Origin: an uncultured bacterium
GTDB lineage: Bacteria; Chloroflexota; Dormibacteria; Aeolococcales; Aeolococcaceae
Direction of reading: 5' to 3'
DNA length: 64,000 nt
Assembly: GCA_963716555.1 (NCBI GenBank)
Contig: CAVQTJ010000018.1
Coordinates: 392,413-456,412, forward strand
Shown here: positions 1 to 64,000 of the stretch, one piece after another
How positions within the stretch are numbered: the first letter of the stretch is position 1
How the letters are laid out: every line of letters starts with the position of its first letter
Position numbers and translations under genes: made by a program
Notes under the pieces: model-generated
Told to the model about the DNA's origin: nothing
The model's input: only the letters and a program-made list of their open reading frames with translations
The model's database searches: none

Positions 1-1277
1 CTCTCGTGGATGGCGGTTGCGTACTTCTCGCGGTCGCTGTACACCGTCGGCTCGGCGAGGCCGATCTCGTCGGTGAGCTTCGCTTTCCAGATGTCGTCGT
101 AGCGCAGGGATTCGCGTCCGTCCTGGAGGGCAAAGATGATGCCCTCGTTGATCAGGCTCTTGATCCGTGCTCCGGAATACCCCGCGGTGGCCCGGGCCAC
201 GCGGTCGATGTCGATCGGCTCGTGGGCCACGGTGTTGAGGTAGTAGGCGGCGATGTCCTTGCGCCCGGTCTCATCGGGCAGACCGACATGGATCTTGCGG
301 TCGAAGCGTCCCGGGCGCAGCAGCGCCGGGTCGAGGCTGGCCGCCCGGTTGGTGGCGCCGATGACCAGCAGGTTGGAGAGTCGCACCGCCCCGGGGCGGA
401 GATGCAGGGTGCGCCGCAGGAAGCGCCGGTGGCGGGGGAGCTGTTCGATCCCGTCGATCTGGGTGAGCAGCATGTTGACCATGCCGGCGCCGCCGCCCAT
501 GAACATTCCACCCATCATCTGGGGGTCGGTGATGCCCCGGCCGTCGATGCTGCGCTTCACCGAGACACCGCCTCGGCCCTCGCCGATCGAGTCCAGCTCA
601 TCGATGAAGATCACGCAGCCGCCCCATTTGCTGGAGAGCAGCCGCGCCTTGCGGAACATCATCTTGACCCGGAACTGGGGAATGCCCATGAACATGTTGG
701 CGAAACCGGCTCCGCTCGCGTACATGAAGGGCACCCCGGTCTCGCCGGCGATGGCCTTGGCCAGCAGGGTCTTTCCGGTGCCCGGCGGACCCTCGAAGAG
801 GATGCCGTGAGGCGGGTAGGCGCCCACTCGGCGGAACTGCTTGTAGCCCTGGAAGAGCTGCATCACCTCCTGGGTGGCGTTGACCACGTGGGGCATGCCC
901 CGGACGTCATTGAAACCGGTGCTGAACTCGCCAGGCAGGATGGTGTAGCTGACGCCCTTGCTCAGGAACCAGAAGATGGCGACGAACATCATCAGGTTGG
1001 CGCCGATCAGGAAGACGCCGTAGAGCATCAGCGGAAAGACGGTGCGCAGGATCTGGGGGAGCACCGTCCCGATGTTTCGGGTGGCGGTCCCCGGGTCGAC
1101 GCTCTGCGGGGTCGCCCCGGAGTTGGTCAGGTCGGCCCCGACCATCCAGGCCAGGAGCAGGTAGACGGCGTAGAGGATGACCAGCGCGGTGAAGGTCAGC
1201 CGCAGCGCCCGCCGGTGGCGCACCAGCGCCACCGCCAGGTTGGATCGCCGGCGGGGCGGGCTCCCAAAGCTCACGGG
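1..1277 (-). CDS. FtsH-family AAA+ zinc metalloprotease. The N-terminus is in the window and the C-terminus runs off the left edge.
   Basis: My reverse-strand translation gives a Walker A 'GILFEGPPGTGKTLLAKAIAGETGVPF', the second region 'FIDELDSIG', 'GATNRAASLDPALLRPGRFDRKI', then 'REKYATAIHE', which is the start of the HEXXH protease motif. A TM-like segment lies near a GTG start around 1277. The ORF track misses it because the frame has no stop inside the window. Confidence 0.7.
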
Positions 1278-1511
1278 TCGACTCCCAGGTGTCCGCCGGC
1301 GGGCGGCAGGCTCTGATTCACCGATGGCGCCGCAGGGCTCTCTGCTGTTGACATCGTAAGGCGTTTGCCTGCGTTGGACCAGGGACCGAGCTGGGGTATC
1401 GAGGGCAACCCGCAGTCCGGCGGCCGCAGCGCCGGCTGAGGGTGGAGGGGCCGGGACCCCGGGCCGTATTGCGGACCGCCCAGGGGTGATGGGGCGAGCC
1501 ATGATGCCCTC

Positions 1512-3182
1512 GTGCCCAAGGACAGGCGTGGCAGCGGCGGGACTCACCCGGCTCGCGGCGACACCGCACGCAGCGGAGGCCGGCTGACGTCGGCGCTCCA
1601 ATGGCGGGTGCTCCCCTCCCCCCAACGCCGCACCATCATCGGCGTGGTGGCTGGCGGCACGGGGCTGGCCGCCTCGTCGCTGATCGGCGCGGTGATTCCC
1701 AACGGCCAGCCGCTGATCACGTCGGTGGGCGACGAGGTGGTTTCGCTGACGCCGGCGGGGGTCCGGCAGGCGGCCATCGGCGTCCTCGGGACCGCCGACA
1801 AACCGGTCATCCTGCTCTCGGTCGGCGTCCTGACCCTGGTGATCGCGGGGCTGCTGGGCCTGGCCGCGCGTCACGACCGGCTGCCGCTCGCACTCGGTGG
1901 CGGAGTCATGATCGTGATCGGCCTCGCCGCCACCATCGACAGCGCCCCGGCAGCCATCCCCGCCGCGGTCCTGGCCGCAATCGGGGCGGTGATCGCCGCC
2001 GCCTGGACCGTGGAGCGGCTCAGCCGTCCCGAACCTCAGGGGGCGCCGGCCCGGCCGGAGCGGGTGCGCCGGACCCTCCACACCCCGCCCCGGTCGTGGG
2101 CCGAGAAGGAGATCACCCGCCGCCAATTTGCCCTCCTGGCCGCGGTGGTTGCCGGAGCGGCGGCGGTCGGCCAGGGCATCGCCTCGCTGATCACCTCGAT
2201 GAGCTCGACGGCGGTCCAAGCCATGCGGGCCACCATCCATCTCCCCAAGGTCGCCGACCCGCTGCCGCCAGTCCCCGCCGCCGACAGCTTCAACGTCCCC
2301 GGGCTCTCCCCCCTGGTCACCGAGAACGACAACTTCTACCGCGTCGACACCGAGTTCGTGCCCCCAGCCGTCGATGTGACCACCTGGAACCTCACCATCC
2401 AGGGGATGGTGCGCAAGCCCATCACCCTCACCTACGACCAGCTGATGAAGATTCCCCAGGTGCAGGCGGACATCACGCTCTGCTGCGTCAGCAACGACGT
2501 CGGCTCCGACCTGATCAGCAACGCCCGCTGGCAGGGTGTGCCACTCGCCAAGCTGCTGGACATGGCCGGCGTCCTCCCCGGCGCCGACCAGGTCGTCGGC
2601 ATCTCGGTGGACGGTTTCTCCGCCGGCTTTCCCACGCAGCTGGCCCTGGACGGCAGGATGGCCCTGGTGGCGGTGGGGATGAACGGCCAGCCGCTCCCCA
2701 TCGACCACGGCTTCCCCGCGCGGCTGGTGGTGCCCGGCCTCTACGGATACGTGTCCGCGACCAAGTGGCTCACCGAGATCCAGCTCACCACCCTCTCGTC
2801 CTACGACGCGTATTGGGTGCAGCGCGGCTGGGCCCAGCAGGGCGTGATCGTCACCGAGTCGCGCATCGACGTCCCCCAGGGCGGCGCGAACGTCAAGGCC
2901 GGCAGCGTGATCGTCGCCGGCGTCGCCTGGGCCCAGCACCGCGGGATCAGCGCAGTGCAGGTGCGCGTCGATTCCGGGCCCTGGCTCGATGCCCAGCTGG
3001 CGGGTGAATTGAGCATCGACACCTGGCGGCAGTGGCGCCTGGCCTGGCAGGCGACGGCGGGCACGCACACGCTCGAGGTGAGGGCCGCGGACGACACCGG
3101 CACCTTCCAGGTCTCCCGGTTCACCTACCCGTTCCCTGGGGGTGCGACCGGTTACGACCAGATCCAGGTGACCGTGGCCTGA
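1512..3182 (+). CDS. Molybdopterin-dependent oxidoreductase of the sulfite-oxidase / MsrP-YedY family, with an N-terminal multi-TM membrane domain and a Tat-like 'RRTII' motif.
   Basis: 556-aa ORF. The N-terminal 170 aa are hydrophobic and Ala/Gly-rich with twin-arginine 'RRTIIGVVAGG'. The C-terminal half carries motifs typical of the sulfite oxidase family, including 'DITLCCVSN' with a Mo-ligand Cys, 'GFPARLVVPGLYGYVSATKWLTEIQ' and a C-terminal dimerisation-like beta region. Confidence 0.7.
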   Translation: MPKDRRGSGGTHPARGDTARSGGRLTSALQWRVLPSPQRRTIIGVVAGGTGLAASSLIGAVIPNGQPLITSVGDEVVSLTPAGVRQAAIGVLGTADKPVILLSVGVLTLVIAGLLGLAARHDRLPLALGGGVMIVIGLAATIDSAPAAIPAAVLAAIGAVIAAAWTVERLSRPEPQGAPARPERVRRTLHTPPRSWAEKEITRRQFALLAAVVAGAAAVGQGIASLITSMSSTAVQAMRATIHLPKVADPLPPVPAADSFNVPGLSPLVTENDNFYRVDTEFVPPAVDVTTWNLTIQGMVRKPITLTYDQLMKIPQVQADITLCCVSNDVGSDLISNARWQGVPLAKLLDMAGVLPGADQVVGISVDGFSAGFPTQLALDGRMALVAVGMNGQPLPIDHGFPARLVVPGLYGYVSATKWLTEIQLTTLSSYDAYWVQRGWAQQGVIVTESRIDVPQGGANVKAGSVIVAGVAWAQHRGISAVQVRVDSGPWLDAQLAGELSIDTWRQWRLAWQATAGTHTLEVRAADDTGTFQVSRFTYPFPGGATGYDQIQVTVA

Positions 3183-3189
3183 GGACCGG

Positions 3190-3216
3190 GGCCCCGCAGC
3201 GACGCCTGCGGCGGGC
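3190..3216 (+). terminator. GC-rich hairpin (CCGCAG...CTGCGG) directly after the Mo-oxidoreductase stop codon. It has no U-tract.
   Basis: Perfect 6-bp inverted repeat flanking a short loop, 8 bp after the TGA at 3180-3182. Confidence 0.3.
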
Positions 3217-3238
3217 ACACCTGTGTCCCAGGCCGCCC

Positions 3239-3278
3239 GAATACACGAATACGCGAATACGCGAATACACGAATACGT
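3239..3278. repeat. Tandem 8-bp repeat (CGAATACR) x5 in the gap between the Mo-oxidoreductase and sqr.
   Basis: Read directly: CGAATACA CGAATACG CGAATACG CGAATACA CGAATACG. It is relatively AT-rich compared with the ~70% GC surroundings. Confidence 0.9.
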
Positions 3279-3435
3279 GCCCAGGAAGCAACTCCCTCGG
3301 CCCCCCAACCGGGTGCCACCCGCGAGCACGGCGGCCGGGCACCCCGGGGGCACCTTCCGCAGGGTCGAACGGCGGCCGGAGCGGGGCGATCCGGCCCTGG
3401 CGGGTTCACCGCGCTGATGCCATCGTCAAAGGGCG

Positions 3436-4683
3436 ATGAGCGGCCACCAGCAGGTTCTGATCCTCGGTGGCGGCACCGGGGGGACGGTCACCGCCAACCG
3501 CCTGCGCCGGGTACTGCCAGAGTCGATCGGCATCACCGTGGTCGACGGCAATGACGATCACGTCTATCAGCCGGGCCTGCTCTTCGTCCCCTTCGGGTTG
3601 ACCGAGGGCCACGACCTGGTGCGCCCGCGCGGCGAGCAGCTGCACCACGGCATCGATTACCTGCAGGGCACGGTCGAGAGTGTGGACGTGCGCGCCAACC
3701 GAGTTCATTTCGAGGGCGGTCGGACCGCGGCGTACGACGTGCTGGTGGTCGCCACCGGCGCGGTGCTCATGCCCGGGGAGACCGAGGGCCTCGACGGTCC
3801 GGGCTGGGGGAGCAAGGTGTTCACCTTCTACTCCCTGGAGGGAGCGCGCGCCCTCCAGGCCGCGCTGGCCCGGTTCAGCGCCGGCCGGATCGTCGTCAAC
3901 GTCGTCGACATGCCCATCAAGTGCCCGGTGGCCCCGCTCGAGTTCTGCTTCCTTGCCGACTGGTTCTTCCACGAGAAGGGCACCCGCGCCGATGTGGAGC
4001 TCACCTACGTCACGCCTCTCGACGGCGCCTTCACCAAGCCGGTCGCCGCCCAGCGGCTGGGGGAGCTCCTGGCCAAGAAGGGGGTGAAGGTCGTCACCGA
4101 GTTCAACACCGGGAGCGTCGACGGTGAGGCCGGGGAGCTGACGTCATACGACGGCCGGGTCGTGCCCTTCGACCTCGCGGTGGTGGTGCCGCTCCACGCT
4201 GGTGCCGAGTTTGTCAGCCGCTCCCCGGGTCTCGGCGACGAGCTGAACTTCATCCCCACCGACGAGCACACCCTCCAGTCCGCGGCGGCAGCCAACATCT
4301 TCGCCATCGGTGATGCCGCCGGGCTCCCGGTGTCGAAGGCCGGATCGGTGACCCACTTCGAGAGCGAAGTGCTGGCTGAGAACATCCGGCGATTTCTCGC
4401 CGGTGAGGAGCTGGACGCCGGCTATGACGGCCACGCCAACTGCTTCATCGAGACCGGTTTCGGCAAAGCGGTGCTCATCGATTTCAACTATGACACCGAG
4501 CCCTTGCCAGGACACTTCCCCACCCGACTTGGGCTCCCTTTGTTGAAGGAATCCCACCTCAACCATCTCGGCAAGCTGATGTTCCAGTGGTTCTACTGGC
4601 ACGCTCTGCTGCCGGGACGTTCGCTTCCCGGGGTCACGTCCGAGATGCCGACGGCCGGGAAGCACACCGTCGCTGTGTCCTGA
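3436..4683 (+). CDS. sqr: Sulfide:quinone oxidoreductase-like FAD-dependent pyridine nucleotide-disulfide oxidoreductase.
   Basis: 415 aa. N-terminal FAD-binding 'VLILGGGTGGTVTANRL', the redox-active Cys motif 'CPVAPLEFC', and a second Rossmann-like region. Length and architecture fit SQR-type flavoproteins, and the sulfur-relay genes sit immediately downstream. Confidence 0.65.
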   Translation: MSGHQQVLILGGGTGGTVTANRLRRVLPESIGITVVDGNDDHVYQPGLLFVPFGLTEGHDLVRPRGEQLHHGIDYLQGTVESVDVRANRVHFEGGRTAAYDVLVVATGAVLMPGETEGLDGPGWGSKVFTFYSLEGARALQAALARFSAGRIVVNVVDMPIKCPVAPLEFCFLADWFFHEKGTRADVELTYVTPLDGAFTKPVAAQRLGELLAKKGVKVVTEFNTGSVDGEAGELTSYDGRVVPFDLAVVVPLHAGAEFVSRSPGLGDELNFIPTDEHTLQSAAAANIFAIGDAAGLPVSKAGSVTHFESEVLAENIRRFLAGEELDAGYDGHANCFIETGFGKAVLIDFNYDTEPLPGHFPTRLGLPLLKESHLNHLGKLMFQWFYWHALLPGRSLPGVTSEMPTAGKHTVAVS

Positions 4684-4687
4684 GGAG

Positions 4688-5011
4688 ATGATCATGGCAG
4701 TTGCCGGCATCCGTGTCGCTGACGTGGCGCGCAATGACGAGGGCTTCTTCGTGGACCCGTCGCAGTGGTCCGAGGAGATGGTGCCCGACCTCGCTGCCGA
4801 GGAGGGCATCGGGGAGTTGACCGAGCGCCATTGGCAGGTCATCCGCTTCATGCGCCGCGAGTACCTGGAGAAGGGAGCCGGACCGACGGTCCGGGTTCTC
4901 GGCAAGACCTCCGGCGTGGCCATCAAAGAGCTGTACGAGCTGTTTCCCAAGGGTCCGGCCAAGGTCGCCGCACGCATCGCCGGTATCCCCAAGCCGCGCG
5001 GCTGCATCTGA
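4688..5011 (+). CDS. TusE/DsrC-family sulfur-relay protein. It has a single C-terminal Cys, so it is TusE-like rather than a bona fide DsrC.
   Basis: 107 aa ending '...GIPKPRGCI', the hallmark flexible C-terminal arm of the DsrC/TusE family. Only one Cys lies near the C-terminus. Confidence 0.75.
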   Translation: MIMAVAGIRVADVARNDEGFFVDPSQWSEEMVPDLAAEEGIGELTERHWQVIRFMRREYLEKGAGPTVRVLGKTSGVAIKELYELFPKGPAKVAARIAGIPKPRGCI

Positions 5012-5027
5012 TGAGGAGAACCTGACC

Positions 5028-5540
5028 ATGGCCACCATGACCATCGAGGCCAAAGTTGCTGCCAAGGAATTCATGCCGGCGACCATCGAGAAGGTGTCGA
5101 TCATCATCTCCAAGGGCTCCCTGGATGGCGTCTACCCGGGTCTGATCATGGCCAACGGCGCCCGCGCCGAGGGTATCGAGGCCAATCTCTTCTTCACCTT
5201 CTTCGGGCTCGACGCCATCCACAAGGCACGGCACGAGCACATCAAGATCGCCACCGTGGGAAACCCGGGGCTGCACCTCTCCACCTGGCTCGGCGGCATT
5301 CCCGGCATGTCGAGCGTGATGACCCATTACCTGTCGTCGAAGATGGAGAAGCTCGACATCCCCTCGATTCCCGAGTTCGTCGAGATGATCGCCGACACCG
5401 GTTGCGGGCTCTACGCCTGCAGGGCGTCGGTGGACCTGTTCGGGCTGACCAGGGAGGACTTCATCCCCCAGGTTCAGGACATCATCACCGTCGGCGAGTT
5501 CTACGAGAAGGCGGCGGGCGGGCAGATCATCTTCACGTGA
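5028..5540 (+). CDS. DsrE/DsrF-like sulfur-relay (persulfide carrier) family protein.
   Basis: 170 aa, about the size of DsrE/DsrF proteins. It has a Cys-containing 'IADTGCGLYAC' region and sits between the TusE-like and OsmC genes with 16-bp and 8-bp gaps. Confidence 0.55.
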   Translation: MATMTIEAKVAAKEFMPATIEKVSIIISKGSLDGVYPGLIMANGARAEGIEANLFFTFFGLDAIHKARHEHIKIATVGNPGLHLSTWLGGIPGMSSVMTHYLSSKMEKLDIPSIPEFVEMIADTGCGLYACRASVDLFGLTREDFIPQVQDIITVGEFYEKAAGGQIIFT

Positions 5541-5547
5541 GCGCAGC

Positions 5548-5994
5548 ATGGAGCTGACCGTCGACAGCCTGGGTGGCGACCGCCATCGGATCCGGGTGCG
5601 CGGCCACGAGCTGATCGTTGACCAGCCGCGGGAGTCCGGGGGCGAGGATGCCGGACCGACTCCGGTGGATCTCTTCGTCGCCTCCCTGGCCGCGTGCGTC
5701 GCCCACTACGCGCGTCGCGGTCTCGGCCGTGGTGGTGCGGGACCGGGGGTGCGCTGCAGCTGGGCGATGAGCGAGGAACCGCCCTGGCGGGTCGCGGCGA
5801 TCAGCGTGGAGGTCATGCTTCCGCCGGGGACGACCGAGCAACGCGTGGCCGCTGTCCGCAGGGCCGTGGCCCACTGCACGGTGCGGGCCTCGCTGGCCGA
5901 TCCGCCGTCGGTATCGGTTCGCACCGCGGTCGCGCCCAACTCCCGGCCGGCAGGGATCCCTCAGCCCGCTGCCGCCAGACCGTCCGCGGTCTGA
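5548..5994 (+). CDS. OsmC/Ohr-family protein (peroxiredoxin-like thiol enzyme).
   Basis: 'PVDLFVASLAACVAHYA' is the classic OsmC active-site Cys region. The true C-terminus may be shorter than the ORF-track end. Confidence 0.6.
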   Translation: MELTVDSLGGDRHRIRVRGHELIVDQPRESGGEDAGPTPVDLFVASLAACVAHYARRGLGRGGAGPGVRCSWAMSEEPPWRVAAISVEVMLPPGTTEQRVAAVRRAVAHCTVRASLADPPSVSVRTAVAPNSRPAGIPQPAAARPSAV

Positions 5995-6118
5995 GCCGCT
6001 CAGGGCGGCGCCAGCACCCGCCGGTTGCGGGGTGCCACCCGCTCACCGTCGCCGGACCGTGACTCACGCCGAAGCCCCAACCCGATAAGCTTCATGAACC
6101 TAACAATCAGGAGACTTC

Positions 6119-6592
6119 ATGACAGCCCACGCCTCCTCCCCGGGCCGGGCCATACCCCGGGCGGAATTGCTGGAGCGCCTGATCGCGGTTCAGGGGCCGC
6201 TGCGGCAGCGCTTTCGGGCCACCTTCCCTGCCGAGGCCAGGGCCCGGCTGCAGGAGGCCATGGAGCAGGTGACCGCTCCCCAGGTCGAGGCTCTGATGTT
6301 GCTGCGGGAGCATCCCGCGGGGTTGAGCATGCACGAGCTGGCCGCGGCGCAGGGTTCGACACCGAGCTCGGCCACCCAGATGGTGGACCGATTGATCCGC
6401 CTGGGGATGGTGGAGCGCCTCCGCGAGCAGGGCGACCGCCGAGTGGTCCGCGTCCAGCTCTCGGCGTCGTCGCTGGAGCGCTTCCAGGAAGTGATGGTGG
6501 CCCGGGTGCGCGCCGTGGAGGGGGTCACCACCTCGCTCAGCGATGGTGAGCTGGAGACCCTGGTCGGGTTGCTGGAGAAGCTGGCCAGGTGA
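6119..6592 (+). CDS. MarR-family transcriptional regulator.
   Basis: 157 aa with a winged-HTH region 'LSMHELAAAQGSTPSSATQMVDRLIRLGMVERLREQGDRRVVRVQLSASS'. Its stop overlaps the start of the MMPL gene (GTGA). Confidence 0.8.
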   Translation: MTAHASSPGRAIPRAELLERLIAVQGPLRQRFRATFPAEARARLQEAMEQVTAPQVEALMLLREHPAGLSMHELAAAQGSTPSSATQMVDRLIRLGMVERLREQGDRRVVRVQLSASSLERFQEVMVARVRAVEGVTTSLSDGELETLVGLLEKLAR

Positions 6593-8925
6593 GCCGCCTC
6601 TTCTCCCTCCTCGGCCGCTTCGATGTCCGCTTCCGCTACCCGATCGTCCTGGTATGGGTGGTGGTCACCATCCTCTGCGTTCGTGCCCTTCCCGGCCTCT
6701 CCTCGGTCAGCCAGAATGGCGAGAGCAGCTTCCTGCCCAGCAGCGCCCCGAGCGAGCAGGCTGCTCAGCTGCTCAATCCATTCCAGCAATCCGGGCTCGC
6801 CACCGCGACCCTGGTGGTCGCGCGTGGTGGGGAGCAGCTGACCACCGCGGACCAGTCAGCGATCACCCGGCTCACCGCCACAGTCCGCCGCACCACCAAC
6901 GTGGTGAGCGTGCGATCGCTCGGGGTATCCCAGGACGGCGAGGCACTGCAGCTTCAGATCCAGGCCAGCGTCCCCCCCGAGAACGGCAGCGGCGCCGGCG
7001 CGACCCTGGTCGACGCCATCCGCGGCGAGGCCGCCGGCCTGGGTGCTCCGTCCGGTCTGCAGATCCACCTGACCGGGGAGCTGCCCACCGCGGTCGACAC
7101 CCAGGCCGGCTCGGCGAGCTCTTTCAGCGCCACCCAGCGGCTTTCGATCGTGTTCATCATCCTGCTGCTCCTGCTGGCGTTCCGCTCGCTGCTCGCGCCG
7201 TTGGTGACCCTGCTCCCGGCCGCGATCGTCCTGGCCCTCGCGGGTCCGGTGATCACCCTCTTTTCCCATGTGGGGGTGCAGGTCTCCGCGATCACCCAGC
7301 TGCTCCTGGTGGTGTTGGTGCTGGGCGCCGGCACCGACTACGGGCTCTTCCTGGTCTTTCGAGTTCGTGAGGAGATCCGCCGCGGGCTCGCGCCCCGGGA
7401 TGCCGTGGTCCGGGCGGTGGAGACGGTGGGGGAGTCGATCACCTTCTCGGCGCTCATCGTCATCGGCGCGCTGATCAGCCTGCTCATCGCCCAGTTCGGC
7501 ATCTACCAGGGTCTGGGCCCGGCGCTGGCCATCGGCGTGGCCCTGATGCTGCTGGCCGGGCTCACCCTCCTCCCGGCGCTGCTCGCCATCCTCGGGCGGG
7601 CCGTCTTCTGGCCGAGCCGGCTCACGGTTCGGAGCTCCCCCACCAGCGGGTGGTGGGGTCGGGTTGCGGCAGCGTTCATCCGCCGCCCCGGGGTCACCGC
7701 CATCTGCGGACTGCTGATCTTTGCAGCCCTTGCCGTGGGTTCTGTGGGGACCTCGACCGCCGGCTTCGCCGACCAGACCGCCGGACCCTCCGGCAGCGAT
7801 TCGGCGGCCGGCCAGGCCGTCCTGGCCCAGCACTTCCCCACCACCGGAGCCGCGACCTCCACCGCCGCCGTGATGCGCTTCCCCTCCCCGGTGTGGGACG
7901 ACCCCGAAGCGCTCACCGCGGCTCAGCAAGCGCTGCAGGGCTCGAGCGCGCTGACCTCGGTCACCGGGCCGCTGGACCCCGATGGTCCGTCCGAGCCCAC
8001 GTTCACCGCCAGCCAGCTGGCCGAGCTGCATCAGCTGCTGGGCTGGCCGGTCAGCCCCGCCGACCTCACCGCCGCAGCTGCGCGACTGGCGGGAAGCTTT
8101 CCACCCGCGGCGGTGCGAACCGTGGCCCAGGAGTACGCCGCGCTGGTCCGGTATCTGAGCCCTGACGGGAGGACCGTGCAGTGGTCGGTGGCGCCGGCGG
8201 TCGGTCCTCCGGGGAGCGCGGTCGCCACCGCCAACGTGCCGGCGCTGCGCGGAGCGGTCGCCGCCGCCGCGGCTCGCGCCGGGGCCACGAGCAGCGGGAT
8301 CTTCAGCCTCGACGGCTTTGCCTACGACGTGTCCAACATCTCCCAGAACGATCTGGTCCACGTGATTCCCACCGTGGCCGTGATCATCGCCATCCTGCTG
8401 GCGATCGTCCTGCGCAGCGCGGTGGCGCCGCTCTTCCTGGTTCCCAGCGTGGTCCTCTCCTACCTGGCGGCGCTGGGGTTGACGGCTCTGGTCTTCGTGC
8501 ACATCGGGGGACAGAGCGGAGTCGACTTCATCCTCCCCTTCCTGATGTTCGTCTTTCTGATGGCGCTCGGCTCCGACTACAACGTGCTGGTGATGACCCG
8601 GATTCGCGAGGAGAGCCACCGGCTGTCCTTGCGGCGGGCGGTCATCGCCGCCATCGGCGCCACCGGGAGCACGGTGACCACCGCGGGCCTGGTCCTGGGC
8701 GGCACCTTCGGGGTGCTCGGCTGGGCCGCGGGCAGCTCGGCCGGCGCCAGCCAGGTCCAGCAGGTGGCCTTCGGGATCGCCGCCGGGATCCTGATGGACA
8801 CCTTCTTCGTGCGGACCATCGTCGTCCCCGCGGTGGTCGTGCTGGTGGGGAGGTGGACCTGGTGGCCCTCGCGGCTGGCCGTGGCCACCGCCCCGACGGA
8901 GGCTCCTGAGCAAGCCGTCGCCTGA
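6589..8925 (+). CDS. MMPL-family (RND superfamily) membrane transporter.
   Basis: 778 aa. Two blocks of about six TM helices separated by soluble domains. The first TM block contains the conserved 'GAGTDYGLFLVFR' and the second contains 'ALGSDYNVLVMTRIRE', both MMPL hallmarks. Confidence 0.8.
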   Translation: MSRLFSLLGRFDVRFRYPIVLVWVVVTILCVRALPGLSSVSQNGESSFLPSSAPSEQAAQLLNPFQQSGLATATLVVARGGEQLTTADQSAITRLTATVRRTTNVVSVRSLGVSQDGEALQLQIQASVPPENGSGAGATLVDAIRGEAAGLGAPSGLQIHLTGELPTAVDTQAGSASSFSATQRLSIVFIILLLLLAFRSLLAPLVTLLPAAIVLALAGPVITLFSHVGVQVSAITQLLLVVLVLGAGTDYGLFLVFRVREEIRRGLAPRDAVVRAVETVGESITFSALIVIGALISLLIAQFGIYQGLGPALAIGVALMLLAGLTLLPALLAILGRAVFWPSRLTVRSSPTSGWWGRVAAAFIRRPGVTAICGLLIFAALAVGSVGTSTAGFADQTAGPSGSDSAAGQAVLAQHFPTTGAATSTAAVMRFPSPVWDDPEALTAAQQALQGSSALTSVTGPLDPDGPSEPTFTASQLAELHQLLGWPVSPADLTAAAARLAGSFPPAAVRTVAQEYAALVRYLSPDGRTVQWSVAPAVGPPGSAVATANVPALRGAVAAAAARAGATSSGIFSLDGFAYDVSNISQNDLVHVIPTVAVIIAILLAIVLRSAVAPLFLVPSVVLSYLAALGLTALVFVHIGGQSGVDFILPFLMFVFLMALGSDYNVLVMTRIREESHRLSLRRAVIAAIGATGSTVTTAGLVLGGTFGVLGWAAGSSAGASQVQQVAFGIAAGILMDTFFVRTIVVPAVVVLVGRWTWWPSRLAVATAPTEAPEQAVA

Positions 8926-8992
8926 GCCGGCTCGGGGTTGAGCCGCCGCTGCGGCCGGCCCGGGTCGCGGGCCCGCTCAGACCCCGCGAGGA

Positions 8993-9343
8993 TCAGCGGG
9001 GACCGCTGACGGCTGAGGCGCGGTGTCGAGCGACAGCTCGTAGTTGAAGGCGCAGTAGCTCCAGCGTCACCGAGCCCAGCACCCGGCCCGACTCCACCGC
9101 CACCAGGACGGCGGTGCGGCCTGACCGCCCGGCGACGTCGGCGATCCTGGTGAGATAGCCGTCCTCATCGCGGTCGCCGTACAGGGCGGCGTAGCCGGCT
9201 CGGGTGGCCCGGCCCGCCGCCAGCTCCTCCTCGGGACGGACCGCTCGGACCTCGACGCCCCCGGGGGCCGCTTCGCTGCCCAGAGCCGCGGCCGGGTCCG
9301 GCGACTCGCCCTCGAAATTGGGGCGTGCGGCGGTGCCGATCAT
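8993..9343 (-). CDS. Hypothetical protein, possibly a truncated or frameshifted GNAT acetyltransferase.
   Basis: 116-aa ORF. 'TAVLVAVESGRVLGSVTLEL' resembles a GNAT beta-strand core, but the expected C-terminal continuation is in another frame. Weak. Confidence 0.25.
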   Translation of the reverse strand: MIGTAARPNFEGESPDPAAALGSEAAPGGVEVRAVRPEEELAAGRATRAGYAALYGDRDEDGYLTRIADVAGRSGRTAVLVAVESGRVLGSVTLELLRLQLRAVARHRASAVSGPR

Positions 9344-9747
9344 TCCAGCGGCTTCAGCTCCAGTGCCGCGGAGTTGATGCAGTAGCGCTGGCCCGTGGGC
9401 TGGGGCCCGTCATCGAAGACGTGGCCCAAGTGGCTGCCGCAGTTGCGACAGACCACCTCGGTGCGCACCGTCCCGTGGCTGCGGTCGGGACGCAGCTCGA
9501 CAGCCTCCAGGTCGGCGGGTTCGAAGAAGCTGGGCCAGCCGGTGCCGGAGTCGAACTTGGTCTCGGAGCTGAACAGCTCCGTTCCGCATCCGGCGCAGTG
9601 ATAGGCGCCGGTCTCGTGGCTCTTCCAGTACTTCCCGGTGAAGGCGGGCTCAGTATCGCTCCGACGCAGGATCGCGTATTGCTCGGGGGTGAGCCGGGAT
9701 CTCCATTCGGCATCGCTCATGCTCAGGTGGCGAGTTGTCTCAGTCAT
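9340..9747 (-). CDS. msrB: Peptide-methionine (R)-S-oxide reductase MsrB.
   Basis: 135 aa. Two CxxC pairs ('HCAGCG' and 'RNCGSHLGHVF') and 'GWPSF' are canonical MsrB/SelR motifs. Confidence 0.9.
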   Translation of the reverse strand: MTETTRHLSMSDAEWRSRLTPEQYAILRRSDTEPAFTGKYWKSHETGAYHCAGCGTELFSSETKFDSGTGWPSFFEPADLEAVELRPDRSHGTVRTEVVCRNCGSHLGHVFDDGPQPTGQRYCINSAALELKPLE

Positions 9748-9775
9748 TTGCGGCTCCTCGAAGACTGGCCTGATA

Positions 9776-9794
9776 CCAGCCTAGCTGAGGCTGG
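9776..9794. promoter_or_regulatory. Perfect 7-bp inverted repeat CCAGCCT-agctg-AGGCTGG about 30 bp upstream of the msrB start. Candidate operator.
   Basis: Seen directly in the sequence. Its position relative to the msrB start on the minus strand places it in the promoter region. Confidence 0.3.
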
Positions 9795-10270
9795 GGCACC
9801 GCCGCGGCCGTGCTGTGACGTGGATGGGAGCCGTGCATGGCCCGCGCCGAGTGTTGCGTCGTTCGCTTCGAACGTTACGGAACCTCCATCGTCAACACAA
9901 CACGGATGTGACGGGACCCCCCATATCTGTCACTCCACACCGACGGGAGCGGTCGAACCGCGCAATGGTGGGGCACCATGGGCCCACGGCGGACCTGGTC
10001 GCCTGACCTCCAACCACGGCACGCAAGGGAAGCGCATGACCTGGAAGGCCTCTGCTCGGGGATCCGGGACTGGCTTGATCGGCAAGCTGGCCCAGGCGAA
10101 CATCGACGAGGTTGCACCCGTCGACGACGAGGTGATCGTCGTTCGCGACGACGACCCGGGATCGGCACCGCTGCGCCAGCGTCTCGCTGCCACCACCCTG
10201 CTTCGAGTTCAGAGAGGTCACCTGCCTCGAGGATCTCACCGGGCTGATCGAGCCCGGTCGGGCCCGGGCG

Positions 10271-11803
10271 GTGGCACTGTGCCGGCGCGGCCTCTCACTC
10301 GCGGACCTTCACGAGACGGTGGCCGCCACCCGAGCCCTCTGCCCGGGGATCGCGCTGGTGGTGCTGGACGACCAGGGCGGTGCCAGCCGCGAGGCAGTCG
10401 CCGCGCACGCGGGTGCCGATGCCCTGGTGAGCCTCGCCGAGGATTGGAAGGCGGTGGGCGAAGCCGTCCTGGAGGCCGCCCAGCGTCGGGCTCGCACCCG
10501 GGCGATCGACGACGTTCTCCTCCCGGCACCCGATCGGGAGCTGCTCGGCTCGCTGGATTCCCTCTGGCCACTGGCGGTGCTGGTGTTGAAGTTGGAGAAC
10601 CTGAAGACCCTCGCGGGCCGTCATGCCAACGGCGACGTCAGCAGCCTGCTGATGCCGGTGGCGGCGCTCTTTCGCACCCTGCTGCGGCCGAGCGACGTGA
10701 TGGCACGCACCGCTGACGACTGCTTGCTCATCGCCCGCCAGGACGCGGATGAGCTGGCGGTCGCCGCGCTCGCCGACCGTCTGCTGCGCAGCTGCCGGCA
10801 GCCGATTCCCATCGGTGGGGAGGGCGCCGAGGGGGTGCAGATCACCATGGGCATCGGAATCGCCATCCGGGGCCGCCGCGAGGACGATCCCGCGACCTCT
10901 CCGGCCGCTCTCCTGGAGGCCGCGCGCGTCGCCCTGGTGCGGGCGCAGGGGCGGGGTGGCTACGAGCTCGCGGACCGCGATCTCCAGGCGCGGGTGACCG
11001 CTCAGCGCCGCACCGAGGTCGCGCTCCGCCACGCCCTCGACAATCACGAGTTCCGGGTCTTCTACCAGCCGGTCGTGGAGCTGAGCGGCGGAGGGCTGGG
11101 CTCCTTCGAGGCGCTGATGCGCTGGCAGCGTCCGCAGGTGGGGCTGTTCGACGCCGGCTCCTTCGTGGGGGCGGCGCAGCGGAGCGGGCTGATGACCCGG
11201 ATCGGCCAGACCATCCTCCAGGAGGCGGCAGCGGAGGCGGCCGGGTGGGCCGGCCCCGACGCCATCCCGCCCGCGCTGTCGGTCAACCTGTCGCCCCAGG
11301 AGTACTTCATGCCCACGCTGATGCCGAGCGTGGGCAGGATCCTCAGCGAGGTCGGTCTGCAGGCCGACCGCCTGATCCTCGAGGTCCCCTTCCGGCTGCT
11401 CTCGCAGGACCCGCGCTCGGCTCGGAGCATCCTCCGCGACCTCGCCTCGCTGGGCGTCACCCTCCTCGCCGACGACTACGACGGCGATCTGACCGACGAA
11501 GTCCGCCACCTTCCCATTCGCATGGTCAAACTGCGGATGGGACTGCTGGATCAGATCGAGCGCGCGGCCGAGCGCCGGACCCACGTCGCCGCCATGGTCG
11601 CCCAGGTCCATGCCGCCGGCTGGCTCTCGGTCGGCAAGGGGGTGGAGACCCCCACCCAGGCGGCGATTCTCCGCGACCTCGGCTGCCAGGGCGGGCAGGG
11701 CTTCCTCTTCAGCGGCGCGCGCCCCGCCGAGGAGCTGGCCCTGTTCCGCAGCCCCGCCGGGGTGTGGGCCTGGAGCCCGAGGGCTCGCAGCCAGCCTGCG
11801 TAG
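10271..11803 (+). CDS. c-di-GMP phosphodiesterase with a degenerate GGDEF domain and an EAL domain. It has an N-terminal receiver-like region and the true start may lie upstream.
   Basis: The GGDEF position reads 'RTADDCLLIA', which is degenerate. The EAL domain keeps 'FRVFYQPVVEL', 'FEALMRW', 'DDYDGDL' and 'QGGQGFLF'. A REC-like alpha/beta pattern is present N-terminally, and the upstream ORF piece 10036-10200 in another frame may belong to it. Confidence 0.75.
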   Translation: MALCRRGLSLADLHETVAATRALCPGIALVVLDDQGGASREAVAAHAGADALVSLAEDWKAVGEAVLEAAQRRARTRAIDDVLLPAPDRELLGSLDSLWPLAVLVLKLENLKTLAGRHANGDVSSLLMPVAALFRTLLRPSDVMARTADDCLLIARQDADELAVAALADRLLRSCRQPIPIGGEGAEGVQITMGIGIAIRGRREDDPATSPAALLEAARVALVRAQGRGGYELADRDLQARVTAQRRTEVALRHALDNHEFRVFYQPVVELSGGGLGSFEALMRWQRPQVGLFDAGSFVGAAQRSGLMTRIGQTILQEAAAEAAGWAGPDAIPPALSVNLSPQEYFMPTLMPSVGRILSEVGLQADRLILEVPFRLLSQDPRSARSILRDLASLGVTLLADDYDGDLTDEVRHLPIRMVKLRMGLLDQIERAAERRTHVAAMVAQVHAAGWLSVGKGVETPTQAAILRDLGCQGGQGFLFSGARPAEELALFRSPAGVWAWSPRARSQPA

Positions 11804-11978
11804 TGAAGCCAGGCGAGGCGGGCCAGACGACGACTTTCCTCTACCAGGTGTTGAACTCCGCCTCGCCGGGTTGGGCGGGGTTTGAGTTGGTTGGGCGGGC
11901 GTCCCGAGGGGGATACAACCCCTCTCAGCACCCCATCAAGATCTGTTGATGACCGCCCTGGAGCCATGGTCCTGGCCT

Positions 11979-12264
11979 GTCAGGCCAGCTGGCCGTCCAG
12001 TGCAGCGATCCGGATGACATTGTCGACGGCTCCCGCCACCAGAAACCACGCTCGGTTCGTCCGGACCCCGATGTAGCGGAGCTTGCGGCCGCCGCCGAGG
12101 GTCTTCAGCCAGCCAAAGGGCCCGTCGATCCGCTTGCGGATGCGCTGGCTGACCAGGTGCCCGGCATGGCGGGTTGTCCGTCCATCGATCGCACTCTGGC
12201 GGTGGCTGGTGTTAGGAGCGACGTGCGGGGTGATCCGCAGCTCGCGGCAGCCGGCGACGAACCC
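11979..12264 (-). pseudogene. Remnant C-terminal ~95 codons of an IS5/IS1182-like DDE transposase.
   Basis: Reverse translation: '...RIDGPFGWLKTLGGGRKLRYIGVRTNRAWFLVAGAVDNVIRIAALDGQLA*'. It matches the conserved C-terminus of IS5-group transposases (FxWLK...RxLxxRYE...W...AAYNLxRL). There is no upstream catalytic domain and a stop lies immediately 5'. Confidence 0.6.
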
Positions 12265-12293
12265 CCTGGTTTACCGGTTGAGACCGGCCCCAG

Positions 12294-13607
12294 CTACCCC
12301 GCGTAGGTCGCGGTGGGGGAGGTGCCGCCGGACAGGTCGAGGGCGGTGCAGCCCGTGGACGTGGCCACGACCACCCCGAACCTGTCGCCATTGGTCAGCC
12401 CGTTCCAGTACACGGTCACCACGTCGCCATTCTGGGTCACATCCACCGGGGTGCTCGACGGGTCGGAGAGTGAGCTCCACGCCGGAGCCGACCAGCTGCG
12501 CAGCCCGCCATACCAGTCGCCACCCTCCCAACCGGCCACCAGCTGCACCGTGCCGGCACGGTCGATGGGCGATCCTGAGGTCGGGGCGGTGGCGCTGTAG
12601 GGAAGCACGGCGGTGATCAGCGTGACCGACGGGGTGCTCGGCCTCACCGGGCTGGCCAGGGTGATCGAGACATAGGGGGTTCCGAACCCGGTCGCCGGGT
12701 CGGTGCCGATGCCACTCGCGGTGGAGGTGATCGAAAGGCTGGAGGGGACCTGGCCGGTGGGGATGGAGCTGCAGCTCTCGGCTGCGGCGAACAGCGTCGG
12801 CAGGGGCCCCACGGTGGCGACGCTGGAGGGAGGTGGGGTCGGGGCCGGAGTTGGTGCCGCCGGGCCGGCGGTGGGGCCGGGGCCGAGGAAGTAGTGAGCC
12901 GCCACCACCGCGACGGCCACGATCAAGCCGGTGACCAGCAGGGCGGCGATGCCCGCCGCCACTGCCAGGCCGCTGCCCGGAGGGCGGCGCGGAGGTTCGC
13001 CGTCCCCCGCCGGGCGCGGGGGGAGGGGGACGGGGGGCTCGGCCCAGGGGTGCTCCTCCACGACCGGCGGTGCCGGCGGTTGGAAGGCGGGTGGGGCGTC
13101 ATGTGCGGCCTGGTCCGGAAAGCCGGTGGCGCCCCGATCCCACCGGTCGGCGCCGGCGGAGGCGCCCCGATCCCACTGGTCCGAGAGGGGAGCGCCCCCA
13201 TCGCCGCCGGCATAACCCTCCACCGCCGGGGCATGACCCTCCAGAGCCGGATCCGATCCCCGGATCAACCCCTCCATGGGAACGACCGGAGACCCAAACC
13301 TCAGCCGGGCGTCGGCAATGGCCGCCGCCACATCGTCGCGCGATGGCTCGCCGAGGGCCCAGGCCAGCTCGGGGTGGTCGGCGAAGTAGCGCAGCCCGAT
13401 CGAGTACTGGCGGTGCGCGGGGGTGACGTCGCCGATCGCCCCGGGATCCGGGGCGTCCCGTGCCGCCAGTCCTCCGTAGTCCGGACGCCACCGTCCCAGC
13501 GCATCATCCAGCCCGCTCAGCCCGCGCAGGAACTGGAGCAGGTGATGATGCCCCGCCGGATCGGCGGTCCCGGTGGTCGCGCTGTCGTCGATCGCCACGC
13601 TGTGCAC
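12294..13607 (-). CDS. Hypothetical bitopic membrane protein with a cytoplasmic N-domain, one TM helix, a Pro/Thr/Ala-rich linker and a ~140-aa extracytoplasmic C-domain.
   Basis: 437 aa. TM 'LAVAAGIAALLVTGLIVAVAVVAAHYFL'. The linker reads 'PTAGPAAPTPAPTPPPSS'. There is an internal direct DNA repeat encoding 'GAPLSDQWDRGASAG / ADRWDRGATGF'. Confidence 0.5.
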   Translation of the reverse strand: MHSVAIDDSATTGTADPAGHHHLLQFLRGLSGLDDALGRWRPDYGGLAARDAPDPGAIGDVTPAHRQYSIGLRYFADHPELAWALGEPSRDDVAAAIADARLRFGSPVVPMEGLIRGSDPALEGHAPAVEGYAGGDGGAPLSDQWDRGASAGADRWDRGATGFPDQAAHDAPPAFQPPAPPVVEEHPWAEPPVPLPPRPAGDGEPPRRPPGSGLAVAAGIAALLVTGLIVAVAVVAAHYFLGPGPTAGPAAPTPAPTPPPSSVATVGPLPTLFAAAESCSSIPTGQVPSSLSITSTASGIGTDPATGFGTPYVSITLASPVRPSTPSVTLITAVLPYSATAPTSGSPIDRAGTVQLVAGWEGGDWYGGLRSWSAPAWSSLSDPSSTPVDVTQNGDVVTVYWNGLTNGDRFGVVVATSTGCTALDLSGGTSPTATYAG

Positions 13608-13692
13608 CCCTGGCGCGGTGGCCCCAGATCACGCAGGGCCGCTGTCAGGGCCCGATGATGCCCCACGCGAGGCGCAGTGTGGGGGTCTCCGG

Positions 13693-14295
13693 TCAGCGGG
13701 GAGGCTGGCCGTCCCTGACGCTGTAACCGACCGGCTGGGCCGCCTTGGGTTTGTCGAGGGCGTTGCCCGCGTAGCCGGCGAACACCCCGCCCAAGCGGCG
13801 TCCGGTCAGCTCCCGCTGGTGCTGGAGGCGGAAGGCCCAGCGCACCTGGTTGAGCAGCAGCAGGCCGATGGCTCCGCCGGCCAGGCCGAGCGGCAGCGCC
13901 GCGAGGGTGGCTCCCACCGCCAGGGCGCTGGCCCAGACCAGGATCCCCACCGATTCGATGAGGATCACCAGGAAGCGCGCCGGCCGCACCCGGTCGGCGA
14001 GCCGGTACACCAGGTACATCTCGATCGCCGACAGCCCGGCGATGACCATCAGCGCCATCCCGCTGGTGAGTCCCAGAGCCCCCAGCGGCACCACCAGCAC
14101 ATGGGTCGCATCCAGCCTGAAGCTCACCGTCGGCAACCGCTGCGGCAGGAAGCTCACCATCACCAGGACGCTCATGATCCTGATCACCAGGAACCACTGG
14201 CAGGTGGCGATGGCGGTGTGCACCCGGCGGTCGACCGCCTCGGCGCGCGCCACGGCCTCGGCCGCTCCCAGGTCAGACCCGCCCAGGTACGTCAT
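13693..14295 (-). CDS. Hypothetical integral membrane protein with at least four predicted TM helices.
   Basis: 200-aa ORF with good hydrophobic periodicity and Arg-rich cytoplasmic loops. Confidence 0.45.
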   Translation of the reverse strand: MTYLGGSDLGAAEAVARAEAVDRRVHTAIATCQWFLVIRIMSVLVMVSFLPQRLPTVSFRLDATHVLVVPLGALGLTSGMALMVIAGLSAIEMYLVYRLADRVRPARFLVILIESVGILVWASALAVGATLAALPLGLAGGAIGLLLLNQVRWAFRLQHQRELTGRRLGGVFAGYAGNALDKPKAAQPVGYSVRDGQPPR

Positions 14296-14417
14296 CTGGA
14301 TGCCACGTTAGCCAGCCGATCGTGACCGGCTGTGGCGGCCCGGTAACACAAGGGAAACATCGCACCGATCACACCGTCAGCCCCAACCAGACCGTTACCG
14401 GCGGCCTTCGAGAACCC

Positions 14418-14936
14418 TCAGGTCAGGGCCTGGTTGAGGGTGGTCTCGGCTCCCACCAGGGTGCCCAGGAAGCGTCCGACGATCCTGCCGCTGCGGTTCA
14501 CCACCACCAGGGTGGGGGGCGCGGCGACGTCGTAGGCCGCCGAGATGCTGCCGGTCGAGTTGGCGACGCTCTGGTAGGGGACGTGGTAGCTGCTCCGGTA
14601 GGCGTTGGCGGAGTCGTTGTCGTCGTCCATGTCCACCCCGATGAAGGTGACCCCGCGCGACCTGTAGAGGGAGGCGAGCTGGTTGAGGGCGGGCTGCTCC
14701 TCGCGGCAGGGGCCGCACCACGAACCCCAGAAATCCACCGCGGTCACCCCGCCAAGCACGGTGATGTCGACCGGGCTGCCGGTGGTGGAGTTGCCGACGA
14801 TCGCCGCCGCCGCGGTGGTGGTCCCGGCGACCTGCGACCCAGGCAGGTTGGCGATGCTCTGCTGCAGGCTGCAGCCGTCGACGCCAAAGGCGACGACCAC
14901 CAGGACGGAGAGAAGCAGGCAGCGGCCGGACCTCAC
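14418..14936 (-). CDS. TlpA/ResA-like thiol-disulfide oxidoreductase (thioredoxin fold), probably a lipoprotein.
   Basis: Signal peptide with a lipobox-like 'AFGVDGCS'. The thioredoxin motif is 'FWGSWCGPCREE'. Confidence 0.8.
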   Translation of the reverse strand: MRSGRCLLLSVLVVVAFGVDGCSLQQSIANLPGSQVAGTTTAAAAIVGNSTTGSPVDITVLGGVTAVDFWGSWCGPCREEQPALNQLASLYRSRGVTFIGVDMDDDNDSANAYRSSYHVPYQSVANSTGSISAAYDVAAPPTLVVVNRSGRIVGRFLGTLVGAETTLNQALT

Positions 14937-15037
14937 TGCCCGATGATGCTAGCGTGGTCACGATGCCGGCCCCTGCCAGCAACTCGAGGCCTCCACGCCG
15001 ACCCGGGGGGTGGGCGGGGGGCTGGCCCCCCGCCTGA

Positions 15038-15742
15038 ATGGAGCTCAGCGCCCGCAACTCGGCGGGCTTCGAAGCCCCGGCGGGGATGACCGCGCTGCCG
15101 GTGGTCCTCGCTCCCCTGAGCGGCCGCCTCCACGTCCTGCTGGCCCGGCGCGAGCCGCGGACCTGGGCGCTCCCCGGCGGCTTCATGAGCCGCGACGAGC
15201 GGCCCGAGGAGACCGCCCAGCGCAAGCTCACCGAGAAGACCGGGGTGGGAGCGGTGTACCTGGAGCAGCTCCAGACCTACGGTGATCCCGACCGCGATCC
15301 AAGGGGGTGGATCCCCACCGTCGCCTACCTCGCCCTGATCGACGCCGCGGTGCTGCGCGCCGACGAGAGCCAGGCTCGCTGGTGGCCGGTCGACGACCTG
15401 CCCACCCTGGCCCTGGACCACGGCCGGATCATCCGCGACGGGGTGGACCGGCTGCGCGGCAAGCTGTGGTGGTCGAACATCAGCGTGGGCCTGCTTCCCG
15501 AGCGCTTCACCATGCCCCAGGCCCGCCGGGTCTTCGAGGCCATCAGCGGGGTCAGCCACGAGCCCAGCAACTTCCGGCGCGAGCTGGAGCGCAGCGGGCT
15601 GGTCCGGGCCACCGGGATGCTCGCCAAGGGGGGACCGGGCAGGCCGGCCGCGCTCTACGAGTTCGTCTCACGTCAGCCGGCCTGGTCACTGCGCCGCTCC
15701 CGGCCGCCGGCGATTCTCACCCCGGCACGTCGGGCTGGTTGA
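15038..15742 (+). CDS. nrtR: NrtR-type Nudix-related transcriptional regulator (Nudix domain plus C-terminal winged HTH).
   Basis: Nudix box 'GGFMSRDERPEETAQRKLTEKTGV' followed by a ~90-aa C-terminal domain. It sits directly upstream of NAD-salvage genes, which is the typical context for this regulator. Confidence 0.7.
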   Translation: MELSARNSAGFEAPAGMTALPVVLAPLSGRLHVLLARREPRTWALPGGFMSRDERPEETAQRKLTEKTGVGAVYLEQLQTYGDPDRDPRGWIPTVAYLALIDAAVLRADESQARWWPVDDLPTLALDHGRIIRDGVDRLRGKLWWSNISVGLLPERFTMPQARRVFEAISGVSHEPSNFRRELERSGLVRATGMLAKGGPGRPAALYEFVSRQPAWSLRRSRPPAILTPARRAG

Positions 15743-15751
15743 TACAATTAC

Positions 15752-15764
15752 GGTCAATCTGACC
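15752..15764. promoter_or_regulatory. Perfect palindrome GGTCA-ATC-TGACC (extended imperfectly to TTAcGGTCAatcTGACCtaAA) between nrtR and pncBA. Candidate NrtR operator.
   Basis: Seen directly. It lies 10 bp after the nrtR stop and about 25 bp before the pncB start, and overlaps the expected promoter/RBS region. Confidence 0.45.
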
Positions 15765-15788
15765 TAAACCGCGGAGGCACCCTCCATC

Positions 15789-17729
15789 GTGCCCGATCCG
15801 GACCGGGGCCGCGGCCCCGCCAGCCTGGCGCTCTTCTGCGACGAGTACCTGCTCACCATGGCCCAGTCCTTCTGGCGCCATCGGGACAATCGGACCAGCG
15901 TCTTCGAGCTGGCGGTCCGAGAGCTGCCGGCCCACCGCGGCTACCTGATCGCGGCCGGGCTCGAGCCCGCCGTCGAGTACCTCACCGAGCTTCGCTTCGA
16001 GCCCGGGATGCTGGAGTGGCTGGCCGGGCTGGGCGGCTGGGACCCCGGGTTCCTCGAGCACCTCGGGGGCCTGCGCTTCAGCGGGGACGTCGACGCCATC
16101 GCCGAGGGCACGGTGGTGGGCGCGGCCACCCCGCTGCTCAGGATCCGGGCGCCCCGCATCGAGGCCACCCTGCTCGAGTCGGCGCTGCTGGCCATCGTCA
16201 ACCATGAGGTGATGGTGGCCGGCAAGGCCGCCCGCGTCGTGGAGGCGGCCCGCGGCCGGCCGGTGTGGGACTTCTCGCTGCGCCGCCTCCACGGGGTGCA
16301 GGCCGGATTGGGGGTGGCCCGGGCCGCCTTCATCGCGGGGGCGGCGGGGACCGCCACGGTCGCCGCCGGGCAGCGCTACGGCATCCCCCTGAGCGGGACC
16401 ATGGCCCACCAGTACGTGCTCGGCTTCGGGCCGGATGGCGAGCGCGCCGCCTTCGAGCAGTTCCTCGGCGACTACCCCGACCGGGCCGTCCTCCTGGTGG
16501 ACAGCTACGACACCGCCCGCGGGGTGGAGAACGCCATCGCCGCGTCACGGGCGACCGGGGTGGCGCTCACCGCGGTCCGCCTGGACTCGGGCGACCTCGA
16601 CCGGCTCAGCCGGGAAACGCGCGCCCGGCTCGACGCCGCCGGCATGGGCGGCGCCCGGATCATCCTCTCCGGAGACCTGGACGAGTGGCGGATCGACCAA
16701 TTGATCCGAGAGGGTGCCCCCGTCGACTCCTTCGGGGTGGGCACCATGCTGGGGACCTCGGCGGACGCACCCAACCTGAGCGGCGTCTACAAGATGGTCG
16801 CGGTGGGCGGCGCGGACGGCGAGCTGGTGCCGGTCATGAAGTGGAGCGCGGCCAAGGTCTCGGATCCCGGTGTCCACCAGGTGTTCCGGGGCCCGGAGGG
16901 GGACACGGTGGGTCTGGTCGACGAGGGGCTGCCGGGCCGGCCGCTGCTCGAGCCGGTGATGCGCCGGGGGGGGCTGGTGGCGCCGCTGCCCTCGCTGGCG
17001 GTGATCCGGGAGCGCTGCCGCGGCGAGCGCGAGGCGCTTCCCCCCGCGGTGCGCAGGCTCGATGATTTCAGCGTGTGGCCGGTGCGCCGCAGCCCCGGCC
17101 TGATCCGGCTGCGGGCCGACCTGCTGGCTGCGGACAGCATGGAGGATGAGATGCAGGGCGAGCCACAGGACCCGCGGACCGCGCTGATCGCCGTCGACGT
17201 GCAGACCGACTTCCTCCCCGGCGGCTCGCTGGCGGTCCAGGGCGGCGACCTGGTGGTCGGCGAGCTGGTCCGCCTGGCCGAGGAGGTGGACCTGGTGGTC
17301 GCCACCCGAGACTGGCACCCGCCGGGGCATTCGAGCTTCGTGGAGAGTGGGGGGCCGTGGCCGGCCCACTGCGTGGCGGGGACCCCCGGCGCCGCGCTCC
17401 ACCCGCGCATCGACGCCATCGCCGACCTGGTGGTCAGCAAGGGCCAGGACCCCTCCCGCGACGCCCACTCGGGCTTCGACGGCACCGAGCTGGCCGCCCT
17501 GCTCCGGGCCCGGGGGGTGGGCCGGGTGGTGATCGGCGGCCTGGCCACCGACTACTGCGTCCGGGCCACCGCCCTCGACGCGCTGCGCTCCGGCTTCGAG
17601 ACCGAGGTGGCGGAGGGGGCGGTGCGGGCGGTCGACCTGCAGGCGGGTGATGGCCGGCGTGCCCTCGACGAGATGCAAGAGGCCGGCGTCAGGGTGGTCG
17701 GCGGCCGGCCGGCGGAGGTGCGGCGATGA
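15789..17729 (+). CDS. pncB: Bifunctional fusion of nicotinate phosphoribosyltransferase (PncB, N-terminal ~440 aa) and nicotinamidase/isochorismatase-fold PncA (C-terminal ~190 aa).
   Basis: The PncB part includes 'YLIAAGLEPAVEYLTELRFEP', 'SGTMAHQYV' and 'LLVDSYDT'. The PncA part includes 'ALIAVDVQTDFLPGGSLAV', 'DWHPPGHSSF', 'HCVAGTPGAALHP' and 'GLATDYCVRATALDAL', which carries the catalytic Cys. It is one continuous ORF of 646 aa. Confidence 0.8.
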   Translation: MPDPDRGRGPASLALFCDEYLLTMAQSFWRHRDNRTSVFELAVRELPAHRGYLIAAGLEPAVEYLTELRFEPGMLEWLAGLGGWDPGFLEHLGGLRFSGDVDAIAEGTVVGAATPLLRIRAPRIEATLLESALLAIVNHEVMVAGKAARVVEAARGRPVWDFSLRRLHGVQAGLGVARAAFIAGAAGTATVAAGQRYGIPLSGTMAHQYVLGFGPDGERAAFEQFLGDYPDRAVLLVDSYDTARGVENAIAASRATGVALTAVRLDSGDLDRLSRETRARLDAAGMGGARIILSGDLDEWRIDQLIREGAPVDSFGVGTMLGTSADAPNLSGVYKMVAVGGADGELVPVMKWSAAKVSDPGVHQVFRGPEGDTVGLVDEGLPGRPLLEPVMRRGGLVAPLPSLAVIRERCRGEREALPPAVRRLDDFSVWPVRRSPGLIRLRADLLAADSMEDEMQGEPQDPRTALIAVDVQTDFLPGGSLAVQGGDLVVGELVRLAEEVDLVVATRDWHPPGHSSFVESGGPWPAHCVAGTPGAALHPRIDAIADLVVSKGQDPSRDAHSGFDGTELAALLRARGVGRVVIGGLATDYCVRATALDALRSGFETEVAEGAVRAVDLQAGDGRRALDEMQEAGVRVVGGRPAEVRR

Positions 17730-18055
17730 GCCCGCTGGCCGGCGAGAGGTGCGAGGCCTGCCATTCCGGGACGCCCCGGGTGGAGGGAGAGGAGCTGGAG
17801 CGCCTGCGTGGCGAGCTGGGCCCCGACTGGCGGGTGGAGGAGGGACGGCTGCGCCGGCGGATGCGCTTCCCCGACTTCGTCCGGGCGGCGGGGCGGGCCA
17901 TGGAGGTGGCCCTGCTGGCCGAGGCCGAGGGGCACCATCCCGACCTGGGGCTGGGTTGGGGCTACCTGGAGATCGAGCTCAGCACTCACGCCATCGGGGG
18001 GTTGAGCCGCAACGATTTCATCCTGGCGGCGAAGATCGACTCGCTCGATGGATGA
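17726..18055 (+). CDS. Pterin-4a-carbinolamine dehydratase (PCD/DCoH family).
   Basis: 109 aa with 'EGHHPDL...ELSTH', the characteristic PCD signature. Its start overlaps the pncBA stop (ATGA). Confidence 0.75.
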   Translation: MSPLAGERCEACHSGTPRVEGEELERLRGELGPDWRVEEGRLRRRMRFPDFVRAAGRAMEVALLAEAEGHHPDLGLGWGYLEIELSTHAIGGLSRNDFILAAKIDSLDG

Positions 18056-18218
18056 TGGCATCAGCTTCAACGGGATGGTGTTCACGGCGCCGGCGGGGAT
18101 GGTGATCCCGGCGGGATTGGTCCACGAGGCGACCGCGGGTGGGGGCGGCGTCGAGTGCGTGGAGGCGTTTGAGGGGGGCAGGTAGCTGATGTAGAACGGT
18201 CCGTGCTACAGTGACCGT

Positions 18219-18500
18219 ATGGAACGCCGGGTCTCGGTACGCCGGCTCAACCAGCAGACCAGCGCTGTGCTGGCCGAGGTCAGCCGCGGCCGGGCCGTGA
18301 CCATCACCTCGGGCGGAACGCCGGTCGCGCGCCTGGTGCCCCTGCCCGCCACCTCGCCCTCCCTCGACCGTCTGGTCGCCGCCGGACGGGCGGTGGCACC
18401 GAGCAGCTCCGGACCTCTGAAGCCGGCGCCATCAGCAGGTGATCCGCAGCTGGATGTGGCCGCGTTGCTGGCTGCTGACCGCGCCTCCGAACGCTGGTGA
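18219..18500 (+). CDS. Type II antitoxin (Phd/YefM- or VapB-like) paired with the downstream PIN toxin.
   Basis: 93 aa. It opens with 'VSVRRLNQQTSAVLAEVSRGRAVTITSGGTPVARLVP', a Phd/YefM-like N-terminus. Its stop overlaps the start of the next gene. Confidence 0.7.
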   Translation: MERRVSVRRLNQQTSAVLAEVSRGRAVTITSGGTPVARLVPLPATSPSLDRLVAAGRAVAPSSSGPLKPAPSAGDPQLDVAALLAADRASERW

Positions 18501-18904
18501 TCTATCTCGACACCTCGGCACTGGTGAAGCTCACCAGGGCGGAACCGGCGTCGGACGACCTCGCGGGATGGCTTGGGGAGCGCCGCTCCGCCGCGCTCGT
18601 GGCCTCTGCGCTGGTCGAGGTCGAGCTGCCCCGGGCACTCCGCCGGCACGCACCCGAAGCCCTGGGCCAGGTGCCCGCGGTGCTGGCGAGCCTCTACCTC
18701 CTGGACGTCGATGCCCTGGTCCGCTCGGCCGCTGCCGGCTATCCTGACCCGCGCCTGCGCAGCCTCGATGCCATCCACCTGGCAACCGCCCAACTCGCTG
18801 CCAGCGGGGATGAACCGCTGGAGGCGTTCGTCGCCTACGACGACCGGCTCCTCGTGGCCGCCCGGGGCTTGGGGATCTCCGTCGCCAGTCCCGGCCGCGC
18901 CTGA
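18497..18904 (+). CDS. vapC: PIN-domain ribonuclease toxin VapC.
   Basis: 135 aa. 'MIYLDTSALVKL' supplies the N-terminal catalytic Asp, and later acidic residues such as 'SLDAIHLATA' fit the PIN fold. Confidence 0.75.
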   Translation: MIYLDTSALVKLTRAEPASDDLAGWLGERRSAALVASALVEVELPRALRRHAPEALGQVPAVLASLYLLDVDALVRSAAAGYPDPRLRSLDAIHLATAQLAASGDEPLEAFVAYDDRLLVAARGLGISVASPGRA

Positions 18905-18965
18905 TCCGACGCCTGCGATCCGGTCCGAAACAGGAGGGGCATCTGCGCCATGAGCACCCCGCTGC

Positions 18966-19394
18966 TCACGCGGGAGAGTGCGAGCGAAGGCCGGTGAAGC
19001 GTCGGTAGTCGCTGTCGAAGGTGACCATCGTGGCGCCGTGCTCCAGGCACAGGCTGGCGAGGTGGGCGTCGGCAACCAACTCGCCGCCGCGCCCCGCGGC
19101 TGCCAGCAGCCGGCGCAGATGCTGGGCGTGCCGCCGCCCGGGGTGCACCACCACGGCTGCCGGAGCCGCCAGCCAGGCATCGACGGTGTCCATCGCCTCC
19201 TCCAGGGTCCACGGCCGGCGCAAGACCTGCCGGCCCGTCACCAGGCGGATGAAGCCGATCAGGCTGTGCCACGGCAGCCCGAGGGACTCGGGCGGCCCGC
19301 CCAAGGCCCGGCGGAGCCAGGGGTTCGCGGCGGAGTGGCGAAGATCATGCGGATTGACGGCACTGAGCAGGACGTTGACATCGAGAAGGTCCAC
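18966..19394 (-). CDS. vapC: PIN-domain ribonuclease toxin VapC (second copy, convergent with the first pair).
   Basis: 142 aa. 'MDLLDVNVLLSAV' is followed by 'DAHLASLCLEHGATMVTFDSDYRRF', a classic PIN C-terminal motif. Confidence 0.75.
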   Translation of the reverse strand: MDLLDVNVLLSAVNPHDLRHSAANPWLRRALGGPPESLGLPWHSLIGFIRLVTGRQVLRRPWTLEEAMDTVDAWLAAPAAVVVHPGRRHAQHLRRLLAAAGRGGELVADAHLASLCLEHGATMVTFDSDYRRFTGLRSHSPA

Positions 19395-19655
19395 TCATCG
19401 GCCCTCGCGCAGCTTCGCCAGGGCGTACTGGTCATCGAGCTCGCCAACCAGGTGGTTGGCCTTGGTGATGTCCACCAGGAAGGGGCCGCCACAGTCGTGG
19501 ATGGGGAAGTCGTACGGCGTCGGCTCGGGATCGCTGCCCGAGAACGCCCGGCGGACGGCGTCGTTGACCAACCGCGCCATGCTGAGGCCTCGGTCGCGCA
19601 TCCGCTGGCGCAGGATTCGCTCCACGTCGGGGTCGAGGGTGAGCGTGGTTCTCAT
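19395..19655 (-). CDS. vapB: VapB-family antitoxin (ribbon-helix-helix/CopG-like). The probable start is M at 'MRTTLTLD'; the ORF track extends it to 19694.
   Basis: 'MRTTLTLDPDVERILRQRMRDRGLSMARLVNDAVRRAF' is an RHH-like fold. Its stop abuts the vapC start. Confidence 0.65.
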   Translation of the reverse strand: MRTTLTLDPDVERILRQRMRDRGLSMARLVNDAVRRAFSGSDPEPTPYDFPIHDCGGPFLVDITKANHLVGELDDQYALAKLREGR

Positions 19656-19680
19656 AGCATCATGATGCCATACTACGAAG

Positions 19681-20334
19681 ATGCGAGACATCACAGCCGA
19701 TCTGGTCCAGCTGCAGGTGGTGGTCGATCCGATCTTCGACCAGAACTGCTACATCCTCAGGCGACGCGACACCGACCGCTGTCTGGTCGTCGACCCGGGG
19801 TTGCAGGTCCAGGAGACGCTGCGTCTCCTGGAGCAGCAGGGTTGGGGCTGCGACCGCATCCTGGTCACCCATGGGCATCCCGACCACGTGGCCGGAGTGC
19901 CGGCGGTCAGGGCGGCACACCGCTGCTCCGCCGCCATCCATCCCGATGACCGCTTCCTGCTGGAGGGCGCGCCGAGGCTACGCGGGACCAACGGCGACGT
20001 GGGCACGGTGGAGTGCGATGAAGACCTGACCGGCGGACAGGTGATCGCCTGGCGGGAGCTGCGGATCTCAGTTCTGCACACGCCCGGGCACACCCCGGGG
20101 TCGGTGTCCTTCCTGGTCTCGCCCGATCTGCTGAGCGGCGACACCCTGTTCCGCCGCAGCATCGGGCGCACCGATCTGCCCGGCGGTTCGATGGAGGCGC
20201 TGCTGGTCTCGATCCAGGATCGCCTCTACCCGTTGCCTGCTGAGACGGTGGTGCATCCCGGTCACGGTCCGGAGACCACGATCGGCGAGGAGATGCGGTC
20301 CAACCCCTTCGTCCGCCATCCGCGCTACCGCTGA
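19681..20334 (+). CDS. MBL-fold metallo-hydrolase (hydroxyacylglutathione hydrolase-like).
   Basis: 'THGHPDHVAG' is the HxHxDH motif, with later 'TPGHTPG' and 'HPGHG' metal ligands. 217 aa. Confidence 0.8.
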   Translation: MRDITADLVQLQVVVDPIFDQNCYILRRRDTDRCLVVDPGLQVQETLRLLEQQGWGCDRILVTHGHPDHVAGVPAVRAAHRCSAAIHPDDRFLLEGAPRLRGTNGDVGTVECDEDLTGGQVIAWRELRISVLHTPGHTPGSVSFLVSPDLLSGDTLFRRSIGRTDLPGGSMEALLVSIQDRLYPLPAETVVHPGHGPETTIGEEMRSNPFVRHPRYR

Positions 20335-20406
20335 GCCCTGCCCGTGGACCGGGACCATCGCCGGATGGTCCCGGTCACAGGCGAGTGCTGGCTACGGGTT
20401 GGACGG

Positions 20407-23400
20407 CTACGCGCCCACCGTGTACGCGTAGGGGAAGGAGACCAGCTGGTCCGAGCTGAGGGTGTTGAAGTTGAAGGTCTCCAGGCTCAGGAACCCGCTG
20501 ACCTGGGTGCCCACCGGGTCGGTCGGGGTGATCGTCACCGAGATGGTGCCGCTCTGACCGGGATTCAGCACCAGAGGGTCGTAGGTGCTGGTGCCGAGCT
20601 CCAGGTCGCCCCAGAGGTTGCCGGCCGAGGTGGACACATCGCCAGCGAAGGCGTTGGTGACCGCCAGCGCCCCGCAGCTGTAGGTGGTGTTCGGAGCCGT
20701 GGTCGCGAACGGGCCCTGCTCCGACGGGGCGCACGACCAGATCGAGGCCGGGAGGTCGTCGGCCGTCGCCAGCGCGATGGCCGCGTCGCCGAAGGAGAAG
20801 GCCTCCACGTCCGGGGTGCCGAAATCGGGACTGGTATCGAGGGTGATCGGCACAGTCGAGGTCGCCGCCATCTCCATCTCCGGGCTGTACGGCGGGACCA
20901 GGAACTGCGGAATGAGGCCGCCGTTGGTGATCGGCAGCGGCTCATTCGCGGGCGAGGCGAAGAGGGCGGTCAGCGGAAGGATGGTCTGCTGGTCGCGGCG
21001 AGCGTCGACCATGAAGGCCTCCTGCTGCTCGCCGGTGTTGGTCACCTTGATCGTCGCCGTGTCGCTGCTGCCCTGCGGGATCACCGTCTTGGCCTTGTCG
21101 GGCAGCTGGTGCGCCCGCGCCTGGACCTGGTTGTCGGCGAGGGACACCGTGAAGCGGGTGCTGGTCAGCACCGATTCGACATCGTTGACCTGGACCACGT
21201 CGAGGGACCATCGACCGGGCGCCGGGTCCTGCCAGAACAGGGAGATCGTCTGGCCTTGGGCGCCGCTGCCGTTCCACTGCGCCGAGCTCTGAACGTCGTC
21301 CAGCGTGCCGGCGGGATCGACCAGGAAGGCGAGCACCTGGTAACCGGGGTTGTCGATCGTGACATTGGCCTCGATGTCACTCTGGCCGGGCCGGACGTCG
21401 AACTGGTAGGGGAGCTCCTGGCCGTAGAAGGACATCCTCGAGTTGCCACCGGTCATGGTGGCGCTGAACGTCTTGCCCACCCTGGCCAGGCTGCGCAGCG
21501 TGATCGCCACCGTGGCCCGGGCTGGGTCGCCGCCCGGGGCGGGACCGAAGACCAGGGACTCAGAGGTGTCGCCGGGGGTCGCCGGCGTGGTCACGGTGAC
21601 CGCGAAGTTCGCCGACGCCCCGGGGAGGATCACCGCCGACGCCGGAGACACCGCACCGTGCACCGTCTGGAACGACTGCGAGGTGATCGAGTAGGTCAGC
21701 GGTCCGGTGTACTGGTCGGGTCCCGCAAAGGCGGTGTCGAAGGTCACCAGCTCCCACATTCCCGGCTGGGCGTCGTGCACCTCGTCCTGGCTGAATCCGC
21801 CGCCGGCTGAGCCCACCGGGCCCTGCGGTCGTGACTGCAGGACCAGCTGGCCCTCGGGGTTGAACAGGTCGAAACGAACCGTCTGGAAATCCGGGTTGGC
21901 CGCCAGAGACTGCTGCCAGGCGATCGATGCCGCCAGCCGGTCGGTGCCCGCCGGCACCTTGAACTTGACGTAGTGCAGGTCGCCGACGATCTGACCGGTC
22001 TGGTAGACGAAGGTCGGATCGGTCGCCTGATCGAGCGCCAGCGTCCCCCTGGCGATGGTGCTGGCCGGCCCGAGAGCGCGAACCGACGGCGACACGGTCT
22101 GCGCGATCTTCCCGTCATTGGTGACGGTCTCGATGGTCGTGCTCGAGGTGTTGGGAGTGGCGACGCTGCTGATGGAGTTGGTCGAGTAGAGCAGCGCGTT
22201 CCCGGTCTTGGTCGGCAGCTGGTAGGAGAGAGCGGCCTGGACCGCGCGATAGGCGTCGAGAAGGCCGGCACCCTGGTCATCGGCCCGGGTGTCGAGGTCG
22301 CGCGCTGTGCTCATCAGGATCTGCTTGACCACCGCCGGCGACGGGGTGACGCCGCCGTGCTTCTCGCGATAGGCCTGGATCACCAGCGCCGCCACGCCGG
22401 CGGTGAGCGGAGCCGACTCGCTGGTCCCGCCAAAGGCGACGATGGGCTGGGGTGCAGTGCCGTTGTAGATGTCCGCGCACTCGGTGAACACAGCCGTGTT
22501 GGTCGAGCAGTCAGCCCAGCCGGCTTCACCCGGAGCCAGGACGTCGATGGTCTGGTCGCCCTCGGTGATTCCGGAGCTGCTGAGGCCGGAAATCTGATCG
22601 CTGAGCCAGCCACCGCTGCCGTCCAGCTGAATGCCGTACGAGGTGGTCTGCTGGTAGAGCCGGTAATCCGTGGTGGCACCCGCCGAGATGACCCCGGGGT
22701 CGAGCGAGGGCGTGGCGATTGTGTTGGTGCTGCCGGCGTCGCCGCTGCTGACCACCACCGTGATCCCGGCGTTCACGGCGTCCTGGTCGGCGACCGCGAT
22801 CGGGTCGGTACCGGGGTTGGGCACCGGGTTCTCGCCGAAGGACTCGCTGAGGATGTTGACGTGGTCGACGTTGACCGCCCAGTCGATCCCCTGGAGGATC
22901 TCGCTGTTGAAGGCGAAGTTGGTGTCGCCGAATACCTTCATCACCGCCAGGCTGGCTCCGGGGGCGACACCCTCGATCTTGATGTTGCAGCCCGCAGGCA
23001 GCGGATAGGCGGGGTTGACCTCTCCGCTCAGGTCGAAGACCTCGTTGCCCTGGGAGATGATCGAGCTGGCGTCACCGAATGCCTCCTCGCCGCCGGTGAC
23101 CCCTCCGGTCCCCTCACCGCTGAAGTCCTCGTAGTCGAAGATCGCCGATGTCCCGCCGCGTTGGAAGTCGGGGATGTTGGGGTCGAGACCGTCGGGGAAG
23201 ACGGCGACCTTGACCCCGGCGCCGTTGGCCAGCGAGTGTGCCGCAGGTGGGCCACCGGGCCCGAAGTCCACGTCCAGGGACTGGAGCGCCTCAGGCTCGA
23301 GCAGCGGCTTCGATGGGTTGGAGGGGCAGGCCTGGGCCGGCGTCCCCGAGCCCTCTGTGGTGGAGGATGCGCTCGACGAGCTGTCCGCCCCCGCCGTCAC

Positions 23401-23970
23401 CGAGGTGTCGGACGGCACGGCAACCAACTGCGGGGTCGACGGCGACGCTTCGACCTGGGTGTCCGGGACCACCGCGAGCACCGCCGGGTCCTGCTCCAGG
23501 CGGCTCACCTCCGCGGTGGACACGGTGGCGGAGACCGCGTTCACGAACGAGTTGGCGTGGATCCCCGGGGCGTGGAGCTGCGACAGCTCATGGGTGATCG
23601 GGCTCTGGTCGGCGGCGAGCAGGGCGCTTCGACCGGAGCCCGGCGCGGCTGCCTCCGGGTGCTGATCCTTGAGCAGCACGATCACCTTCTGGTTCTCGTT
23701 CTGGGACAGGGACTGGATCTGCTGGGGGGTGAGGGCCGACAGATAGGTCTTGGGGATGGTCGGACCGCTCGCCGCCTGGGCCGCGGTCGGCCCCGCGCCG
23801 GTGGCCACGATCACGCTCGCGGCGGTGCCAACCACCACCGCCCACCAACGCTGTCGGAGAAGCCGTGTGGCCACCTCGCGCCCTCCTTCCTGCACCCGAA
23901 CCTCCTCTCTGGTCGAGGGCGGGTGCCCTTTCGACCAGGAGAATGTACGCTGCCGCACCGCGCGCCACAA
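20407..23970 (-). CDS. Large secreted S8-family (subtilisin-like) serine peptidase with long C-terminal beta-rich extensions.
   Basis: 1187 aa with an N-terminal signal peptide. The catalytic His region is 'VNILSESFG' and the catalytic Ser region is 'GGTSESAPLTAGVAALV'. The C-terminal ~600 aa are Thr/Ser/Val-rich and look like beta domains. Confidence 0.8.
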   Translation of the reverse strand: MWRAVRQRTFSWSKGHPPSTREEVRVQEGGREVATRLLRQRWWAVVVGTAASVIVATGAGPTAAQAASGPTIPKTYLSALTPQQIQSLSQNENQKVIVLLKDQHPEAAAPGSGRSALLAADQSPITHELSQLHAPGIHANSFVNAVSATVSTAEVSRLEQDPAVLAVVPDTQVEASPSTPQLVAVPSDTSVTAGADSSSSASSTTEGSGTPAQACPSNPSKPLLEPEALQSLDVDFGPGGPPAAHSLANGAGVKVAVFPDGLDPNIPDFQRGGTSAIFDYEDFSGEGTGGVTGGEEAFGDASSIISQGNEVFDLSGEVNPAYPLPAGCNIKIEGVAPGASLAVMKVFGDTNFAFNSEILQGIDWAVNVDHVNILSESFGENPVPNPGTDPIAVADQDAVNAGITVVVSSGDAGSTNTIATPSLDPGVISAGATTDYRLYQQTTSYGIQLDGSGGWLSDQISGLSSSGITEGDQTIDVLAPGEAGWADCSTNTAVFTECADIYNGTAPQPIVAFGGTSESAPLTAGVAALVIQAYREKHGGVTPSPAVVKQILMSTARDLDTRADDQGAGLLDAYRAVQAALSYQLPTKTGNALLYSTNSISSVATPNTSSTTIETVTNDGKIAQTVSPSVRALGPASTIARGTLALDQATDPTFVYQTGQIVGDLHYVKFKVPAGTDRLAASIAWQQSLAANPDFQTVRFDLFNPEGQLVLQSRPQGPVGSAGGGFSQDEVHDAQPGMWELVTFDTAFAGPDQYTGPLTYSITSQSFQTVHGAVSPASAVILPGASANFAVTVTTPATPGDTSESLVFGPAPGGDPARATVAITLRSLARVGKTFSATMTGGNSRMSFYGQELPYQFDVRPGQSDIEANVTIDNPGYQVLAFLVDPAGTLDDVQSSAQWNGSGAQGQTISLFWQDPAPGRWSLDVVQVNDVESVLTSTRFTVSLADNQVQARAHQLPDKAKTVIPQGSSDTATIKVTNTGEQQEAFMVDARRDQQTILPLTALFASPANEPLPITNGGLIPQFLVPPYSPEMEMAATSTVPITLDTSPDFGTPDVEAFSFGDAAIALATADDLPASIWSCAPSEQGPFATTAPNTTYSCGALAVTNAFAGDVSTSAGNLWGDLELGTSTYDPLVLNPGQSGTISVTITPTDPVGTQVSGFLSLETFNFNTLSSDQLVSFPYAYTVGA

Positions 23971-24043
23971 GTCCCAGCCGCCACAACCTCCGCAGCCGGC
24001 CTCCGTGGAATGAAAGGCTCAGCCGCACCGATCGCGGTTTTGG

Positions 24044-24616
24044 TCAGGCCGGCCCCAGGCGCTCCAGGAGGTCGTGAACGATGCCGCCGGTGACCCCCCA
24101 GATGGTCCGCCCCCCGGCCTCGTAGAAGTGAACCAGGCGCGCCTCGCCCGAGGCCGTGGGCAGATCACGGACGGTGTGGGGCGCGCGGCGGAGGTGGGCG
24201 AGGGGCAGCCAGAACCATTCGGCCACCTCGTAGCCGTCGCCACGGACTGCGAAGGGGCGCTTCAGCAGTGCGACAACCGGGGTCAGCCAGAGATCGGAGC
24301 GAGCGGTGAGGCGGGCCGGCAGGGTGCCCACCACCTCCACGCCGGCGGGGTCGAGACCCACCTCCTCTCCCGCCTCACGCAGCGCGGTGGCCACCAGGTC
24401 GGGATCATCGGGCTCCCGCGATCCACCGGGAAAGCCGATCTGGCCGGCGTGGAGGCGGAGGTGATCAGCCCGGCGGACAAAGAGCAGCGGCAGTCCTGGG
24501 GTGGTGGGATCGGCGAGCATGAGGACCGCCGCCTCGCGCCGGCCGGGTGGCGGCGCCGGCGAGGCGCCGAGTGCCTGCACCGCGCCGCGCAGCTCGTCGA
24601 CCAGCTCCGGGGTCAC
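24044..24616 (-). CDS. NUDIX hydrolase (CoA pyrophosphatase-like).
   Basis: Nudix box 'GFPGGSREPDDPDLVATALREAGEEVGL'. 190 aa. Confidence 0.75.
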   Translation of the reverse strand: MTPELVDELRGAVQALGASPAPPPGRREAAVLMLADPTTPGLPLLFVRRADHLRLHAGQIGFPGGSREPDDPDLVATALREAGEEVGLDPAGVEVVGTLPARLTARSDLWLTPVVALLKRPFAVRGDGYEVAEWFWLPLAHLRRAPHTVRDLPTASGEARLVHFYEAGGRTIWGVTGGIVHDLLERLGPA

Positions 24617-24678
24617 TCCCCGACTATGCGGTCGCGGCCATCACCGCGGACCGAGTACCCACCCACCCCGGGGCGCCG

Positions 24679-24850
24679 TCAGCGCTGCGAGCCCGCGTGC
24701 TCCAGCGCGGTTTCGAGGCGCCACATCGCGTCGGCCCTGGCGATCGCCTCGCCGAGCAGCCCTGCGAACTGACGCTGGCGGACGTAGCGCTGGGCCGCCT
24801 CGGTCTCGTCGGCGTCCGCCGCGATCTGCTCCGGCCTCTTGGCGATCATT
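24679..24850 (-). CDS. Small hypothetical helical protein of about 57 aa. It is not in the ORF track.
   Basis: My reverse translation reads 'MIAKRPEQIAADADETEAAQRYVRQRQFAGLLGEAIARADAMWRLETALEHAGSQR*'. It has an ATG start and protein-like composition. Confidence 0.3.
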
Positions 24851-24967
24851 CTGGGGCTCTCCTCGTATCCTTACCCGCCGTGTGGTGTGCGGGCCCGGTT
24901 CCCATGAAACGTACGCCGGCCTTGGAGGGATTCGGGTCACGTCCCCTCCGAGGCTCGTTGAAGGTCC

Positions 24968-25360
24968 GTGAAGGCTGTTCAAGGACGTGCGACGGACTGT
25001 GACGGGGTGCAGACGGGCCCCGCGGCTGACGGACCAAAAGTGTCTTTCGAAACGGACGTGCCACGCTCCGTCACACGTCCGGAACGGCCCCCGTGCCCGC
25101 TCTGCGGCGGCGAGCTGCGCTTCTCCCACCGGGAGTACGCGAGGCTCGGTCGCTCGGCGTCGGTGCTGCGCTGCCGGGCCTGCGGTGGCGAGGTCAGGGG
25201 CGAGCAGCGCTCCGACCGTGACCGACCCGGTCAGACCACCGGTCGCCGCCGGCCGATGCCCGAGGGGGGCCAGCCGGACAACTTCGTGCTCGACCCGAGC
25301 ACGGCGGACCGGCTGCTCCGCTCAGCTGGGGGGCGACGAGGCCGAGCCCCCGAGGAGTGA
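24968..25360 (+). CDS. Hypothetical small protein with a CxxC...CxxC zinc-ribbon. The start is uncertain.
   Basis: 'CPLCGGELRF...LRCRACGGEV' forms two CxxC pairs. The composition is Arg-rich, so coding status is uncertain. Confidence 0.25.
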   Translation: MKAVQGRATDCDGVQTGPAADGPKVSFETDVPRSVTRPERPPCPLCGGELRFSHREYARLGRSASVLRCRACGGEVRGEQRSDRDRPGQTTGRRRPMPEGGQPDNFVLDPSTADRLLRSAGGRRGRAPEE

Positions 25361-25370
25361 GCGCCCTGCT

Positions 25371-26108
25371 CTAGGCGGGGCGTGGAATCTCAACCGCCCC
25401 GGGAGCTGGGCAGTATTGGTCAAACCAGGCCATAACGTCGCTTTCGACCTGGTCGCGGTCGACGTCGACGGACATGCCGTGGCCGCTGCGCGGGAACATC
25501 CGGCGGCGCGACGGCGCGGCTGCAGAGCAGCCGGCGCTCGATCTCCGCGGCGTTGGCGGGATCGATGACCTGGTCGCGCTCGCCGTGGAGGATGAGCACC
25601 GGCGCACGGACCGAGACCAGCTCGTCGCGGACCTGGGCGAGCAGGCGCATCAGCTCGTGGATGGAGCGGGTGGAGCGGCGGCCGTAGGACCACAGCTCCT
25701 CGATGCCCTCGGAGGCGGTAGAGGTCGATCTCGCCGTGGGGACGGTCCCAGCGGTAGACGTACTTGACGACGGGGAGAAGCCAGGGGCCCGGTCCGGTGA
25801 GCCAGACCGGGGTGGCCAGGCAGGCGACCGCCGCGATGTCCGGCTCGGTGGCGGCCAGGTGGAGGGCGATCGCGCCCCCCGCCGACTGGCCGGCGATGAC
25901 CACGCTCGCGCACTCGGCGCGGAGCACGGTCGAGGGCCGCCCTCGCCGACTCGGCCCAGTCCGACCAGCTGGTCCGGCTCAGCGCCTCGGGGGTGGTGCC
26001 GTGGCCGGCGAGCAGCGGTCCGTGACACCGCCACCCGTCGGCGGCCAGCCGCTCACCGAGGCGGCGCAGCTCGGGCGCGGTGCCGGCGAAGCCGTGGAGC
26101 AGGAGCAC
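25371..26108 (-). pseudogene. Alpha/beta-hydrolase (carboxylesterase/lipase-like) gene broken into at least four frames.
   Basis: The N-terminal piece 'MLLLHGFAGTAPELRRLGERLAADGWRCHGPLLAGHG' is in one frame. The nucleophile region 'VVIAGQSAGGAIALHLAA' is in a second. 'VLILHGERDQVIDPANAAEIERRL' is in a third. The C-terminal His region 'FPRSGHGMSVD' is in a fourth. The colinear order is preserved across three frameshifts. Confidence 0.6.
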
Positions 26109-26221
26109 CCCTCGCGGCCGGCTCCGATCCGCCAGCCGGCCACCACCTCGGGGTCGAAGGGCTTGTCGGTGCGCGCCGCCATCCGTGCCGAGTGTAGTCG
26201 GCGGTGCTACCGTGCGCCTGC

Positions 26222-27250
26222 CATGACCGACGTGATCGTAGCGCCCTCAATCGGTCGTCGAGGGGCACGACCTCGACGTCGCGACCGCCCGGGAGGTGAT
26301 GGACGGATCATGGAGGGGGCGGCCACCCCGGCCCAGATGGGCGCCATCCTGGCCGCGCTCCGGGTCAAGGGCGAGACCATCGACGAGCTGACCGGGATGG
26401 TGACGTCGATGCGCGACCACGCCGTCCTGGTCGAAGCTCGGCGCTCCGGCGGTCGACACCTGCGGCACCGGCGGCGACCTCTCGCGCACCTTCAACATCT
26501 CGACCGCGGCCGCCCTGGTGGTCGCCGGAGCCGGATGCCCGGTGGCCAAGCACGGCAACCGGGCTCAGCTCGTCGCAGTGCGGCAGCGCGGACGTCCTCG
26601 AGGCCCTGGGGGTGGCCATCTCGCTGCCCCCGGCCGGGGTGGTGCGCTGCATCCGAGGTGCCGGGATCGGGTTTCATGCTGGCACCCGTCTACCACCCCG
26701 CGATGCGCCACGTCGGGATGGTGCGCCGGGAGCTCGGCATTCGCACCGTCTTCAACGTCATCGGGCCGCTGGCCAACCCCGCCCGGGTCCGCCACCAGCT
26801 GATCGGCACCCCCTCGGCCGCGCTGGCGGAGAAGATGGCGGGGGTGCTGCTCCAGCTCGGGCACCGGCGGGCGGTGGTGTTCTCCGGTCCCGACGGCGTC
26901 GACGAGCTGGTCCTCCACGCTCCCTGCCCGCGCCTGGGTGGTGGAGGAGGGGAGGGTCGAGGAGATCGATCATCGACCCCGCCCGGCTCGGGGTCAGCTC
27001 CGCGCCGCTCTCGGCGCTCGCCGGCGGGGACCCCGCCGACAACGCCTAGCGGATGCGCTCGGTGCTCGCCGGAGATGCCGGGCCGCTTCGGGATTGCGTG
27101 CTCCTCAACGCCGGGGCCGCCCTCTACGCGGCGGAGCGGGTGCCGAGCATCGAGGCCGGCATGGAGGAGGCCGAGCGGGCCCTCGACCGGGGCGCCGCCC
27201 AGGCCCGGCTGGACCTGCTCGTCCAGGTCTCGACCGAGGCCGCGGCGTGA
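26222..27250 (+). pseudogene. trpD: Anthranilate phosphoribosyltransferase (trpD) with several frameshifts and an internal TAG at 27047-27049.
   Basis: Colinear TrpD segments lie in alternating frames: 'VVEGHDLDVATAREVMDG', then 'IMEGAATPAQMGAILAALRVKGETIDELTGMV', then '[39 protein letters not shown]', then '[16 protein letters not shown]', then '[37 protein letters not shown]', then 'SIIDPARLGVSSAPLSALAGGDPADNA', then a stop, then 'RMRSVLAGDAGPLRDCVLLNAGAALYAA'. Confidence 0.65.
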
Positions 27251-27941
27251 CCCGGGGCCGCGCCCTTCTCGCCCTTCAGGAGCAGGACGAGAGGATCGCC
27301 GCCCTGCGCCGGGAGATCGCCGACCTGGAGGCGGTCCTGCGCGGCGAGTCCGAGTCGGACCGGCTCCGCGAGCAGTCCGAGGCCGAGGCGGCCCGGCGCA
27401 CCGCCGAGCTCGCCGGACGCAGCGTGGAGAAGGACCTGGCCGGGATCCGCCATCGCGCCCGCACCCTCGAGAAGCGGCTCTACGACGGCTCGGTTCACAA
27501 CCCCCAGGAGCTGCTCGGGATGCAGCACGACCTCGACTCGCTGCGGCCGATGATCGAGGAGCTGGAGGGGCGCCTCCTCGAGTCCATGGAGGTGAGCGAG
27601 CGTGCCGAGGCGGATCTGAGCCAGGCGCGCGCCACGGTGACGGAGCGCGAGGAGGAGCGGCGCTCCCAGGAGGGTCCCCGCCGCGACCGCCTGGCGGCGG
27701 CGGGGCGGGAGCTCGCCGAGCACGCCAGGCGGCCCGGGCAGAGACGGCAGCCGCGATCGACCCCGCTGACCTCCGGGTCTACGATCGGATCGCCGCTCGC
27801 CGCCAGCCGGCGGTGGTCCACCTGGAGGGCGACAGCTGTGGCGGCTGCCACCTCCCGCTCGCCGTCCGCGAGGTCCGGGAGGCCCGCTACGGCGACGGCG
27901 TGGTCCAGTGCAGCCGGTGCGACCGGGTGGTGACCCGCTGA
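27248..27941 (+). CDS. COG1579-type zinc-ribbon/coiled-coil protein, frameshifted once at about 27730-27745.
   Basis: The N-terminal coiled coil 'LLALQEQDERIAALRREIADLEAV...' is in frame 1. The C-terminal zinc ribbon 'VVHLEGDSCGGCHLPLAVREVREARYGDGVVQCSRCDRVV' is in frame 0. A GTG start overlaps the trpD-remnant stop. Confidence 0.55.
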
Positions 27942-27966
27942 CCCCAAGCGCCGCGTTGCGTCCCTC

Positions 27967-28545
27967 GTGCCGCCTAGAGTTGCGGAGATGACCGGGGCGA
28001 AACCTCTCCAGACGATGCCGGGCGCCTTCGACGGGCCCGGCGAGGCGCCCCAGCCCCAACGAGACCTCGCCCGCACCGACCCGGGCCGGCCGGGACCGGT
28101 CCCGTCCCCGCCCCTGCCCGGAGTGGTGATCGCCTACACCGACGGCGCCTGCTCGGGCAACCCGGGGCCGGGGGCCTGGGCGTACCGGCTGGAGTGGCCT
28201 GACGGCACCGTGGATGAGGCGACCGGCGCCGACCCCGCCACCACCAACAACCGCGAGGAGCTGAAGGCGGTCCGCGAAGCGCTGCGTGCGGTGCGGCGCA
28301 AGGTCGGGCCGGCGCCGGAGTGGTTGATCGTGGTCCGCACCGACAGTCTCGGGGTGCTCAACTGGCTGACCGGGAGGTGGCGGCGCAACGTCAACCTCGA
28401 CCTGTTCTCCGAGATCGATCCGATGGTGGACTCCCGGGTGCGTTTTGAGCACGTGCGCGGCCACTCCGGGCATCCGGGCAACGAGCGGGTGGATCAGCTG
28501 GCGGTGGCGGCCATCCGCCGTCTGGTCGCCGAGCGGGGTTCCTGA
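27967..28545 (+). CDS. rnhA: Ribonuclease HI.
   Basis: 'VIAYTDGACSGNPGPGAWAY', 'TTNNREELKAV', 'VRTDSLGVLNWL' and 'VRGHSGHPGNERVDQLA' together supply the DEDD catalytic residues. The N-terminus is probably shorter than the ORF-track start. Confidence 0.85.
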   Translation: MPPRVAEMTGAKPLQTMPGAFDGPGEAPQPQRDLARTDPGRPGPVPSPPLPGVVIAYTDGACSGNPGPGAWAYRLEWPDGTVDEATGADPATTNNREELKAVREALRAVRRKVGPAPEWLIVVRTDSLGVLNWLTGRWRRNVNLDLFSEIDPMVDSRVRFEHVRGHSGHPGNERVDQLAVAAIRRLVAERGS

Positions 28546-28642
28546 GCGCTCAAGACGGGTCGGGTGCCGGGCTCCTTGTGGGGTGCCCAACACCCGAATC
28601 TGGGTGGTGGCGGCGGTTCGGGAGAGGCGGCACAATGGGCGG

Positions 28643-29491
28643 GTGGAGCAAGCGCCGGAGCTGGAAGCGCGGCTGCAGGAGCTCGAGCGCCAGCACCAGG
28701 CGGGCACCATCTCGGAGCTCACCTTCAACCTGCAGCGGAACCTGCTGATCACGAGGTCAGAGGAGCGGGGTCGCAGGCGCGCGGCCGCCACCAGGGTCGC
28801 GCCGCCACCGGTCGCGTCGCCGGCCGGCCGCCATCACCCTCGTCGCCGGCCTGAGCTCCGCGAGCCAGCTCGGCGCCCGGCACCGCCTCCGGTCCCCGTG
28901 CACCGCGCGCCTCTGGCGCGCGGACCAGCACACCGCGTGCAGGTGCAGGTGGTCCTTGTTCTGACAACGGCCGCTGCGGTGCTGATCGCCGTGGTCGCAC
29001 TGGCCGTCAGCCTTCACCGGGCATCACCCCCACCGACCGCGCCGGCCGGTACCCCCTCCGCATCTGACGCCTCGCCGTCCACCGCGGCCACCTCCGCCTC
29101 GACCAGCGCGGATGAGGTGACGATCGGCGTGACCGAGACCGCCCCGGCCGGCGCCACCATCGACCTGCTCGCCTACTCCGACCACTTTGCGCCCGGGAGC
29201 CTCATCAACAACCCACTTCCGGCCGGTGGCTTCTACGCCGCCGCGGATCTGAGGATCTGTGCCACCACGGCGGCGGGGGTGGACGTGTCGCCCTTCGCGT
29301 TTGTCATGGTCGAACCCGACAAGAGCCAGGTCGGCATCGCCTCCGGGCCCGGAGAGGGCCTGCAGCCAGCACTGGCGCTGCAGCAGATGGCTCCCGGCCA
29401 GTGCGTGAGCGGTTGGCTCAGCTACGGCGTCAGTGCACGGCCGACCGCCCTTGAGGACACCGTCGACGGCCTCAGTTGGCCAATCCCCTAG
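28643..29491 (+). CDS. Hypothetical bitopic membrane protein with an N-terminal SHOCT-like motif, a Pro/Arg-rich linker, one TM and an extracytoplasmic beta domain (DUF4352-like). A GTG start is inferred.
   Basis: 'LEARLQELERQHQAGTISELTFNLQRNLLI' is SHOCT-like. The TM is 'VVLVLTTAAAVLIAVVALAV'. The C-terminal ~150 aa are Thr/Ala/Ser-rich. The ORF-track start at 28445 overlaps rnhA and is unlikely. Confidence 0.45.
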   Translation: MEQAPELEARLQELERQHQAGTISELTFNLQRNLLITRSEERGRRRAAATRVAPPPVASPAGRHHPRRRPELREPARRPAPPPVPVHRAPLARGPAHRVQVQVVLVLTTAAAVLIAVVALAVSLHRASPPPTAPAGTPSASDASPSTAATSASTSADEVTIGVTETAPAGATIDLLAYSDHFAPGSLINNPLPAGGFYAAADLRICATTAAGVDVSPFAFVMVEPDKSQVGIASGPGEGLQPALALQQMAPGQCVSGWLSYGVSARPTALEDTVDGLSWPIP

Positions 29492-29675
29492 GGGCGCCAT
29501 TCGGGCTTCGCTGCACGTCCAGGACAGGTGCCCAGCACTCACGGGACGACAGCCCACGGGTCGATGACGCTGCTGATCGCGTCAAGGGCAGGCCGCCCCT
29601 ACGCTCCCGGATACCGCCGAGCCCTCGATTCGGGACGTTGTCACGTGCCGTGGGCCTCATCCGGAGAGTGTCAGG

Positions 29676-30509
29676 GTGCCCGCCGAACTCAAGCTCAGTC
29701 CCAGCCCCACAGTAACCGCTGGGGGCCGGGTCGATGGCCGCCCCGGCGCGCCACTGACGGCGGTGTCGAGGTGGGAGGGTGCGGATTACGATCGTGAGGT
29801 CTTTCTGATCGCCTCGGGTGCAGATCGCGTCTGCGCATCTCTGTACTCGGCGCCGAACCCGACCCACGGCGTGGTGATCCTCCCCGGCTGGGCTCGCGAC
29901 GGCCGCTACCTGCTGGAGTGGAGCCACCAACTCGCGCTTGGTCTGGCCAAGCGCGGGGGATGCGGGGTCCTGATTCAATGGCCGGGCAACGAGGACAGCG
30001 AGGGAGACGTCGATGCGGTGACCCTCGACCGGCTGGTCGAGGTCGCCGCCGATGCGGTGGCCGCCGGACGGCTGCGCCACCCCGGCGCGCGCTGGTCGTT
30101 CGCCGGGCTTCGATTGGGCGGTGCGGTGGCGGCTCTGGCCGCTGGCCGGGCCCGGGCTTGCTCGATCGCCATGGTCCAACCCGACCTGGACCCGGTTGCC
30201 TATTTCGACCACGCGTCGCGTTCCGAGCGCCTCAATCTGCTGAGGGGCGACCCGCATCCGGGGTGGGCCTTCGGCACCCCGATGCCCGCGGGACTTCGCC
30301 AGCCGGACGCGGCCGCGCTGGTCCAACAGGCACTCGGGTCGTTGACCTGCCCAGCGGCGGTGATCCGCCATGCAGCTCCCAAGCTGGCTCCGCTGCCGGA
30401 CAGCGTCGCGGAGATCGTGGTGCCCGGAAACTGGTACTTTCCACCGGGGGGTGATCATCGCCCCCTGCGCCGGCAGGCCCTCAAGTACCTCACCCAACAG
30501 GCGCGGTGA
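29676..30509 (+). CDS. Alpha/beta-hydrolase-fold protein with a substituted nucleophile (G-L-R-L-G where G-x-S-x-G is expected).
   Basis: 'GVVILPGWARDGRYLLEWSHQLALGLAKRGGCGVLIQWPG' gives a strand-helix-strand core. The nucleophile elbow is 'WSFAGLRLGGAVAALAAG'. The stop overlaps the start of its paralog (ATGA). Confidence 0.5.
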   Translation: MPAELKLSPSPTVTAGGRVDGRPGAPLTAVSRWEGADYDREVFLIASGADRVCASLYSAPNPTHGVVILPGWARDGRYLLEWSHQLALGLAKRGGCGVLIQWPGNEDSEGDVDAVTLDRLVEVAADAVAAGRLRHPGARWSFAGLRLGGAVAALAAGRARACSIAMVQPDLDPVAYFDHASRSERLNLLRGDPHPGWAFGTPMPAGLRQPDAAALVQQALGSLTCPAAVIRHAAPKLAPLPDSVAEIVVPGNWYFPPGGDHRPLRRQALKYLTQQAR

Positions 30510-31444
30510 CCTGTCTCATGAAGATTGAGCCTGTCCTCATCAACACATCGGGCGGGGTGGTCGGAGCGATGGTCACGTCACCATCGGGTCCGCCTCGAGC
30601 AACGGCGCTGATCTTTCAGGCCGGCGCCGGATGCACCCGTTCGGGCCTCAACCAGCTGCAGACCCGGATGGCAATCTCGTTTGCCGGCCTCGGCATCCGC
30701 AGCCTGCGGTTCGACTATGTCGGGATCGGCGAGAGTCATCTCGGCGAGCCGAGCCGGTGGGCTGACGTGAGCACCGAGGTCGTCGGCTGGTTTCGCGAGA
30801 ATTGGGGAGCGGATCGTCCCCTGGTGGTTGCCGAATGCGCGGGCATCCTCTCGGCCCATGTCGAGCTCCTGACCGGCCGCGAGGTGCTGGCCGTGGGCCA
30901 CGTCCTCCCGCCGATGTTCAGCCTCACGGCGACCTCCGCGCCGGCCGGGGGGAGGCGGGCGCGCCGCATCGCCGGTCGGGTCAAGCGCTGGCCGCGCAGC
31001 AAGCTGTTCCGGCTGCGATACGGTCCCCCTGATCCGAGGTTGCAGACGATGTGGCCGTCCAGTGCCTATCTGGGCGGCGGTGGAAGCCTCGAGGAACTCA
31101 GTCGAGGACGTGATGGATTCGGCGAGCTGCTGATTGGCATCTCGAAGCGCGCGCCGTTGTGGATTCTGTCGAGCGCGGCCGATCCCTCGACCGCCAAACT
31201 CCAGGCGGTGCACGACCGGCTCGCCGCCGGCGTCGATTACCAGCTGGAGGTCATCCCACGCCCGCAGGGCCAGGGTCGACTCCCGGGCACCGCAGAGGTC
31301 GTCAAGGCCACCGAAGCGTGGGCGATCCGCCGGCTGCTTGTTGCCCAAACGGGGGAGGGGCCACCTCCTGAAATGGTTGCGCAGATGAGCGATGTGTCAG
31401 CGGGAGTTTCGGCGGTCAGCTCGAGTTCGTCGATCTCCGCCTGA
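30506..31444 (+). CDS. Alpha/beta-hydrolase-fold paralog with Cys at the nucleophile-elbow position (A-E-C-A-G).
   Basis: 'ATALIFQAGAGCTRSGLNQLQTRMAISFAGLGIRSLRFDYVGIGES' precedes the elbow 'LVVAECAGILSA'. 312 aa. Confidence 0.5.
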   Translation: MTCLMKIEPVLINTSGGVVGAMVTSPSGPPRATALIFQAGAGCTRSGLNQLQTRMAISFAGLGIRSLRFDYVGIGESHLGEPSRWADVSTEVVGWFRENWGADRPLVVAECAGILSAHVELLTGREVLAVGHVLPPMFSLTATSAPAGGRRARRIAGRVKRWPRSKLFRLRYGPPDPRLQTMWPSSAYLGGGGSLEELSRGRDGFGELLIGISKRAPLWILSSAADPSTAKLQAVHDRLAAGVDYQLEVIPRPQGQGRLPGTAEVVKATEAWAIRRLLVAQTGEGPPPEMVAQMSDVSAGVSAVSSSSSISA

Positions 31445-31452
31445 AGGATGAG

Positions 31453-31698
31453 GTGAGCATGACAACCGACAAGCAGATAACCCGCTTCATCGAGAGAGAG
31501 CTCCTCGATGGCGCCCCTGGCGGTGGGGACCCGCTGGCAGCCTTGGATTCCCTGTCCATGGAGACGTTGATCGCGTATCTGAGCGACCACTACGGCATCA
31601 CCTTCGATGACGAGGATACGGTTGCCGAGAACTTCTCGAGCGTCACGGCACTCGCCAGCTTGGTTGACGCCAAGCGGGCGGCCGGGGCAGCCCGATGA
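31453..31698 (+). CDS. Stand-alone acyl/peptidyl carrier protein (phosphopantetheine attachment site).
   Basis: 81 aa. 'LDSLSMETLIAYL' contains the conserved DSL Ser, and the composition is helical and acidic. Its stop overlaps the next gene's start (ATGA). Confidence 0.75.
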   Translation: MSMTTDKQITRFIERELLDGAPGGGDPLAALDSLSMETLIAYLSDHYGITFDDEDTVAENFSSVTALASLVDAKRAAGAAR

Positions 31699-33369
31699 TC
31701 GAGGCGACCGCGACCGCGGAGACGACCCTGCTGGATCGCTTCCGGCGGTTGGCGGCGGAGGGAGGGGGGGAAGCTCGTCTTCCATCAGGAGGCCGGACCG
31801 GTATCGATCTCGATTGCGGAGCTGTATCCGAGAGCGCTGCTCCGAGCTTCCCAGCTCGCTGCGCAGGGGGTGGGACGGGGTGACGCGGTGGGCGTGGTGG
31901 GGCGCAATGCTCCGGAATGGGCGGAATGGGCCTGGGGCATCTGGCTCGCCGGAGCCGCCCTGGTCCCGCTGCCCGCCCCAGTGCGCGTTCGAGATCGCAA
32001 CGCCTTTGTCCATCAGGTCGGCACGTTCCTCGAGGCCTCGGGGTGCACCCACGTGGTCGGCGAAGCCCGGTATCTCGATGCGCTGGCTCCGGAGCGGTGC
32101 GTCCTGATCAACTGGTCTGTCGAGCCCACGGGGGTCGCAGCCGCTGTGCCTGCCGAGCCGGCGCCTTCCGAGACGGCTCTGGTGATGTGCACGTCTGGAA
32201 GCACTGCCGAGCCCAAGGGGATCCGGGTCAGCCACGCCATGCTGCTGGCGCGGTCGGAAGCGGTCAAGATCGGGGAATTCCTCGGCATCGAGGGACCGGT
32301 TGTCAGCGTGTCCTGGCTTCCCTTCTATCATGTCGGCGGCCTGTCCGCGATCTCCATGCTATCGTCGGAAACCGCGGACCGACACATACTCCCGGTGGAG
32401 CGCTTCGTGAGCGATCCGGCCGAGTGGTTGCGCCTGGTGAGCCTCACCCGCGCGCACCTCACCGGGGGCCCATCCTCGGGATGGGCGGCCGCAGTCAGGG
32501 CGCTGGCGCACCGACCCGGCGAGATCGACCTCTCCTGCATCCGATTCGCCGGGTTCAGCCTCGAGATGGTCGATCCTGACGTCGTGGAAAGGGTGATCGA
32601 GGTCTGCCGGCCGCTGGGATTGCGTCCGGAGACCCTCTCGGCGGCGTATGGACTGTCGGAGGCCGGTGGCGGAACGATGACGCCCCCAGGGAAGGGGATC
32701 AGGATCGACACCGTCGACCTCGATGCGCTGGTGAGCTTGGACACGGCGTTGCCGCCAAAGCCGGGCCGTCCTGTGAAGCGGATCGCCTCCTGCGGATCGG
32801 TGACGCCCAGGACCGACCTGGTGATCGGGTCGCCGCTGGCCCCCCTTCCGGAGCGTCATGTGGGTGAGATCCACCTCCGCAACGCTGCCTCCACGGACGG
32901 ATACGTCAACACCGGCAATGACAATCTGTTCATCGACGGGTGGCTGCGCACCGGTGACCTCGGATACGTGGCCGATGGCGAGCTGTTCATCACCGGTCGT
33001 TCCAAGGAGATGATCGTTCACCTGGGACGCAACTACTACCCGCAGGACGTCGAGTGGGCGGTGTTGCGGGCCACCGGCGCGGCGGCCAACAGCTGCGTCG
33101 CCTTCTCGCCCGTCCGGGGTGAGGAGGGGGATGTCATCGTGGTCCTCGAGGAGGTGCCCGGGACCGATCGGAAGGATCTCCCCGCGATCGCGCGTGCCGC
33201 CGTGGTCAACGCCGTGGGGCTGACCCCGCGAGAGGTTCTGGTGGTCGCGCGGGGCAGCATCCCCACCGCCCACAACGGCAAGCTTCAGCGGCTCCGTGCA
33301 CGGGAGATGTTCGACCGGGGACAGCTCGACGCTGAGCCTGCTGCCGCTCGACTCGCGCCCAAGCCATAG
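31695..33369 (+). CDS. Fatty-acyl-AMP ligase / acyl-CoA-synthetase-like adenylating enzyme, with a frameshift at a G7 run (31764-31770).
   Basis: The adenylation motifs are 'LVMCTSGSTAEPKGIRVSH', 'YGLSEAGGG', 'LRTGDLGYV' and 'ITGRSKEMIVHLGRNYYPQDVE'. The FAAL-like 'FHQEAGPVSISIAELYPRALLRASQLAAQGVGRGDAVGVV' N-terminus is in frame +1 relative to the ATG at 31695. Confidence 0.7.
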
Positions 33370-33506
33370 GCGCAAGTCCCAGGGCGCCGGAGGACATCGG
33401 GGGCGGCCCAGAGGTCGCCCCGCCCAGGACCGCGTGATGGCCCATTCACGGGCGGTGGCCCCACTGCATACGCTCGCGGTGGCCGCTTGACCTTGAGGGG
33501 ATTCGT

Positions 33507-35573
33507 TTGGACATCGGATGGGCGGGAACTCTGCTGCTCGCCACGACCGGCGCGATCGTGGGGGCAGCTTCGCTCTACCTTCTGGGACTTGCGCTTGCGG
33601 CCCTGCGCCCACCGCGGGCCGCCCCCCTGGGTGGCGGCCACAGCCGCCTCGCCGTCATCGTGCCCGCCCACAACGAGGCCGAGCTGCTGCCCCGCTGCCT
33701 GGCTTCGCTGCGCGCCCAGGACTATCCCCCAGATCGTTTCGAGGTCCTCGTCGTCGCCGACAACTGCACCGACAGCACCGCCGCCGTGGCTCGGGACGGG
33801 GGTGCGCGGGTTCTGGTTCGCGACCAGCCGGACCTGCGCGGCAAGGGCCGGGCGCTGCGCTGGGCCATGGACAGCCTGCTGAGCTCGGCGAACCCGCCCG
33901 ATGCGGTGGTGGTCGTCGACGCCGACTCGGTGGCGGACACCGCCTTGCTCCGGTCCCTGGAGGGCGCCATGCTCGCCGGAGCCGAGGCCGTGCAGGCCGA
34001 GTACCTCGCCCTGGGCGAGGCGTCGTCGGGCGCCACGCTGCGCCAGGCGTCGTTTCTGCTCTTCCACCGCACGCGATTTGCCGGAAGGGCGGCGCTGGGA
34101 ATGGCCTGCAGCCTGGTCGGCAACGGAATGCTCTTCACCCGATCGCTGCTCGAGAGGATGCCGTGGAACGCATTCACGGGCGCGGAGGACCTGGAGTATT
34201 CGACCGAGCTCCGCCTTCGCGGGGTCCGGCCGGTCTTCACCTCCGCGGCGGGGGTGGCGGCTCCGGCCGCCGGGTTCGGGAGGGGGGCCGCGACTCAGCG
34301 GATGCGCTGGGAGGGAGGCCGGTTCCACGTCGCCCGGACCCGACTTCCCGACCTGATGACCTCAGCCGTCCGCCGCCGCGACTGGTCGCTCCTGGACGCC
34401 GCGGCCGACCTGGCGGTGCCCCCCCTCGGGCTGCTGGTCATGCTCGCCCTCCTGGGCGGCGCGGCCGGCCTCGCCCTTTGGGTCGCCGGGCTCACCCCGC
34501 TGTGGGTGGGGATCATCTGGTGGGCGGCGCTGCTGGCGATTGCCGGACACGTCCTCATCGGCCTGCGCGCGGCAAGAGCGCCGGCCTCGGCCTATCGGGC
34601 GCTGCTGCAGACGCCACGCTTCCTGGTCGTCAAGCTCGGCACCTACCTGCGGATGTCGCGGGGCCTGCGGGCCGACCGATGGGAGCGCACCGAACGCCCA
34701 TCGGAGGCGGGCCACGGCGTCGACCGACCGAACCCGCCGACCGGCGCGCAGCGGCTCAACGTCTGCGGGGTGCCCATCGACCCGGTTGACCGGGCCCAGG
34801 CGGTGGACCGCATCCTGGCCTCCGTGGGATCGGGGAGCGTTCTCCAGGTGTGCACCGTCAACCTCCAATTCCTGGTCACGGCCCGGAGGCGGCCGGAGGT
34901 TCGGCGAGCTCTCGGCGATGCCGGTCTCAACCTGGCCGACGGCGCGCCGGTCACCTGGCTGGCCCGGCTGCTCGGGCGACCCCTGCCCGGCCGCGTGGCC
35001 GGCGCCGACCTGGTCCCGGCGCTGGCGGCTCGATCGGCCCAGACGGGGGCCCGACTCTTCCTGCTGGGTGGCAGGGATGGCGCCGCTGTCGATGCCGCGG
35101 CGGCACTGCGCCGGGAGCACCCCGACCTCATCGTATGCGGCATTCATGAACCGCCCTTCGCATCGGTCGCGGAGATGGACGACGCGGCCCTCCTCAGCCG
35201 TGTGGAGGAAGCGGCTGCCGACATCCTGCTGGTCGGTTTTGGACATCCCAAGCAGGATCTCTGGATCGCGGCGCACCGGGACATGCTTCCGGTCTCGGTG
35301 GCGATCGGGGTGGGAGGCACCTTCGACCTTCTGGCGGGGCGTCTGCGCCGCGCTCCCCGGTGGGCACGGAGGAGTGGGCTCGAGTGGTGCTTCCGACTGG
35401 CGCAGGAGCCGCGCCGGCTGGCGCTCCGCTACGCAGCCTGCGCGACCTGGCTGATCGGCGTGCTCGTGCCCATGGCAGCGTGGCAGCGAATTGCCGGCGC
35501 CAACGTCACCACGGCGGCCACGGGCTCCGAGGTGGTGGCGGTCGAAGCCCAGGGCGGGAGCGTGTACCCGTGA
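33507..35573 (+). CDS. Two-domain glycosyltransferase: an N-terminal GT2 (PgaC/N-acetylglucosaminyltransferase-like, multi-TM) fused to a C-terminal WecB/TagA/CpsF (GT26) domain.
   Basis: The GT2 part reads 'LAVIVPAHNEAELLPRCLASLRAQDYPPDRFEVLVVADNCTDSTAAVA', 'VVVDADS' and 'QRMRWEGG' (a QxxRW-like motif), followed by TM helices. The GT26 part reads 'LNVCGVPIDPVD', 'LQVCTVNLQFLV', 'LADGAPVTWLARLLG' and 'LLVGFGHPKQDLWIAAH'. Confidence 0.75.
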   Translation: MDIGWAGTLLLATTGAIVGAASLYLLGLALAALRPPRAAPLGGGHSRLAVIVPAHNEAELLPRCLASLRAQDYPPDRFEVLVVADNCTDSTAAVARDGGARVLVRDQPDLRGKGRALRWAMDSLLSSANPPDAVVVVDADSVADTALLRSLEGAMLAGAEAVQAEYLALGEASSGATLRQASFLLFHRTRFAGRAALGMACSLVGNGMLFTRSLLERMPWNAFTGAEDLEYSTELRLRGVRPVFTSAAGVAAPAAGFGRGAATQRMRWEGGRFHVARTRLPDLMTSAVRRRDWSLLDAAADLAVPPLGLLVMLALLGGAAGLALWVAGLTPLWVGIIWWAALLAIAGHVLIGLRAARAPASAYRALLQTPRFLVVKLGTYLRMSRGLRADRWERTERPSEAGHGVDRPNPPTGAQRLNVCGVPIDPVDRAQAVDRILASVGSGSVLQVCTVNLQFLVTARRRPEVRRALGDAGLNLADGAPVTWLARLLGRPLPGRVAGADLVPALAARSAQTGARLFLLGGRDGAAVDAAAALRREHPDLIVCGIHEPPFASVAEMDDAALLSRVEEAAADILLVGFGHPKQDLWIAAHRDMLPVSVAIGVGGTFDLLAGRLRRAPRWARRSGLEWCFRLAQEPRRLALRYAACATWLIGVLVPMAAWQRIAGANVTTAATGSEVVAVEAQGGSVYP

Positions 35574-36778
35574 GCGGCGCCGTGGGATCGGCGGAGCTGC
35601 CCGCACGAGCTTCCCGCCGCCTCGACGGCGTGGACGGCCTGCGCGCCCTGGCAGCCCTCTGGGTCGTGCTGTTCCACATCCGGGCCTTCAGCGGAGCGCG
35701 TCTCGGACCGCTGGACATCCTCGTCCGCAGCGGCTCCACCGGAGTCAGCCTGTTCCTGGTCCTGAGCGGTTTCTGCCTCTACATTCCGGTCGCCCGTGCA
35801 GGGACCCAGAGCTTCGGGGTGGGCCGCTTCCTGCGCCGCCGCGCCACCCGCCTCCTCCCGGCCTATTACGTCTCCCTGATCATCATCCTGGCGGTGACCG
35901 TGGTGGCCGCCGGCCCCCTGGGCCTCGCTCCCCTGAGCGGCACCCAGATCGCGATCCAGGCCGCGACCCACCTGACCATGACCCACTCGCTATTTCCCAG
36001 CACCTTCTATGCCCTGAACGGGGCCTATTGGTCGCTGGGGCTCGAATGGCAGCTCTACCTGGCCCTGCCGATTCTCGTCTTCGGTGTGCGCAGGTTCGGT
36101 TTTGCCCGTACCATCGCGGCGGCAGTCATGGTCAACGTCGCATACCGCCTCGGCCTGCAGTTCGCCTTCGACCTCCATGCCGTCTCCCCCACCTCGCCCC
36201 TCGGCCAGGACGTGCTGCCCAACCTGCTCCCCGGCCGCTGGGCGGAGTTCGCGTTCGGCATGGTCGCCGCTCAGCTGTATGCGTCCCGGCGGATCGCGCT
36301 GTGGGCTCACCGATCCGGCTGGGCGGTGCTCGGGCTCATCCCCCTGACCGGGCTGTCGCTGATCTCGGTCGGAAGCCCCCTCGAGCACCTGCTGTTCGGA
36401 GCTGACTTCTTTCTGCTTCTCTGCATCGTCCTGGCACGTGAGAACTGGGTGTCGCGGATCGTGTCCTGGCGTCCGCTGGCCGCGGTGGGGGTGATGTCGT
36501 ACAGCCTCTATCTGGTCCACCAGCCGATTGTCGCCTCGCTCTCCGCCATCTTTCTGCGGCTCGGCGGATCGCCGCGACTGGTGTTCCTGGAGGTGCTCCT
36601 GCTCCTGCCCGCGATCATCGGCGTTGCCTGGCTGCTCTTCGTCACGGTGGAGCGCCGCACCCTCCGCGCCTCCGGCTCGGCGGAGCCGGGAAGTCCTGAG
36701 GCCCTGCTGCTCACGCCGCTGAATCTCCTCAAGCGTCGTCGCGGCGTGGTGACCCCCACCGTCGTCGACGCCGCATGA
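35570..36778 (+). CDS. Acyltransferase family 3 (OatA-like membrane O-acyltransferase). A GTG start overlaps the upstream stop (GTGA).
   Basis: 'LDGVDGLRALAALWVVLFHI', 'STGVSLFLVLSGF' and 'ATRLLPAYY' are conserved AT3 motifs. It has about 10 TM helices. Confidence 0.8.
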   Translation: MSGAVGSAELPARASRRLDGVDGLRALAALWVVLFHIRAFSGARLGPLDILVRSGSTGVSLFLVLSGFCLYIPVARAGTQSFGVGRFLRRRATRLLPAYYVSLIIILAVTVVAAGPLGLAPLSGTQIAIQAATHLTMTHSLFPSTFYALNGAYWSLGLEWQLYLALPILVFGVRRFGFARTIAAAVMVNVAYRLGLQFAFDLHAVSPTSPLGQDVLPNLLPGRWAEFAFGMVAAQLYASRRIALWAHRSGWAVLGLIPLTGLSLISVGSPLEHLLFGADFFLLLCIVLARENWVSRIVSWRPLAAVGVMSYSLYLVHQPIVASLSAIFLRLGGSPRLVFLEVLLLLPAIIGVAWLLFVTVERRTLRASGSAEPGSPEALLLTPLNLLKRRRGVVTPTVVDAA

Positions 36779-37101
36779 GCGGGCCGAACCGGAGGGGGAC
36801 GCCGCGCTACGTGGTGCGGATGACCCTGGCTGGGGGGTCCAGCACGGATCTCACCTCCGACCTGCCCTGGCGCGAGGCTCGGGGGGCCCTGACCATGGTG
36901 CGCCGCATCTTCGGCCATCCCGACGCGCGGGCCGAGGGCTGGATCGCCTCTTCGATGCACCACGGCTTCGGGGCCTCGAAGGGCGATGTCTCGGTCAGCT
37001 TCACCGTCGAGGACGTCGGTCCCATCGATCTGGTGGGTCGTGCCGGCGCGGAACGCCGCCGGGGGTCAGAGCGATTGTCGATCGAGCAGCGCAGCGGCTG
37101 A
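36775..37101 (+). CDS. Hypothetical small protein, possibly translationally coupled to the acyltransferase by an ATGA overlap.
   Basis: 108-aa ORF of moderate complexity. Uncertain. Confidence 0.3.
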   Translation: MSGPNRRGTPRYVVRMTLAGGSSTDLTSDLPWREARGALTMVRRIFGHPDARAEGWIASSMHHGFGASKGDVSVSFTVEDVGPIDLVGRAGAERRRGSERLSIEQRSG

Positions 37102-37866
37102 TCAGGCGGCGGACGATGCCGGTGCGGCTGCGCGACTGCTGCGCACCGCGGCGCCGAAACGCGCATCACACCGCGGACACTCGGTCAGGTGGCCCTCGAG
37201 AGCGCGGAGCCGGTCCTTGCGCAGCGATGCCAGGCGCAGGTTCTCGAACACGAAGACCGCCTCCCGGCATTCCGCGGGCAGCGATGCCCCCGCCTCGACG
37301 TTGACGTACGCCGTCCTGAAACTCTCTCGGGCGCGGTGGAGGAGGCCCTGAACCGAGCCGCAGGTGATGCCCAGAGCGGCCGCTGCCTCGGCCTCGGAGT
37401 GTCCCATCACGTCGCGCAGGATCAGAACATCACGCTGTCGATCGGGCACCGAGAGGATGGCGGCGCGGACCAATCGGCGGGTCACGTTCAGCTCCAGCGC
37501 CTCTTCGGGGCGGGCGCTGCGATCCTCGTCGATGGCGGTGCTCATCGCCAGCTCCGACGCGGCGGCACCGAGATGGGCCTGCGCCCGCCGGGTCCGGCGG
37601 CGCAGCTCATCGATACAGAGGTTGGCCGCCACCCGGTGGGTCCAAGCACCGATGTCGCTGTCCCCAGGCATCCCGGAGATCTTCTCGAACGTCTGGCAGA
37701 AGGTGTCTTGGAGGACGTCCTCGACGGTCTCCCAGTCGTGCAGGTAGTTCCAGCACATTCCGCGAAGCCGGTCGCTCAGCATCAGCAGATCGAGGACCCC
37801 TCGATCGCCGGTTGGAAGCGGCCGCCGGGAGGCAGCATCCTCCGCGCTATGCGAGTACTCGATCAC
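37102..37866 (-). CDS. ECF-type sigma-70 factor with a C-terminal zf-HC2 (anti-sigma-like) extension.
   Basis: Region 2 is 'DVLQDTFCQTFEKI'. The region 4 HTH is 'RQRDVLILRDVMGHSEAEAAAALGITCGSVQGLLHRARESFR'. About 60 further aa follow, containing 'ECREAVFVFENLRLASLRKDRLRALEGHLTECPRCDARF', which is the HLxxCxxC pattern of an anti-sigma N-domain. Confidence 0.75.
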   Translation of the reverse strand: MIEYSHSAEDAASRRPLPTGDRGVLDLLMLSDRLRGMCWNYLHDWETVEDVLQDTFCQTFEKISGMPGDSDIGAWTHRVAANLCIDELRRRTRRAQAHLGAAASELAMSTAIDEDRSARPEEALELNVTRRLVRAAILSVPDRQRDVLILRDVMGHSEAEAAAALGITCGSVQGLLHRARESFRTAYVNVEAGASLPAECREAVFVFENLRLASLRKDRLRALEGHLTECPRCDARFGAAVRSSRAAAPASSAA

Positions 37867-38117
37867 GAGCTTTCCCCCACGAGCCAGCCCCCTGAAGTCT
37901 CTTCCTCTGCAGGGCAGAGTACGTCATCCGGGTGGGTGTTGTCATCAGGGAAGACCGTGACGTCACCGGTCAGGCTGGGCAGCCCTCCCAATCAGACCGG
38001 GACAGTCCCGATCCGATCTTTTCCGTTCGCGGGGGGTCCCATTGGACATGCGCGACTGCCTCCGTGACAACCCGCGAGTCCCCCATGTGAACAGCCCTGC
38101 TCAGAGATGACGAAGAA

Positions 38118-40858
38118 TCATGGTTTACCGTGACTCTCGACCGCATCCTCCGCCGTCAGGGCCGCCGCCAGCTCCATCCGGGATCGCACACTCAGCTTGG
38201 TGAACACTCTCTGGAGGTGGGTCTCGACCGTGTTGACCGTCACCGAGAGCGACGCGGCGATCTGCCGGTTGGTGCGGCCCCGAGATGCGAGCTCGGCAAC
38301 CCGGCGCTCTCGCGGGGTCAGCTCCATCCCTGAGGTGACCCGGCGCGAGCGCGCTCCCCCCGCCGCCGCGAGCTCGTCGCGGAGCTGTCCAACGAGAAGA
38401 TCGGCTCCGGCGTGCTCGGCTCGGCGCAGGCCCTGGGCCAGCGGGCTTCGGGACTCCACCCGGCGCCCGGTGCGGCGCAGCAACCGGCCCAGCTGGAGCA
38501 GGCCCGCGATCCGGTCCACCTCCAGCCCGCCCGCGTCCGCGGCGCGGATCGCGGCGCGAAGGCCCGCCTCCGCGGCGGGCAGGTCGCCCTCCAGCTCGGC
38601 GAGGATCGCCCGCCCCTGGGCGGCTGCCATTCGCGGCCAGCTGCAGGGCAGGCGGGCGGCGGCCGCTTCCAGCCTCTCGGTGAGCCGGGTGGCGGCGGTC
38701 ACATCGGAGGAGCCGGCATGAGCCTCGATGGCCCGCAGACCCCAGGGGACGACGCACGGCTCCTCCATGCCGAGGCGTTCGGCGATGCGCTCCACCTCTC
38801 GGTAGCCGGTGGCCGCCCTCTGCGGGTCGCCCACAGCCAGGTACCGCTGCGCTCTCACATGGGAGACCCAGAGGGCGGCCAGCGGTTCCTCACCGATCCG
38901 CGTCGCCACCAGCGCGGCTTGGCAGGCTTCCTCGCTCTCCTCGAGTCGACCCTGCTGGAAAAGGATCGCGGCCCGGAGCGCGGCGGCTCGGGCCCGGATC
39001 CCCGGCGCCGCCTCGGCGGACCGCTCAGCCGCCGTGACCAGCGAGGCCGCGTCGTCGAGGCGGCCCAGGCGGAGCCTGGCGTCGGCCCGGGTGACCATGA
39101 GCTGAGCCGCGGCGAGGGGGGCGCCCTCGTGGCGGGCGATGGTCGCCATCACCTGCAGGAAACTGTCCGCGTCTGCCGATTGCCCCGCGTAGATCGCCAC
39201 CGCTCCGAAGAGCTCCGCACTCCCCAGCGGCATGGCCAGCGCGTCGGGGCGCCGCCGTGGATCCTCGAGGCCGCGCCAGGCGGGATCGTTGTGGGCCGCC
39301 GGGCCGGGGGCGTTGCCGGCGACGCTCGCAAGGTAGGCTGCGACCGCCGCCACCCGGGCCCGGCTGGTCTGATCCGGGCATCGTGCCTCGGCCTCGGTCA
39401 GGGCGCGCTGGGTGGCGGGTACGCCGCTCTGCTGCCACAGCATCAGGGCGTGACCGACGAGGCCCTGCACCGCCAGCTCGGGGGCCGAAGAGCCGGCCAC
39501 CTCAGCGGCGCGCAGGTAGTGGCTCGCGGCGCTGGTTCGCCTCCCCGAAGCGCAGCAGGCGTCGGCGAGGGTCAGAAGGACGCGCGCCCGCGCCGCGTCG
39601 TCGGGGATCTCACCGTAGCGCTGGAGCCTCTGGAGCACGCTGCCGGCAGCCACCGGCCGGCCCGACAGCAGCAGTGTCTGGCCGAGCGAGAGGCGAAGAT
39701 CGAAGCTCGCCGAGGCGCCGGCCAGCTCGACCGCTGCTCGGAAGTGCCGCGCCGCAGCGACGGTGGACCCGTCCTCGAGGGCCTTGGCCGCCGCCCGGCG
39801 GACGATGTCGACGGCCCCATCGACCTCGAACAGATCGGCGCTCAGGGCGTGGTCGGCCGCCCGGGATTCGAGCCCGCGACGAGCCAGCGCTGCGAACGCC
39901 CGAGCATGGAAGCGCCGGCGCATCGGCAGCGAGAGGTCGGCGTACAGCGCCTCGCGCAGCAGCGGCTGCGCGAAGTCGAGTGATAGGTCGGACGACTCTC
40001 GAAGGACACCGGCCTGGCAGAGGGTGTCCAGCGCGCTGTCACCCGGCGCTCCATCCATCCGCGCGATCTCGGTGACGAGGTCGGAAGCGAATGGCGCCTC
40101 GAGGACCGTGGCCGCCTGTGCGCATTGCACCGAATCGGGATCGAGCCCGGCCAGAAAAGACCTGACCGTGGTTGGTGAGAGGCGGATGGCCGCCTCTGCG
40201 CCGGCGCCGTTGCTCAACCCGCTCAACGCGCGGACCGCATCGGAAAGGACCAGTGGATTGCCGCCGCAGCTGCGCCAGACCGTCTCGACGGTCGCGTCGC
40301 TCAGCTCGCGGGCGCGTTCCCGGAGGACCCCCGCCGCCTCGGTCAACGTGAGCGGTTCGAGGTCCACGGCGGTGGCCATCCGGTCTCGGCTCAGCTCGGC
40401 GCTGAGGTTGGCCGCACCGGCCGGCCAGGGGCGGAGGGTGGCCATCAATCCCACCCCCATGGATTCGGTGCGCCGGAAGAGGTAGCTGAGCACGGCGAGC
40501 AACTCCAGGTCTGCCCACTGGAGGTCGTCAACTCCGACCAGGGTCGGGCCCGACCAGCGCTGCTCCAACCGGCGGGCCAGCCGCTGAGCGGCGGCGACCC
40601 CTCCGGCTCCGTCACCGTCGGGGCCGGAGCCTGAGGAGCCGAGCAGCTGACGGGCGAGGGCCAACGGCCATTCCTGTTCCAGGGCCGCGGCTCGGACGAT
40701 CACCACCTCGAGCCCGGCACGACGCGCAGCCTCGGCGGTCTCGCTCAGAAGGCTGGTCTTGCCCAGCCCCGCACGGCCGACGATGAAGAGGCCACCACCT
40801 CGCCCGGCGCGCACCCCCGCCACCAGCGCAGACGCCGCCGCCACAGCCTCAGCCATGT
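38118..40858 (-). CDS. LAL/MalT-type large ATP-binding LuxR-family regulator. The probable start is M at 'MAEAVAAAS'; the ORF track extends it to 41054.
   Basis: N-terminal P-loop 'GLFIVGRAGLGKTSLL', a long TPR-like helical middle, and the C-terminal LuxR HTH 'LTPRERRVAELASRGRTNRQIAASLSVTVNTVETHLQRVFTKLSV'. Confidence 0.8.
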
Positions 40859-40916
40859 CCCAGATACCGTCCCCCGCGGCGCATCTACTCTCGCCCGCCA
40901 TTCTCGCATAGCAGGC

Positions 40917-40951
40917 GCTTTTCCACACCCTGGAAGGGCTTTTCCACACCC
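40917..40951. promoter_or_regulatory. Two 14-bp direct repeats GCTTTTCCACACCC with a 21-bp period, in the divergent region between the LAL regulator and the EPS operon.
   Basis: Seen directly: GCTTTTCCACACCC tggaagg GCTTTTCCACACCC. Confidence 0.45.
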
Positions 40952-41088
40952 CGAGTGGGAGGGGTGAGGCTCGTGGGCCGGCCGGCTCCCGGTCGGGCGC
41001 GCCCTCGCCCGATGGGGGAGGACATTCGCCCAGGTTGTAACGGAAACTTCCCATCGCGTCACGAAACGGTGGCAGTCACCATGGAGAG

Positions 41089-42594
41089 GTGATCACTGAG
41101 GGTGAGGTCTCCCTGCTGGGAGTGCCGGTCACGCAGCATCGGCTGCGGCTCAGCGCCGTACCGGCGCTGGCTGCCGGCAACCCGGTGACCAGGATCTCCT
41201 CGCGACAGTGGCGGTCGGCGCTGATGACCGCAGATCTCGGCGCCGGCCTGGGGGCGGCGCTCGCCGCCGTCGTCGGCCGCTTCGGGGTCGACGAGCCGCT
41301 CGGCCCCAGCGGGCCGTACGTGGCACTGATCATCGCGGGCCCCCTGGCATGGGTCTGCCTCTTGATCATGAGCGGCGTCTACGACGAGCGCCGCATCGGC
41401 ACCGGTGGCGCCGAGTTCGGCCGGATCGCCAACGCCGCGCTGTACATGGTGGCGGCGATCGTCGCAGCCTCCTATGTCACCCGCAGCGACATGTCCCGAA
41501 CCGTCACCGCCGTCACCGTGGTCGCGATGGGCGCTCTCACCCTGGCCGTGCACCTCACCGGGCGATTGTTGCTGCGCCGGCGCATCCGGGGTGGGGGGGC
41601 CATCCACCGCGCCGTGGTGGTCGGGCCGGCTCCGGAGGTGCGCGACTTCGTCGACCACCTTGAACGGGTCTCCCATTCCGGGCTCAAGGTGGTCGGCATC
41701 TGCCTTGCGGAAGCCGAGCGGGCGGGCTCCGACGAGCCGGCGGCGACCTCCGCAAGCACCGTCGATGACATCATCCAGGCCGCGCGGCGTGCCGGAGCAG
41801 ACACCATCGCGGTCACCGGGTCGGGGGTTCTCAGTGGCGCCGAGTTGCGCCGCCTCTCCTGGGATCTCGAGGGTACCGGTCTGCGCCTCCTGGTCGCCCC
41901 TGGGGCCACCGAGCTGGCCGGGCCGCGCCTCCTGGTGCACCTGGTCGGGGGCCTGCCCCTGCTCCGCGTCAAGGAGGCTGACTTCTCGGGTCCGAGCTGG
42001 CTGCTCAAGTCGTCGCTCGACCGCTTCACCGCCCTCTTGCTCTGCACCGTGCTGAGCCCGCTGCTGGTCGGGATCGCCGTGGCCATCCGGCTGACCAGCC
42101 CGGGTCCGATCCTCTTCCGGCAGTCCCGCGTGGGCCTCCACGGCAGGGATTTCTCGATGCTCAAGTTCCGGACCATGCGCGACGGGGCTGAGGCCGACGC
42201 CGAGAACCTGCGCGAGCTCAACGAGCACGACGGCGTGCTGTTCAAGATCCGCGAGGACCCACGGGTCACCGGGGTGGGGCGATTCCTTCGTCGCTACTCC
42301 CTCGACGAGCTGCCCCAGCTGTTCAACGTCATCGGGGGCTCGATGTCGCTGATCGGACCACGCCCCCCGCTGCGCTCCGAGGTGGAGCGCTACCCACTCG
42401 ACCTCCGGCGCCGCCGGCTTCTGGTGAAGCCGGGGATGACCGGGCTGTGGCAGGTGAGCGGGCGTGCCGACCTCTCCTGGGAGGAGACCGTCCGCCTCGA
42501 CCTGCAGTACGTCGAGAACTGGTCGGTGCTTCTCGATGCGGTGGTGCTCTGGAAGACGTTCCGAGCGGTGGTCACCGGCCGCGGCGCGTACTGA
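41089..42594 (+). CDS. Polyprenyl-phosphate hexose-1-phosphate transferase (WbaP/WcaJ-type priming sugar transferase, PF02397).
   Basis: N-terminal TM helices and a CoA-binding-like domain, then the catalytic 'GPRPPL', 'SMLKFRTM', 'KPGMTGLWQVSGR' and 'DLQYVENWSVLLD'. Confidence 0.85.
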   Translation: MITEGEVSLLGVPVTQHRLRLSAVPALAAGNPVTRISSRQWRSALMTADLGAGLGAALAAVVGRFGVDEPLGPSGPYVALIIAGPLAWVCLLIMSGVYDERRIGTGGAEFGRIANAALYMVAAIVAASYVTRSDMSRTVTAVTVVAMGALTLAVHLTGRLLLRRRIRGGGAIHRAVVVGPAPEVRDFVDHLERVSHSGLKVVGICLAEAERAGSDEPAATSASTVDDIIQAARRAGADTIAVTGSGVLSGAELRRLSWDLEGTGLRLLVAPGATELAGPRLLVHLVGGLPLLRVKEADFSGPSWLLKSSLDRFTALLLCTVLSPLLVGIAVAIRLTSPGPILFRQSRVGLHGRDFSMLKFRTMRDGAEADAENLRELNEHDGVLFKIREDPRVTGVGRFLRRYSLDELPQLFNVIGGSMSLIGPRPPLRSEVERYPLDLRRRRLLVKPGMTGLWQVSGRADLSWEETVRLDLQYVENWSVLLDAVVLWKTFRAVVTGRGAY

Positions 42595-42606
42595 GGCCGG
42601 ACCGCG

Positions 42607-43287
42607 GTGCTCTGGCTCAACGGGCGGGAACAGCATCCCGACATCGCCATTGTCGGAGACAGCCTGACCGTCGGCGAGCACGCCTCGTCCCCTTTCCGGT
42701 CCTACCCACGCTTGGTCCACGCCGCCCTGAGCGCCGACGCCAATCGACGGCTGAGCTTCCGGGTGACCGCGGTGAGCGGAGCCAGAGTCGTCGACCTGGC
42801 GGGGCGAGAGCTCCCGATTGCGAGACGTGTGGCGATTGTCGAGGCCGGCACCAACGACTGGCTGGGTCAGCGGCCCGCCGGGCCCTGCCCGCCGACCGAG
42901 CTGGATGCGTTCGCGGCCGGCTACTGTCAGCTGCTGGATCGGGTCGACGATGGCCGCGCCGCCGCCCTGGTGTGCCTCGGCATCTGGGGGCCCAAAGGGC
43001 AGCGCGGCCGGATCGGCGGTCGCCTGGCCGAATACGAGGCGGCGATCAGCGCAGCCTGCGAGGTGCGTGGTGGCGTCATGGTCACTCTCTCCCCGGTGTA
43101 CGAGGAGGCCGCCGCACGTGGCCCGGCGGAGCGGCGGACACCATTCGGGGTCTCCGACGAGATGCACCCCAATGACCAGGGCCACGCCCGCATTGCCGAG
43201 CTGGTCATCGATGCCGTCCGGGAGGCCCTGTCACCCCACCGTCCGATCGTCACCCCGGAGGTGGAGTCGGCCGCTGCCGCCGGCTGA
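42607..43287 (+). CDS. SGNH/GDSL-family hydrolase.
   Basis: Block I is 'IVGDSLT', block III is 'GTNDW' and block V is 'DEMHPNDQGH'. Confidence 0.75.
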   Translation: MLWLNGREQHPDIAIVGDSLTVGEHASSPFRSYPRLVHAALSADANRRLSFRVTAVSGARVVDLAGRELPIARRVAIVEAGTNDWLGQRPAGPCPPTELDAFAAGYCQLLDRVDDGRAAALVCLGIWGPKGQRGRIGGRLAEYEAAISAACEVRGGVMVTLSPVYEEAAARGPAERRTPFGVSDEMHPNDQGHARIAELVIDAVREALSPHRPIVTPEVESAAAAG

Positions 43288-43298
43288 TCCGGGTTGGC

Positions 43299-44438
43299 TC
43301 AACCGGTCGCGTCCAGGCGAGAGGCGAAGCGCGGCCGCGATGAACTCCGTGCCGCCGTGGCCGGGGCGCCGAGAACCTCGAGACAAACCGCGGTGACCTC
43401 GGCGGTGCTGAGCCGATCCAGTCCGAGCACGCCGCGGCATGCAGGTGACTCGCACCCGGACAGCACTCCCCACCGTCCCAGCTCGCACCAGCTTCCCGCC
43501 GTGCGGCTGCCACCCGGCTGAAGAATGCGGCGAATCGGGCCCTCCACCATCCCGGTGTAGCGGGCGTCCTCGGGACCGAAGAGCACCACGCTCGGGGTCC
43601 CGACGGCGTCCGCGACCGATGCCGCGGCGCTGCTCACGCAGACCAGGAGATCCAGGCGGCGGATGACCTCGACCAGGGCGCCGAAGCTGGTGCGACCGGC
43701 TGCGCTGATCGGCGGCCGTGGCATCGCCCTCACGACCTCGGCCTGCAGCGCCAGCTCGTTGGAGGAGCCGGTGAGAACGATCCGGGCGCTGGCGTGGTCC
43801 TGAAGTGCCGTGGCCACCTCGGCGAAGCGCTCCGGCAGCCACTGCTGACATGACCAGTCCGAGCCAGGGTGGATGCCAACGAGAGGCCCCGAACCGCTCC
43901 CGATCAGGGTCTCCGCGGCCGCGACGTCGTCTGCTGTGGTGGGCAGCTCGACCGGCCCCCCGTCCTCCGGCACACCGAGGGCAGCCAGGACCCGCGCATT
44001 CTCCCGCCGCGCGAACTCAGGCTCAGTCGGCAGCGGGATCCGCTCTCTGAAGGTCTCCGAGCCATAGGCGAGGCCGGCGCGGATGGGGGATCCGACGGCA
44101 TCGGCGAGGAGGTGCATGGCGCGGACGCCGTTGTGGAGGACGACGGTTGCGTCGTACCGCGCCGGACGCAGCCGCGCGGCCAGAGCGGCGACCAGGGCCG
44201 CCTTTTCCACTCGAGCGAGCGGCTGCCCCTTGCGACGGAAGTCTCCCCATTGCAGCAGCCGGTCGACATGGGGCGAGCGACCGAGGATGGGCTCAGCGCA
44301 ACGGAGTCCAAGCACATCGATCCGCGACCCCGGGAGCGCCTCTCGAAGGCTGCGCAACGCTGGCGTGGCTGCCATGCTGTCGCCCAGATGGCCATAGGCG
44401 ATGATCAGAACCCTGCGGCACCCGGCCAGCTGGCTCAT
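43299..44438 (-). CDS. Glycosyltransferase family 9 (heptosyltransferase-like).
   Basis: 'RVLIIAYGHLGDSMAATPALRSLR' at the N-terminus and 'LDLLVCVSSAAASVADAVGTPSVVLFGP' at the C-terminus are typical of GT9. Confidence 0.7.
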   Translation of the reverse strand: MSQLAGCRRVLIIAYGHLGDSMAATPALRSLREALPGSRIDVLGLRCAEPILGRSPHVDRLLQWGDFRRKGQPLARVEKAALVAALAARLRPARYDATVVLHNGVRAMHLLADAVGSPIRAGLAYGSETFRERIPLPTEPEFARRENARVLAALGVPEDGGPVELPTTADDVAAAETLIGSGSGPLVGIHPGSDWSCQQWLPERFAEVATALQDHASARIVLTGSSNELALQAEVVRAMPRPPISAAGRTSFGALVEVIRRLDLLVCVSSAAASVADAVGTPSVVLFGPEDARYTGMVEGPIRRILQPGGSRTAGSWCELGRWGVLSGCESPACRGVLGLDRLSTAEVTAVCLEVLGAPATAARSSSRPRFASRLDATG

Positions 44439-44466
44439 CGGCGTACCAGGCGCCCAAGCCGCTCGC

Positions 44467-46218
44467 TCAGCGCCACAGCCCCACTGCCACCTTCAGCACC
44501 TGGGCCAGGCGGCCTGCGCGGCCGCAATCAGCGGCCTCCAGGGCTGCGATCAGCAGCCGGCTTCTGGCCGAGAGGGGTTGAGGACGGCAAACTCCGCACC
44601 CACCGGGACGATGCCCGATCTCTTCGGCGACCGCCTGGGCAAATCCCCGCTGAGCGGATCCATTCACCGTCCTGATGCCGGAGCTGCGCAGGGCCTCGGC
44701 GGAGTTGGCAGGGGCGTAGGCCCGCCTGGCAAGCCGCAGCATCGGCAGGTCGGCTTCAGTGTCGCCGATCGCCATCTCGAGCTGATCACCGGCATGCATC
44801 CGCTCGAGCAGGCGCCGGAGCCCCGACGCCTTGTCAACTCCGAGAGGAAGGAAGTCGACCTGGGAAGTTCCGATGACCGGGGTGACGGCGCCATTGGCAT
44901 GCCCGACGGCGCCAGCGACGATGTCGTCGGGCAACCTGCGCCGAACACCCTCGCCGTCGACGCTGTAGGCACGTGCAACGTGCTCATAGCCGGCATCGAC
45001 GTGAACGGGCTGGGTGCGCAGCCAGCCTCGGACGGCCTCGACCGTATGATCCGCGCGGCTGTCGGTCAGTACCTCGGCGCCGCCTGGCTCGTGCACATAT
45101 GTGACAGCTCCATATTCGGCGACGCCCCCAGCCAGCCGGAAGGCCTCGCAGCGCTCCCTGATCTCGGGCAGAGTGCGACCACTCACCAGTACGGCTCGAC
45201 GGCCATGTTTGGCCAGGGCACGCAAGCCGAGCGCCGCCACGGGGGTCATCACCGGGTAGCCCGTGGGCCAGCCCCAGGTACCGGTCTCCAGAACCCCGTC
45301 GATGTCGATGGCGCAAATCGGCCCCCCAGCTGGGGCGGTCAGGTCGGCGAAATAGACCGCGGACAGATACTCCTGGTGCACCCGGGACAGGGCCCGACGC
45401 ACCAACTCGACCTCGACGACCATCTTTCGACGCTCTTCGTCATCCAGATCAGAGACTATCCAAGCCCAACCGAGCTTGGCCAGATAGGCCGTCAGGTGGA
45501 CCGTGCGAAGAAGCAGCCATCGCTCATCATCGATGATCTCCCCGCCCGCGAGCGTATAGCCGCGGCGCACCGCCTCAGAGAAGCCCGGCTGCTCCCTGAG
45601 CACCATGCACGAATCGGCGGCGGCGATCGCAACGTCGAGGGCCGGGTCGCTCGAGTAGGTCTCCAAACCCCGCTCGTCGTAGTCGACCTTCACGGCCGAT
45701 GCTCCAGCTCCGTACCAGCGGTTCAGAGCCATGCTGCCATCGATGACGGCCGGAACCGCGGGCCGAAGCAGTCGCCTACTCGCAGCGTAGAGGAAAGGGC
45801 GAGCCAGCAGCCGACTGGTTTGGAATGGCGGCTGCAGCCAATCGGCGGCGAGTCGCCAAGCTGGAAGCCATTCACCCAGCCTCTCGGTCGGATCGGACGC
45901 GAGGCGGAGGTGATCGCGACGGGCGACTGCATAAGCTGCCACCCGACTGGCCAGGTCGGGCGCGGCGATCGATTCCGCGCTCAATGCCTCGGTCTCCGGC
46001 AGGTATCCCCGGAAGAGGCAGCCGCCTTCAATTCCATAGACCGGTGGATGGAACTCAGTCAGGGGATCGCTCAGGGCGAGCGAATGAACCCCGAAATGAC
46101 CGAAGCCAACGCCCTTCACGTAGATCTCGGCGTCGTGCAGCCGGCTGGATTCGCTCTCGGTCAGTCGGACCTGATACCTGCCCCGCACATGACGTCGAAG
46201 TCGCGATCCGCCCTTCAT
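44467..46218 (-). CDS. Two-domain protein: an unknown N-terminal ~330-aa domain fused to a C-terminal HAD-IIB phosphatase domain. The start is probably M at 'MKGGSRL'.
   Basis: The HAD motifs are 'ICAIDIDGVLE' (DxD), 'VLVSGRT', and 'IGDTEADLPMLRLA'. The N-terminal half has no motif I recognise. Confidence 0.55.
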   Translation of the reverse strand: MKGGSRLRRHVRGRYQVRLTESESSRLHDAEIYVKGVGFGHFGVHSLALSDPLTEFHPPVYGIEGGCLFRGYLPETEALSAESIAAPDLASRVAAYAVARRDHLRLASDPTERLGEWLPAWRLAADWLQPPFQTSRLLARPFLYAASRRLLRPAVPAVIDGSMALNRWYGAGASAVKVDYDERGLETYSSDPALDVAIAAADSCMVLREQPGFSEAVRRGYTLAGGEIIDDERWLLLRTVHLTAYLAKLGWAWIVSDLDDEERRKMVVEVELVRRALSRVHQEYLSAVYFADLTAPAGGPICAIDIDGVLETGTWGWPTGYPVMTPVAALGLRALAKHGRRAVLVSGRTLPEIRERCEAFRLAGGVAEYGAVTYVHEPGGAEVLTDSRADHTVEAVRGWLRTQPVHVDAGYEHVARAYSVDGEGVRRRLPDDIVAGAVGHANGAVTPVIGTSQVDFLPLGVDKASGLRRLLERMHAGDQLEMAIGDTEADLPMLRLARRAYAPANSAEALRSSGIRTVNGSAQRGFAQAVAEEIGHRPGGCGVCRPQPLSARSRLLIAALEAADCGRAGRLAQVLKVAVGLWR

Positions 46219-46219
46219 G

Positions 46220-47203
46220 TCAGGCACCGGGAGCAGGGGCAATTGGCGCATGCTGACGACGGCGCCCACTGTGACCCAGGTGCGGCCTCCGTCTGGTCTC
46301 ACGATCTCGAACTCGGCGCCCGATCAACAGCCGGGCAAGGCTCTCTTGCACCGCGCTGACCTCCAGCTCGCGGTGAATGGCCCATTCCGTCCACGGGAGC
46401 ACGACCGCCTGGAAGGAGCGGAGGCCCTCGGGCAGCTGCTGCTCACCCTTGCCGTACATGACCGGGACCAGCAGGACCATCCCTGCCTCGGGCACTCCCA
46501 CGGCGGCCACCTGCTGCGCGACTGAGCGGTAGGTCCGCCCACTGACCGGCGAGTCGTCGATGACAAGAACCAGGCCCGATCCGGCCGCCGCGCGCATTCG
46601 CCGTGCCTGACGTGCCCCAAACCCGCGATCCGGGCGACAGCTGAGCTCCTCGACGTGGGTGAATCCCAGCCGCCGCAGGGCCGCCCCCACCAATGGAGCG
46701 AGGTAGCTCCCGGATGTCCTGACGCCGAGGACGATGAGTGGCCGGCTCCGCTCGCTCCAAGTCACCGCAAATGCCTCCGCCAGCGCCACGCAGTCGGCTG
46801 GCTTCTGGTCCGCGGAGCGGAAGCAGGCGGGCAGGCGCAGGATCTCGCCTCTGAGCGCGCGCGGAAGCCGGGAAACGCGCCGGACGAGCGACTTCACCGC
46901 CTCCGCGAACCGGGCGCCGTCGGCGAAGGCATCTCCGTCCACGACGGCGTCGGCGGCAAGGCTGACGACCCTCTCGGCCTCTGCCTGCCAGGCGGCGAGG
47001 CGACGATCACCGATGCCCATGGCGCGGAGCCGGAGTCCGCCTCGCCGGCCCCATTCCACAGTCGAGGCGAGCATCGGCGATCTCCGCCGCACGAGCGCGA
47101 TGACCTTTCGCGTCCCGGCGAGGTCCCGCTGGAGGTGGTCTTCGGCGACCTGATTCAAACCGGCGAGACGGAGAAAGGCATTCGCCCAGTCCTCTTGCCG
47201 CAC
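46220..47203 (-). CDS. Phosphoribosyltransferase-domain (PRT type I) protein.
   Basis: 'LVLVIDDSPVSGRTYRSV' is the PRPP-binding loop, and 'LIVLGVRTSGSYLAPLVGAAL' precedes it. 327 aa. Confidence 0.55.
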   Translation of the reverse strand: MRQEDWANAFLRLAGLNQVAEDHLQRDLAGTRKVIALVRRRSPMLASTVEWGRRGGLRLRAMGIGDRRLAAWQAEAERVVSLAADAVVDGDAFADGARFAEAVKSLVRRVSRLPRALRGEILRLPACFRSADQKPADCVALAEAFAVTWSERSRPLIVLGVRTSGSYLAPLVGAALRRLGFTHVEELSCRPDRGFGARQARRMRAAAGSGLVLVIDDSPVSGRTYRSVAQQVAAVGVPEAGMVLLVPVMYGKGEQQLPEGLRSFQAVVLPWTEWAIHRELEVSAVQESLARLLIGRRVRDRETRRRPHLGHSGRRRQHAPIAPAPGA

Positions 47204-47456
47204 CGCCTCAGCCGCTAGCGCCAGCGGCGGTGTCGAAGCTGATGAGGAGGTTCGCCGCCTGGACGTGGCGCCGTCCCCGGGATCGCCGATCGCGTGTGCG
47301 CCGGCTCGCTGCGCGGCGGTGCGGACGTTCCGACCATGTCTCGATCATCACCGGCCCCGAGACGCTGCGGAATAGGAACTGTGCCACCTTCTGGGACGAT
47401 CGCCCGGTTCGCGTGGGACGAGCGTCCGTCCCGGCGCCGGTCCCCGATTGGCCCGA

Positions 47457-49499
47457 TCAAGCGGAGGCTAGCGTATCGACCAGGCGACGCTCCGCGAGGT
47501 GGCGGGCATATCGTGCAGCCGTTCTCGGAGTGACGTTGACCAGCTCCCCGGACGACCCGCCAGCTGCCATCCAGCGGCAGATTTCGAAGAGCGCCCCACC
47601 TCGCCGCCAAATCTCACCGGTGAAGGCCCACAGGCAGGTGTCAAGGGTGCCGATGAGCCATCCCGGTCGGCGGCCACGGAGCAACCGATGCTCGGCTCGT
47701 CGCAGGTCGGAGAGGTGGTTCACGGTGATGAAGGGCGACCAGCCGTCCCACCTTCCAGCGGTGTAGGTGAGGGCCACGATCCCGGGGACATCAACCACAA
47801 CTCGGGGAGGGCCGGAGAAGGACGAGGCAGTGAAGGCGTATTCGAAGCCCGCGTCCCGCACCGCCTCGAGCACCGTCCGGCCGGGCGGGCCCGGGCGGAA
47901 GTCGGTGAAGGGACGGATCGGCTCAAAGAGACGGCGGACGGGCGTCTGGCCGACGGTGCTCCGAAGGGATCGCCGCGAACGCTCGCTCCTTCCGGACTCG
48001 CCGACCGCTGAAGGCGGCCGGGGCTGGTAGCGCAGGCGCACGTATGGAGGGTCGGGGTGGGCGGCCAGCCGCTTCGCCGGCTGGCGGATGAGCGCGGCGT
48101 CCATCAACGGCCACCATCCTCGAGGGACACGCTCTCGCCCTCCAAGGCGGCTGCCGAGGTCGTCGACCGCCCGTTTCAGCGTTGCCGCGAACCGGTCCGC
48201 CGGTGCCTCGAACTCGAGCAACACGCCGAGGCCGGCACAGCCGAGGAGCGGCTCGACACGGGGAGCCAGGCCGCCCGAGCTGAGCGGGAACTCAGTGAGG
48301 GTCAGCGGCGGATGGGGCATGTGGGCGAAGCTCTCGGTGGTCAGCACCAACCCGCCCGCCGCTCCGGTGAGGCTCAGGATGTCCGCAAGCGGGTAGAGGT
48401 TCTCGAGCTCACGCGCCATGCCAGTCCAGAAGATGAGGGTTGACACCACCTTGCGTTGCCGCGCCCAAATCGCCAGCTCCGCGTCGTCAGGCTCATCGCC
48501 GGCCCAGGGGTTGCCCGGGAGAGGGGTACGCCATGCCGTGCCGAACTCGCGAAGCACGGGGAAGGGAGGTCTCCCCGGGTCAATCACCTGGAAGGCAGCG
48601 CCCAACCGTGAGAGAGCGAGGAAGTCGTCATCGTGGTGTTGGCGGCCGAAGACAACGGGGGTCTGGCCCAGCGGCTCCGCGAGACGCTCGATCACCTCCG
48701 TTTGCGGAGACCCGTGGATGGGTGCCCATCCCTCGCGGGTGGCGGTGGGGATCCATCTGCCGACAAGCTCAGCATCTCCGAGAACGAAGCCGCGCGTCGC
48801 CGTGGCCCAGCGCTCGGCCATCCAGGCGGTCTCCTCGGCGACCGACGTCGTCTGCGCGAGTCTCAGCTCCTTCGCTCCGGGAGAAGGGACGTCGGAGGCC
48901 CAGAGCGATTCGACCTCCCTGCCACCGCGAAGCGCGGCAAGGGCGGCCTCATCTCCCTCGGAGATCGCCAACAACCGGCGGTTCACGACCTCGGGGAATG
49001 CGAATGGCGTCAGTGACGATCCGGGGCAGCGACCCCCTCCGATCACGAGGAGAGTGTCGGGAACGGGGATCGGTGAGGACTCGAACATCTCCTGATAGAA
49101 GATGCCGACATCGGGGCTGCGCGAACGGAAGCTGACACCAGCGTCGTCGAGGGTGGCTGCGAGGACTGCCGGGCCCAGAGAGGCCGCTTCACAGTCGAAT
49201 CGCAGCAACAGCAGGAGGAGTTGCTCCAGGTGGTGAGCTCCGGTCAGAAGCCCCCCGCGCATCTGGTTCGGGTCGGACCCAGGAGGGAGGCCGCCGAAGT
49301 GGATGCCGGTCGGCCGGGCATCGTAATAACACTCGAACAGCTTCCCTTCAGAAGCGGCGAGCCAGGCGAGTGTGGCGCACACGGTGTCGCGGTGCGGATG
49401 CTGGGCCGAGGTGAGGAAGAGAAGGAGCCGGGGCCTCTCAGTCACTAACGCGAGTACCAGGGCCGGGCGCTCGACCCCTCCGATCCCCCAGGCGCGCAC
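47457..49499 (-). CDS. Large hypothetical protein of 680 aa, possibly a polysaccharide deacetylase or glycoside hydrolase. The upstream ORF 49445-49834 may be its N-terminus.
   Basis: Protein-like composition throughout, with no signature motif I recognise. The GTG start overlaps the upstream ORF. Confidence 0.4.
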   Translation of the reverse strand: MRAWGIGGVERPALVLALVTERPRLLLFLTSAQHPHRDTVCATLAWLAASEGKLFECYYDARPTGIHFGGLPPGSDPNQMRGGLLTGAHHLEQLLLLLLRFDCEAASLGPAVLAATLDDAGVSFRSRSPDVGIFYQEMFESSPIPVPDTLLVIGGGRCPGSSLTPFAFPEVVNRRLLAISEGDEAALAALRGGREVESLWASDVPSPGAKELRLAQTTSVAEETAWMAERWATATRGFVLGDAELVGRWIPTATREGWAPIHGSPQTEVIERLAEPLGQTPVVFGRQHHDDDFLALSRLGAAFQVIDPGRPPFPVLREFGTAWRTPLPGNPWAGDEPDDAELAIWARQRKVVSTLIFWTGMARELENLYPLADILSLTGAAGGLVLTTESFAHMPHPPLTLTEFPLSSGGLAPRVEPLLGCAGLGVLLEFEAPADRFAATLKRAVDDLGSRLGGRERVPRGWWPLMDAALIRQPAKRLAAHPDPPYVRLRYQPRPPSAVGESGRSERSRRSLRSTVGQTPVRRLFEPIRPFTDFRPGPPGRTVLEAVRDAGFEYAFTASSFSGPPRVVVDVPGIVALTYTAGRWDGWSPFITVNHLSDLRRAEHRLLRGRRPGWLIGTLDTCLWAFTGEIWRRGGALFEICRWMAAGGSSGELVNVTPRTAARYARHLAERRLVDTLASA

Positions 49500-49830
49500 G
49501 CCAGGGTGATGAGGTGTCGGGGTGGGTTGCTGAGGTCCGACGCGATACGGACGCGCGCCAAGTCCAGCCCCCAGCGCGCCGCGAAGCGCATCGCCGTGGC
49601 CCGTTCAGGGACCAGGAGGACGGCGGATCGCCTGGCCTGACGGCGCTCCAACCAGGCTCGAGTACCATGGCCGACAGGTCGAACCGCGGCTGGGTCGAGG
49701 AGGCTGACCAGGCGTCTGCGATCACGGGCACCCAGGAAGGCGCCCAAACCCCCCGCGATGGGCACCACGAGAGGCTCGCTCCCCTTGGGCGCGCCCGATG
49801 CCCGATAGCGCAGCGCGGCAACGACATCCA

Positions 49831-50998
49831 TCATGCCGAGAGGCCGCTGGCCGCCAGCGCGCGAGGTCCGGCGATGTCCTCGTAGACGCCGACCAGCCTC
49901 TCCACCATGAGGTCGAGGTCGAAGTCAGCGGCTCGCCGCTGGGCAGCCCGTCCGATCCGCGCCAGCAGAGCAGGGTCGTCCAGCGCCTTGTCGACCTTCT
50001 GGGCGAGAGCGGTGGAGTCGCCCGGTGCGACCAAGAAGCCATCGACTGAGTCGGTGATCATCTCCGCCAGGCCCGTTCCCTCTGTTGCCACCACGGTGCG
50101 TCCGAGGACCATGGCTTCCAGACATGCGTTGGCGAGGCTCTCGAAGCGCGAGGGCATGACCACCAGGCTCGCACCTGCCACGATCGGAAAGAGGTGATTC
50201 TGCGTCGCGGCGGGCAAGAAATGCAGACGAGCCCACTGGTCACCACAGCGCTCGCGAGCGATGTCGGCGAACGGCCGTCCCTGCATGCCCAGGTCCTCAC
50301 CGACGAAGACGGCATGAATCTCTGGGTGGCTCTTGAGGACGGTGGGGAGCGCCTCGATCCACGTGTCCACGCCCTTGCGTCGCTCGAGGCGCCCGAAATA
50401 AAGAACATAGTCGAGCCCACGGAGGCTCGCGGGCAGGCGAGCAGCGTCGGCGCGGGGGGTCTGGATGCCGGTTGGAACGATGGTCACCGCGCCCGGGGAG
50501 AGCCGCCACCGCTGGGACACCTCGTCCGCGAGCACCCTGGAGGGTGAGATGAACTCGAGCGCTTCGGCGCGTCTGAGATCGCTCCAGCCAGCGTCGGACG
50601 AGCGCCACTGGGGGGCGCCGTCCGGCTGCGCGATCGTGTGCGTCGATGACGAAGTGGGGGGTCGCCAGCCGGGTTACGAGTTTGCCGCCTGCTCGCAGGG
50701 AGTACCACCAGGCCTCTCCCCCCCATTCGCACGCCTGGACGACGTCAAGCCGACCCAGGTGGTGAAGCGTCCGACTGACGACCCACGAGCGTGCCAGAGC
50801 CCTGGGTCGAACGCTGGGACTGGGGACCCGGTGGATCTGGACCCCGTCGACCAGTTCCGTCGTCAACCGGCTGGAGCCTGGCACGATCACATGGACCTCG
50901 TGTCCGAACCCCGCCAGCGCTCGAGCGGTCTTGTCCGTATATGCCCCGATCCCGCCTCCGCTCGGAGGCGACCCCGGACTGATCATGGCGATCCGCAT
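49831..50998 (-). CDS. GT4-family glycosyltransferase split by one frameshift at a G6 run (~50610-50615).
   Basis: The N-domain (ORF 50297-50998) reads 'MRIAMISPGSPPSGGGIGAYTDKTARAL' and the C-domain (ORF 49831-50535) reads 'LYFGRLERRKGVD...PSRFESLANACLEAMVLGRTVVATEGTGLAE'. Removing one C/G at the homopolymer joins 'HDRAAGRRP' to 'QWRSSDAGWSDLRRAEALEFISPSRVLADE'. Confidence 0.7.
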
Positions 50999-51135
50999 GG
51001 GTTATGACCTTAACCAGCTCTTTTGGTTATGACAAGGGTCGCTTCAGCCGAGTGGCGGACGGCTGTCTCACTGGACCGGGACATTCGCCCAGCGCGGTGA
51101 CCGGCCGTCCAGTGAGCGCTCGCATGCGGGCCAGC

Positions 51136-51858
51136 CTACGGATCCGTCCGACAAACGGCGAGGAAGTGCTTCGGCGCGAGGCTCGGCCCGAACGTACGCT
51201 CCTCGACTACGCGCAGGCCGGCGTCGGCGAGCATGCCCTGGAACTCCCGGTGACTGTGATGAGTGACGGTGGCGGCCCACTCCGGGAGAACACCGCCGGC
51301 TCGCCAGGTCTGAAGCCAGCGGGCCGGCCGCCGGCCCACATACGTTGGATACCGCAGCATCCAAAGCGCGTTGCGGTTACTTGCCTCGGCCAGGATCAGC
51401 CCGCCCGGCGCGACAACTCGGGACAGCTCGCGCAGGGTTGCTGTCGGATCGGGGAGGTGGCAGATGAGATCGACCGCGATGGCTGCGTCGAAGGAGCGAT
51501 CCCCAAAGGGGAGGGCCGCTCCCGCGTCCAAGCGAACGGTCTGCAAGGCGGAGGGCTGGATCCCGGCCGCCGCCGCGGTTCTGCGAGCCAGCTCCAGCAT
51601 CTCCTCAGAGATGTCGGCGAGCGTGACATGGTGGTGCTGGGCCAGAGGGACCGCCATCCGCCCCGGCCCGCCGCCGAGGTCGAGCACCCTTCCCGCTGGC
51701 AGCCTCCCGACGATCTCCACGACCGCGTCTCGCTTGGCCGCATACAGGTGGCGGAATGGGTTGTGCCGATCCTCCGGTCGGAAAAGGTCGACGTACTCGC
51801 CCCCCGTGAACACCGACCGTGTGAATGGATGCCTACCGGGCGAGGTGCCGGTCATCAT
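51136..51858 (-). CDS. Class I SAM-dependent methyltransferase.
   Basis: Motif I is 'VLDLGGGPGRM', with the post-I acidic residue in 'TLADIS' and motif II 'AAIAVDLICHL'. Confidence 0.75.
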   Translation of the reverse strand: MMTGTSPGRHPFTRSVFTGGEYVDLFRPEDRHNPFRHLYAAKRDAVVEIVGRLPAGRVLDLGGGPGRMAVPLAQHHHVTLADISEEMLELARRTAAAAGIQPSALQTVRLDAGAALPFGDRSFDAAIAVDLICHLPDPTATLRELSRVVAPGGLILAEASNRNALWMLRYPTYVGRRPARWLQTWRAGGVLPEWAATVTHHSHREFQGMLADAGLRVVEERTFGPSLAPKHFLAVCRTDP

Positions 51859-51898
51859 GCTTGCGGGTTCACAACTGCGCGGCGGGAGGACTGGTCAG

Positions 51899-53152
51899 TC
51901 ATCGCCGCCGCGCCGGGCCTCCGGTCACCTCAGCGTGAAAGGCTTCGAGACGGTTCGCGGCGGCCGTCCACCCGTAGTGGTCCACCATCAGCGAACGGCC
52001 CTCCGCTCCAAGGCGGGCGCCCAACGCGGGGTCGGCCATGAGGCGGAGGATCTGATCCGCCATCGCGTCCGGCTCATCGGCAAGGATCAGGTGCATGCCG
52101 GAAACGACATCGATGCCCGCGGCACCGACTGTGGTGCTGACCACCGGCCTTGCCATGGAGAGCGCCTCAAGGATCTTGAGCCGCGTGCCTCCTCCCGCTC
52201 GCAGCGGAGCGACCACCACGCCGGCCCGCTCGAGAAAAGGCCTGATGTCCGGCACCCATCCGGTGTAACGAACTCCTGCCAGCCCGCGGAGCGACGCCGG
52301 GACCTCGTCGCCCACAACCTCGAGCACCGCACCCGGCCTGACCCGTCGCACTCGCGGCAGGACACGCCGGGCGAACCAGGCGACCGCGTCCGCATTGGGC
52401 CGGTAATTCATCTTGCCGACGAAGACCATCCGCTCCGGGTCCGCAGCCGCCCTGGCGGGCCGCAGCCGATCGGTATCCACGGCGTTGGGCACGACCGTCG
52501 TGGGCAGGCCGGTGCACGTCCGCCTGACCACGGCCTCGTCGCCGAGGGACGTGGTCACGCAGCCATCCGACCGACCCCAGGCCTCCCGCTCGTCGTGTCG
52601 GACCTTGTTGGCCTCGACGGCGCCATAGAGGCGCCGGACCGGAGAGGACTCCACCCGCGCCACCTGCCGAAGAAGGTCGTACTCGATGTTGTGCTCATCC
52701 AAGACCACTGCGGTGGTGCCGAAGTCGAAGCACATCATGGCGCTCGACTCGACCTGGACCATGTCGAAGCCGCCGCCAGCCAGCTCCTCCTGGATGGCCC
52801 GCTGCATCGCCTGGGATCGAAGCGCGCTGAGGTGGAAGGAGGAGCGGCCGCAGAGCGAGATGAGCTGGCGCCGACGTCGGGACCTGAAGGACGGCGGCGG
52901 CTGGACTGGGCGAACCCGGTGGAGGCTGCGGGCGAGCTCCGACCAGTCGCTGAGCTGGGCGGAGGACGCATAGGCGAGGAGGGTCACCCGGTGCCGACGT
53001 GCCAGCTGGGTCGCGAGATGGAAGACTCGCACTCCGAAGCCCCAGGTCGGCGGCGCTGGGGCTTCCGGACACACCAGCAGCACTCTTCGAGCCTCCGGTT
53101 CAACGTCCGCCGCGGGCACCACGCACCGGTCTCCTCGGGTCAGCATCATCAA
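51899..53152 (-). CDS. GT4-family glycosyltransferase.
   Basis: The C-terminal Glycos_transf_1 signature reads 'RVVVAPLRAGGGTRLKILEALSMARPVVSTTVGAAGI'. Confidence 0.7.
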   Translation of the reverse strand: MMMLTRGDRCVVPAADVEPEARRVLLVCPEAPAPPTWGFGVRVFHLATQLARRHRVTLLAYASSAQLSDWSELARSLHRVRPVQPPPSFRSRRRRQLISLCGRSSFHLSALRSQAMQRAIQEELAGGGFDMVQVESSAMMCFDFGTTAVVLDEHNIEYDLLRQVARVESSPVRRLYGAVEANKVRHDEREAWGRSDGCVTTSLGDEAVVRRTCTGLPTTVVPNAVDTDRLRPARAAADPERMVFVGKMNYRPNADAVAWFARRVLPRVRRVRPGAVLEVVGDEVPASLRGLAGVRYTGWVPDIRPFLERAGVVVAPLRAGGGTRLKILEALSMARPVVSTTVGAAGIDVVSGMHLILADEPDAMADQILRLMADPALGARLGAEGRSLMVDHYGWTAAANRLEAFHAEVTGGPARRR

Positions 53153-53324
53153 GCGTGAGAAAGCAATTGTCCGCCGCGCATGGCGCGATCTTAGGCGGGC
53201 GCCACTCGAGGAACCATGGGACCGGGCGGGCGGTGGCGGGACAAACGTCTCGGCTGAAACGACGCCTTGGACACCGTCAGGACGGTGACCGTCGGATCAC
53301 AGGCGGCGCGATATTCATCCTCCT

Positions 53325-54362
53325 TTATCGATGCGACGCCAGGTCGGCGAGGTCCTGAGCCAGGCGACCGGCATACAGCCGCAGGCTGAACCGGGCCACC
53401 GCCTCGTCCCGGGCGTTGCCGCCGAGCCGGCGCCGTTGTGCTGGGCTTTCCAGCAACGTCCGCAGCGCTGATCCAAGCGCCCGAGGGTCACCCGGCGGCA
53501 CCAGCACCCCAGTCTCTCCGTCCAGGACGACTCCCGCCAGGCCCTGCGTCGCAGACACCACGGTGGGTTTGCCCATCGCCATCGCCTCCAAGACCGTGGT
53601 TACCCCGGCAGGGAAGTCCGTTTCGATGAGCGGAACCACCACCACCTGAGCCCGCGCGTAGATCTGGCGGAGCTCCTGGTAGCCGACTCTCCCGCGTTGC
53701 ACGCTCACCGGCCAGTTGATCGGCGCCGAGCGTCGGGCGCCAGGATTGTGGAGGCTGGCATCGGAGACGAAGACCCGTGCCGGCAGGGTGGCACAGGCCT
53801 CAGCCAGGCTGCGGTAATCTCGGTGCTCGCGGCCGGGGGCGGCGATCAGAGGCTCCTCCGCGACGGCCTGCGGCGCCCAGAAGTCGGTGTCGACTCCGTA
53901 GTGCACGAGTTCCACCTTCCCATTGGCGAGCCCAAGGCGGCGCCGTGCCAGTCGGAGCTGGCGCGTGGAATGCACCAGGATCCGATCGATACGCCGTTCG
54001 GCGTGGAGAACGCGGAAGCAGGGCACTTTGGCCGTTGTGGTCAGATGATGGCCGATCATCAGATGGGGGGCGCTGATGCCCAGGGCACGCATCGCCAGGG
54101 CGAGCGGGATTCCAAGGTGCTCGCCATCCGTCAGCACCGCCTCGGCTCGGGCGACGGGGCGCAGCGCCACCCCGACGTGGCGGAGGGATCGGGTCATGCT
54201 GCGGTGTCCCCCCTTCCGATCGGCCAGAGCCGACCAATCCAGGAGGCGCACCCCGTACGCCAACTCGAGCCTCAGAAACTCGGGGCACGGCCGCTGCAGG
54301 TCGGCAACTTCGGACCGGAGACGTGGAGTCACGTCAGCTGAAACCAGCATGATCCGGGTCAC
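53325..54362 (-). CDS. GT4-like glycosyltransferase.
   Basis: 'VVVVPLIETDFPAGVTTVLEAMAMGKPTVVSATQGLAGVVLDGETGVLVPPGD' is the GT-B C-domain E-x7-E region. Confidence 0.65.
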   Translation of the reverse strand: MTRIMLVSADVTPRLRSEVADLQRPCPEFLRLELAYGVRLLDWSALADRKGGHRSMTRSLRHVGVALRPVARAEAVLTDGEHLGIPLALAMRALGISAPHLMIGHHLTTTAKVPCFRVLHAERRIDRILVHSTRQLRLARRRLGLANGKVELVHYGVDTDFWAPQAVAEEPLIAAPGREHRDYRSLAEACATLPARVFVSDASLHNPGARRSAPINWPVSVQRGRVGYQELRQIYARAQVVVVPLIETDFPAGVTTVLEAMAMGKPTVVSATQGLAGVVLDGETGVLVPPGDPRALGSALRTLLESPAQRRRLGGNARDEAVARFSLRLYAGRLAQDLADLASHR

Positions 54363-54363
54363 T

Positions 54364-55554
54364 CTAGGCGACCGCTGTTCCGGCCCGGACCCTCTCGTCG
54401 CGCCTGGCCACCTTGGTCATCACCTCCACGACCGAGCTGTGGCTCCGCAGCTCATCGTGCTCCGCCCATGCCTTTTCGAGGTTCCGGCTCCCGATCACGT
54501 GGCGCAGCTCGGGGTGGTCGATGAGGGTCCCCAGCGCAACCGCGAGTGCCTCCGGTGACGCAGGCGGTACCAGCAGGCCGTTGTCGCCGTCGCTCACCAG
54601 CTCGGGAACAGCGCCGACGGGGCACGTTACCACGGGCAGCGCGCACGCCATCGCCTCGACGATGACGTGCCCGTAGCATTCGCCTCGTGTCGGGAGGGCG
54701 AAGATGTCCGCCCTGCGGTACAGCTCGATCAGCTCGGGGGAATCGGCGGCGATCCCCTGATGGACGCGAACCCGAGCTCCCCGGGGAATGTGGCGCGGTG
54801 CGGCCGTGGTCACCAGGTCGCACTCTGCCCGGTCGCCGATCAGGGCCATCGCCTCCAGGAGATCGGTGCCACCCTTGCGAACGAGATCCCCACCGACAAA
54901 GAGGACCCGGACGGGTCCCTCGAGCCTGCGTGGCCGGGGAGAGAAGCGGCTCAGATCGACTCCTGGGCGGATGACGTGAACCTTCTCCGCAGCCACCCCG
55001 TAGTCGTTCACCAGTGACTCGGCGGCCCACCAGGACCAGGTGATCAGTGCCGCAGCGGTGCCGAACAACGCCTGATAGATCCGGAGCTTCACGGATTCAG
55101 CAAGCCAGCCTTGGCGGCGGTGGTGGTAGGCGGCGCCGAGCCGGTCGTAGTTGGCCGGGGTGGCGTCCATCGAGATAACCGTCGGAACCGTACGGATCAT
55201 GTCGCGCGCCAGCAGCGAAGCGCACTGGGTGTGGATGAAGAGGGCGTCGATGGGTGTGCCCCTCGGGCGGCGCCTGAGGGCAGATCGCGTCTGCCAGCTG
55301 GTCTGGAGAGTGTGGTTGGCAAGCCCGGGAATGTGGCGCGTCGGGCCGCTGTGGGTCGGGGCAACTTGTATGAAGGTCGACGACACTCGCCGGTCGGCGG
55401 CGACCGACCGCTCGAGACGAGCGCCGTAGACCCCGCCTCCCAGTGACTGCTCGAGGACAAAGACGAACTCTGGTCTCACTGTGCCGATCGTATTGGCCTC
55501 GGGGTATGCGAACCATGGGATGACGGGTGGTCCGGCGGGCTCAATGGGTCCCAT
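54364..55554 (-). CDS. GT4-family glycosyltransferase.
   Basis: 'ADIFALPTRGECYGHVIVEAMACALPVVTCPVGAVPELVSDGDNGLLVP'. Confidence 0.7.
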   Translation of the reverse strand: MGPIEPAGPPVIPWFAYPEANTIGTVRPEFVFVLEQSLGGGVYGARLERSVAADRRVSSTFIQVAPTHSGPTRHIPGLANHTLQTSWQTRSALRRRPRGTPIDALFIHTQCASLLARDMIRTVPTVISMDATPANYDRLGAAYHHRRQGWLAESVKLRIYQALFGTAAALITWSWWAAESLVNDYGVAAEKVHVIRPGVDLSRFSPRPRRLEGPVRVLFVGGDLVRKGGTDLLEAMALIGDRAECDLVTTAAPRHIPRGARVRVHQGIAADSPELIELYRRADIFALPTRGECYGHVIVEAMACALPVVTCPVGAVPELVSDGDNGLLVPPASPEALAVALGTLIDHPELRHVIGSRNLEKAWAEHDELRSHSSVVEVMTKVARRDERVRAGTAVA

Positions 55555-55797
55555 CGCGCCGGGAGAATCACCTGGTGATGGGACGGGATGGGGGCGACGA
55601 CCTGGGGGTTGTTGGAATGTCCCTGGGCGAATGTCCCAAGGCGATCGAGATCACACTCTTCGCCATGGGGGCTCCGGCGCCGAGACAGGCGCCCACCGCG
55701 GGCTGCGGCATCCCATGGATCGCCTGGCCGGATTGCGCCTAACCTCGTAGGTGGCATGGAGAGTTGAGCGGACCGGGCGACGCGCGCGAGCATCATC

Positions 55798-56784
55798 GTG
55801 GCCAGCAGAAACCGGCCCGAGAGCCTGAGTCGCTGCCTCTCAAGCTTGGTGGCCGCCCTTCCGCCTGAAGCGGAGATCATCTGCGTCGATCAGAGCGATT
55901 ACCCCCTGGCACGCGAGAAGATCCCCGCTGCGGCACGACTGAGTTACCTTCCATCGCCACGGCGCGGCGCCTGCGCCGCCCGCAATGATGGCGCCGCCGC
56001 GGCCGGAGGCGAGCTCCTGCTGTTCACCGACGATGACTGCATCGTCGCGCCGGGGTGGGTCGAGGCCTGGCTCGGTGTCTTCGATGGGCTTCCCACCGCG
56101 GACATCGGCTTTGGCCCGGTTCGAGCCCTTGAACCTGACTGGGGCGGCGGCTTCACCCCCGGTTTCGACCCCGGTGCCAGGGACCTCCGCCATGGGATGG
56201 GTGTTCTTCGGCGCGGGCCGCAGGCTCTCGGTCTCGGGGCCAATATGGCGATCCGGCGTGCGGCCTGGCGGGACGTGGGCGGGTTCGACGAAGTCCTCGG
56301 TGTCGGCAGCCACTACGCTGGCGCCGAAGAGAGCGACATCGCCTACCGTGTCCTCCGGGGTGGAGGTGAGCTAATCCACCATGCCGGCCCGCCCGTTGTG
56401 CACGACGGGTTCAGGCCTCAGGCTGAGGCAGCTCGGCTCTCCATGAGGTACTCCGCCGGCGCTGGCGCCATGTACATGAAGCACGTCCGGTGCGGCGATC
56501 CTCGTGCGATGGAGTACGCGCTCATCAACACGTGGCGGATGCTCCGAGCGCCGGCGCTGGGTCTGGTCACCGGCAAACGGCCACTTGGCCTCCGAGCGTT
56601 GTGGGCGTACTCGGTCGGAGCGACGTCGTCCCTACGTCTCGGCATCGATCACTCCCGCCGCCGGTACCGATCTGGCAGCCTTGAGAGCCGCACCGCGCCT
56701 GGAGCGCCAGCGCCTGACCCATCCCGCGAGTCGTCATCGAGCCGGAACGCAAGGCCGGGGCTCGAGCGCATGGGGCTCAGGTGA
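55798..56784 (+). CDS. GT2-family glycosyltransferase.
   Basis: 'ASRNRPESLSRCLSSL', 'EIICVDQSD' and 'LLLFTDDDCIVAPGW' (which contains DxD) are typical of GT-A. Confidence 0.7.
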   Translation: MASRNRPESLSRCLSSLVAALPPEAEIICVDQSDYPLAREKIPAAARLSYLPSPRRGACAARNDGAAAAGGELLLFTDDDCIVAPGWVEAWLGVFDGLPTADIGFGPVRALEPDWGGGFTPGFDPGARDLRHGMGVLRRGPQALGLGANMAIRRAAWRDVGGFDEVLGVGSHYAGAEESDIAYRVLRGGGELIHHAGPPVVHDGFRPQAEAARLSMRYSAGAGAMYMKHVRCGDPRAMEYALINTWRMLRAPALGLVTGKRPLGLRALWAYSVGATSSLRLGIDHSRRRYRSGSLESRTAPGAPAPDPSRESSSSRNARPGLERMGLR

Positions 56785-57494
56785 ACGAGCAGCGGCGGAC
56801 CGTGAAACACCAGGGCGGCGGCCGGAGCGCGGGCGTTGCTCGCGCCGCCTTGACCTTCGACGACGGACCCTCGGCCTGGACCGATGCGGTTCTCGAGGCG
56901 CTGCAGCGACGCGGAGCCAAGGCCACCTTCTTTGTTCTCGGCTGCGCGATCGAAGGTCGAGAGGAGGTTCTCCGCAAAGTCATCACCGCAGGGTGTGAGC
57001 TGGGGGTCCATGGCTACTCTCACCGGCCCCTCACAGACCTGTCCAGCGACGAGATACGGGACGAGATGCGCCGGACCATCGCCCTGGTGGAGGAGGCGAC
57101 GGGTCAGCGACCTCGGCTCTGGAGGCCGCCCCAGCTGAGGGCGGACACCCGAGTTCGTGCCGTCTGCGCTGCGCTGCGGCTCCGGGAGGTCTGGATCACG
57201 GTCGACACGAGGGACTACATCGCCGGGCCGGATGAGGTGGTGGAGCGGGCGGTGGCCGGATTGCGGCATCGGGCCATCCTTCTTCTCCACGACGGCCGGG
57301 CGGCGACCGACGCCGCCGAGGAGAGTCAGATGAGCCGCGAGGGCACCGTGATGGCGGTCCCCCGGATCCTGAGTGAGGCGGGACGTCGCGGGTTCCGCAT
57401 GGTCACCGTCTCCGAGATACTGAGGCCACCGTTTCGTTCGCTCTCCCATCCCGCAGTGCTGTGGGCCGCTTCGCGAGCGGTGGTGCGACGGTGA
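56781..57494 (+). CDS. Polysaccharide deacetylase (CE4, NodB homology).
   Basis: 'LTFDDGP' is motif 1 and 'GVHGYSH' is motif 2; 'LLLHD' follows. Confidence 0.8.
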   Translation: MNEQRRTVKHQGGGRSAGVARAALTFDDGPSAWTDAVLEALQRRGAKATFFVLGCAIEGREEVLRKVITAGCELGVHGYSHRPLTDLSSDEIRDEMRRTIALVEEATGQRPRLWRPPQLRADTRVRAVCAALRLREVWITVDTRDYIAGPDEVVERAVAGLRHRAILLLHDGRAATDAAEESQMSREGTVMAVPRILSEAGRRGFRMVTVSEILRPPFRSLSHPAVLWAASRAVVRR

Positions 57495-59128
57495 GTCTCG
57501 CACCGGCTACGCCACCGCCCGCGGCCCAGGAAGGCGGCGCCCCGGCATCGGCCGGCGCTGCCGGTGTCCTAGGGACGGGGGCCATCCCGGTGGGCTCGAC
57601 ACCCCAGTCATCCCAGGGGACGCTGGCCCGCAGCATCTCCTGGCTAACCGTGGGCCAGATCGCGACCTGGGCCCTCACCCTGGTCTGGACAGTCTACGTG
57701 CCGCGCCGCTTGGGATCCTCCCAGATCGGGATCTTCACCCTCAGCGCCGCCGTGGCCGGTGTTCTGATGGTGATCATCGGCCTGGGGATGAGACCGCTCC
57801 TGGTCCGCGAGATTGCCTCTCACCCAGATCGCGCTCCCCGGCTCATCGGCGCAGCCATGGTGCTTCGCGCGCTCTTCGCGGTTCCCGCCCTCGTGATCGC
57901 CGTGCTCCTGGCCTGGTTGGGTCCCTTCCACGGAGAGGAGTCGATTGCCATTCTGCTCGGCTGGTGCGCCTGCGTACTCGGCGCCCTCGCCGAGCCCGTG
58001 GCCGCGGGGTTTCAGGGCGTCGAGAAGATGCGCTATCTCACCTACTTCACTGTGCTGGGAAGCGTTCTCGGGACGGTGAGCAGCATCACCTTGGTGACCC
58101 TCGGGGTGCGCGCCATCGGGCTGCTGCTCAACGGCCTCGCCATCGGCGCCCTGTCGGCCGCGTTGATGCTGGTGTGGGCCCGGCCTCACTTCCGGATTGA
58201 ATGGAGGGTGACCCGGCAGGAGCTCACCAGCCTCCTGGTGCGCAGCCTTCCCTATTGGAGCTTCGCCGCGTTTTACACAATCTACCTCTGGATCGACTCC
58301 CTGATGCTCGGTGCGATGACCACGAGTTCGGTGCTCGGATGGTATGGGGTTCCGACTCGCCTCTTCGGAACTCTGCTCTTCATCCCCAACATCCTCACCA
58401 CTGCATGGCTCTCCCAGCTGGCCCGGGCACACACCGGCGGTGGCAAGGTGCAGCTGCTCCGCGCGGCCAGGCCCGCCATCGAGACGACGATGGTCCTCAG
58501 CTTGCCGGTCTGCGCTGGTTCCGTGCTGGTGGCCGATCCCCTCGTCCACGCGCTCTACGGCTCTGGCTTTGCCGAATCCGGCCCAGTGTTTGCCCTTCTC
58601 GCCCTCTGCGTCCCACCGATGTACATCAACATGATGGCAAATCAGGTGATGGTGGCTCGGGACCAGCAGGTGATCTGGACCAAGATGATGATACTGGCCA
58701 CCGTCGTCAACCCGGTTGCGAACTTCTTTCTCATCCCTTACTTCCAGCGCACTCAGGGCGACGGCGCGATCGGCGCCGCGATCGCGATGGTCATCACCGA
58801 GGTCATCCTGGCGGCGATCGCCATCTTCCTGATACGCGACGCCTTCACTCGGCAGATGGGTGCGCGCCTCGCCCGGGCCGTTGTGGCGACCGGTGGGATG
58901 GCGGCCCTTGTGGTCCTGGGACTCCGGGTCAACCTCGGGATCGGGGTGGTCAGCGGTCTGGTGAGCTTCCCGGTGCTGGCTCTTGCGCTGCGCGTGGTCA
59001 GTGGTGAGGAGCGTCGCCAGCTGTGGTCGCTGGCGCGGCATCTGCGGCGCAGCAGTGAGAACCAGAGCCCGACGGCGCTGCCATTCGAGGGTCCGGCGCA
59101 GGAGCGAGCCGACGGGGCCCCTTCCTAG
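57491..59128 (+). CDS. wzx: Wzx-type oligosaccharide flippase (MOP superfamily). A GTG start overlaps the upstream stop.
   Basis: About 12-14 TM helices with the 'polysaccharide biosynthesis protein' pattern and Arg-rich loops, across roughly 545 aa. Confidence 0.7.
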   Translation: MSLAPATPPPAAQEGGAPASAGAAGVLGTGAIPVGSTPQSSQGTLARSISWLTVGQIATWALTLVWTVYVPRRLGSSQIGIFTLSAAVAGVLMVIIGLGMRPLLVREIASHPDRAPRLIGAAMVLRALFAVPALVIAVLLAWLGPFHGEESIAILLGWCACVLGALAEPVAAGFQGVEKMRYLTYFTVLGSVLGTVSSITLVTLGVRAIGLLLNGLAIGALSAALMLVWARPHFRIEWRVTRQELTSLLVRSLPYWSFAAFYTIYLWIDSLMLGAMTTSSVLGWYGVPTRLFGTLLFIPNILTTAWLSQLARAHTGGGKVQLLRAARPAIETTMVLSLPVCAGSVLVADPLVHALYGSGFAESGPVFALLALCVPPMYINMMANQVMVARDQQVIWTKMMILATVVNPVANFFLIPYFQRTQGDGAIGAAIAMVITEVILAAIAIFLIRDAFTRQMGARLARAVVATGGMAALVVLGLRVNLGIGVVSGLVSFPVLALALRVVSGEERRQLWSLARHLRRSSENQSPTALPFEGPAQERADGAPS

Positions 59129-61113
59129 ACAGTCTTGCGGAATCTGGGCGCAATGTAGGTTCGTGAGCGGCGATCGATGGGGTAGCGGAAGCTGGTTGCG
59201 GCACCTCGACCAAAGGCCACGAAGCTGCGCACCCCCGAGGCAGGCCGCAGGAGGACGAGTCTTCTCCAGCTGATGGTTCGAAGCCATATGAGAACCAGGC
59301 AAAAAACCGCGGCCGGGTCGCCTCGGCGGATGTGCTTCATAACCAGTGCGCCCTGCGAGAACAAGTAACCGGCCTGCAGCCGGCGCCCCTCCGTCTTCCA
59401 CTCCTTGAGCTCATGATGCACCACCGCCGGCTGAGCAACCACCACAACCGCGTACCCGAGCTGCAGAACCCGATACATGAGGTCGAAGTCCTCGCCGGCC
59501 TTGAGCGGAGCCCCCACGCCGAGGAGCTCGTCGAAGCCTCCCGCCGTACGGAGCGGTTCGGTTCGAAAGACCAGATTGGCCCCTCCCAGCCGGCTGACCT
59601 GATAGGCCAACCAACGGGTTCGGTACACCCACTCCCCCGTCGGGGAGAAGGAGGGCGTGTAGTAAGCGTCCGAAGCATCGGCTGCTGCGGTGATCCCCCC
59701 GCAGACCATGGCCGCCTCCGAGTGCCTGGCAAGGATCAGCTCCATGTCGGAGATCCAGCCCCGGGGAACCACGCAGTCATCATCTGTGAAGGCGATGAGC
59801 TCGCCACGGGCTCGAGCCAGTCCTAGGTTGCAGGAGGTGGACCTGCCCGCGGTTTGCGAGCGGACGTACGAGAAACGCGGGTCGTCGCCCACAGTCTGCT
59901 CATAGGCGCGCTGGGCGGTGTCGTCCTGGCTCTGGTCAACGACGATGACCTCGAAGCTCTGGTGCTCCAAACGAGCCAGGCTATCCAGCGTCGGGATTAT
60001 TCCCACGCCGCGATTGCGGGTCGGGATGCAGACGGTGGCACGAGGCGCCCGATCCGAGGCGGGCGGGTTCGGGGCAGTTGCGGTGATAGGGAGTCCGGGG
60101 TCTGCTTCTGGCGCCGTGGGCGACGTGCTGGTGCGCCACCACTCGGCGGGGTCGAGAGCTCGCCGCCTCTTCCTCGCCGAACCGCTGCGTTGAACTCGAA
60201 CGTAGGTCCGGAAACTCCGGTCGATCGGATAGCGGAAACTCATGAGCGCACCCGCGACGAAGGCGGTGAAGGTGGTCACCCCCGTGGGTCGCCGAAGCTG
60301 AGCGATGTTGGCCCACTTGACCTGCCGAGCACCCCGGACGACCAGAGAGGGGACGAAGGCGGCATCGCCGCACCGAAGGTGTTTCATGCATATCGCGCCG
60401 TCTGACATCGAATACGTCCACAGCCGCGGCCTGATCTGCTGCCCGACCCTGTAACCGTAATGCACCACGGCTGGCTCTGGAACGTCCAGGATCCAGTGGC
60501 CGCGGCGCAGCAGCCTGCAGAGCACGTCAGAGTCCGTTCCCGCGCCCACGGGGGCCCCCGGCCCCAGGATCTCATCGAAGCCTCCGATGTCACGCAGCAT
60601 CTGGGCGCGAACCGCCATGTTCGCCCCGATGCCCCTGGACTGGTACGCCAGCAACACCGAGCGGTGCAATCGCGGCCGCGGCGGTGTGAAGGTTGGCACG
60701 AACCCTCGGTCGCGATTGGGCAGACCGGCTGTGACGCCGCCGCAGATCGCTGCCACCCGCGGGACAACCTCCATCGCGCTCTCCATCCCAGCGAGCCAGT
60801 CCGGCGGGGCCACGCAATCGTCGTCAGTGAAGGCGAGGATCGTGCCTCTCGCGCGGCCCAGGGCGAGATTGCAGGCGATGGGCTTGCCGACGGTCTCCGA
60901 GGGGATGTACGAGAAGCGCGGATCATCGCCGACTGTCTTGCGATAGGCGCGCTCCGAAAGCTCGTCGACGCTCTGGTCCACCACAATGACCTCGTAGCTG
61001 TCGTGCTTCTGCCGCCGAAGACTCTCGAGGGTGGGGGCGATGGTGACCCCTCGGTCCCGGGTCGCCAGGCAGACAGTGATCCGCGGGAGCTTTGACGGGG
61101 CTGGCTCGCTCAC
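59125..61113 (-). CDS. Tandem-domain GT2 glycosyltransferase with two complete GT-A modules in one polypeptide.
   Basis: Module 1 reads 'ITVCLATRDRGVTIAPTLESLRRQKHDSYEVIVVDQSVDE...LAFTDDDCVAPPDW'. Module 2 reads 'ATVCIPTRNRGVGIIPTLDSLARLEHQSFEVIVVDQSQDD...IAFTDDDCVVPRGW'. The two internal repeats share about 50% identity by eye. Confidence 0.75.
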   Translation of the reverse strand: MSEPAPSKLPRITVCLATRDRGVTIAPTLESLRRQKHDSYEVIVVDQSVDELSERAYRKTVGDDPRFSYIPSETVGKPIACNLALGRARGTILAFTDDDCVAPPDWLAGMESAMEVVPRVAAICGGVTAGLPNRDRGFVPTFTPPRPRLHRSVLLAYQSRGIGANMAVRAQMLRDIGGFDEILGPGAPVGAGTDSDVLCRLLRRGHWILDVPEPAVVHYGYRVGQQIRPRLWTYSMSDGAICMKHLRCGDAAFVPSLVVRGARQVKWANIAQLRRPTGVTTFTAFVAGALMSFRYPIDRSFRTYVRVQRSGSARKRRRALDPAEWWRTSTSPTAPEADPGLPITATAPNPPASDRAPRATVCIPTRNRGVGIIPTLDSLARLEHQSFEVIVVDQSQDDTAQRAYEQTVGDDPRFSYVRSQTAGRSTSCNLGLARARGELIAFTDDDCVVPRGWISDMELILARHSEAAMVCGGITAAADASDAYYTPSFSPTGEWVYRTRWLAYQVSRLGGANLVFRTEPLRTAGGFDELLGVGAPLKAGEDFDLMYRVLQLGYAVVVVAQPAVVHHELKEWKTEGRRLQAGYLFSQGALVMKHIRRGDPAAVFCLVLIWLRTISWRRLVLLRPASGVRSFVAFGRGAATSFRYPIDRRSRTYIAPRFRKTV

Positions 61114-61338
61114 CCCGGCAGGCTACCGCCAGCCCAGGGCAGGGGCGAATGGGCGTGTGGTCGCGCGTAGATTGTGCGTCCCATCCTCATCGGGACAGCG
61201 TCCCGACTCCTCACAACGCCATCCGGGACCACGGGGCCACCCCGGGACATGCGCCCAGTCGAGGAGGGACAGCACCCACAGCTGCCGATGATCTTCCCAT
61301 TCCCTCCACGGGTCCTAGGTCCGAGACTGGAAAACGTC

Positions 61339-62370
61339 ATGCGGTTCCTGGAGACTTTATTCCGCCACCGGCTCCTGGCCATCGTGCCGATCGTTCTCGG
61401 GCTGGTGGTTGCCGCTGGCTACGAGCTGTGCCAGCCTCGGGAATTCACGTCCACGGCCAGCGTTTGGGTTGACGCCTCCGTTCCTGGGAACGGTCTCAAC
61501 AACTCGAGCGACCAGTACGTCGACCCCTCGACCGTGGAGCAGTCCGAGATGCAGCAGCTGCTCTCCAGCCGCTCCTTCTCGCTGGCGGTCGGAGATTCAG
61601 GGCCGCTGGCGGGCTACCTCGCCTCCCATCCCGCTGCCGAGGTCACCGGTCTCGGCGCCATCCCGGGTCTCGGATCGATGTTCAGCAGCAGTGCCCGGGC
61701 GTCGGTCAGCGACCAGATCGCCAATGACCTCGAGAGCATGATCGACGTCGAGAGCACGGGACCCCAGGTCGTGACGATCACCGTGACCGCGCCCGATCCG
61801 GCGGTCGCCGCAGGGACGGCCAAGGCCTTCCTGACCGAGTACACGGCGCAGACCGTGGCGGCTCAGAAGGCGACCGACCAGACCTCGCTCACCTACTACG
61901 GACAGCAGCTTTCCCAGGCCCAGGTCACCCTCCAGCAGGCGCAGACCGCGCTCTCCAGCTTCCAGAAGGCGAATCCCACCGTCCCCGCCAATGGATTGGG
62001 CAACGCCACAGCGACCGAGCTGCTCCAGGCAGTCACTCTTGACACCACCACCTACCAGTCGGTGCTCAACCAGTATGAGCAGGCCCAGCTGAACCTGGTC
62101 GACGTCAACGCCCAGACCGGCTTCCAGGTCCTCGACTCGCCGACCGCCAACGGCTCTCCGGTGAGCATCTCCAAGAAGCTGCTCGGGGCCGGGATCGCCG
62201 GTCTCGTGGCCGGCCTGCTGGTCAGCATCCTTCTGATCTCCGCCCTCACCGCGGCGGACCGCTCGGCCCGCCGATCCGAGGATGTTCAGCGTCTCGGTCT
62301 CCAGGTGGCCGCCAGCGTCCAGGACCTCCCCCGCGGGACTCTGCCCAGCGCCCCGCTGGTGGAGACATGA
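61339..62370 (+). CDS. wzz: Polysaccharide co-polymerase / chain-length determinant (Wzz, GumC-like PCP). The probable start is 'MRFLETLFRHR'.
   Basis: N-terminal TM 'LLAIVPIVLGLVVAAG', a long periplasmic coiled-coil-like region, then a C-terminal TM 'LLGAGIAGLVAGLLVSILLISAL'. Confidence 0.65.
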   Translation: MRFLETLFRHRLLAIVPIVLGLVVAAGYELCQPREFTSTASVWVDASVPGNGLNNSSDQYVDPSTVEQSEMQQLLSSRSFSLAVGDSGPLAGYLASHPAAEVTGLGAIPGLGSMFSSSARASVSDQIANDLESMIDVESTGPQVVTITVTAPDPAVAAGTAKAFLTEYTAQTVAAQKATDQTSLTYYGQQLSQAQVTLQQAQTALSSFQKANPTVPANGLGNATATELLQAVTLDTTTYQSVLNQYEQAQLNLVDVNAQTGFQVLDSPTANGSPVSISKKLLGAGIAGLVAGLLVSILLISALTAADRSARRSEDVQRLGLQVAASVQDLPRGTLPSAPLVET

Positions 62371-63104
62371 GCAGCGAGCCGCTCCGGGCTGATCACCTCG
62401 CCCGCGTGTCCCCGCTGCATCCCAGCCGTCGGGGCCGTGAGCCGGTCGAGGATCGGTCCTTTGGGCTGGCGGAGGCGGAGCGGCTGGTGCCGGCCGAGGT
62501 TCTGCGCGCGTGCCGAGAGGCGCTGCAGCGCTTCGTCTCGACAGATCCCCCCAGCTACGGCGTCACCAGCGCGATTCGGGGGGAGGGTCGGAGCAGCATC
62601 GCACTCGGCTTCGCCCTGGCAGAGTGGCTCGACCACGAACGCCGGACGGTCATCGTGGACCTGGATCTCGAGGCGCCCGCGCTGCATCGGCGGCTGGGGC
62701 TGCGCGAGCGGCCCGGGCTCGAGCAGGTCGTGGACGGGCAGGCACACGTCGAGGACTACGTTCAGCGAGCCATCGGCGACGTCTGGCTGCTCAGCGCCGG
62801 GGCACCTGGCGTCGATGCCCCGCGCGCCCTCAACCGGTTTGCCCAGAGCACTCTGCTCTCGCAGCTCAGCGAGTGGGCGGAGGCGGTGGTATTCGATCTC
62901 CCGCCACTCCTCGGCTCGCCGACCGGACTGGAGGCCAGCCGGCTCTGCACCACGCCAGTCATGGTGGTGAGGGCAGGGGTCACCCCTCTGCCTCGGGTCA
63001 AGGAAGCGGTGGAGCTTCTCTCGGTCAAGCCACCGGTGGTGCTCAACGGCGTGTCCACCCGCATCCCTCGTTGGTTGCGGCGGGCTGCGGGCGACTGGTC
63101 GTGA
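62367..63104 (+). CDS. BY-kinase / CpsD-like ATPase (MinD/ParA fold) with a degenerate Walker A (GEGRSS where GEGKST is expected).
   Basis: The Walker A reads 'VTSAIRGEGRSSIALGFALA' and the Walker B-like hydrophobic strand plus Asp reads 'VIVDLDLEAP'. Its position directly after wzz is typical for a Wzc-type kinase split. Confidence 0.55.
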   Translation: MSSEPLRADHLARVSPLHPSRRGREPVEDRSFGLAEAERLVPAEVLRACREALQRFVSTDPPSYGVTSAIRGEGRSSIALGFALAEWLDHERRTVIVDLDLEAPALHRRLGLRERPGLEQVVDGQAHVEDYVQRAIGDVWLLSAGAPGVDAPRALNRFAQSTLLSQLSEWAEAVVFDLPPLLGSPTGLEASRLCTTPVMVVRAGVTPLPRVKEAVELLSVKPPVVLNGVSTRIPRWLRRAAGDWS

Positions 63105-63112
63105 TATGGCCC

Positions 63113-63244
63113 ATGCTCATGCTCGCAGGCCTGGTGACGGCCGGCCTGCTCTGGCGTGAGCGTCCCCGGCGCGCCCAGGCTGTCGCTCTGCTGGTGATCG
63201 TCGTCGGTCTCAGCTATGCCTGGCTAGGGCTGGGCAAGGTCTGA
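63113..63244 (+). CDS. Possible small single-TM peptide of about 43 aa.
   Basis: 'MLMLAGLVTAGLLWRERPRRAQAVALLVIVVGLSYAWLGLGKV'. Very short, so confidence is low. Confidence 0.2.
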   Translation: MLMLAGLVTAGLLWRERPRRAQAVALLVIVVGLSYAWLGLGKV

Positions 63245-63248
63245 GCGC

Positions 63249-64000
63249 CGTGGCGCTCGCCACCCTCTCCGCGGCCAACTTCCAACAGGCGCAGAAGAAC
63301 CGGGCGTGGCTCGCGGCGCCGATCGCCATCACTCTGGCCATCCTGCTCGGTCTCCTGGCGGGGATGCTGAGTGGCGGCCGCTCCTTCCTCGCTATCGGCG
63401 TGGTACTGGCCCTGGCTGTGCCCTTTGTGTGGTGGCGGGCGCCGGCATCTGGCGTGGTCACCCTGCTGGGCTGCTCCACGGTGATCGAGCAGTTCCAGTA
63501 TTCGGTTGGCATCCCCGGGCTCGACGCCTTCACCGACAAGATCCCGGTCTTCACGAGCCTCTCCAGCGGTTTGAACGCGACCGGGCTGTTCATGAGCCCG
63601 ATGGACATCGCGGTGGTGGTCCTGCTGCTGGTCTGGCTCACCCGGGGAGTCACTGAGCGGAGCCTCAGGATCCCGCGAACCCAGGTGGCCGCCGCCATCG
63701 GGGTGATGCTGCTGCTCGCCACCCTGGCGCTGCTGAGGGGTCTGACCAGCACCGCCCCCGGGGCCGGGGGCGAGAGCGCGGCGTCGGCCTCCCTGTGGGA
63801 GTACCGACCCTGGATCTACATGGCCGCCGCCTTCCTGTTCTCGTCCCAGGTCATCCGCACTCGACGGGCGGTCCAGGCCGTGCTCTGGGCCTTCGTCCTG
63901 GGCACCGGGTTCAAGGCGGTGCAGGGCGTGTACATCTTCTTCGAGACCCGCAACGAGATCCCCAGGCCGGAGGCCATCCTGGCCCATGAGGAATCGGTCT
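63249..64000 (+). CDS. Wzy-like O-antigen polymerase/ligase-family membrane protein. The N-terminus is in the window and the C-terminus runs off the right edge.
   Basis: My translation from the GTG at 63249 gives a multi-TM protein: 'VALATLSAANFQQAQKNRAWLAAPIAITLAILLGLLAGMLSGG...LRIPRTQVAAAIGVMLLLATLALLRGL...WIYMAAAFLFSS'. It is not in the ORF track because it has no stop inside the window. Confidence 0.55.

Follow-up and report, generated by a model that had tools for sequence, protein, structure and literature searches.

The question raised by this locus is whether five consecutive genes, at positions 1512 to 5994 of a 64,000-nucleotide stretch of DNA from an uncultured member of the Dormibacteria (the window in the following), constitute a single sulfur-oxidation module, as was the original prediction. 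All five open reading frames were recovered and their family assignments hold on the basis of the Pfam and NCBIfam profile scores. The genes, all on the + strand, encode: a molybdoenzyme (Mo enzyme; 1512..3182; 556 aa; PF00174, 148 bits), a type III SQR (3436..4683; 415 aa), a DsrC/TusE-family carrier (4688..5011; PF04358, 114 bits; TIGR03342, 96 bits, above cutoff), a DsrE2-like carrier (5028..5540; 170 aa; PF13686, 110 bits) and an OsmC-family protein (5548..5994; 148 aa; PF02566, 43 bits). The gaps between them had been described as small, which is true from the SQR gene to the OsmC gene (4, 16 and 7 nt) but not between the Mo and SQR genes (253 nt). Our analysis identifies type III SQR, the DsrC-like single-Cys carrier and the DsrE2-like carrier as a conserved core to which OsmC is appended here, and the Mo enzyme as an unrelated neighbour, outside the pathway. 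Judged by its gene content, the segment 3436-5994 is probably a four-gene cassette that handles sulfide and sulfane sulfur.

The identification of the flavoprotein as an SQR could be confirmed. It matches the curated NCBIfam model NF049943 ('type III SQR') over its full length with 555 bits versus a cutoff of 525, the type III label being that of this single curated HMM. The N-terminus contains a GGGTGG FAD motif, and the redox cysteines are Cys163 (PIKCPVAP) and Cys336 (GHANCF); a match to a second nucleotide-binding motif was not found in the protein. Among solved structures, human SQOR (8dhk; E 7e-41) is the best match, with a full-length alignment in which both catalytic cysteines are matched, and C163, C171 and C336 are invariant among 24 homologues.

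The DsrC-like carrier, for which the ATG at 4694 (7 nt past a GGAG) is the likely true start, has Cys106 as its sole cysteine and penultimate residue (...PKPRGCI). It scores 77 against the TusE equivalog cutoff of 191, and its nearest matches of known structure are true DsrC proteins (2xsj_C, E 3e-23). The position of the DsrC CysB is occupied by Ala, so that a DsrC-type trisulfide/disulfide cycle is impossible, and 99% of 79 orthologues retain Cys106, in agreement with the single-Cys carrier of the TusE type that had been predicted. The DsrE2-like protein is soluble and its Cys131, located within a YAC motif, is conserved in 99% of 77 orthologues and aligns with a Cys of 2qs7 and of 3pnx, the latter annotated as 'putative sulfurtransferase DsrE'; its score on the DsrE2 equivalog NF047629 is 90 against a cutoff of 210. 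No signal peptide was found on either carrier. The OsmC protein has two cysteines, Cys50 and Cys110, both invariant in 8 sequences.

The order SQR, DsrC-like, DsrE2-like on one strand was found in 76 of 80 related SQR loci (Dormibacterota, Acidimicrobiia, Streptomyces and Thermoleophilia) from two phyla, the other four being contig ends. The DsrC-like gene lies directly 3' of SQR in 78/80 and the DsrE2-like gene is third in 76/80, with median spacings between the aligned segments of 52 and 39 nt. The linkage of OsmC is restricted to about 8 loci: it is the fourth cassette gene in Dormibacterota, lies 3' of the DsrE2 gene in L001, L003-L005 and L083, is found downstream as well in L055 (~1.8 kb past the DsrE2 gene), and stands divergent and upstream of SQR in the Streptomyces loci L044, L052 and L058. 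The predicted operon of SQR with two proteins of the persulfide-carrier type and OsmC is thus supported; the five genes as one module are not, since the adjacency of the Mo gene is limited to one lineage.

A two-Cys CsoR-family repressor gene occurs near SQR in 18 of the 80 loci, and the box TACCC-N4-GGGTA has a density of 0.82/kb within 400 nt upstream of SQR versus 0.028/kb elsewhere. A CsoR/CstR-type gene or an operator box is found nearby in 34 of the 80 loci, which supports a role of the operon in sulfide/sulfane-sulfur handling. The box sequence agrees with ATACCn6GGTAT, to which the sulfane-sulfur sensor ScCsoR of Streptomyces coelicolor binds (PMC7533328). Seven Streptomyces loci have an operator of this type 67 nt upstream of the SQR gene, and many Actinomycetota loci have two-Cys CsoR-family genes close by, both as in the ScCsoR circuit; the circuit as described controls pdo, tauE and rhod, with no mention of an SQR-carrier operon (PMC7533328), and the window differs from it in having no box. 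Further neighbours at the SQR loci are CoADR-rhodanese (8), MBL-rhodanese (7) and TauE (5). Within the window, no CsoR box, CstR gene or SqrR gene was found; persulfide dioxygenase, rhodanese and TauE are absent from the operon and not clearly present anywhere else in the window, and neither an enzyme that converts persulfide to sulfite nor a sulfite exporter was found there.

In the relays from DsrEFH to DsrC (Allochromatium vinosum) and from TusBCD to TusE (E. coli), the penultimate Cys of the DsrC/TusE-family protein carries the persulfide. The cassette likewise pairs a DsrE-family protein with a penultimate-Cys DsrC/TusE-family protein, although the former is a single DsrE2-like (PF13686) subunit instead of a heterohexamer and the partners DsrAB/DsrMK or MnmA are absent here. 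A parallel to the operon as a whole is the sqr-tusA-dsrE2 operon of Methylacidiphilum fumariolicum SolV (MFUM_v2_0219-21), which is induced by H2S and whose type III SQR has been suggested to remove toxic sulfide by converting it to zero-valent sulfur (PMC10205796). In both, a type III SQR shares its operon with a small sulfur carrier and a DsrE2-type protein, but the middle gene is TusA in SolV and belongs to the DsrC/TusE family here, OsmC is added, and the hosts are Dormibacterota and Actinomycetota. SQR is also encoded with DsrE-type and other persulfide carriers in the cst operon of Staphylococcus aureus (cstR; cstA-cstB-sqr) and the yrk/sqr-pdo cluster of Bacillus licheniformis (PMC9918477). 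These are controlled by a two-Cys CsoR-family persulfide sensor and have TauE and PDO-rhodanese nearby, and subsets of the window's relatives share the regulator, the box, PDO-rhodanese and TauE. In these systems, however, the SQR is of type II, TusA and rhodanese domains occur (as fusions in CstA) and a persulfide dioxygenase is never missing; the window operon has none of these, and lacks CstR as well.

The Mo enzyme has a membrane-anchored SUOX fold. Hydropathy revealed four hydrophobic segments, the motif T-R-R-Q-F-A-L at 202-208 (twin-arginine 203-204) and a fifth segment (TM positions about 41-63, 91-121, 122-146, 142-171 and 205-230), followed by the Mo domain, with Cys325 as Mo ligand, and an Ig-like C-terminal domain. 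The N-terminal multi-TM anchor and RR motif noticed earlier are thereby confirmed, but they are not unusual: there are >7,900 homologues, all 26 of the 26 sampled share the full-length layout, and the Sec and Tat dual-targeted 5-TM architecture has been published (PMC5449189) and is very common. The segments are almost superimposable on those of Sco3746 (39-61, 99-121, 139-161, 173-194 and 223-242; Tooke et al. 2017, PMC5449189), which resembles the Mo enzyme in architecture: five TM segments, a twin-arginine right before TMD5 and a C-terminal SUOX-fold domain. The anchor predicts Sec and Tat export of the Mo domain. The TM histidines conserved in Sco3746 homologues, for which haem b binding has been proposed (PMC5449189), are absent, and no invariant His occurs in the TM region of the 26 homologues. 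With SorA, SoxC and SorT the enzyme shares the fold, the Mo-ligand Cys, the equivalent of SorA Arg55 (R277) and a homologous Ig-like C-terminal domain, but it scores 5-8 times under the equivalog cutoffs (121, 115 and 67 bits versus 600, 420 and 570, respectively), is membrane-anchored and has no adjacent gene for a cytochrome partner. In the alignment with SorA, the best PDB match (E 2e-24), three of the four substrate-pocket residues are missing: His57 corresponds to Asp279 and Tyr236 to Trp440, both invariant in the Mo enzyme family, and Arg109 falls in a deletion. With respect to the proposed distinction from MsrP, the sequence is indeed nearer to SorA, but the gene context shows no sulfur link.

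The related locus L084 retains the synteny FtsH, Mo, GNAT, MsrB without the SQR cassette, and therefore the Mo gene belongs to the backbone and the cassette was inserted, in the spacer just 3' of it. The spacer past the Mo stop in L084 recurs past the OsmC stop in L083 and past the MMPL stop in the window, and the GC content of the cassette is 0.63-0.67 versus 0.70-0.73 for the flanks. The genes for a MarR regulator (6119-6592, +; Pfam MarR; no Cys) and an MMPL transporter (6589-8925, +; Pfam MMPL) are a second lineage-specific insertion, outside the sulfur module: the pair is missing from L083, which otherwise has SQR through OsmC and the downstream backbone. The Mo-SQR spacer contains an unstranded 8-bp tandem repeat (CGAATACR x 4.9; 3238..3276; TRF score 64) within a segment (3176-3334) that is confined to the window's lineage; a second assembly (L001) carries the repeat with 2 substitutions, L083, L084 and L003-5 lack it, and the window contains no further copy.

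Could the five genes nevertheless make up a single pathway, leading from SQR-made persulfide through the carriers to sulfite, which the membrane-anchored Mo enzyme would then oxidize to sulfate? They are adjacent and co-directional, yet the Mo and SQR genes are 253 nt apart, and L084 has the Mo gene in the same FtsH to MsrB backbone with no SQR cassette at all. The identical Mo-SQR adjacency recurs in L083, where the Mo gene is, however, broken into two ORFs. Of the 80 SQR loci, just one has a Mo homologue within 10 kb, and 80 loci centred on Mo homologues contain no carriers, OsmC, TauE or CstR, although 7 have an SseA-like rhodanese ~1 kb downstream. Both by family profile and in the PDB, the Mo enzyme matches sulfite dehydrogenases best (SorA, SoxC, 2blf), but the scores lie far under the cutoffs and the pocket is altered as described. 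The Mo domain is predicted to be exported (twin-arginine/TMD5, cf. PMC5449189), the carriers have no signal peptides, and a persulfide-to-sulfite enzyme and a sulfite exporter were not found. We consider this pathway very unlikely; the self-contained route from H2S via persulfide and sulfite to sulfate is not supported, given the missing persulfide-to-sulfite step and the backbone position of the Mo gene. The window and the related genome of L083 both have the cassette beside the Mo gene, and a lineage-specific functional link may exist.

The relay of E. coli TusBCD and TusE is biosynthetic, and the cassette might by analogy serve mainly in sulfur trafficking or assimilation, with SQR feeding the carriers for thio-cofactors, thiolated molecules or protein-persulfidation signalling and not for detoxification or energy. 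The carriers are conserved as strongly as SQR, and most SQR loci have no PDO or rhodanese in the operon; yet the DsrC-like carrier is nearer to DsrC than to TusE, no thiolation enzyme was found adjacent, and the persulfide-sensing CsoR-type repressors or boxes, PDO-rhodanese, CoADR-rhodanese and TauE of some loci form a signature of stress-response removal of sulfide and sulfane sulfur (PMC7533328; PMC9918477), which makes this reading improbable. Even less probable, and hardly to be expected, is that the flavoprotein works in the reverse direction, reducing carrier-bound persulfide or polysulfide with quinol or NAD(P)H. CoA-persulfide and polysulfide reductases do belong to the Pyr_redox_2 superfamily, and OsmC and thioredoxin genes are found at some SQR loci, but the weak NCBIfam matches of the flavoprotein to CoADR are partial and at least 500 bits under the cutoff, and its full-length matches to the curated SQR model and to human SQOR, with both SQR-specific cysteines in place, argue against it.

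We thus favour a cassette for sulfide and sulfane-sulfur handling. H2S would be oxidized by type III SQR at Cys163/Cys336, with electrons passing via FAD to the membrane quinone pool, and the sulfane sulfur would be taken up as cysteine persulfide by the DsrE2-like (Cys131) and DsrC-like (Cys106) carriers, to be passed on to acceptors encoded elsewhere. The proposed transfer is based on the pairing of DsrE-family and DsrC/TusE-family proteins in the known relays, which the uptake by the two carriers would mirror; we know of no SQR for which a direct handover of sulfur to a protein carrier has been demonstrated. OsmC would act as a two-Cys thiol accessory, with hydroperoxides or per/polysulfides as the compounds that it probably reduces. 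What we infer is in which direction and sequence the sulfur is transferred, this function of OsmC, where the sulfur ends up and on which side of the membrane SQR acts. Relative to the known SQR/sulfur-carrier operons the novelty lies in the DsrC-like carrier that replaces TusA, and the earlier remark that a DsrC/TusE-type protein takes this place beside SQR is supported, other lineages having TusA there. The SQR-carrier operon is widespread but unstudied, and would oxidize toxic H2S and hand the sulfur to small carriers.

The five co-directional genes that the original prediction had read as one module from H2S to sulfate lie on the forward strand of a high-GC window (~70%), whose proteins are 100% identical to those of the Candidatus Dormiibacterota MAG GCA_049582245.1. 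Their coordinates proved right and every family assignment was confirmed by Pfam and NCBIfam: a SUOX-fold molybdoenzyme of 556 aa (window 1512-3182), an SQR flavoprotein of 415 aa (3436-4683), a DsrC/TusE-family protein of 107 aa (4688-5011, with a likelier start at 4694, behind GGAG), a DsrE2-like protein of 170 aa (5028-5540) and an OsmC protein of 148 aa (5548-5994). The small gaps that had been described are found from SQR to OsmC (4, 16 and 7 nt), whereas 253 nt separate the molybdoenzyme (Mo) gene from SQR; tight packing is limited to the last four of the five genes. A promoter/terminator consensus scan of 1200-6700, which is probably uninformative in the host phylum, found nothing, and an Rfam scan of 1-12000 (E ≤ 1) returned no RNA family, and hence no riboswitch or leader in the 253-nt spacer. 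This spacer does contain an AT-richer 8-bp tandem repeat (CGAATACR, 4.9 copies, 3238-3276), 160-200 nt upstream of SQR and within a segment (3176-3334) that was seen only in the lineage of the window; a second assembly (L001) carries the same five units with two substitutions. The repeat may serve as a regulator site or be the scar of an insertion, and the lineage-specific spacer (3176-3340) has no second copy within the window.

The flavoprotein matched the model for type III SQRs (NF049943) practically end to end (residues 6-410 of 415; 555.2 bits, cutoff 525) and carries the FAD-binding Rossmann motif GGGTGG at its N-terminus (residues 11-16). Among solved structures, human SQOR is nearest (E 7e-41, full-length alignment), and Cys163 (PIKCPVAP) and Cys336 (GHANCF), both invariant in 24 homologues of 71-100% identity, align to the catalytic cysteine motifs PVKCAGAP and DGYTSCP of the SQOR entries 8dhk and 6oi5. 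That it would be a non-SQR disulfide reductase, the counter-case named in the original prediction, fails because the models for CoA-disulfide reductase and other disulfide reductases gave only partial matches, hundreds of bits below their cutoffs. The SQR that had been proposed is thus, as judged from these features, an SQR of type III, and sulfide-dependent quinone reduction is its predicted activity. This model, the best match among the curated ones, is called in full 'type III SQR, selenoprotein subtype', and there are apparently relatives of the SQR clade that contain Sec; the proteins of the window have Cys throughout and no in-frame TGA, and OsmC matched the 'OsmC-related (seleno)protein' model weakly (37 bits, cutoff 95).

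The 107-aa protein can be placed by its sequence in the TusE/DsrC/DsvC superfamily (PF04358, 114 bits, cutoff 24.9; TIGR03342, 96 bits, cutoff 53.5), and its tail, PKPRGCI, fits the pattern ...PKPxGC(V/I) with a penultimate cysteine. Its best solved match is DsrC of sulfate reducers (2xsj_C, E 3e-23); the E. coli-type TusE-like sulfurtransferase 7syb matched much more weakly (E 1e-6). DsrC sensu stricto has two C-terminal cysteines, CysA in the penultimate position and CysB 10 residues upstream. Here, CysA is present as Cys106, but the CysB column holds Ala in the alignment to 2xsj_C and 2v4j_C, and the 79 orthologues have one Cys column alone. Neither is the protein a TusE proper: it stayed below the equivalog cutoff (NF008562, 77 bits, cutoff 191), and the gene stands next to a single DsrE2-like gene, with no tusBCD partner beside it. 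Of the single-Cys, TusE-like carrier that had been proposed, the single cysteine and the superfamily were retained and the TusE label was dropped; the protein is best described as a single-Cys DsrC-like protein, which should be able to carry a persulfide and for which the two-Cys DsrC cycle would be impossible. The proposed DsrE-like protein was recovered as a member of the broader family PF13686 (110 bits, cutoff 25), below the cutoff of the DsrE2 equivalog (NF047629, 90 bits, cutoff 210). It has no TM segment or signal peptide, and its Cys131 (YAC) aligns to the cysteine of 2qs7 and 3pnx ('putative sulfurtransferase DsrE'). Cys106 and Cys131 were each kept in 99% of the orthologues from the 80 loci described in the following, and Cys50 and Cys110 of OsmC were invariant in the orthologues compared.

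A scan with the SQR alignment of one genome per species (GTDB) gave at least 596 confirmed matches, the best 80 of which were taken with 10-kb flanks and their six-frame ORFs searched with the window proteins. These loci derive from Dormibacterota, Acidimicrobiia, Streptomyces and other Actinomycetes, Thermoleophilia/Gaiellales and one MAG labelled delta proteobacterium. The genes for SQR, DsrC-like and DsrE2-like protein (the triad) were found on the same strand and in the same order in 76 of the 80, the other four being contig ends, with a median spacing of the aligned segments of 52 nt (SQR to DsrC-like) and 39 nt (DsrC-like to DsrE2-like). Downstream of the triad, OsmC is found in the other Dormibacterota loci (L003-L005) and in L055; it stands divergently upstream of SQR in three Streptomyces loci (L044, L052, L058), and is therefore a recurrent and not a universal partner. 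A homologue of the Mo enzyme occurred within 10 kb of SQR in one locus out of 80 (L020, at 9.5 kb). SQR identity across phyla is 64-78%, which is consistent with horizontal spread; a search of a plasmid collection retrieved distant SQR relatives alone (<38% identity), adjoining TusA, and no close plasmid-borne relative. In L003-L005 a universal-stress-protein gene is found directly upstream of the four-gene cassette; a gene of this kind precedes TusA-SQR on a Halobaculum plasmid (L087) as well.

All neighbouring ORFs of the 80 SQR loci were clustered and the cluster representatives scanned with Pfam. A gene for a CsoR-family repressor was found near SQR in 18 loci; these repressors have two cysteines 29 residues apart and lack the histidine at the CsoR copper-ligand position, which by sequence is the CstR/ScCsoR pattern. 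Other neighbours encoded: DUF302 (11 loci), a CoA-disulfide-reductase-rhodanese (CoADR-rhodanese; 8), a CstB-like MBL-fold double-rhodanese (PDO-rhodanese, PDO being persulfide dioxygenase; 7), thioredoxin (6, read from the sequence), TauE (5) and ArsR-type regulators (5). Moreover, 24 loci have the palindrome TACCC-N4-GGGTA in the 400 nt upstream of SQR; seven Streptomyces loci have it at exactly -67. In this upstream stretch it reaches 0.82/kb, versus 0.028/kb in the remainder of the loci (1.36 Mb in all; ~30-fold enrichment), and many of the sites elsewhere stand in front of CsoR-family genes. The palindrome fits the experimentally defined site ATACCn6GGTAT of ScCsoR, the sulfane-sulfur-sensing repressor of Streptomyces coelicolor (PMC7533328). 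Palindrome or CsoR-family gene are found in 34 of the 80 loci. Together, these data make a good, if indirect, case for a response of the triad to sulfide or sulfane sulfur in Actinomycetota. In L044, L052 and L058 the site lies in the intergenic region shared by the divergent OsmC and SQR genes (-67 from SQR), so that OsmC and triad may be co-regulated there. The window and the other Dormibacterota loci yielded neither the palindrome nor a CsoR/CstR-type regulator gene, and the window no gene for an SqrR/BigR-type repressor either. The MarR protein encoded behind OsmC (6119-6592, forward strand) was considered as a sulfane-sulfur sensor and rejected: it has no Cys, its ORF overlaps that of the MMPL transporter (6589-8925, forward strand) and it is absent from the related contig L083.

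Whether the Mo enzyme is the sulfite-oxidising end of a pathway or a mere neighbour could be judged from its active site, its predicted location and its genetic context. By sequence it is nearer to the sulfite dehydrogenases (SorA 121 bits, cutoff 600; SoxC 115, cutoff 420; SorT 67, cutoff 570) than to MsrP (YedY; NF003767, 52 bits, cutoff 207), yet it lacks their substrate pocket. The pocket residues are Arg55, His57, Arg109 and Tyr236, to which the Mo-ligand Cys104 is added (SorA numbering). In the alignment to SorA (2blf), Cys104 and Arg55 are kept as C325 and R277; His57 is replaced by D279, Tyr236 by W440 (columns marked by the SorA mutant entries 2ca4, H57A, and 2c9x, Y236F) and Arg109 falls in a 7-residue deletion. 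D279, W440 and C325 are invariant in 26 homologues. The hydropathy profile shows four hydrophobic segments, then TRRQFAL (202-208) and a fifth segment. The Tat-like RR motif that had been noted in this anchor is present, and R203, R204 and F206 are invariant in the 26 homologues; the anchor itself, which had been called unusual, is ordinary, given more than 7,900 homologues, the full-length ones being 500-560 aa. The layout is that of Sco3746, a Sec/Tat dual-targeted polytopic MoCo protein, for which it was shown experimentally that the first four TMDs are Tat-independent, probably Sec-dependent, and that the Mo domain is exported by Tat via TMD5 (Tooke et al. 2017, PMC5449189). By this likeness the Mo domain is predicted to lie outside the cytoplasmic membrane, while the carriers have no export signals. 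Unlike the Sco3746 homologues, which have conserved TM histidines proposed to bind haem b, the Mo-enzyme homologues share no conserved TM histidine, and so the haem-b signature of MsrQ was not found either.

The genetic context points the same way. In the Dormibacterota contig L084 the order is FtsH (reverse), Mo (forward), GNAT (reverse), MsrB (reverse) and GGDEF-EAL, followed further on by redoxin, NrtR and NAPRTase, which is the backbone of the window without the stretch from SQR to MMPL; the Mo protein is 67% identical, and in blastn window 1-3183 and 9057-16741 aligned, with 3184-9056 left without counterpart. The window itself has FtsH on the reverse strand upstream of the Mo gene and, behind MMPL and also on the reverse strand, MsrB (9343-9780) and a small ORF (8993-9343) that has no Pfam match and is syntenic with the gene called GNAT acetyltransferase in L083 and L084. 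The closer relative L083 (SQR 87% identical) contains the Mo gene, a 487-aa multi-TM protein, SQR, DsrC-like, DsrE2 and OsmC, then GNAT and MsrB; the MarR-MMPL pair is absent from both contigs. The spacer TGAGCGACTCGCCGCGGCGCGGGGTCGCACAGGCTGG... stands 3' of the Mo stop codon in L084 and 3' of the OsmC stop codon in L083, and its first 19 nt stand 3' of the MMPL stop codon in the window. Cassette and MarR-MMPL are therefore insertions into one ancestral spacer, the latter (6119-8925), which is specific to the lineage, being the second of the two and lying between OsmC and the backbone genes for GNAT and MsrB. The GC content of the cassette is 0.63-0.67, against 0.70-0.73 for the flanks, which likewise fits horizontal spread; no att-like or IS-like boundaries, in the form of direct or inverted repeats, were found at the ends of the inserted segment. 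The 487-aa protein of L083 (2035-3498, between Mo gene and SQR) has several His-containing helices and no Pfam or NCBIfam match, and does not occur in the window. The Mo gene of L083 (231-1804) was called as two overlapping ORFs (357 and 167 aa), which reflects either a frameshift/pseudogene or a fault of the assembly; should the split be genuine, the cassette of L083 functions without a Mo enzyme.

Seen from the side of the Mo enzyme, 80 metagenome loci centred on its homologues (581 kb) contained no DsrC-like, DsrE2-like, OsmC, TauE or CstR-like ORF, and an SQR-family ORF in a single locus. Their recurrent neighbours (L089-L168) were: a divergent ECF sigma factor beside the Mo gene (17 loci), an adjoining RskA-type zf-HC2 anti-sigma-K factor (14 loci) and a fasciclin-domain protein directly 3' (-7 to +17 nt; 8-9 loci). 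Such neighbours point to a role of the family in the envelope or a SigK-type regulon and not in sulfur metabolism. A convergent SseA-like double rhodanese lies ~1 kb downstream in 7 related loci. The conserved neighbours in the three Dormibacterota contigs, the small ORF/GNAT and MsrB, could be a faint hint that the Mo enzyme, predicted to be exported, is tied to oxidative protein damage. In all, the Mo enzyme is a neighbour of the sulfur cassette and not a member.

For the conversion of persulfide to sulfite the window offers no candidate. PDO, rhodanese, TauE and Moco-biosynthesis genes were not found in the annotated parts of the 64 kb, and tblastn of the window with CstR-like, TauE, CoADR-rhodanese, PDO-rhodanese, ArsR and DUF302 proteins gave a single match, at 19735-20304 (29% identity to the MBL domain in the PDO-rhodanese proteins near Streptomyces SQRs). 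The corresponding 222-aa protein (19666-20331), encoded 14 kb from the cassette by the only MBL-fold gene of the window, scored best as glyoxalase-II/GloB-like, below the cutoff, which makes it at most a possible persulfide dioxygenase. The self-contained five-gene route from H2S to sulfate is therefore not supported: it lacks a candidate for this step, and its presumed last enzyme is a neighbour without the SorA pocket. Other parts of the window contain what looks like an NAD-salvage unit (15038-17726; a NUDIX-NrtR regulator and a 653-aa nicotinate phosphoribosyltransferase–isochorismatase fusion, nicotinamidase-like), a large polysaccharide-synthesis region (31699-59125; several glycosyltransferases, a WecG/TagA-GT2 fusion, a sugar transferase and a flippase, with a LuxR-AAA-TPR regulator and an ECF-type sigma factor interspersed) that bears no relation to the SQR cassette, and, in the annotated remainder, a subtilase and ORFs that resemble PIN-type toxin-antitoxin genes.

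What accepts the sulfane sulfur from SQR under physiological conditions is still a matter of debate, and the type III enzymes are, to our knowledge, the least studied class of SQRs. Operons of the cst and sqr-tusA-dsrE2 type have SQR together with persulfide carriers, as does the window: the cst operon of S. aureus and yrk/sqr-pdo of B. licheniformis comprise SQR, DsrE and TusA carriers, PDO and a CstR-type sensor (PMC9918477), and the H2S-induced type III sqr-tusA-dsrE2 operon of Methylacidiphilum (PMC10205796) is the nearest described arrangement. The operon of the window has no TusA, PDO or rhodanese, and the slot of TusA in Methylacidiphilum is taken by the DsrC-like protein; distant SQR-like genes on haloarchaeal and Chloroflexota plasmids do have TusA next door. 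The claim of a carrier in place of the usual TusA was thus borne out, the replacement being universal within a clade of several hundred species. This clade-wide exchange and the appended OsmC of the Dormibacterota are what sets it apart from the known systems, and the searchable literature on SQR with DsrC-like, TusE or DsrE2 proteins in Actinobacteria or Dormibacterota held no description of the operon.

Gene identities, residues, operon conservation, regulator association and insertion are observed; for the working of the cassette we infer the following as the most likely course. SQR would oxidise sulfide and reduce quinone, on a side of the membrane that the missing signal peptide does not settle; the DsrE2-like and DsrC-like proteins would capture the sulfane sulfur in persulfide form, an analogy drawn from the transfer from DsrEFH to DsrC and from TusBCD to TusE, and it would then be handed to acceptors encoded elsewhere, with OsmC as a probable thiol-based accessory. 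A bolder version, which we consider rather doubtful, is that the type III SQR loads sulfane sulfur directly onto the DsrC-like/DsrE2-like pair as its dedicated acceptors, without releasing polysulfide or using a small thiol, so that DsrC-family proteins would be physiological SQR acceptors beyond dissimilatory sulfite reductase and tRNA thiolation, under control of a CsoR-type persulfide sensor in Actinomycetota, in a clade that numbers some 600 species-level genomes or more from Actinomycetota and Dormibacterota.

For annotation, the case cautions against taking adjacency in one genome for a pathway: the adjoining 'sulfite oxidase' is a member of a common Mo-enzyme family, predicted to be exported, whose recurrent neighbours are ECF sigma/anti-sigma-K factors and fasciclin proteins, not sulfur genes. 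The near-invariable order of SQR, DsrC-like and DsrE2-like genes is a testable candidate for a protein-based acceptor system, and since several carriers of the operon are cultured Streptomyces, genetics is feasible. This gene order is found in soil Actinomycetota, Streptomyces among them, and in Dormibacterota, often stands behind a persulfide-sensor operator, and would extend the DsrC family beyond dissimilatory sulfur metabolism.

Follow-up and report, generated by a model that had tools for sequence, protein, structure and literature searches.

The closest described relatives of the locus treated here are two alpha/beta-hydrolase-fold families, TIGR03101 and TIGR03100 ('hydrolase 2' and 'hydrolase 1, exosortase A system-associated'), which the TIGRFAMs descriptions group with an AMP-forming acyl-CoA ligase (TIGR03098) and a PLP decarboxylase (TIGR03099) as parts of XrtA/PEP-CTERM exopolysaccharide (EPS) loci. 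Both are catalogued and widespread, and to our knowledge neither has ever been characterised, as we know of no biochemical datum for any member; their TIGRFAM models are 'hypothetical equivalogs'. Besides these families, the Nod system combines NodC (a GT2 with QxxRW), NodB (CE4), NodA with NodF/NodE (acyl-ACP-dependent N-acylation) and NodX (AT3), and teichoic acid D-alanylation, which esterifies a cell-surface glycopolymer, relies on the adenylating enzyme DltA, the carrier DltC, the membrane acyltransferase DltB and DltD. An exchange of Ser for Cys in the alpha/beta-hydrolase fold is associated with acyl transfer or a covalent intermediate, examples being PHA synthases and Cys-type thioesterase domains. 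In the Bep EPS cluster of B. cenocepacia (Bcam1330-1341), the TIGR03100-type Bcam1334 adjoins the AT3 protein Bcam1333, and the study describing the cluster took Bcam1334 to serve in quality control by hydrolysis (PMC3584217). Lastly, aaRS-like amino acid:[carrier protein] ligases (Mocibob et al. 2010, 2013, as summarised in PMC9437257) load Gly, Ala or Ser, and that summary gives their biological role as unknown.

The window, meaning the whole 64,000-nucleotide stretch analysed, holds a set of seven genes (g1 to g7) that resembles each of these systems in part. The sequence-only reading found no named pathway for it, which is half true: judged by profile scores, the g1-g2 pair is a remote relative of TIGR03101/TIGR03100, far below their curated cut-offs, and those families are themselves uncharacterised. 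As in the exosortase A pair, the EPS locus holds two neighbouring alpha/beta-hydrolase-fold proteins that are only distantly related to each other, with an adenylating enzyme close by (in the window, a carrier protein too); the hydrolase-1 side reads G-x-C-x-G and the hydrolase-2 side G-x-R-x-G, and the domain order of fusions equals the gene order g1-g2. In contrast to that pair, the scanned ORFs of the window include no exosortase or PLP decarboxylase, the adenylating enzyme falls in the FAAL clade, the canonical His is missing from the g2 clade, and the host belongs to Dormibacterota, not Proteobacteria. The Bep cluster is likewise a Wzx/Wzy-type EPS locus with a TIGR03100-type protein beside an AT3; however, no ACP or FAAL is reported there, and its hydrolase-like domains appear to be fused or tandem, being two genes in the window.

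The amino acid:[carrier protein] ligase cassettes share with the window a stand-alone carrier, a dedicated loading enzyme and a hydrolase 2/hydrolase 1-type protein (in Mycetohabitans also an AT3 gene), but their loader is a class II aaRS homologue, not a FAAL, and they hold extra genes (acyl-CoA dehydrogenase-like, DUF1839, GH2). The Nod factor genes compare through the membrane QxxRW GT2, the CE4 of the island, an AT3 O-acyltransferase and an acyl-transfer step with its own ACP; unlike them, the window module has no NodA-family protein, its GT2 scores about 20 bits against the NodC model (cut-off 550), and the pathway is a Wzx/Wzy repeat-unit type with an initiating phosphoglycosyl transferase, not one for a free oligosaccharide. 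With Dlt, the common elements are an adenylating enzyme, a stand-alone carrier, a membrane acyltransferase and a hydrolase-fold helper. The membrane enzyme of the window is nevertheless an AT3, not an MBOAT, its adenylating enzyme belongs to the FAAL clade and is no D-Ala ligase, and its hydrolase-fold proteins are cytoplasmic alpha/beta-hydrolases, not extracytoplasmic SGNH-like proteins such as DltD.

Gene content and arrangement of the locus

Seven plus-strand genes with a coding GC3 signal occupy positions 29676-37101, forming the left border of a Wzx/Wzy-type EPS island that spans 29.7-63.1 kb (Table 1). Both the seven co-directional genes and the large EPS locus directly downstream had been recognised from the letters alone, and the domain inventory given then was correct, including a FAAL-clade enzyme adjoining a stand-alone carrier protein. 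Related Dormibacterota contigs also keep the seven-gene set. Regarding the proposed start/stop overlaps, those at 31695 (ATGA), 35570 (GTGA) and 36775 (ATGA) are present, but the junction at 30506 reads GTGA, not ATGA, and ATG 30518 is a likelier start of g2 than the alternative GTG 30506. A gap of 137 nt separates g4 from g5, leaving the set as a putative operon only. No membrane segment is predicted in g1-g4 or g7, so their chemistry would be cytoplasmic.

Table 1. Features of the locus and of the adjoining EPS island, in window positions
Feature	Position	Strand	Basis or remark
g1, 277 aa, soluble alpha/beta-hydrolase-fold protein akin to 'hydrolase 2, exosortase A system-associated'	29676..30509	+	
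g2, 308 aa, soluble alpha/beta-hydrolase-fold protein akin to 'hydrolase 1, exosortase A system-associated'	30518..31444	+	
g3, 81 aa, stand-alone acyl carrier protein	31453..31698	+	
g4, fatty-acyl-AMP-ligase (FAAL)-like adenylating enzyme	31695..33369	+	frameshifted here
Poly-G tract	31764..31770	+	G7 in window, G9 in L010 and L011
g5, 688 aa, membrane GT2 (cellulose-synthase-like) fused to GT26 WecG/TagA	33507..35573	+	profile matches, motifs
g6, 402 aa, AT3-family membrane acyltransferase	35570..36778	+	PF01757 E 1.9e-29, 103 bits
g7, 108 aa, small soluble conserved protein, role unassigned by families	36775..37101	+	tblastn
ECF-type sigma factor, convergent with g7	37102..37866	-	syntenic in L001 lineage
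Large ATP-binding LuxR-family (LAL-type) regulator	38118..41054	-	syntenic in L001 lineage
Initiating phosphoglycosyl transferase (Bac_transf + CoA_binding_3), first of core EPS genes	41089..42594	+	74% identity in L001-L008
Stand-alone SGNH/GDSL protein	42607..43287	+	
Rest of Wzx/Wzy-type EPS island	43299..63104	not single	
CE4 polysaccharide deacetylase in EPS island	56781-57494		
Wzx flippase in EPS island	57461-59128		
Weak Wzz-like chain-length protein in EPS island	61174-62370		below Pfam threshold

The carrier protein g3 bears the phosphopantetheine-site motif D32-S33-L34 (31546-31554), and DSL is kept in four lineages. Its identification stands on this conserved motif and on NCBIfam ACP models (AmcB, 1.1e-6; OlsHI-ACP, 2.1e-6), but its Pfam PP-binding match (E 0.01, 16.5 bits) stays below the 20.8-bit threshold. 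The FAAL-like nature of g4 is borne out by the AMP-binding Pfam (E 1.7e-38) and by its best solved relative, the E. coli FAAL 3pbk (E 8.6e-52), and TIGR03098 is not among its 25 best NCBIfam hits; what did not hold is a single intact ORF in the window, where ATG 31695 opens 61 codons before a stop and the remainder, from about 31768 to 33369, is read in the +1 frame.

The fusion of two glycosyltransferases in g5 was read correctly. The GT2 part has the motifs DAD138, GAED225-228 and QRMRW264 (34296-34310), with transmembrane segments at about residues 8-35 and 295-355, followed by the WecG/TagA GT26 domain at residues 415-652 (190 bits; TagA 7mpk, E 8.7e-40); NCBIfam matches are EpsU-like (8e-69) and EpsA-like (4e-40). 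Both this fusion and g6 are kept in L001-L008, each at 61% identity. As for g6, its AT3 assignment is sound, but the proposed OatA-like architecture is not, as the polypeptide consists of the AT3 domain only and lacks an SGNH domain; the stand-alone SGNH/GDSL protein is a possible partner. Family searches (Pfam, NCBIfam) returned no match for g7, which has a homologue in the L001 lineage (tblastn 49% identity, E 1.8e-21) located between ACP and GT, in the place of the FAAL. The ECF-type sigma factor is a candidate regulator. Beyond the SGNH/GDSL gene, the island contains glycosyltransferase genes of families GT9, GT4 (four, of which one is frameshifted) and GT2, as well as a methyltransferase.

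The hydrolase-fold pair and its relatives

g1 has no Pfam or NCBIfam match of its own. Its AF2 model (pLDDT 73.7, pTM 0.78) retrieves esterases and lipases from the PDB by Foldseek (probability 1.0, E 3e-11), and in fusion proteins of two domains its profile matches the N-terminal one (3e-52 to 6e-13), the scanned examples of that domain matching TIGR03101. The nucleophile position is taken by Arg146 within the elbow G-L-R-L-G (30105-30119), and D260-H261-R262 (30453-30461) is invariant among four aligned clade members, a further homologue on L009 having D-Y-R. Meanwhile, g2 gives 18 bits against TIGR03100 (E 1.2e-3; cut-off 168) and a poor AF2 model (pLDDT 42). Its elbow A-E-C-A-G (30830-30844) presents Cys107, which aligns on the Ser nucleophile of PDB hydrolases (profile match, E 2.8e-16); Asp222 is conserved, and the canonical catalytic His is missing from the window clade, being kept in about half of the wider family.

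An exhaustive profile search gathered 3290 cluster representatives of the g2 family. TIGR03100 is matched by all ten scanned g2 relatives and is the only NCBIfam match for the five single-domain ones among them. Counted over 50%-identity cluster representatives, Cys occupies the elbow (G-x-C-x-G) in 135 of 144 aligned g2-like representatives, and Arg in 32 of 43 g1-like domains. The two elbows had been located correctly by the sequence-only reading, but its description of the proteins as degenerate, Ser-less hydrolases is contradicted by these counts, by which the Cys of g2 and the Arg of g1 are signature residues, not decay. The pair was also called paralogous, and this applies at the deep superfamily level only: profile-profile alignment joins the proteins (probability 92.7%, E 4e-7, 108 columns), setting R146 on C107, but BLASTP gives E 1.4. 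In many bacteria, g1-like and g2-like domains are fused in one polypeptide in the g1-g2 order, so a physical association of g1 and g2 is predicted.

Concerning the comparative context, three or more other lineages show g1-g2-g3 in synteny, with amino-acid identities of 40-63%, suggesting that the arrangement is more than chance. The g1-g2-ACP unit is kept across four lineages of Dormibacterota type (the window grouped with L010/L011; L001-L008; L009; L012-L015), in two of which the FAAL is attached directly (the window with L010/L011; L012-L015). The L001 lineage has g1-g2-ACP-g7-GT-AT3 as one uninterrupted run on the same strand, and the FAAL is missing from L001-L008; together with its broken frame in the window, this indicates that the FAAL is dispensable or replaceable. 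The FAAL is not a constant member of the set. Furthermore, the pair with a carrier protein occurs with three unrelated kinds of loading enzyme: FAAL-like (window and L012-L015), aaRS-like amino acid--[ACP] ligase (Azospirillum, Mycetohabitans, Phyllobacterium) and class I adenylate-forming (Roseateles).

The pair is found in Wzx/Wzy/GT loci in the window, L012-L015, L017, L018, B. gladioli, Shinella and Roseateles, and AT3 genes recur beside it. In addition, a CE4 is fused to the pair in P0088, a CE4 and also a faint PIG-L match are seen in L012-L015, PIG-L lies beside the pair in Shinella, M20 in L001, and a CE4 inside the window's own island; from gene content, these deacylases fit a putative deacetylate-then-reacylate logic. 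The general idea of acylated glycan synthesis, put forward from the letters alone, draws support from these recurring Wzx/Wzy loci, AT3 genes and sugar deacetylases. L028, a B. cenocepacia replicon in a plasmid collection whose record is without annotation, has tandem hydrolase 2-like and hydrolase 1-like domains.

A proposed carrier-dependent transacylase and the competing explanations

Most likely, the module attaches an acyl group to a sugar polymer. In a narrower form, to which we give about an even chance, it would be a carrier-protein-dependent, Cys-mediated transacylase decorating the lipid-linked EPS repeat unit, as suggested by the observed gene content, folds, signature residues, families, fusions and neighbourhoods. 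For the chemical steps, the acceptor and the g1-g2 complex, we infer the following scheme. g4 would adenylate a carboxylic acid, probably a fatty or hydroxy-fatty acid, and load it on the phosphopantetheine arm of g3. Then, g1 and g2 would act as one heteromeric cytoplasmic transacylase, in which g2 accepts the acyl group from g3 onto Cys107 and hands it to a sugar hydroxyl or freed amino group in an undecaprenyl-diphosphate-linked repeat unit; g1 may be a non-catalytic or substrate-binding partner, its Arg serving, e.g., for anionic phosphopantetheine or diphosphate. The GT2-GT26 fusion would add sugars to the lipid-linked intermediate, and g6 a separate short O-acyl (acetyl-type) group. Characterised AT3 enzymes use acyl-CoA donors, and no link was found between the AT3 and the ACP-borne acyl group.

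The transacylase reading is supported by the conservation of g1-g2-ACP in four lineages, the fusions in g1-g2 order, the Cys and Arg counts with the alignment on Ser, the three kinds of loading enzyme, the frequent polysaccharide context (the Bep cluster included), the deacylases beside or fused to the pair and the predicted cytoplasmic location. Against it stand the scores of g1 and g2 far below the curated cut-offs, the canonical His missing from the window clade, the absent or broken FAAL, the family members outside polysaccharide loci, the poor g2 model and the g4-g5 gap.

It is unlikely, in our estimation, that g1-g2-ACP(-FAAL) makes a small molecule (e.g., a lipid, an N-acyl amino acid or some other carrier-built metabolite), with GT adjacency being neighbourhood, not shared chemistry. 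In L009, the triad adjoins a GATase_3, a Cys/Met-type PLP enzyme, a homoserine-acyltransferase (HTS)-like acyltransferase and an AMP-binding enzyme of another kind, no GT being visible on the 9.4-kb contig, and in L022 two tandem fusion genes sit among unrelated genes. The extra acyl-CoA dehydrogenase-like and DUF1839 genes of the amino acid:[ACP]-ligase cassettes look like small-molecule tailoring, the separation of g4 and g5 (137 nt) points the same way, and literature cited in PMC4897644 links N-acyl amino acid synthases to exosortase loci. Nonetheless, polysaccharide loci make up most of the sampled contexts, even the amino acid:[ACP]-ligase cassettes come with a GH2 glycosidase and an AT3 gene, the pair is fused to a CE4 in one representative, and the L001 gene run is contiguous and co-directional.

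Alternatively, g1/g2 could be a hydrolase (thioesterase/esterase) that releases or edits the carrier-bound acyl group or trims O-acyl groups of the polymer, which we find quite unlikely. This would agree with the fold matches to esterases and lipases, with the full Cys-Asp-His triad in closer TIGR03100 relatives, e.g., P0088 and P0070, and with the quality-control role assumed for Bcam1334 (PMC3584217). However, Cys for Ser fits acyl transfer, the window clade lacks the canonical His needed for water activation, the predicted cytoplasmic location would not allow the trimming of a secreted polymer, and simple hydrolysis of the product would make a dedicated ACP with its loading enzyme a waste.

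Regarding the frame of g4, the gene encodes an intact 558-aa protein when the tract is G9, as in L010 and L011; the L010 orthologue is 100% identical to the repaired translation, and that of L012 62%. The 2-nt contraction, which breaks the frame, is probably an assembly error; no other indel separates the window from L010/L011 over 6.1 kb at 99.7% identity. A genuine phase-variation switch (contingency locus) turning EPS acylation on or off is decidedly improbable: the gene modifies a surface polysaccharide and has the tract close to its 5' end, near-identical populations differ in tract length and no homopolymer in the loci examined is longer than G9, but a 2-nt difference fits homopolymer compression, a second frame-broken gene in the same 64 kb (GT4, 49834-50998) does not lie on a long homopolymer, and in the two L012-L015 contigs checked the long G/C runs lie outside the g4 orthologue, hence no comparable tract is expected there. 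That g1/g2 are inactive, decayed remnants or mere scaffolds in a degenerating cassette is barely credible, as the missing Ser in both proteins, the missing His in g2 and the FAAL broken here and absent in the L001 lineage are outweighed by the elbow Cys and Arg kept across dozens of 50%-identity clusters, the strong coding signal and 40-63% identity across lineages in both genes, the FAAL intact in two independent 99.7%-identical assemblies and the frame-broken GT4, which points to assembly indels.

The cassette and its neighbourhood

The seven plus-strand genes represent a divergent variant, equipped with a FAAL and apparently independent of an exosortase, of a gene-neighbourhood module known from catalogues but never characterised. 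In a window of about 70% G+C, the frame analysis of third-position G+C (GC3) backs all seven, encoding two alpha/beta-hydrolase-fold proteins (g1 and g2), a putative carrier protein (g3), a FAAL-like adenylating enzyme (g4), a GT2-GT26 fusion (g5), an AT3 acyltransferase (g6) and a small conserved protein (g7); Pfam has no match for g1, g2 and g7. Regarding the gene junctions, the overlaps proposed by the sequence-only reading hold at 31695 (ATGA), 35570 (GTGA) and 36775 (ATGA), but position 30506 reads GTGA and the ATG at 30518 is the likelier g2 start; with this misreading and a FAAL gene that is frame-broken in the window, its description of the locus is confirmed in part. Neither a promoter and terminator scan nor folding of the spacer between g4 and g5 was informative.

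Downstream, a convergent ECF sigma factor is followed by a LAL-type regulator, beyond which lies a Wzx/Wzy-type EPS island with genes for an initiating phosphoglycosyl transferase, SGNH, GT9, four GT4, a methyltransferase, GT2s, CE4, Wzx and a Wzz-like protein. Since this island is located downstream and the genes upstream of approximately 24 kb are unrelated housekeeping genes, the seven genes form its left border. No Wzy polymerase was identified in the island; it may be among three minus-strand ORFs with little or no family assignment. A HAD-like segment is the sole family match of the 611-aa ORF of this trio, which failed the GC3-based gene call and overlaps an opposite-strand ORF of 652 aa, and may therefore be spurious. 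On the other side of the cassette, a 725-aa ORF with partial TrpD-type matches and an RNase H gene stand in a region where the GC3 phase shifts several times, which may reflect frame breaks or overlapping small genes, and a 646-aa ORF that looks like an NAD salvage fusion adjoins an NrtR-type Nudix regulator.

Coordinates of the features discussed, in the window and in comparison loci
Locus	Positions	Strand	Feature
Window	15038-15742		NrtR-type Nudix regulator
Window	15789-17729	+	646-aa ORF, nicotinate phosphoribosyltransferase domains and isochorismatase (nicotinamidase-like) domain
Window	24600-29500		Region of GC3 phase shifts
Window	25764-27941	+	725-aa ORF, partial TrpD-type (Glycos_transf_3) matches and C-terminal Zn_ribbon_9
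Window	27967-28545		RNase H gene
Window	29676-37101	+	Seven genes of the cassette
Window	30453-30461	+	D-H-R of the g1 loop
Window	31764-31770	+	G7 run breaking the g4 frame
Window	42607-43287		SGNH gene
Window	44467-46302, 46220-47203, 47457-49499	-	Three ORFs of the EPS island
Window	49834-50998	-	Split GT4 gene (frameshift near 50575-50600)
Window	50576-50998	-	Glyco_transf_4 half
Window	49834-50535	-	Glycos_transf_1 half
L001-L008, peat-metagenome lineage	11139-12037		g7 homologue
L017	1083-2475		PqqD-like and NTP_transf_5 genes
L018	14117-15482		PqqD-like and NTP_transf_5 genes
L020	185-2632		P0088, three-part protein
L023, Azospirillum	3092-10803		Fusion cassette
L025, Mycetohabitans	1511-10842		Fusion cassette
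L030, Phyllobacterium	8068-15708		Fusion cassette

The nearest proteins belong to MAGs of Candidatus Dormibacterota/Dormibacteria and to peat metagenomes, and g1 and g2 have only four word-indexed homologues each among 5.8 billion proteins. Word-indexed searches gave four to five matches each, even with a 37-sequence alignment, and an exhaustive profile search was needed to reach the family. Scanning a genome collection with the search alignment A1 retrieved only a Dormibacteria contig already known, and the exact-sequence look-up of g5 and of the family relative P0001 gave no match.

Comparing the loci, the constant core is g1-g2-ACP, and the FAAL, the GT fusion and AT3 are variable companions. 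The order g1-g2-ACP-FAAL-GT2 is seen in the two contigs nearest to the window (L010 and L011), and in L012-L015 a FAAL 62% identical is followed by a CE4 deacetylase, with Wzy, a faint PIG-L match, GT2s and Wzx on the flanks. L001-L008 have g1-g2-ACP-g7-GT2/GT26-AT3, then ECF sigma, LAL and phosphoglycosyl transferase genes, and no FAAL was found there within 10 kb. In these loci an M20 peptidase/deacylase gene precedes g1, and a g7 homologue stands where the FAAL would be, with the ACP on one side and the GT2-GT26 gene on the other. Meanwhile, in L009 a GATase_3 gene precedes g1-g2-ACP, followed by PLP and HTS-like genes and an unrelated AMP-binding enzyme.

Candidate carrier protein, FAAL-like enzyme and glycan-side enzymes

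The 81-aa g3 scores 16.5 bits against Pfam PF00550 (PP-binding; gathering score 20.8) and about 1e-6 against NCBIfam ACP models, below their cut-offs. Its D-S-L serine is kept in four lineages, and its size and position are typical of an ACP, making it a weak but credible candidate carrier protein. The product of g4 has an AMP-binding domain (PF00501, E 1.7e-38) and a DIP2-like C-terminal domain, and its closest relatives are FAAL-clade enzymes, as seen by NCBIfam (PRK07768, 1.6e-89; the FAAL model PRK09192, 2.5e-82; MbtM, 4e-65; all below cut-offs) and by the best PDB matches (E. coli FAAL 3pbk, 8.6e-52; McyG; FadD32). In FAALs, a specific insertion blocks the use of CoA, and the acyl group goes to a carrier protein instead. 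When g4 is aligned with E. coli FAAL, only one gap, of one residue, falls within chain residues ~340-404, the region where this insertion would lie.

In the window, the ATG at 31695 opens an ORF of 61 codons, and the conserved N-terminus of g4 resumes in the +1 frame past a G7 run. A Dormibacterota MAG (L010) and an assembly from an independent read set (L011) carry G9 at this tract and an intact g4 of 558 aa; apart from the tract, they align with the window without indels over 6.1 kb at 99.7% identity. One GT4 gene of the island is also split, its two halves lying in different frames, and both breaks together suggest assembly indel errors or several pseudogenes. The change from G9 to G7 could also be read as true phase variation of the tract, which is very unlikely; given the intact G9 contigs and the second split gene, the FAAL break is most likely an assembly indel.

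In the 688-aa g5, Pfam and NCBIfam assign a membrane GT2 joined to a GT26 domain of the WecG/TagA type. The C-terminal half passes the cut-offs of PF03808 (190 bits against 27.4) and TIGR00696 (139 bits against 69), and matches TagA structures at 8.7e-40; TagA acts on undecaprenyl-diphosphate-linked acceptors. Regarding the N-terminal half, the D, DxD, ED and QxxRW motifs are present (DAD138, GAED225-228 and QRMRW264), being kept in the L001 orthologue, and hydrophobic segments span residues 8-35 and 295-355. Its best solved relative is 6yv7, presumably a minimal cellulose-synthase-like membrane mannosyltransferase. By motifs and helices, this half is predicted to be a processive-type, cellulose-synthase-like membrane GT2.

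The AT3 domain of g6 (PF01757, 103.2 bits against a threshold of 31) covers residues 19-357 of 402, with no second domain. The description of g6 as OatA-like is therefore not retained, as the fused C-terminal SGNH domain is absent; a separate SGNH gene is located in the window (see table). Because characterised AT3 enzymes use acyl-CoA donors, g6 is taken as a putative separate O-acyl (acetyl-type) step, possibly acting with this SGNH protein.

The hydrolase pair and its relatives

An exhaustive search with the g2 profile found 3290 representatives of 50%-identity clusters (267 at E<=1e-10), comprising single-domain proteins of 240-300 aa and two-domain proteins of 500-640 aa. Every relative scanned matches TIGR03100 (hydrolase 1, exosortase A system-associated), the sole NCBIfam family for the five single-domain ones, and the four two-domain fusions scanned carry TIGR03101 (hydrolase 2 of the same system) at the N-terminus and TIGR03100 at the C-terminus; a fifth long match, P0120, has a cytochrome P450 domain in place of TIGR03101. 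The relatives score 19-133 bits and g2 itself 18.2 bits (E 1.2e-3, residues 28-81 only), all under the curated TIGR03100 cut-off of 168.45. There is no direct NCBIfam match for g1, but its profile recovers the N-terminal part of the fusions (E 3e-52 to 6e-13), significantly in three of the four (P0036, P0075 and P0088). Thus, g1 is hydrolase-2-like and g2 hydrolase-1-like, and g1 lies directly upstream of g2, the gene order being the domain order of the fusions. As the scores are far below the curated cut-offs, neither belongs to the equivalogs.

Among the ORFs scanned within the 64-kb window, none showed an exosortase domain, and no gene of the plasmid collection is annotated as a bona fide exosortase-A-associated hydrolase. 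Neither a hydrolase nor a carrier protein, ligase or decarboxylase is mentioned in the text of Haft 2006 (PMC1569441). One relative, P0088, is a single 815-aa protein with hydrolase-2-like and hydrolase-1-like parts and a C-terminal CE4 polysaccharide deacetylase; it mirrors L012-L015, where the CE4 gene closes the g1-g2-ACP-FAAL cassette.

The AF2 model of g1 (pLDDT 73.7) has an alpha/beta-hydrolase fold; that of g2, built from four aligned sequences, reached pLDDT 42 and could not be used, and the g2 family profile matches solved esterases among PDB sequences (E 2.8e-16). Similarity between g1 and g2 is undetectable by BLASTP, but a profile-profile comparison pairs them with 92.7% probability, setting g1 Arg146 opposite g2 Cys107. 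The g2 family has Cys at the nucleophile elbow (G-x-C-x-G) in 135 of the 144 aligned representatives, including those closest to TIGR03100, and g2 has both the fold and the Cys elbow of that family; in the alignment with esterases, the Cys falls on the Ser nucleophile and an Asp on the acid. Further family motifs are R-x-G-x-N, R-x-D-Y-P-G-x-G-[DE]-S and G-E-x-D. In the g1 family, 32 of 43 domains carry Arg as the residue at the nucleophile site (G-[LIV]-R-x-G-A). The hydrolases had been called degenerate, which these conserved residues contradict, and the acyl-glycan interpretation is supported in part, with the elbows read as conserved features. A PHA-synthase-like polymerisation, which the G-x-C-x-G box brings to mind, has a very low probability, with no PHA synthase among the 60 listed of 197 PDB matches to the g2 profile.

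The canonical His is kept by about half of the wider g2 family and is absent from the window clade, whose g1 has G-G-D-[H/Y]-R at its canonical His loop. This motif is missing from the g1-like part of pairs and fusions where the g2-like part keeps its own His. The Dormibacterota-clade g2 lacks the His at residues ~245-262 and g1 carries the motif; most of the other pairs and fusions show the reverse, with the His in the g2-like part and no such motif in the g1-like one. A split triad, with g1 donating its His in trans, would be weakly supported by this pattern, which is not clean, because the L009 homologue has Tyr for His.

Partners in other bacteria and proposed function

A tblastn search with a fusion protein against plasmids and chromids gave 58 records, and several annotated contexts among them were compared. 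The hydrolase-2/hydrolase-1 fusion of Azospirillum, Mycetohabitans and Phyllobacterium belongs to a conserved cassette, which also encodes an ACP, a protein resembling acyl-CoA dehydrogenases, an aaRS-like amino acid--[ACP] ligase, DUF1839 and a GH2 glycosidase. An 'acyltransferase family protein', the usual annotation for AT3 enzymes, is encoded upstream in Mycetohabitans. The fusion is found within a Wzx EPS locus in Roseateles and Shinella, and within a Wza/Wzc/Wzy/Wzx cluster with an acyltransferase in B. gladioli. In Roseateles, genes for asnB, an ACP and an adenylate-forming enzyme of class I lie at a distance of a few kb. In the Bep cluster of B. cenocepacia, Bcam1334 (TIGR03100) adjoins the AT3 Bcam1333 (PMC3584217). 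More distant unfused pairs occur in polysaccharide loci with sulfotransferases (L017 and L018), which also contain PqqD-like and NTP_transf_5 genes together, and one fusion pair (L022) has an unrelated context. According to a 2022 review, it is not known what aaRS-like carrier-protein ligases do biologically (PMC9437257); the fusion is a candidate downstream enzyme of their cassettes.

The coupling to a carrier protein despite a changing loader, the elbow Cys and the two-part fusions point to a carrier-protein-dependent transacylase acting on glycans, a function with roughly even chances for g1/g2, all of its chemical steps being inferred. The acceptor would most likely be a sugar of a lipid-linked repeat unit, modified in the cytoplasm, as the pair is met most often in polysaccharide loci, deacetylase and AT3 genes are commonly found nearby, and g1-g4 lack predicted membrane segments. 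Deacetylation followed by N-acylation is established for lipid A (LpxC/LpxD) and Nod factors (NodB/NodA), and would apply to the module by analogy only. Differently from the Nod-factor pathway, none of the seven proteins has a NodA-like match, and the NodC model reaches 20.5 bits here, failing its equivalog cut-off of 550.

A more specific version, which is unlikely in its full form, would make g1 and g2 an obligate heteromeric transacylase with a shared active site. The Cys and Asp would come from g2 and, in the window clade, the His from the D-H-R of g1, whose elbow Arg could hold the phosphopantetheine or undecaprenyl-diphosphate group. The fatty acyl activated by the FAAL would then pass from the carrier protein to a sugar of the lipid-linked repeat unit from which the N-acetyl group has been removed, yielding a lipidated exopolysaccharide.

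The interest is moderate and lies mainly in the family-wide hypothesis, less in this locus, which is of lower value due to the uncultured organism, the inferred chemistry and the probable assembly artefact in the FAAL. The pair is widespread: many soil bacteria, plant associates and pathogens carry it in their EPS and biofilm loci, the Bep cluster of B. cenocepacia among them, and to our knowledge no member has a known reaction. The near-invariant elbow Cys and the conserved Arg, the same-order fusions in many genomes and the carrier-protein partners, whose adenylating loaders are of three unrelated kinds, provide a testable transacylase hypothesis for the whole uncharacterised family. If true, the shared-site transacylase would be the first function for TIGR03100/TIGR03101, as well as the missing downstream enzyme for the aaRS-like amino acid:[carrier protein] ligase cassettes.

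Follow-up and report, generated by a model that had tools for sequence, protein, structure and literature searches.

Stand-alone zinc anti-sigma (ZAS) factors such as RsiW, RslA, ChrR, and RsrA carry their module at the N-terminus of a separate protein. In the ASD, helices 1–3 form the bundle that binds sigma4, and helix 4, which makes most of the contacts with sigma2, prevents binding to core RNA polymerase and the beta-prime clamp helices; the zinc site of RsiW is structural, not sensory (PMC7406223). A ZAS zinc finger fused to the sigma factor itself was described in ECF48, ECF52, and ECF53 (e.g., SCO4117), which have no separate anti-sigma gene (PMC8999054, PMC5826349). Cys-rich tails are known from CorE, OrbS, and ECF287/288 (PMC8999054, PMC7826278, PMC9023288), and OrbS is the experimental precedent for a Cys-rich C-terminal region acting as an on-board anti-sigma (PMC9023288). 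The extensions of ECF42 and CorE are needed for activity and are not inhibitory (PMC8999054). Sigma-AntA, an orphan ECF situated in a gene cluster, is degraded by ClpXP through a C-terminal Ala-Ala found in 67 of 71 orthologues (PMC7142297), and its gene is reported to be under a LuxR-family regulator (PMC5143413). A fused sigma/anti-sigma protein is thus not new in kind, and because fused regulatory tails, those of ZAS type included, are already catalogued, the protein described here is an incremental addition for the ECF field.

The window (the whole 64,000-nt stretch of DNA that was analyzed) contains a sigma-factor gene whose GTG start is preceded, 8–13 nt 5′, by a GGGGGA ribosome-binding site (Table 1). 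Both PF04542 and PF08281 scored over their cut-offs, placing the product among the ECF (group 4) sigma-70 factors, and NCBIfam TIGR02937 (sigma70-ECF) matched at 83.4 bits (cut-off 42.9); NCBIfam assigned the protein at superfamily level only. ECF sigma factors were the best Foldseek matches of the full-length model, and sigma4 structures were matched at TM 0.8, normalized to the target. Database entry P0001 was 100% identical across 89% of the window protein and is annotated as 226 aa with a later start, and P0121, with 254 aa, belonged to the same 90%-cluster and is labelled Candidatus Dormiibacterota. The window protein is a member of a small ECF family and, judging by P0121, probably comes from Candidatus Dormiibacterota; it is almost certainly a real ECF sigma factor with a ZAS-derived tail. 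The sequence-only reading had described sigma regions 2 and 4 followed by a C-terminal extension; the Pfam domains and the 69-aa tail confirmed this, and the peptide that it quoted was present at aa 199–237.

Table 1. Features of the sigma-factor gene and its surroundings, in window positions
Feature	Position	Strand	Basis or remark
GT2-WecG/TagA fusion	33507-35573	+	Pfam
Acyl_transf_3 (ends at 36778); glycan genes of this side	33507..36778	+	Pfam
Conserved small ORF (108 aa) that converges on the sigma gene and directly adjoins its stop codon	36775..37101	+	homologues
Whole ORF, ECF sigma factor with fused ZAS-like tail	37102..37866	-	GTG start, TGA stop, 254 aa
C-terminal tip APASSAA, candidate ClpXP-type degron	37105..37125	-	mean pLDDT of last residues 57
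ZAS-like three-helix module, aa 198-247	37126..37275	-	invariant ligands, AF2 helices, profile homology
Ligand codon C233	37168-37170	-	
Ligand codon C230	37177-37179	-	
Ligand codon H226	37189-37191	-	
Ligand codon C200	37267-37269	-	
Helical connector, aa 182-197, prolonging the last sigma4 helix	37276..37323	-	AF2 and conservation
Sigma4 domain, aa 131-181, -35-binding helix-turn-helix	37324..37476	-	Pfam PF08281 (Sigma70_r4_2), E 1.4e-13
Sigma2 domain, aa 32-94	37585..37773	-	Pfam PF04542 (Sigma70_r2), E 5.6e-11
C84	37615-37617	-	in Sigma2 domain
C38	37753-37755	-	in Sigma2 domain
Putative housekeeping-type sigma-gene promoter (ATGACA, 18-nt spacer, TACTCT)	37916..37945	-	by eye, aligned upstream regions
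Proximal copy of the inverted repeat, GTCACGGTCTTCCCTGAT, directly adjacent to the sigma-promoter -35 box	37944..37961	-	pattern search
Distal copy of the inverted repeat, GTCACGGTAAACCATGAT, which overlaps the LAL stop codon	38117..38134	-	pattern search
LAL-type regulator (AAA_16 ATPase, TPR, GerE/LuxR HTH), directly upstream of the sigma gene	38118..41054	-	Pfam
Priming sugar transferase (CoA_binding_3 and Bac_transf), divergent from the LAL/sigma pair	41089..42594	+	Pfam

The tail (aa 186–254) carries the pattern C200-x25-H226-x3-C230-x2-C233. All four ligands were invariant in 38 sequences of 30–62% identity and in 71 sequences reaching down to 21%, a conservation far beyond chance. The fusion was kept in 37 of 37 homologues (30–62% identity), and the connector was itself conserved, with F183 invariant and Y187 nearly so in the 38-sequence alignment. 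The homologues were all free of an intervening stop codon, as was the DNA of loci L001, L081, L084, L086, L089, and L090. The comparison with orthologues that had been suggested as a check for a lost stop between the sigma and zinc-finger parts therefore upheld the claim of a real fusion. GC content at codon positions 1/2/3 was 0.77/0.62/0.81 in the tail and 0.71/0.48/0.83 in the core. Neither the window nor five syntenic loci had a separate anti-sigma gene flanking the sigma gene, in agreement with what had been read from the sequence. A scan of genome collections yielded tail-less ECFs for the most part, together with a single clear relative of the short-tail kind (L001, 37% identity); the close short-tail family is rare among species representatives.

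In profile searches of the PDB, the top matches of the tail were RsiW (E 4.8e-4), RslA (4e-3), and ChrR (0.07). When the tail was compared by hhalign with a family of ECFs bearing a complete fused ZAS domain, the probability was 93.9% (E 1.6e-7) and the ligands were in register; that complete family matched RsiW across all four helices (2.4e-8) and also RsrA (0.02). A search of 1.84 billion proteins with the tail gave 1231 matches; among the 150 listed, most lay near an N-terminus, and zf-HC2 was present in all seven Pfam-scanned matches outside ECF fusions. Taken alone, the window tail scored 14.2–14.4 bits against PF13490 (zf-HC2; E 0.04–0.05), under the gathering score of 22.2, and 20 of 27 family tails matched the model at E ≤ 1 (best 7e-5). 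The profile matches, the hhalign result, and the zf-HC2 matches bear out the earlier proposal of homology to the sigma-binding N-domain of zinc-dependent anti-sigma factors.

The AF2 model showed helices at 198–209, 217–229, and 231–247 (pLDDT 90–96; pTM 0.57–0.62). Ligands lie at the starts of helices 1 and 3 and at the end of helix 2, where they are expected in ZAS domains. A single helix, 169–194, spanned the end of sigma4 and ran into the connector. The H-x3-C-x2-C motif with a fourth C/H ligand approximately 23–26 residues upstream was present, as in RsiW, RslA, ChrR, and RsrA (spacing x25 in the window, x26 in RsiW), and helices 1–3 with their ligand positions also match those proteins. 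The four-helix form was absent: 21 residues follow the CxxC, and the three modelled helices are followed by a low-confidence tip. Unlike the stand-alone anti-sigmas, the window module is C-terminal within the sigma factor itself, without helix 4, a sensor, or a transmembrane part; in place of the acidic DGE of helix 1, the in-register alignment shows a basic LASLRK. Among the top 50 Foldseek matches listed, for either the full-length or the sigma4-plus-tail model, there were sigma and sigma4 chains only and no anti-sigma chains. By its profile homology and predicted helices, the tail is a conserved, shortened class I ZAS (zf-HC2) module that retains helices 1–3 and the four ligands without helix 4.

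Among the fused systems, ECF48, ECF52, and ECF53 share with the window protein an ECF core followed by a ZAS-type zinc finger in one polypeptide. Their extensions reach approximately 400 aa, carry one or two membrane-spanning helices as well as extracytoplasmic domains, and are presumed to be freed by proteolysis, whereas the window tail is soluble, has 69 aa, ends 21 aa past the CxxC, and showed no transmembrane or hydrophobic span in its end DARFGAAVRSSRAAAPASSAA. ECFs of approximately 275 aa in which the fused ZAS domain is complete and soluble (P0045, P0048, P0049, and others) have the same architecture, a Cys equivalent to C84, and in-register ligands, but they are only 21–28% identical to the window protein and possess helices 3–4, RsrA-like extra cysteines, and a flexible Pro-rich linker, with no Ala-Ala end. 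CorE and CorE2 (ECF44/ECF238) and OrbS are, like the window protein, orphan ECFs with a short Cys-bearing C-terminal on-board regulator (PMC8999054, PMC9023288), but their motifs differ and are not ZAS-derived, and metal has opposite effects, activation in CorE and inhibition in OrbS. A CxC in the sigma2–sigma4 linker is a further requirement of CorE, whereas the window protein has no Cys in aa 95–130 and scored 57 bits with the SigZ model TIGR02959 (cut-off 168.65), outside ECF44/ECF238. No SnoaL_2 (ECF41/56) or TPR (ECF42) extension matched the window protein in Pfam at E ≤ 1. The ECF287 "Cys-rich C-terminal extension," compared by description only, was a loose fit (PMC7826278, PMC8999054); ECF287 is reported to be 100% actinobacterial, whereas the named relatives of the window protein are MAGs of Dormiibacterota, Binatia, or Chloroflexota. 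With sigma-AntA (ECF282) the window protein shares an orphan, cluster-situated gene, a C-terminal Ala-Ala, and a regulator upstream in the cascade (LuxR-family there, LAL here), which is a resemblance in regulation logic; the cited sigma-AntA reports describe no C-terminal domain extension, and sigma-AntA lacks a zinc motif.

The genes around the sigma factor were conserved as well. The GT2-WecG fusion and the Acyl_transf_3 gene adjoined its orthologues in L081, L084, and L086, the GT2-WecG fusion was also near the orthologue in L090, and the Bac_transf gene kept its position in all four loci. Two points of the sequence-only reading were overturned here: the sigma gene lies inside a single glycan cluster, not at the border of two loci, with syntenic genes on both sides in relatives, and the small flanking ORF, which had been called unrelated, is a conserved cluster member with homologues of 42–49% identity in L081, L090, and L084. 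This 108-aa ORF had no Pfam or NCBIfam match. As an obligate hidden anti-sigma it was rejected, being located elsewhere in the cluster in L084 and undetected in L086. No second sigma gene was present in the conserved cluster.

LAL orthologues of 906–912 aa occupied the same position in L084 and L090; the true start of the window LAL gene is probably approximately 66 codons later. Candidate promoters corresponding to the putative sigma-gene promoter were read by eye in L081 (ACGACA-N17-TAACCT) and L084 (ACGACA-N18-TAGGCT), and a generic promoter and terminator consensus scan returned nothing at 36700–38300, nor did Rfam match within the window. The inverted-repeat pattern was matched twice in the window (0.03 expected). 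Across 174 kb (window plus seven loci), all matches with ≤1 mismatch lay upstream of sigma orthologues, and a site in L084 (7768) had the same position as the distal copy. Near the cluster operons, the conserved blocks GGGACATTCGCCCA and CCCATYCCGTC are candidate ECF promoter motifs, though either may belong to the LAL regulator or another factor, and additional conserved motifs lay upstream of candidate −35 regions. A simple ECF-type −35/−10 pair was tried and rejected, as the 22–23 nt from CCCATYC to a TACGCT-like box do not fit one.

Two further features accompanied the tail. C84 was Cys in 55 of 55 tail-bearing ECFs and in 5 of 43 tail-less homologues; each of the 26 short-tail members of alignment A6 had Cys at C38, which was also invariant across the 38 aligned sequences. 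In the glycan-cluster clade, the last residue was Ala in 26 of 26 members and the penultimate one in 22 of 26, against an Ala background of 22% in the rest of the variable tail, and the 19–36 residues ahead of this end varied in length and sequence. An AA ending occurred in 0 of 27 full-ZAS ECFs and 2 of 43 tail-less ECFs. More distant short-tail members had no Ala-Ala end and kept the zinc ligands, which indicates a function of the zinc site independent of the degron.

We tentatively interpret the tail as a cis-inhibitory module relieved through zinc or redox state, a reading that falls somewhat short of an even chance. The tail would bind one Zn(II) and fold as a small helical bundle rigidly joined to the end of sigma4. 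In its reduced, zinc-loaded form it would mask or constrain sigma4 in cis, as a partial on-board anti-sigma; thiol oxidation or zinc loss would unfold it, and the freed sigma factor would transcribe the flanking glycan operons. The sigma gene would itself be read from a housekeeping-type promoter and activated through the 7-4-7 inverted repeat; the neighboring LAL regulator would be the likeliest activator. Turnover might proceed through the exposed C-terminal Ala-Ala, as ClpXP acts on sigma-AntA, in which case the unfoldase would have to pull apart the folded zinc module first.

Cis-inhibition is favored by the conserved fusion and ligands, the ZAS profile matches with their in-register ligands, the three predicted helices, the lack of an anti-sigma gene nearby, the co-occurrence of C84 with the tail, and the OrbS precedent; in addition, the helices retained are those that bind sigma4 in the ASD. 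The conserved Ala-Ala, with its precedent in sigma-AntA, and an inverted repeat specific to sigma promoters support the wider scheme. Against cis-inhibition stand the loss of helix 4 and the replacement of DGE, which pairs with sigma4 arginines, by LASLRK. Because the core-binding block through sigma2 would have required helix 4, self-inhibition by the tail is plausible and no more. With a short, conserved, helical connector in place of a flexible linker, the bundle may point away from sigma4 and not fold back on it. The pTM values, the Foldseek lists, the structural role of zinc in RsiW, the sub-threshold zf-HC2 score of the window tail, and the requirement of the ECF42 and CorE extensions for activity also weigh against it.

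Several of the same observations fit a module with a positive or structural role, which would stabilize sigma4, aid core binding, or read DNA upstream of the −35 box through the basic helix 1–2 loop RLASLRKDRLR. We consider this somewhat unlikely. The rigid, conserved connector, the exchange of the acidic sigma4-contact motif for a basic stretch, the missing helix 4, and the extra motifs upstream of the candidate −35 regions would all suit such a role, for which there are precedents in ECF42 and CorE-type extensions (PMC8999054) and, as reported, in the SnoaL_2 domain of SigJ (PMC5766207). The domain nevertheless has an inhibitory ancestor, and where relatives carry a complete four-helix ZAS domain, on a flexible Pro-rich linker, they resemble true single-chain sigma/anti-sigma pairs. 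We know of no DNA-binding function of zf-HC2 domains, which further disfavors this role.

An unlikely alternative is control of abundance, as in sigma-AntA: LAL would switch transcription on, ClpXP would remove the protein through Ala-Ala, and the zinc module would tune half-life and not activity. The terminal alanines, retained despite variable preceding residues and rare in both control sets, the low pLDDT of the last residues, the LAL gene, and the inverted repeat at the sigma promoter are consistent with it, as is the sigma-AntA cascade with its LuxR-family driver. On the other side, zinc ligands persist in the distant members that lack Ala-Ala, Ala-rich C-termini are likelier by chance at 70% GC, and the ClpXP step is a prediction for this organism.

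A combined version, which we regard as improbable, is a one-chain redox or zinc switch in which the ZAS remnant, C38 and C84, and Ala-Ala act together: oxidation or zinc loss would shuffle thiols between tail and sigma2, altering both core binding and the access of ClpXP to the degron. To our knowledge, a sigma2–tail thiol relay is undescribed for any ECF. Action of the tail in trans, by sequestering another sigma factor or a second copy (dimeric cross-inhibition), is very unlikely; the short rigid connector may hinder a fold-back in cis, but the conserved cluster offers no second sigma gene as a target. The idea that a lost stop, a frameshift, or mis-assembly joined a sigma and an anti-sigma gene has next to no chance and was rejected, its sole weak point of support being the shorter N-terminal start of P0001, against the same continuous ORF in 37 independent homologues from many samples, stop-free DNA in seven loci, coding periodicity alike in tail and core, and a conserved sigma4–tail connector.

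If cis-inhibition by the tail is correct, then the protein would be approximately the smallest known "one-component" sigma, with sensor, inhibitor, and degradation signal in 69 residues, and it would illustrate how a separate anti-sigma can become part of its sigma factor and be trimmed afterwards. A compact redox- or zinc-gated sigma factor would also be a useful orthogonal part for synthetic biology. Candidatus Dormiibacterota is a soil phylum known mainly from metagenome-assembled genomes, and the proposed cascade from LAL regulator to ECF to glycan operons, with defined candidate cis-elements, provides a handle on gene regulation in it. Should the thiol-relay switch hold, one small module would govern activity and half-life alike in a sigma factor that commits a Dormibacterota cell to building a surface glycan.

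The sigma gene was a single ORF (GTG start, TGA stop, 254 aa) that contained the peptide cited in the sequence-only reading. The Pfam domains were Sigma70_r2 (aa 32-94) and Sigma70_r4_2 (aa 131-181), and the NCBIfam ECF superfamily model TIGR02937 scored 83.4 bits (cut-off 42.9), with no equivalog-level NCBIfam model at or above its own cut-off. Beyond sigma4 there were 69 residues carrying C200-x25-H226-x3-C230-x2-C233. GC content at codon positions 1, 2 and 3 was similar in the tail (0.77/0.62/0.81) and in the core (0.71/0.48/0.83), and the tail is therefore coding; GC content of the window was 70%. A ribosome-binding site (GGGGGA) lay 8-13 nt 5′ of the GTG. A cluster mate at ≥90% identity, P0121 (MGA8015141.1, 254 aa), had an annotation that named a Candidatus Dormiibacterota MAG as its source.

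The sigma-tail fusion is real. Among the 209 relatives retrieved from 5.8 billion proteins, the tail was present in all 37 closest (30-62% identity; annotated length 216-376 aa, mostly 249-311 aa), and none ended early. C38, C84, C200, H226, C230 and C233 were invariant in these 37, and C84 and the four tail ligands were still invariant in 71 sequences that included distant fused ECFs (≥21% identity). A stop codon between the two parts in orthologues, which according to the sequence-only reading would indicate an artefact, was absent from the gene calls and the DNA of seven loci.

A separate, larger family of ECFs of approximately 275 aa (P0045, P0048, P0049 and others; the full-ZAS family) had a complete RsrA/RsiW-like four-helix zinc anti-sigma (ZAS) domain, fused through a Pro-rich linker, and extra conserved cysteines; they appear to be genuine sigma/anti-sigma pairs in a single chain. 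In another protein, P0205 (199 aa), sigma2 apparently ran straight into the ZAS-like tail, with no sigma4 between them; either a deletion or an assembly error could account for this.

Family-level profiles were consistent with the anti-sigma-like zf-HC2 identity first proposed for the tail, although the window tail alone was below the Pfam zf-HC2 threshold (14.2-14.4 bits vs. 22.2). A zf-HC2 match at E ≤ 1 was obtained for 20 of 27 family tails, with 7e-5 as the lowest value. In the PDB, the ZAS entries ranked highest by the tail profile were RsiW (E = 4.8e-4), RslA (4e-3) and ChrR (0.07), and the profile aligned to the full-ZAS family tails with the ligands in register (hhalign probability 93.9%, E = 1.6e-7). 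The profile of the latter family matched RsrA at 0.02 and RsiW at 2.4e-8, in the case of RsiW along the complete four-helix domain. Among 1.84 billion representative proteins, 1231 matched the tail profile at E ≤ 1e-3: its own family ranked first, followed by other ECF fusions, and the remaining matches listed were mostly near the N-terminus (often residues 2-50) of proteins of 100-460 aa. All seven Pfam-scanned matches other than ECF fusions had zf-HC2, some in several copies, and such matches read mostly as stand-alone anti-sigma factors. The AlphaFold2 model of the tail had helices at 198-209, 217-229 and 231-247 (pLDDT 90-96), in which C200 opened helix 1, H226 closed helix 2 and C230/C233 lay at the turn into helix 3; the best 50 Foldseek matches of the AlphaFold2 models were sigma chains only. 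The sequence comparisons thus identify the tail as a remnant of a ZAS domain.

Class I domains bind sigma4 through a bundle of helices 1-3; their helix 4, set off by a flexible linker, attaches to sigma2 regions 2.1-2.2 and obstructs the contact surface for the beta-prime clamp helices (PMC7406223). The window protein lacks helix 4, since only 21 residues followed its CxxC (19-36 of variable sequence in relatives). The in-register alignment showed LASLRK in place of L-[DE]-G-[DE], a helix 1 motif whose acidic residue pairs with sigma4 arginines, whereas the sigma4 arginines were kept (R151 and R180, invariant in the 37 closest relatives and the window protein). The sigma4-tail connector was short and conserved (F183 invariant, Y187 nearly invariant) and was modelled as prolonging the last sigma4 helix, in contrast to the Pro-rich, apparently flexible linker of the full-ZAS family. 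The pTM was 0.57 (full-length model) and 0.62 (sigma4-plus-tail model). On these grounds the tail may inhibit its own sigma factor by masking sigma4, as its ancestry reasonably suggests, and a structural or positive role of the tail is a serious rival.

Position 84 was Cys in 55/55 ECFs with any fused HxxxCxxC tail vs. 5/43 tail-less homologues, in which it was mostly Ala. Position 38 followed a similar pattern inside the short-tail family, where C38 was invariant; in the full-ZAS family the cysteine was placed one helical turn later. This co-occurrence with fused tails suggests that the sigma2 thiols and the tail may be functionally linked. In the 26-member clade linked to glycan clusters, the last residue was Ala in 26/26, the penultimate residue was Ala in 22/26 and position -3 was Ala or Val in 20/26, whereas the preceding variable stretch was only 22% Ala and differed in sequence and length across close relatives. 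C-terminal Ala-Ala occurred in 0/27 full-ZAS ECFs and 2/43 tail-less ECFs. The last residues of the window protein had low pLDDT. This end resembles the ssrA ClpXP degron and the conserved C-terminal Ala-Ala of sigma-AntA, an orphan, cluster-situated ECF, which makes sigma-AntA a direct ClpXP substrate (PMC7142297).

The sigma gene lay within a single conserved glycan cluster and not, as previously proposed, at the boundary of two loci. One flank held a GT2-WecG/TagA fusion, an Acyl_transf_3 protein and the 108-aa ORF; the other held the LuxR-type LAL regulator (AAA_16, TPR, GerE), a divergent priming sugar transferase (Bac_transf) and GT9. Largely the same set, together with a GH5 cellulase and a GDSL lipase, surrounded orthologues at 47-67% identity; the context of P0030, a more distant short-tail member, was unrelated. 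The 108-aa ORF had no match in Pfam or NCBIfam. It had been called unrelated; homologues (42-49% identity) were nevertheless found in the clusters of three other loci (L081, L090 and L084), so it is a cluster member, and its displacement within the cluster in L084 shows that it is not an obligate neighbor of the sigma gene. The listed LAL ORF (978 aa) was longer than its orthologues (906-912 aa) and left 35 bp to the Bac_transf gene, for which reasons its true start is probably approximately 66 codons further downstream. The Acyl_transf_3 start is probably also later than listed, given an overlap of approximately 210 nt with the end of the GT2-WecG ORF and a Pfam domain that begins at aa 89.

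Features of the sigma gene and its surroundings (window positions unless a locus with a sigma homologue, L081-L090, is named)
Feature	Position	Strand	Remarks
Sigma gene	37102-37866	-	
Last two codons, GCC GCC (Ala-Ala)	37105-37110	-	
C84 codon	37615-37617	-	sigma2, ANLCIDELRRR
C38 codon	37753-37755	-	sigma2
108-aa ORF	36775-37101	+	ATG overlaps acyltransferase TGA; abuts sigma stop codon
LAL ORF, as listed	38118-41054	-	directly upstream of sigma gene
Acyl_transf_3/GT2-WecG overlap	35360-35573		35360, listed Acyl_transf_3 start
GTCACGG-N4-CCnTGAY inverted repeat	37944-37961; 38117-38134	-	5′ of sigma gene; L081 7852; L084 7768, 7921; L090 7852
GGGACATTCGCCCA motif	41019; 51078; 55637; 61244		glycan-gene promoter regions
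GGGACA(A/T)TCGCCCA (14 nt)	41019-41032; 51078-51091; 55624-55637; 61244-61257	+; +; -; +	orthologous position: L081 7554; L086 7767; L089 7833; L090 4964
CCCATYC(C/G)GTC-like motif	~33439; 41050; 46379; 55590; 61300		glycan-gene promoter regions
ATGGCCCATTC motif	33437-33447; 46377-46387	+	L081 11338; L084 12402; L086 12195

The inverted repeat upstream of the sigma gene matched twice vs. 0.03 expected, an optimistic estimate as the pattern was taken from the same sequences. In 174 kb (window plus seven loci), all matches with at most one mismatch were upstream of sigma orthologues; the L090 copy was a perfect 7-4-7 palindrome. The proximal repeat abutted a housekeeping-like ATGACA-N18-TACTCT, with equivalents in L081 and L084, which points to a dimeric helix-turn-helix protein as a likely activator. 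The repeat is a candidate operator, and the activator would most simply be the adjacent LAL. Other conserved motifs recurred in glycan-gene promoter regions, both in the window and in orthologous loci. The 14-nt motif was in those of Bac_transf, a GT4 operon and a GT2 divergent region, often with a CCCATCG block 16-18 nt downstream. The GT2-WecG gene was preceded at approximately 60-70 nt by ATGGCCCATTC, a motif conserved in four loci; a CATACGCT-like box came 19 nt after it, and approximately 40 nt further upstream there was an inverted repeat, GTCCC-N11-12-GGGAC. No Rfam family reached its gathering score in the whole window (1-64000).

As the most likely mechanism we tentatively propose that the tail would constrain sigma4 in cis, dependent on zinc or redox state, that LAL would drive transcription of the sigma gene and that turnover of the protein would depend on the C-terminal Ala-Ala. 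The main rival, that the tail is needed for sigma activity, is only somewhat less probable.

The observation of the sequence-only reading was confirmed and its interpretation partly supported: the domain identity stood, an inhibitory function may hold, and novelty was overstated. Fused ZAS-type zinc fingers are known in ECF48/52/53 (PMC8999054, PMC5826349), CorE/CorE2 and OrbS sense metal on board through short Cys-rich tails (PMC8999054, PMC9023288), and ECF287 and ECF288 are listed with Cys-rich extensions of unknown motif (PMC7826278). The defining features of ECF41, ECF42 and ECF44/238 were absent from the window protein, as were those of ECF48/52/53, whose fusions have transmembrane segments and long extensions. 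The protein is a novel variation on a known design, most aptly seen as a soluble ECF whose ZAS remnant is minimal and lacks helix 4 and whose C-terminus is a sigma-AntA-like Ala-Ala, in a phylum poorly represented in published ECF classifications.
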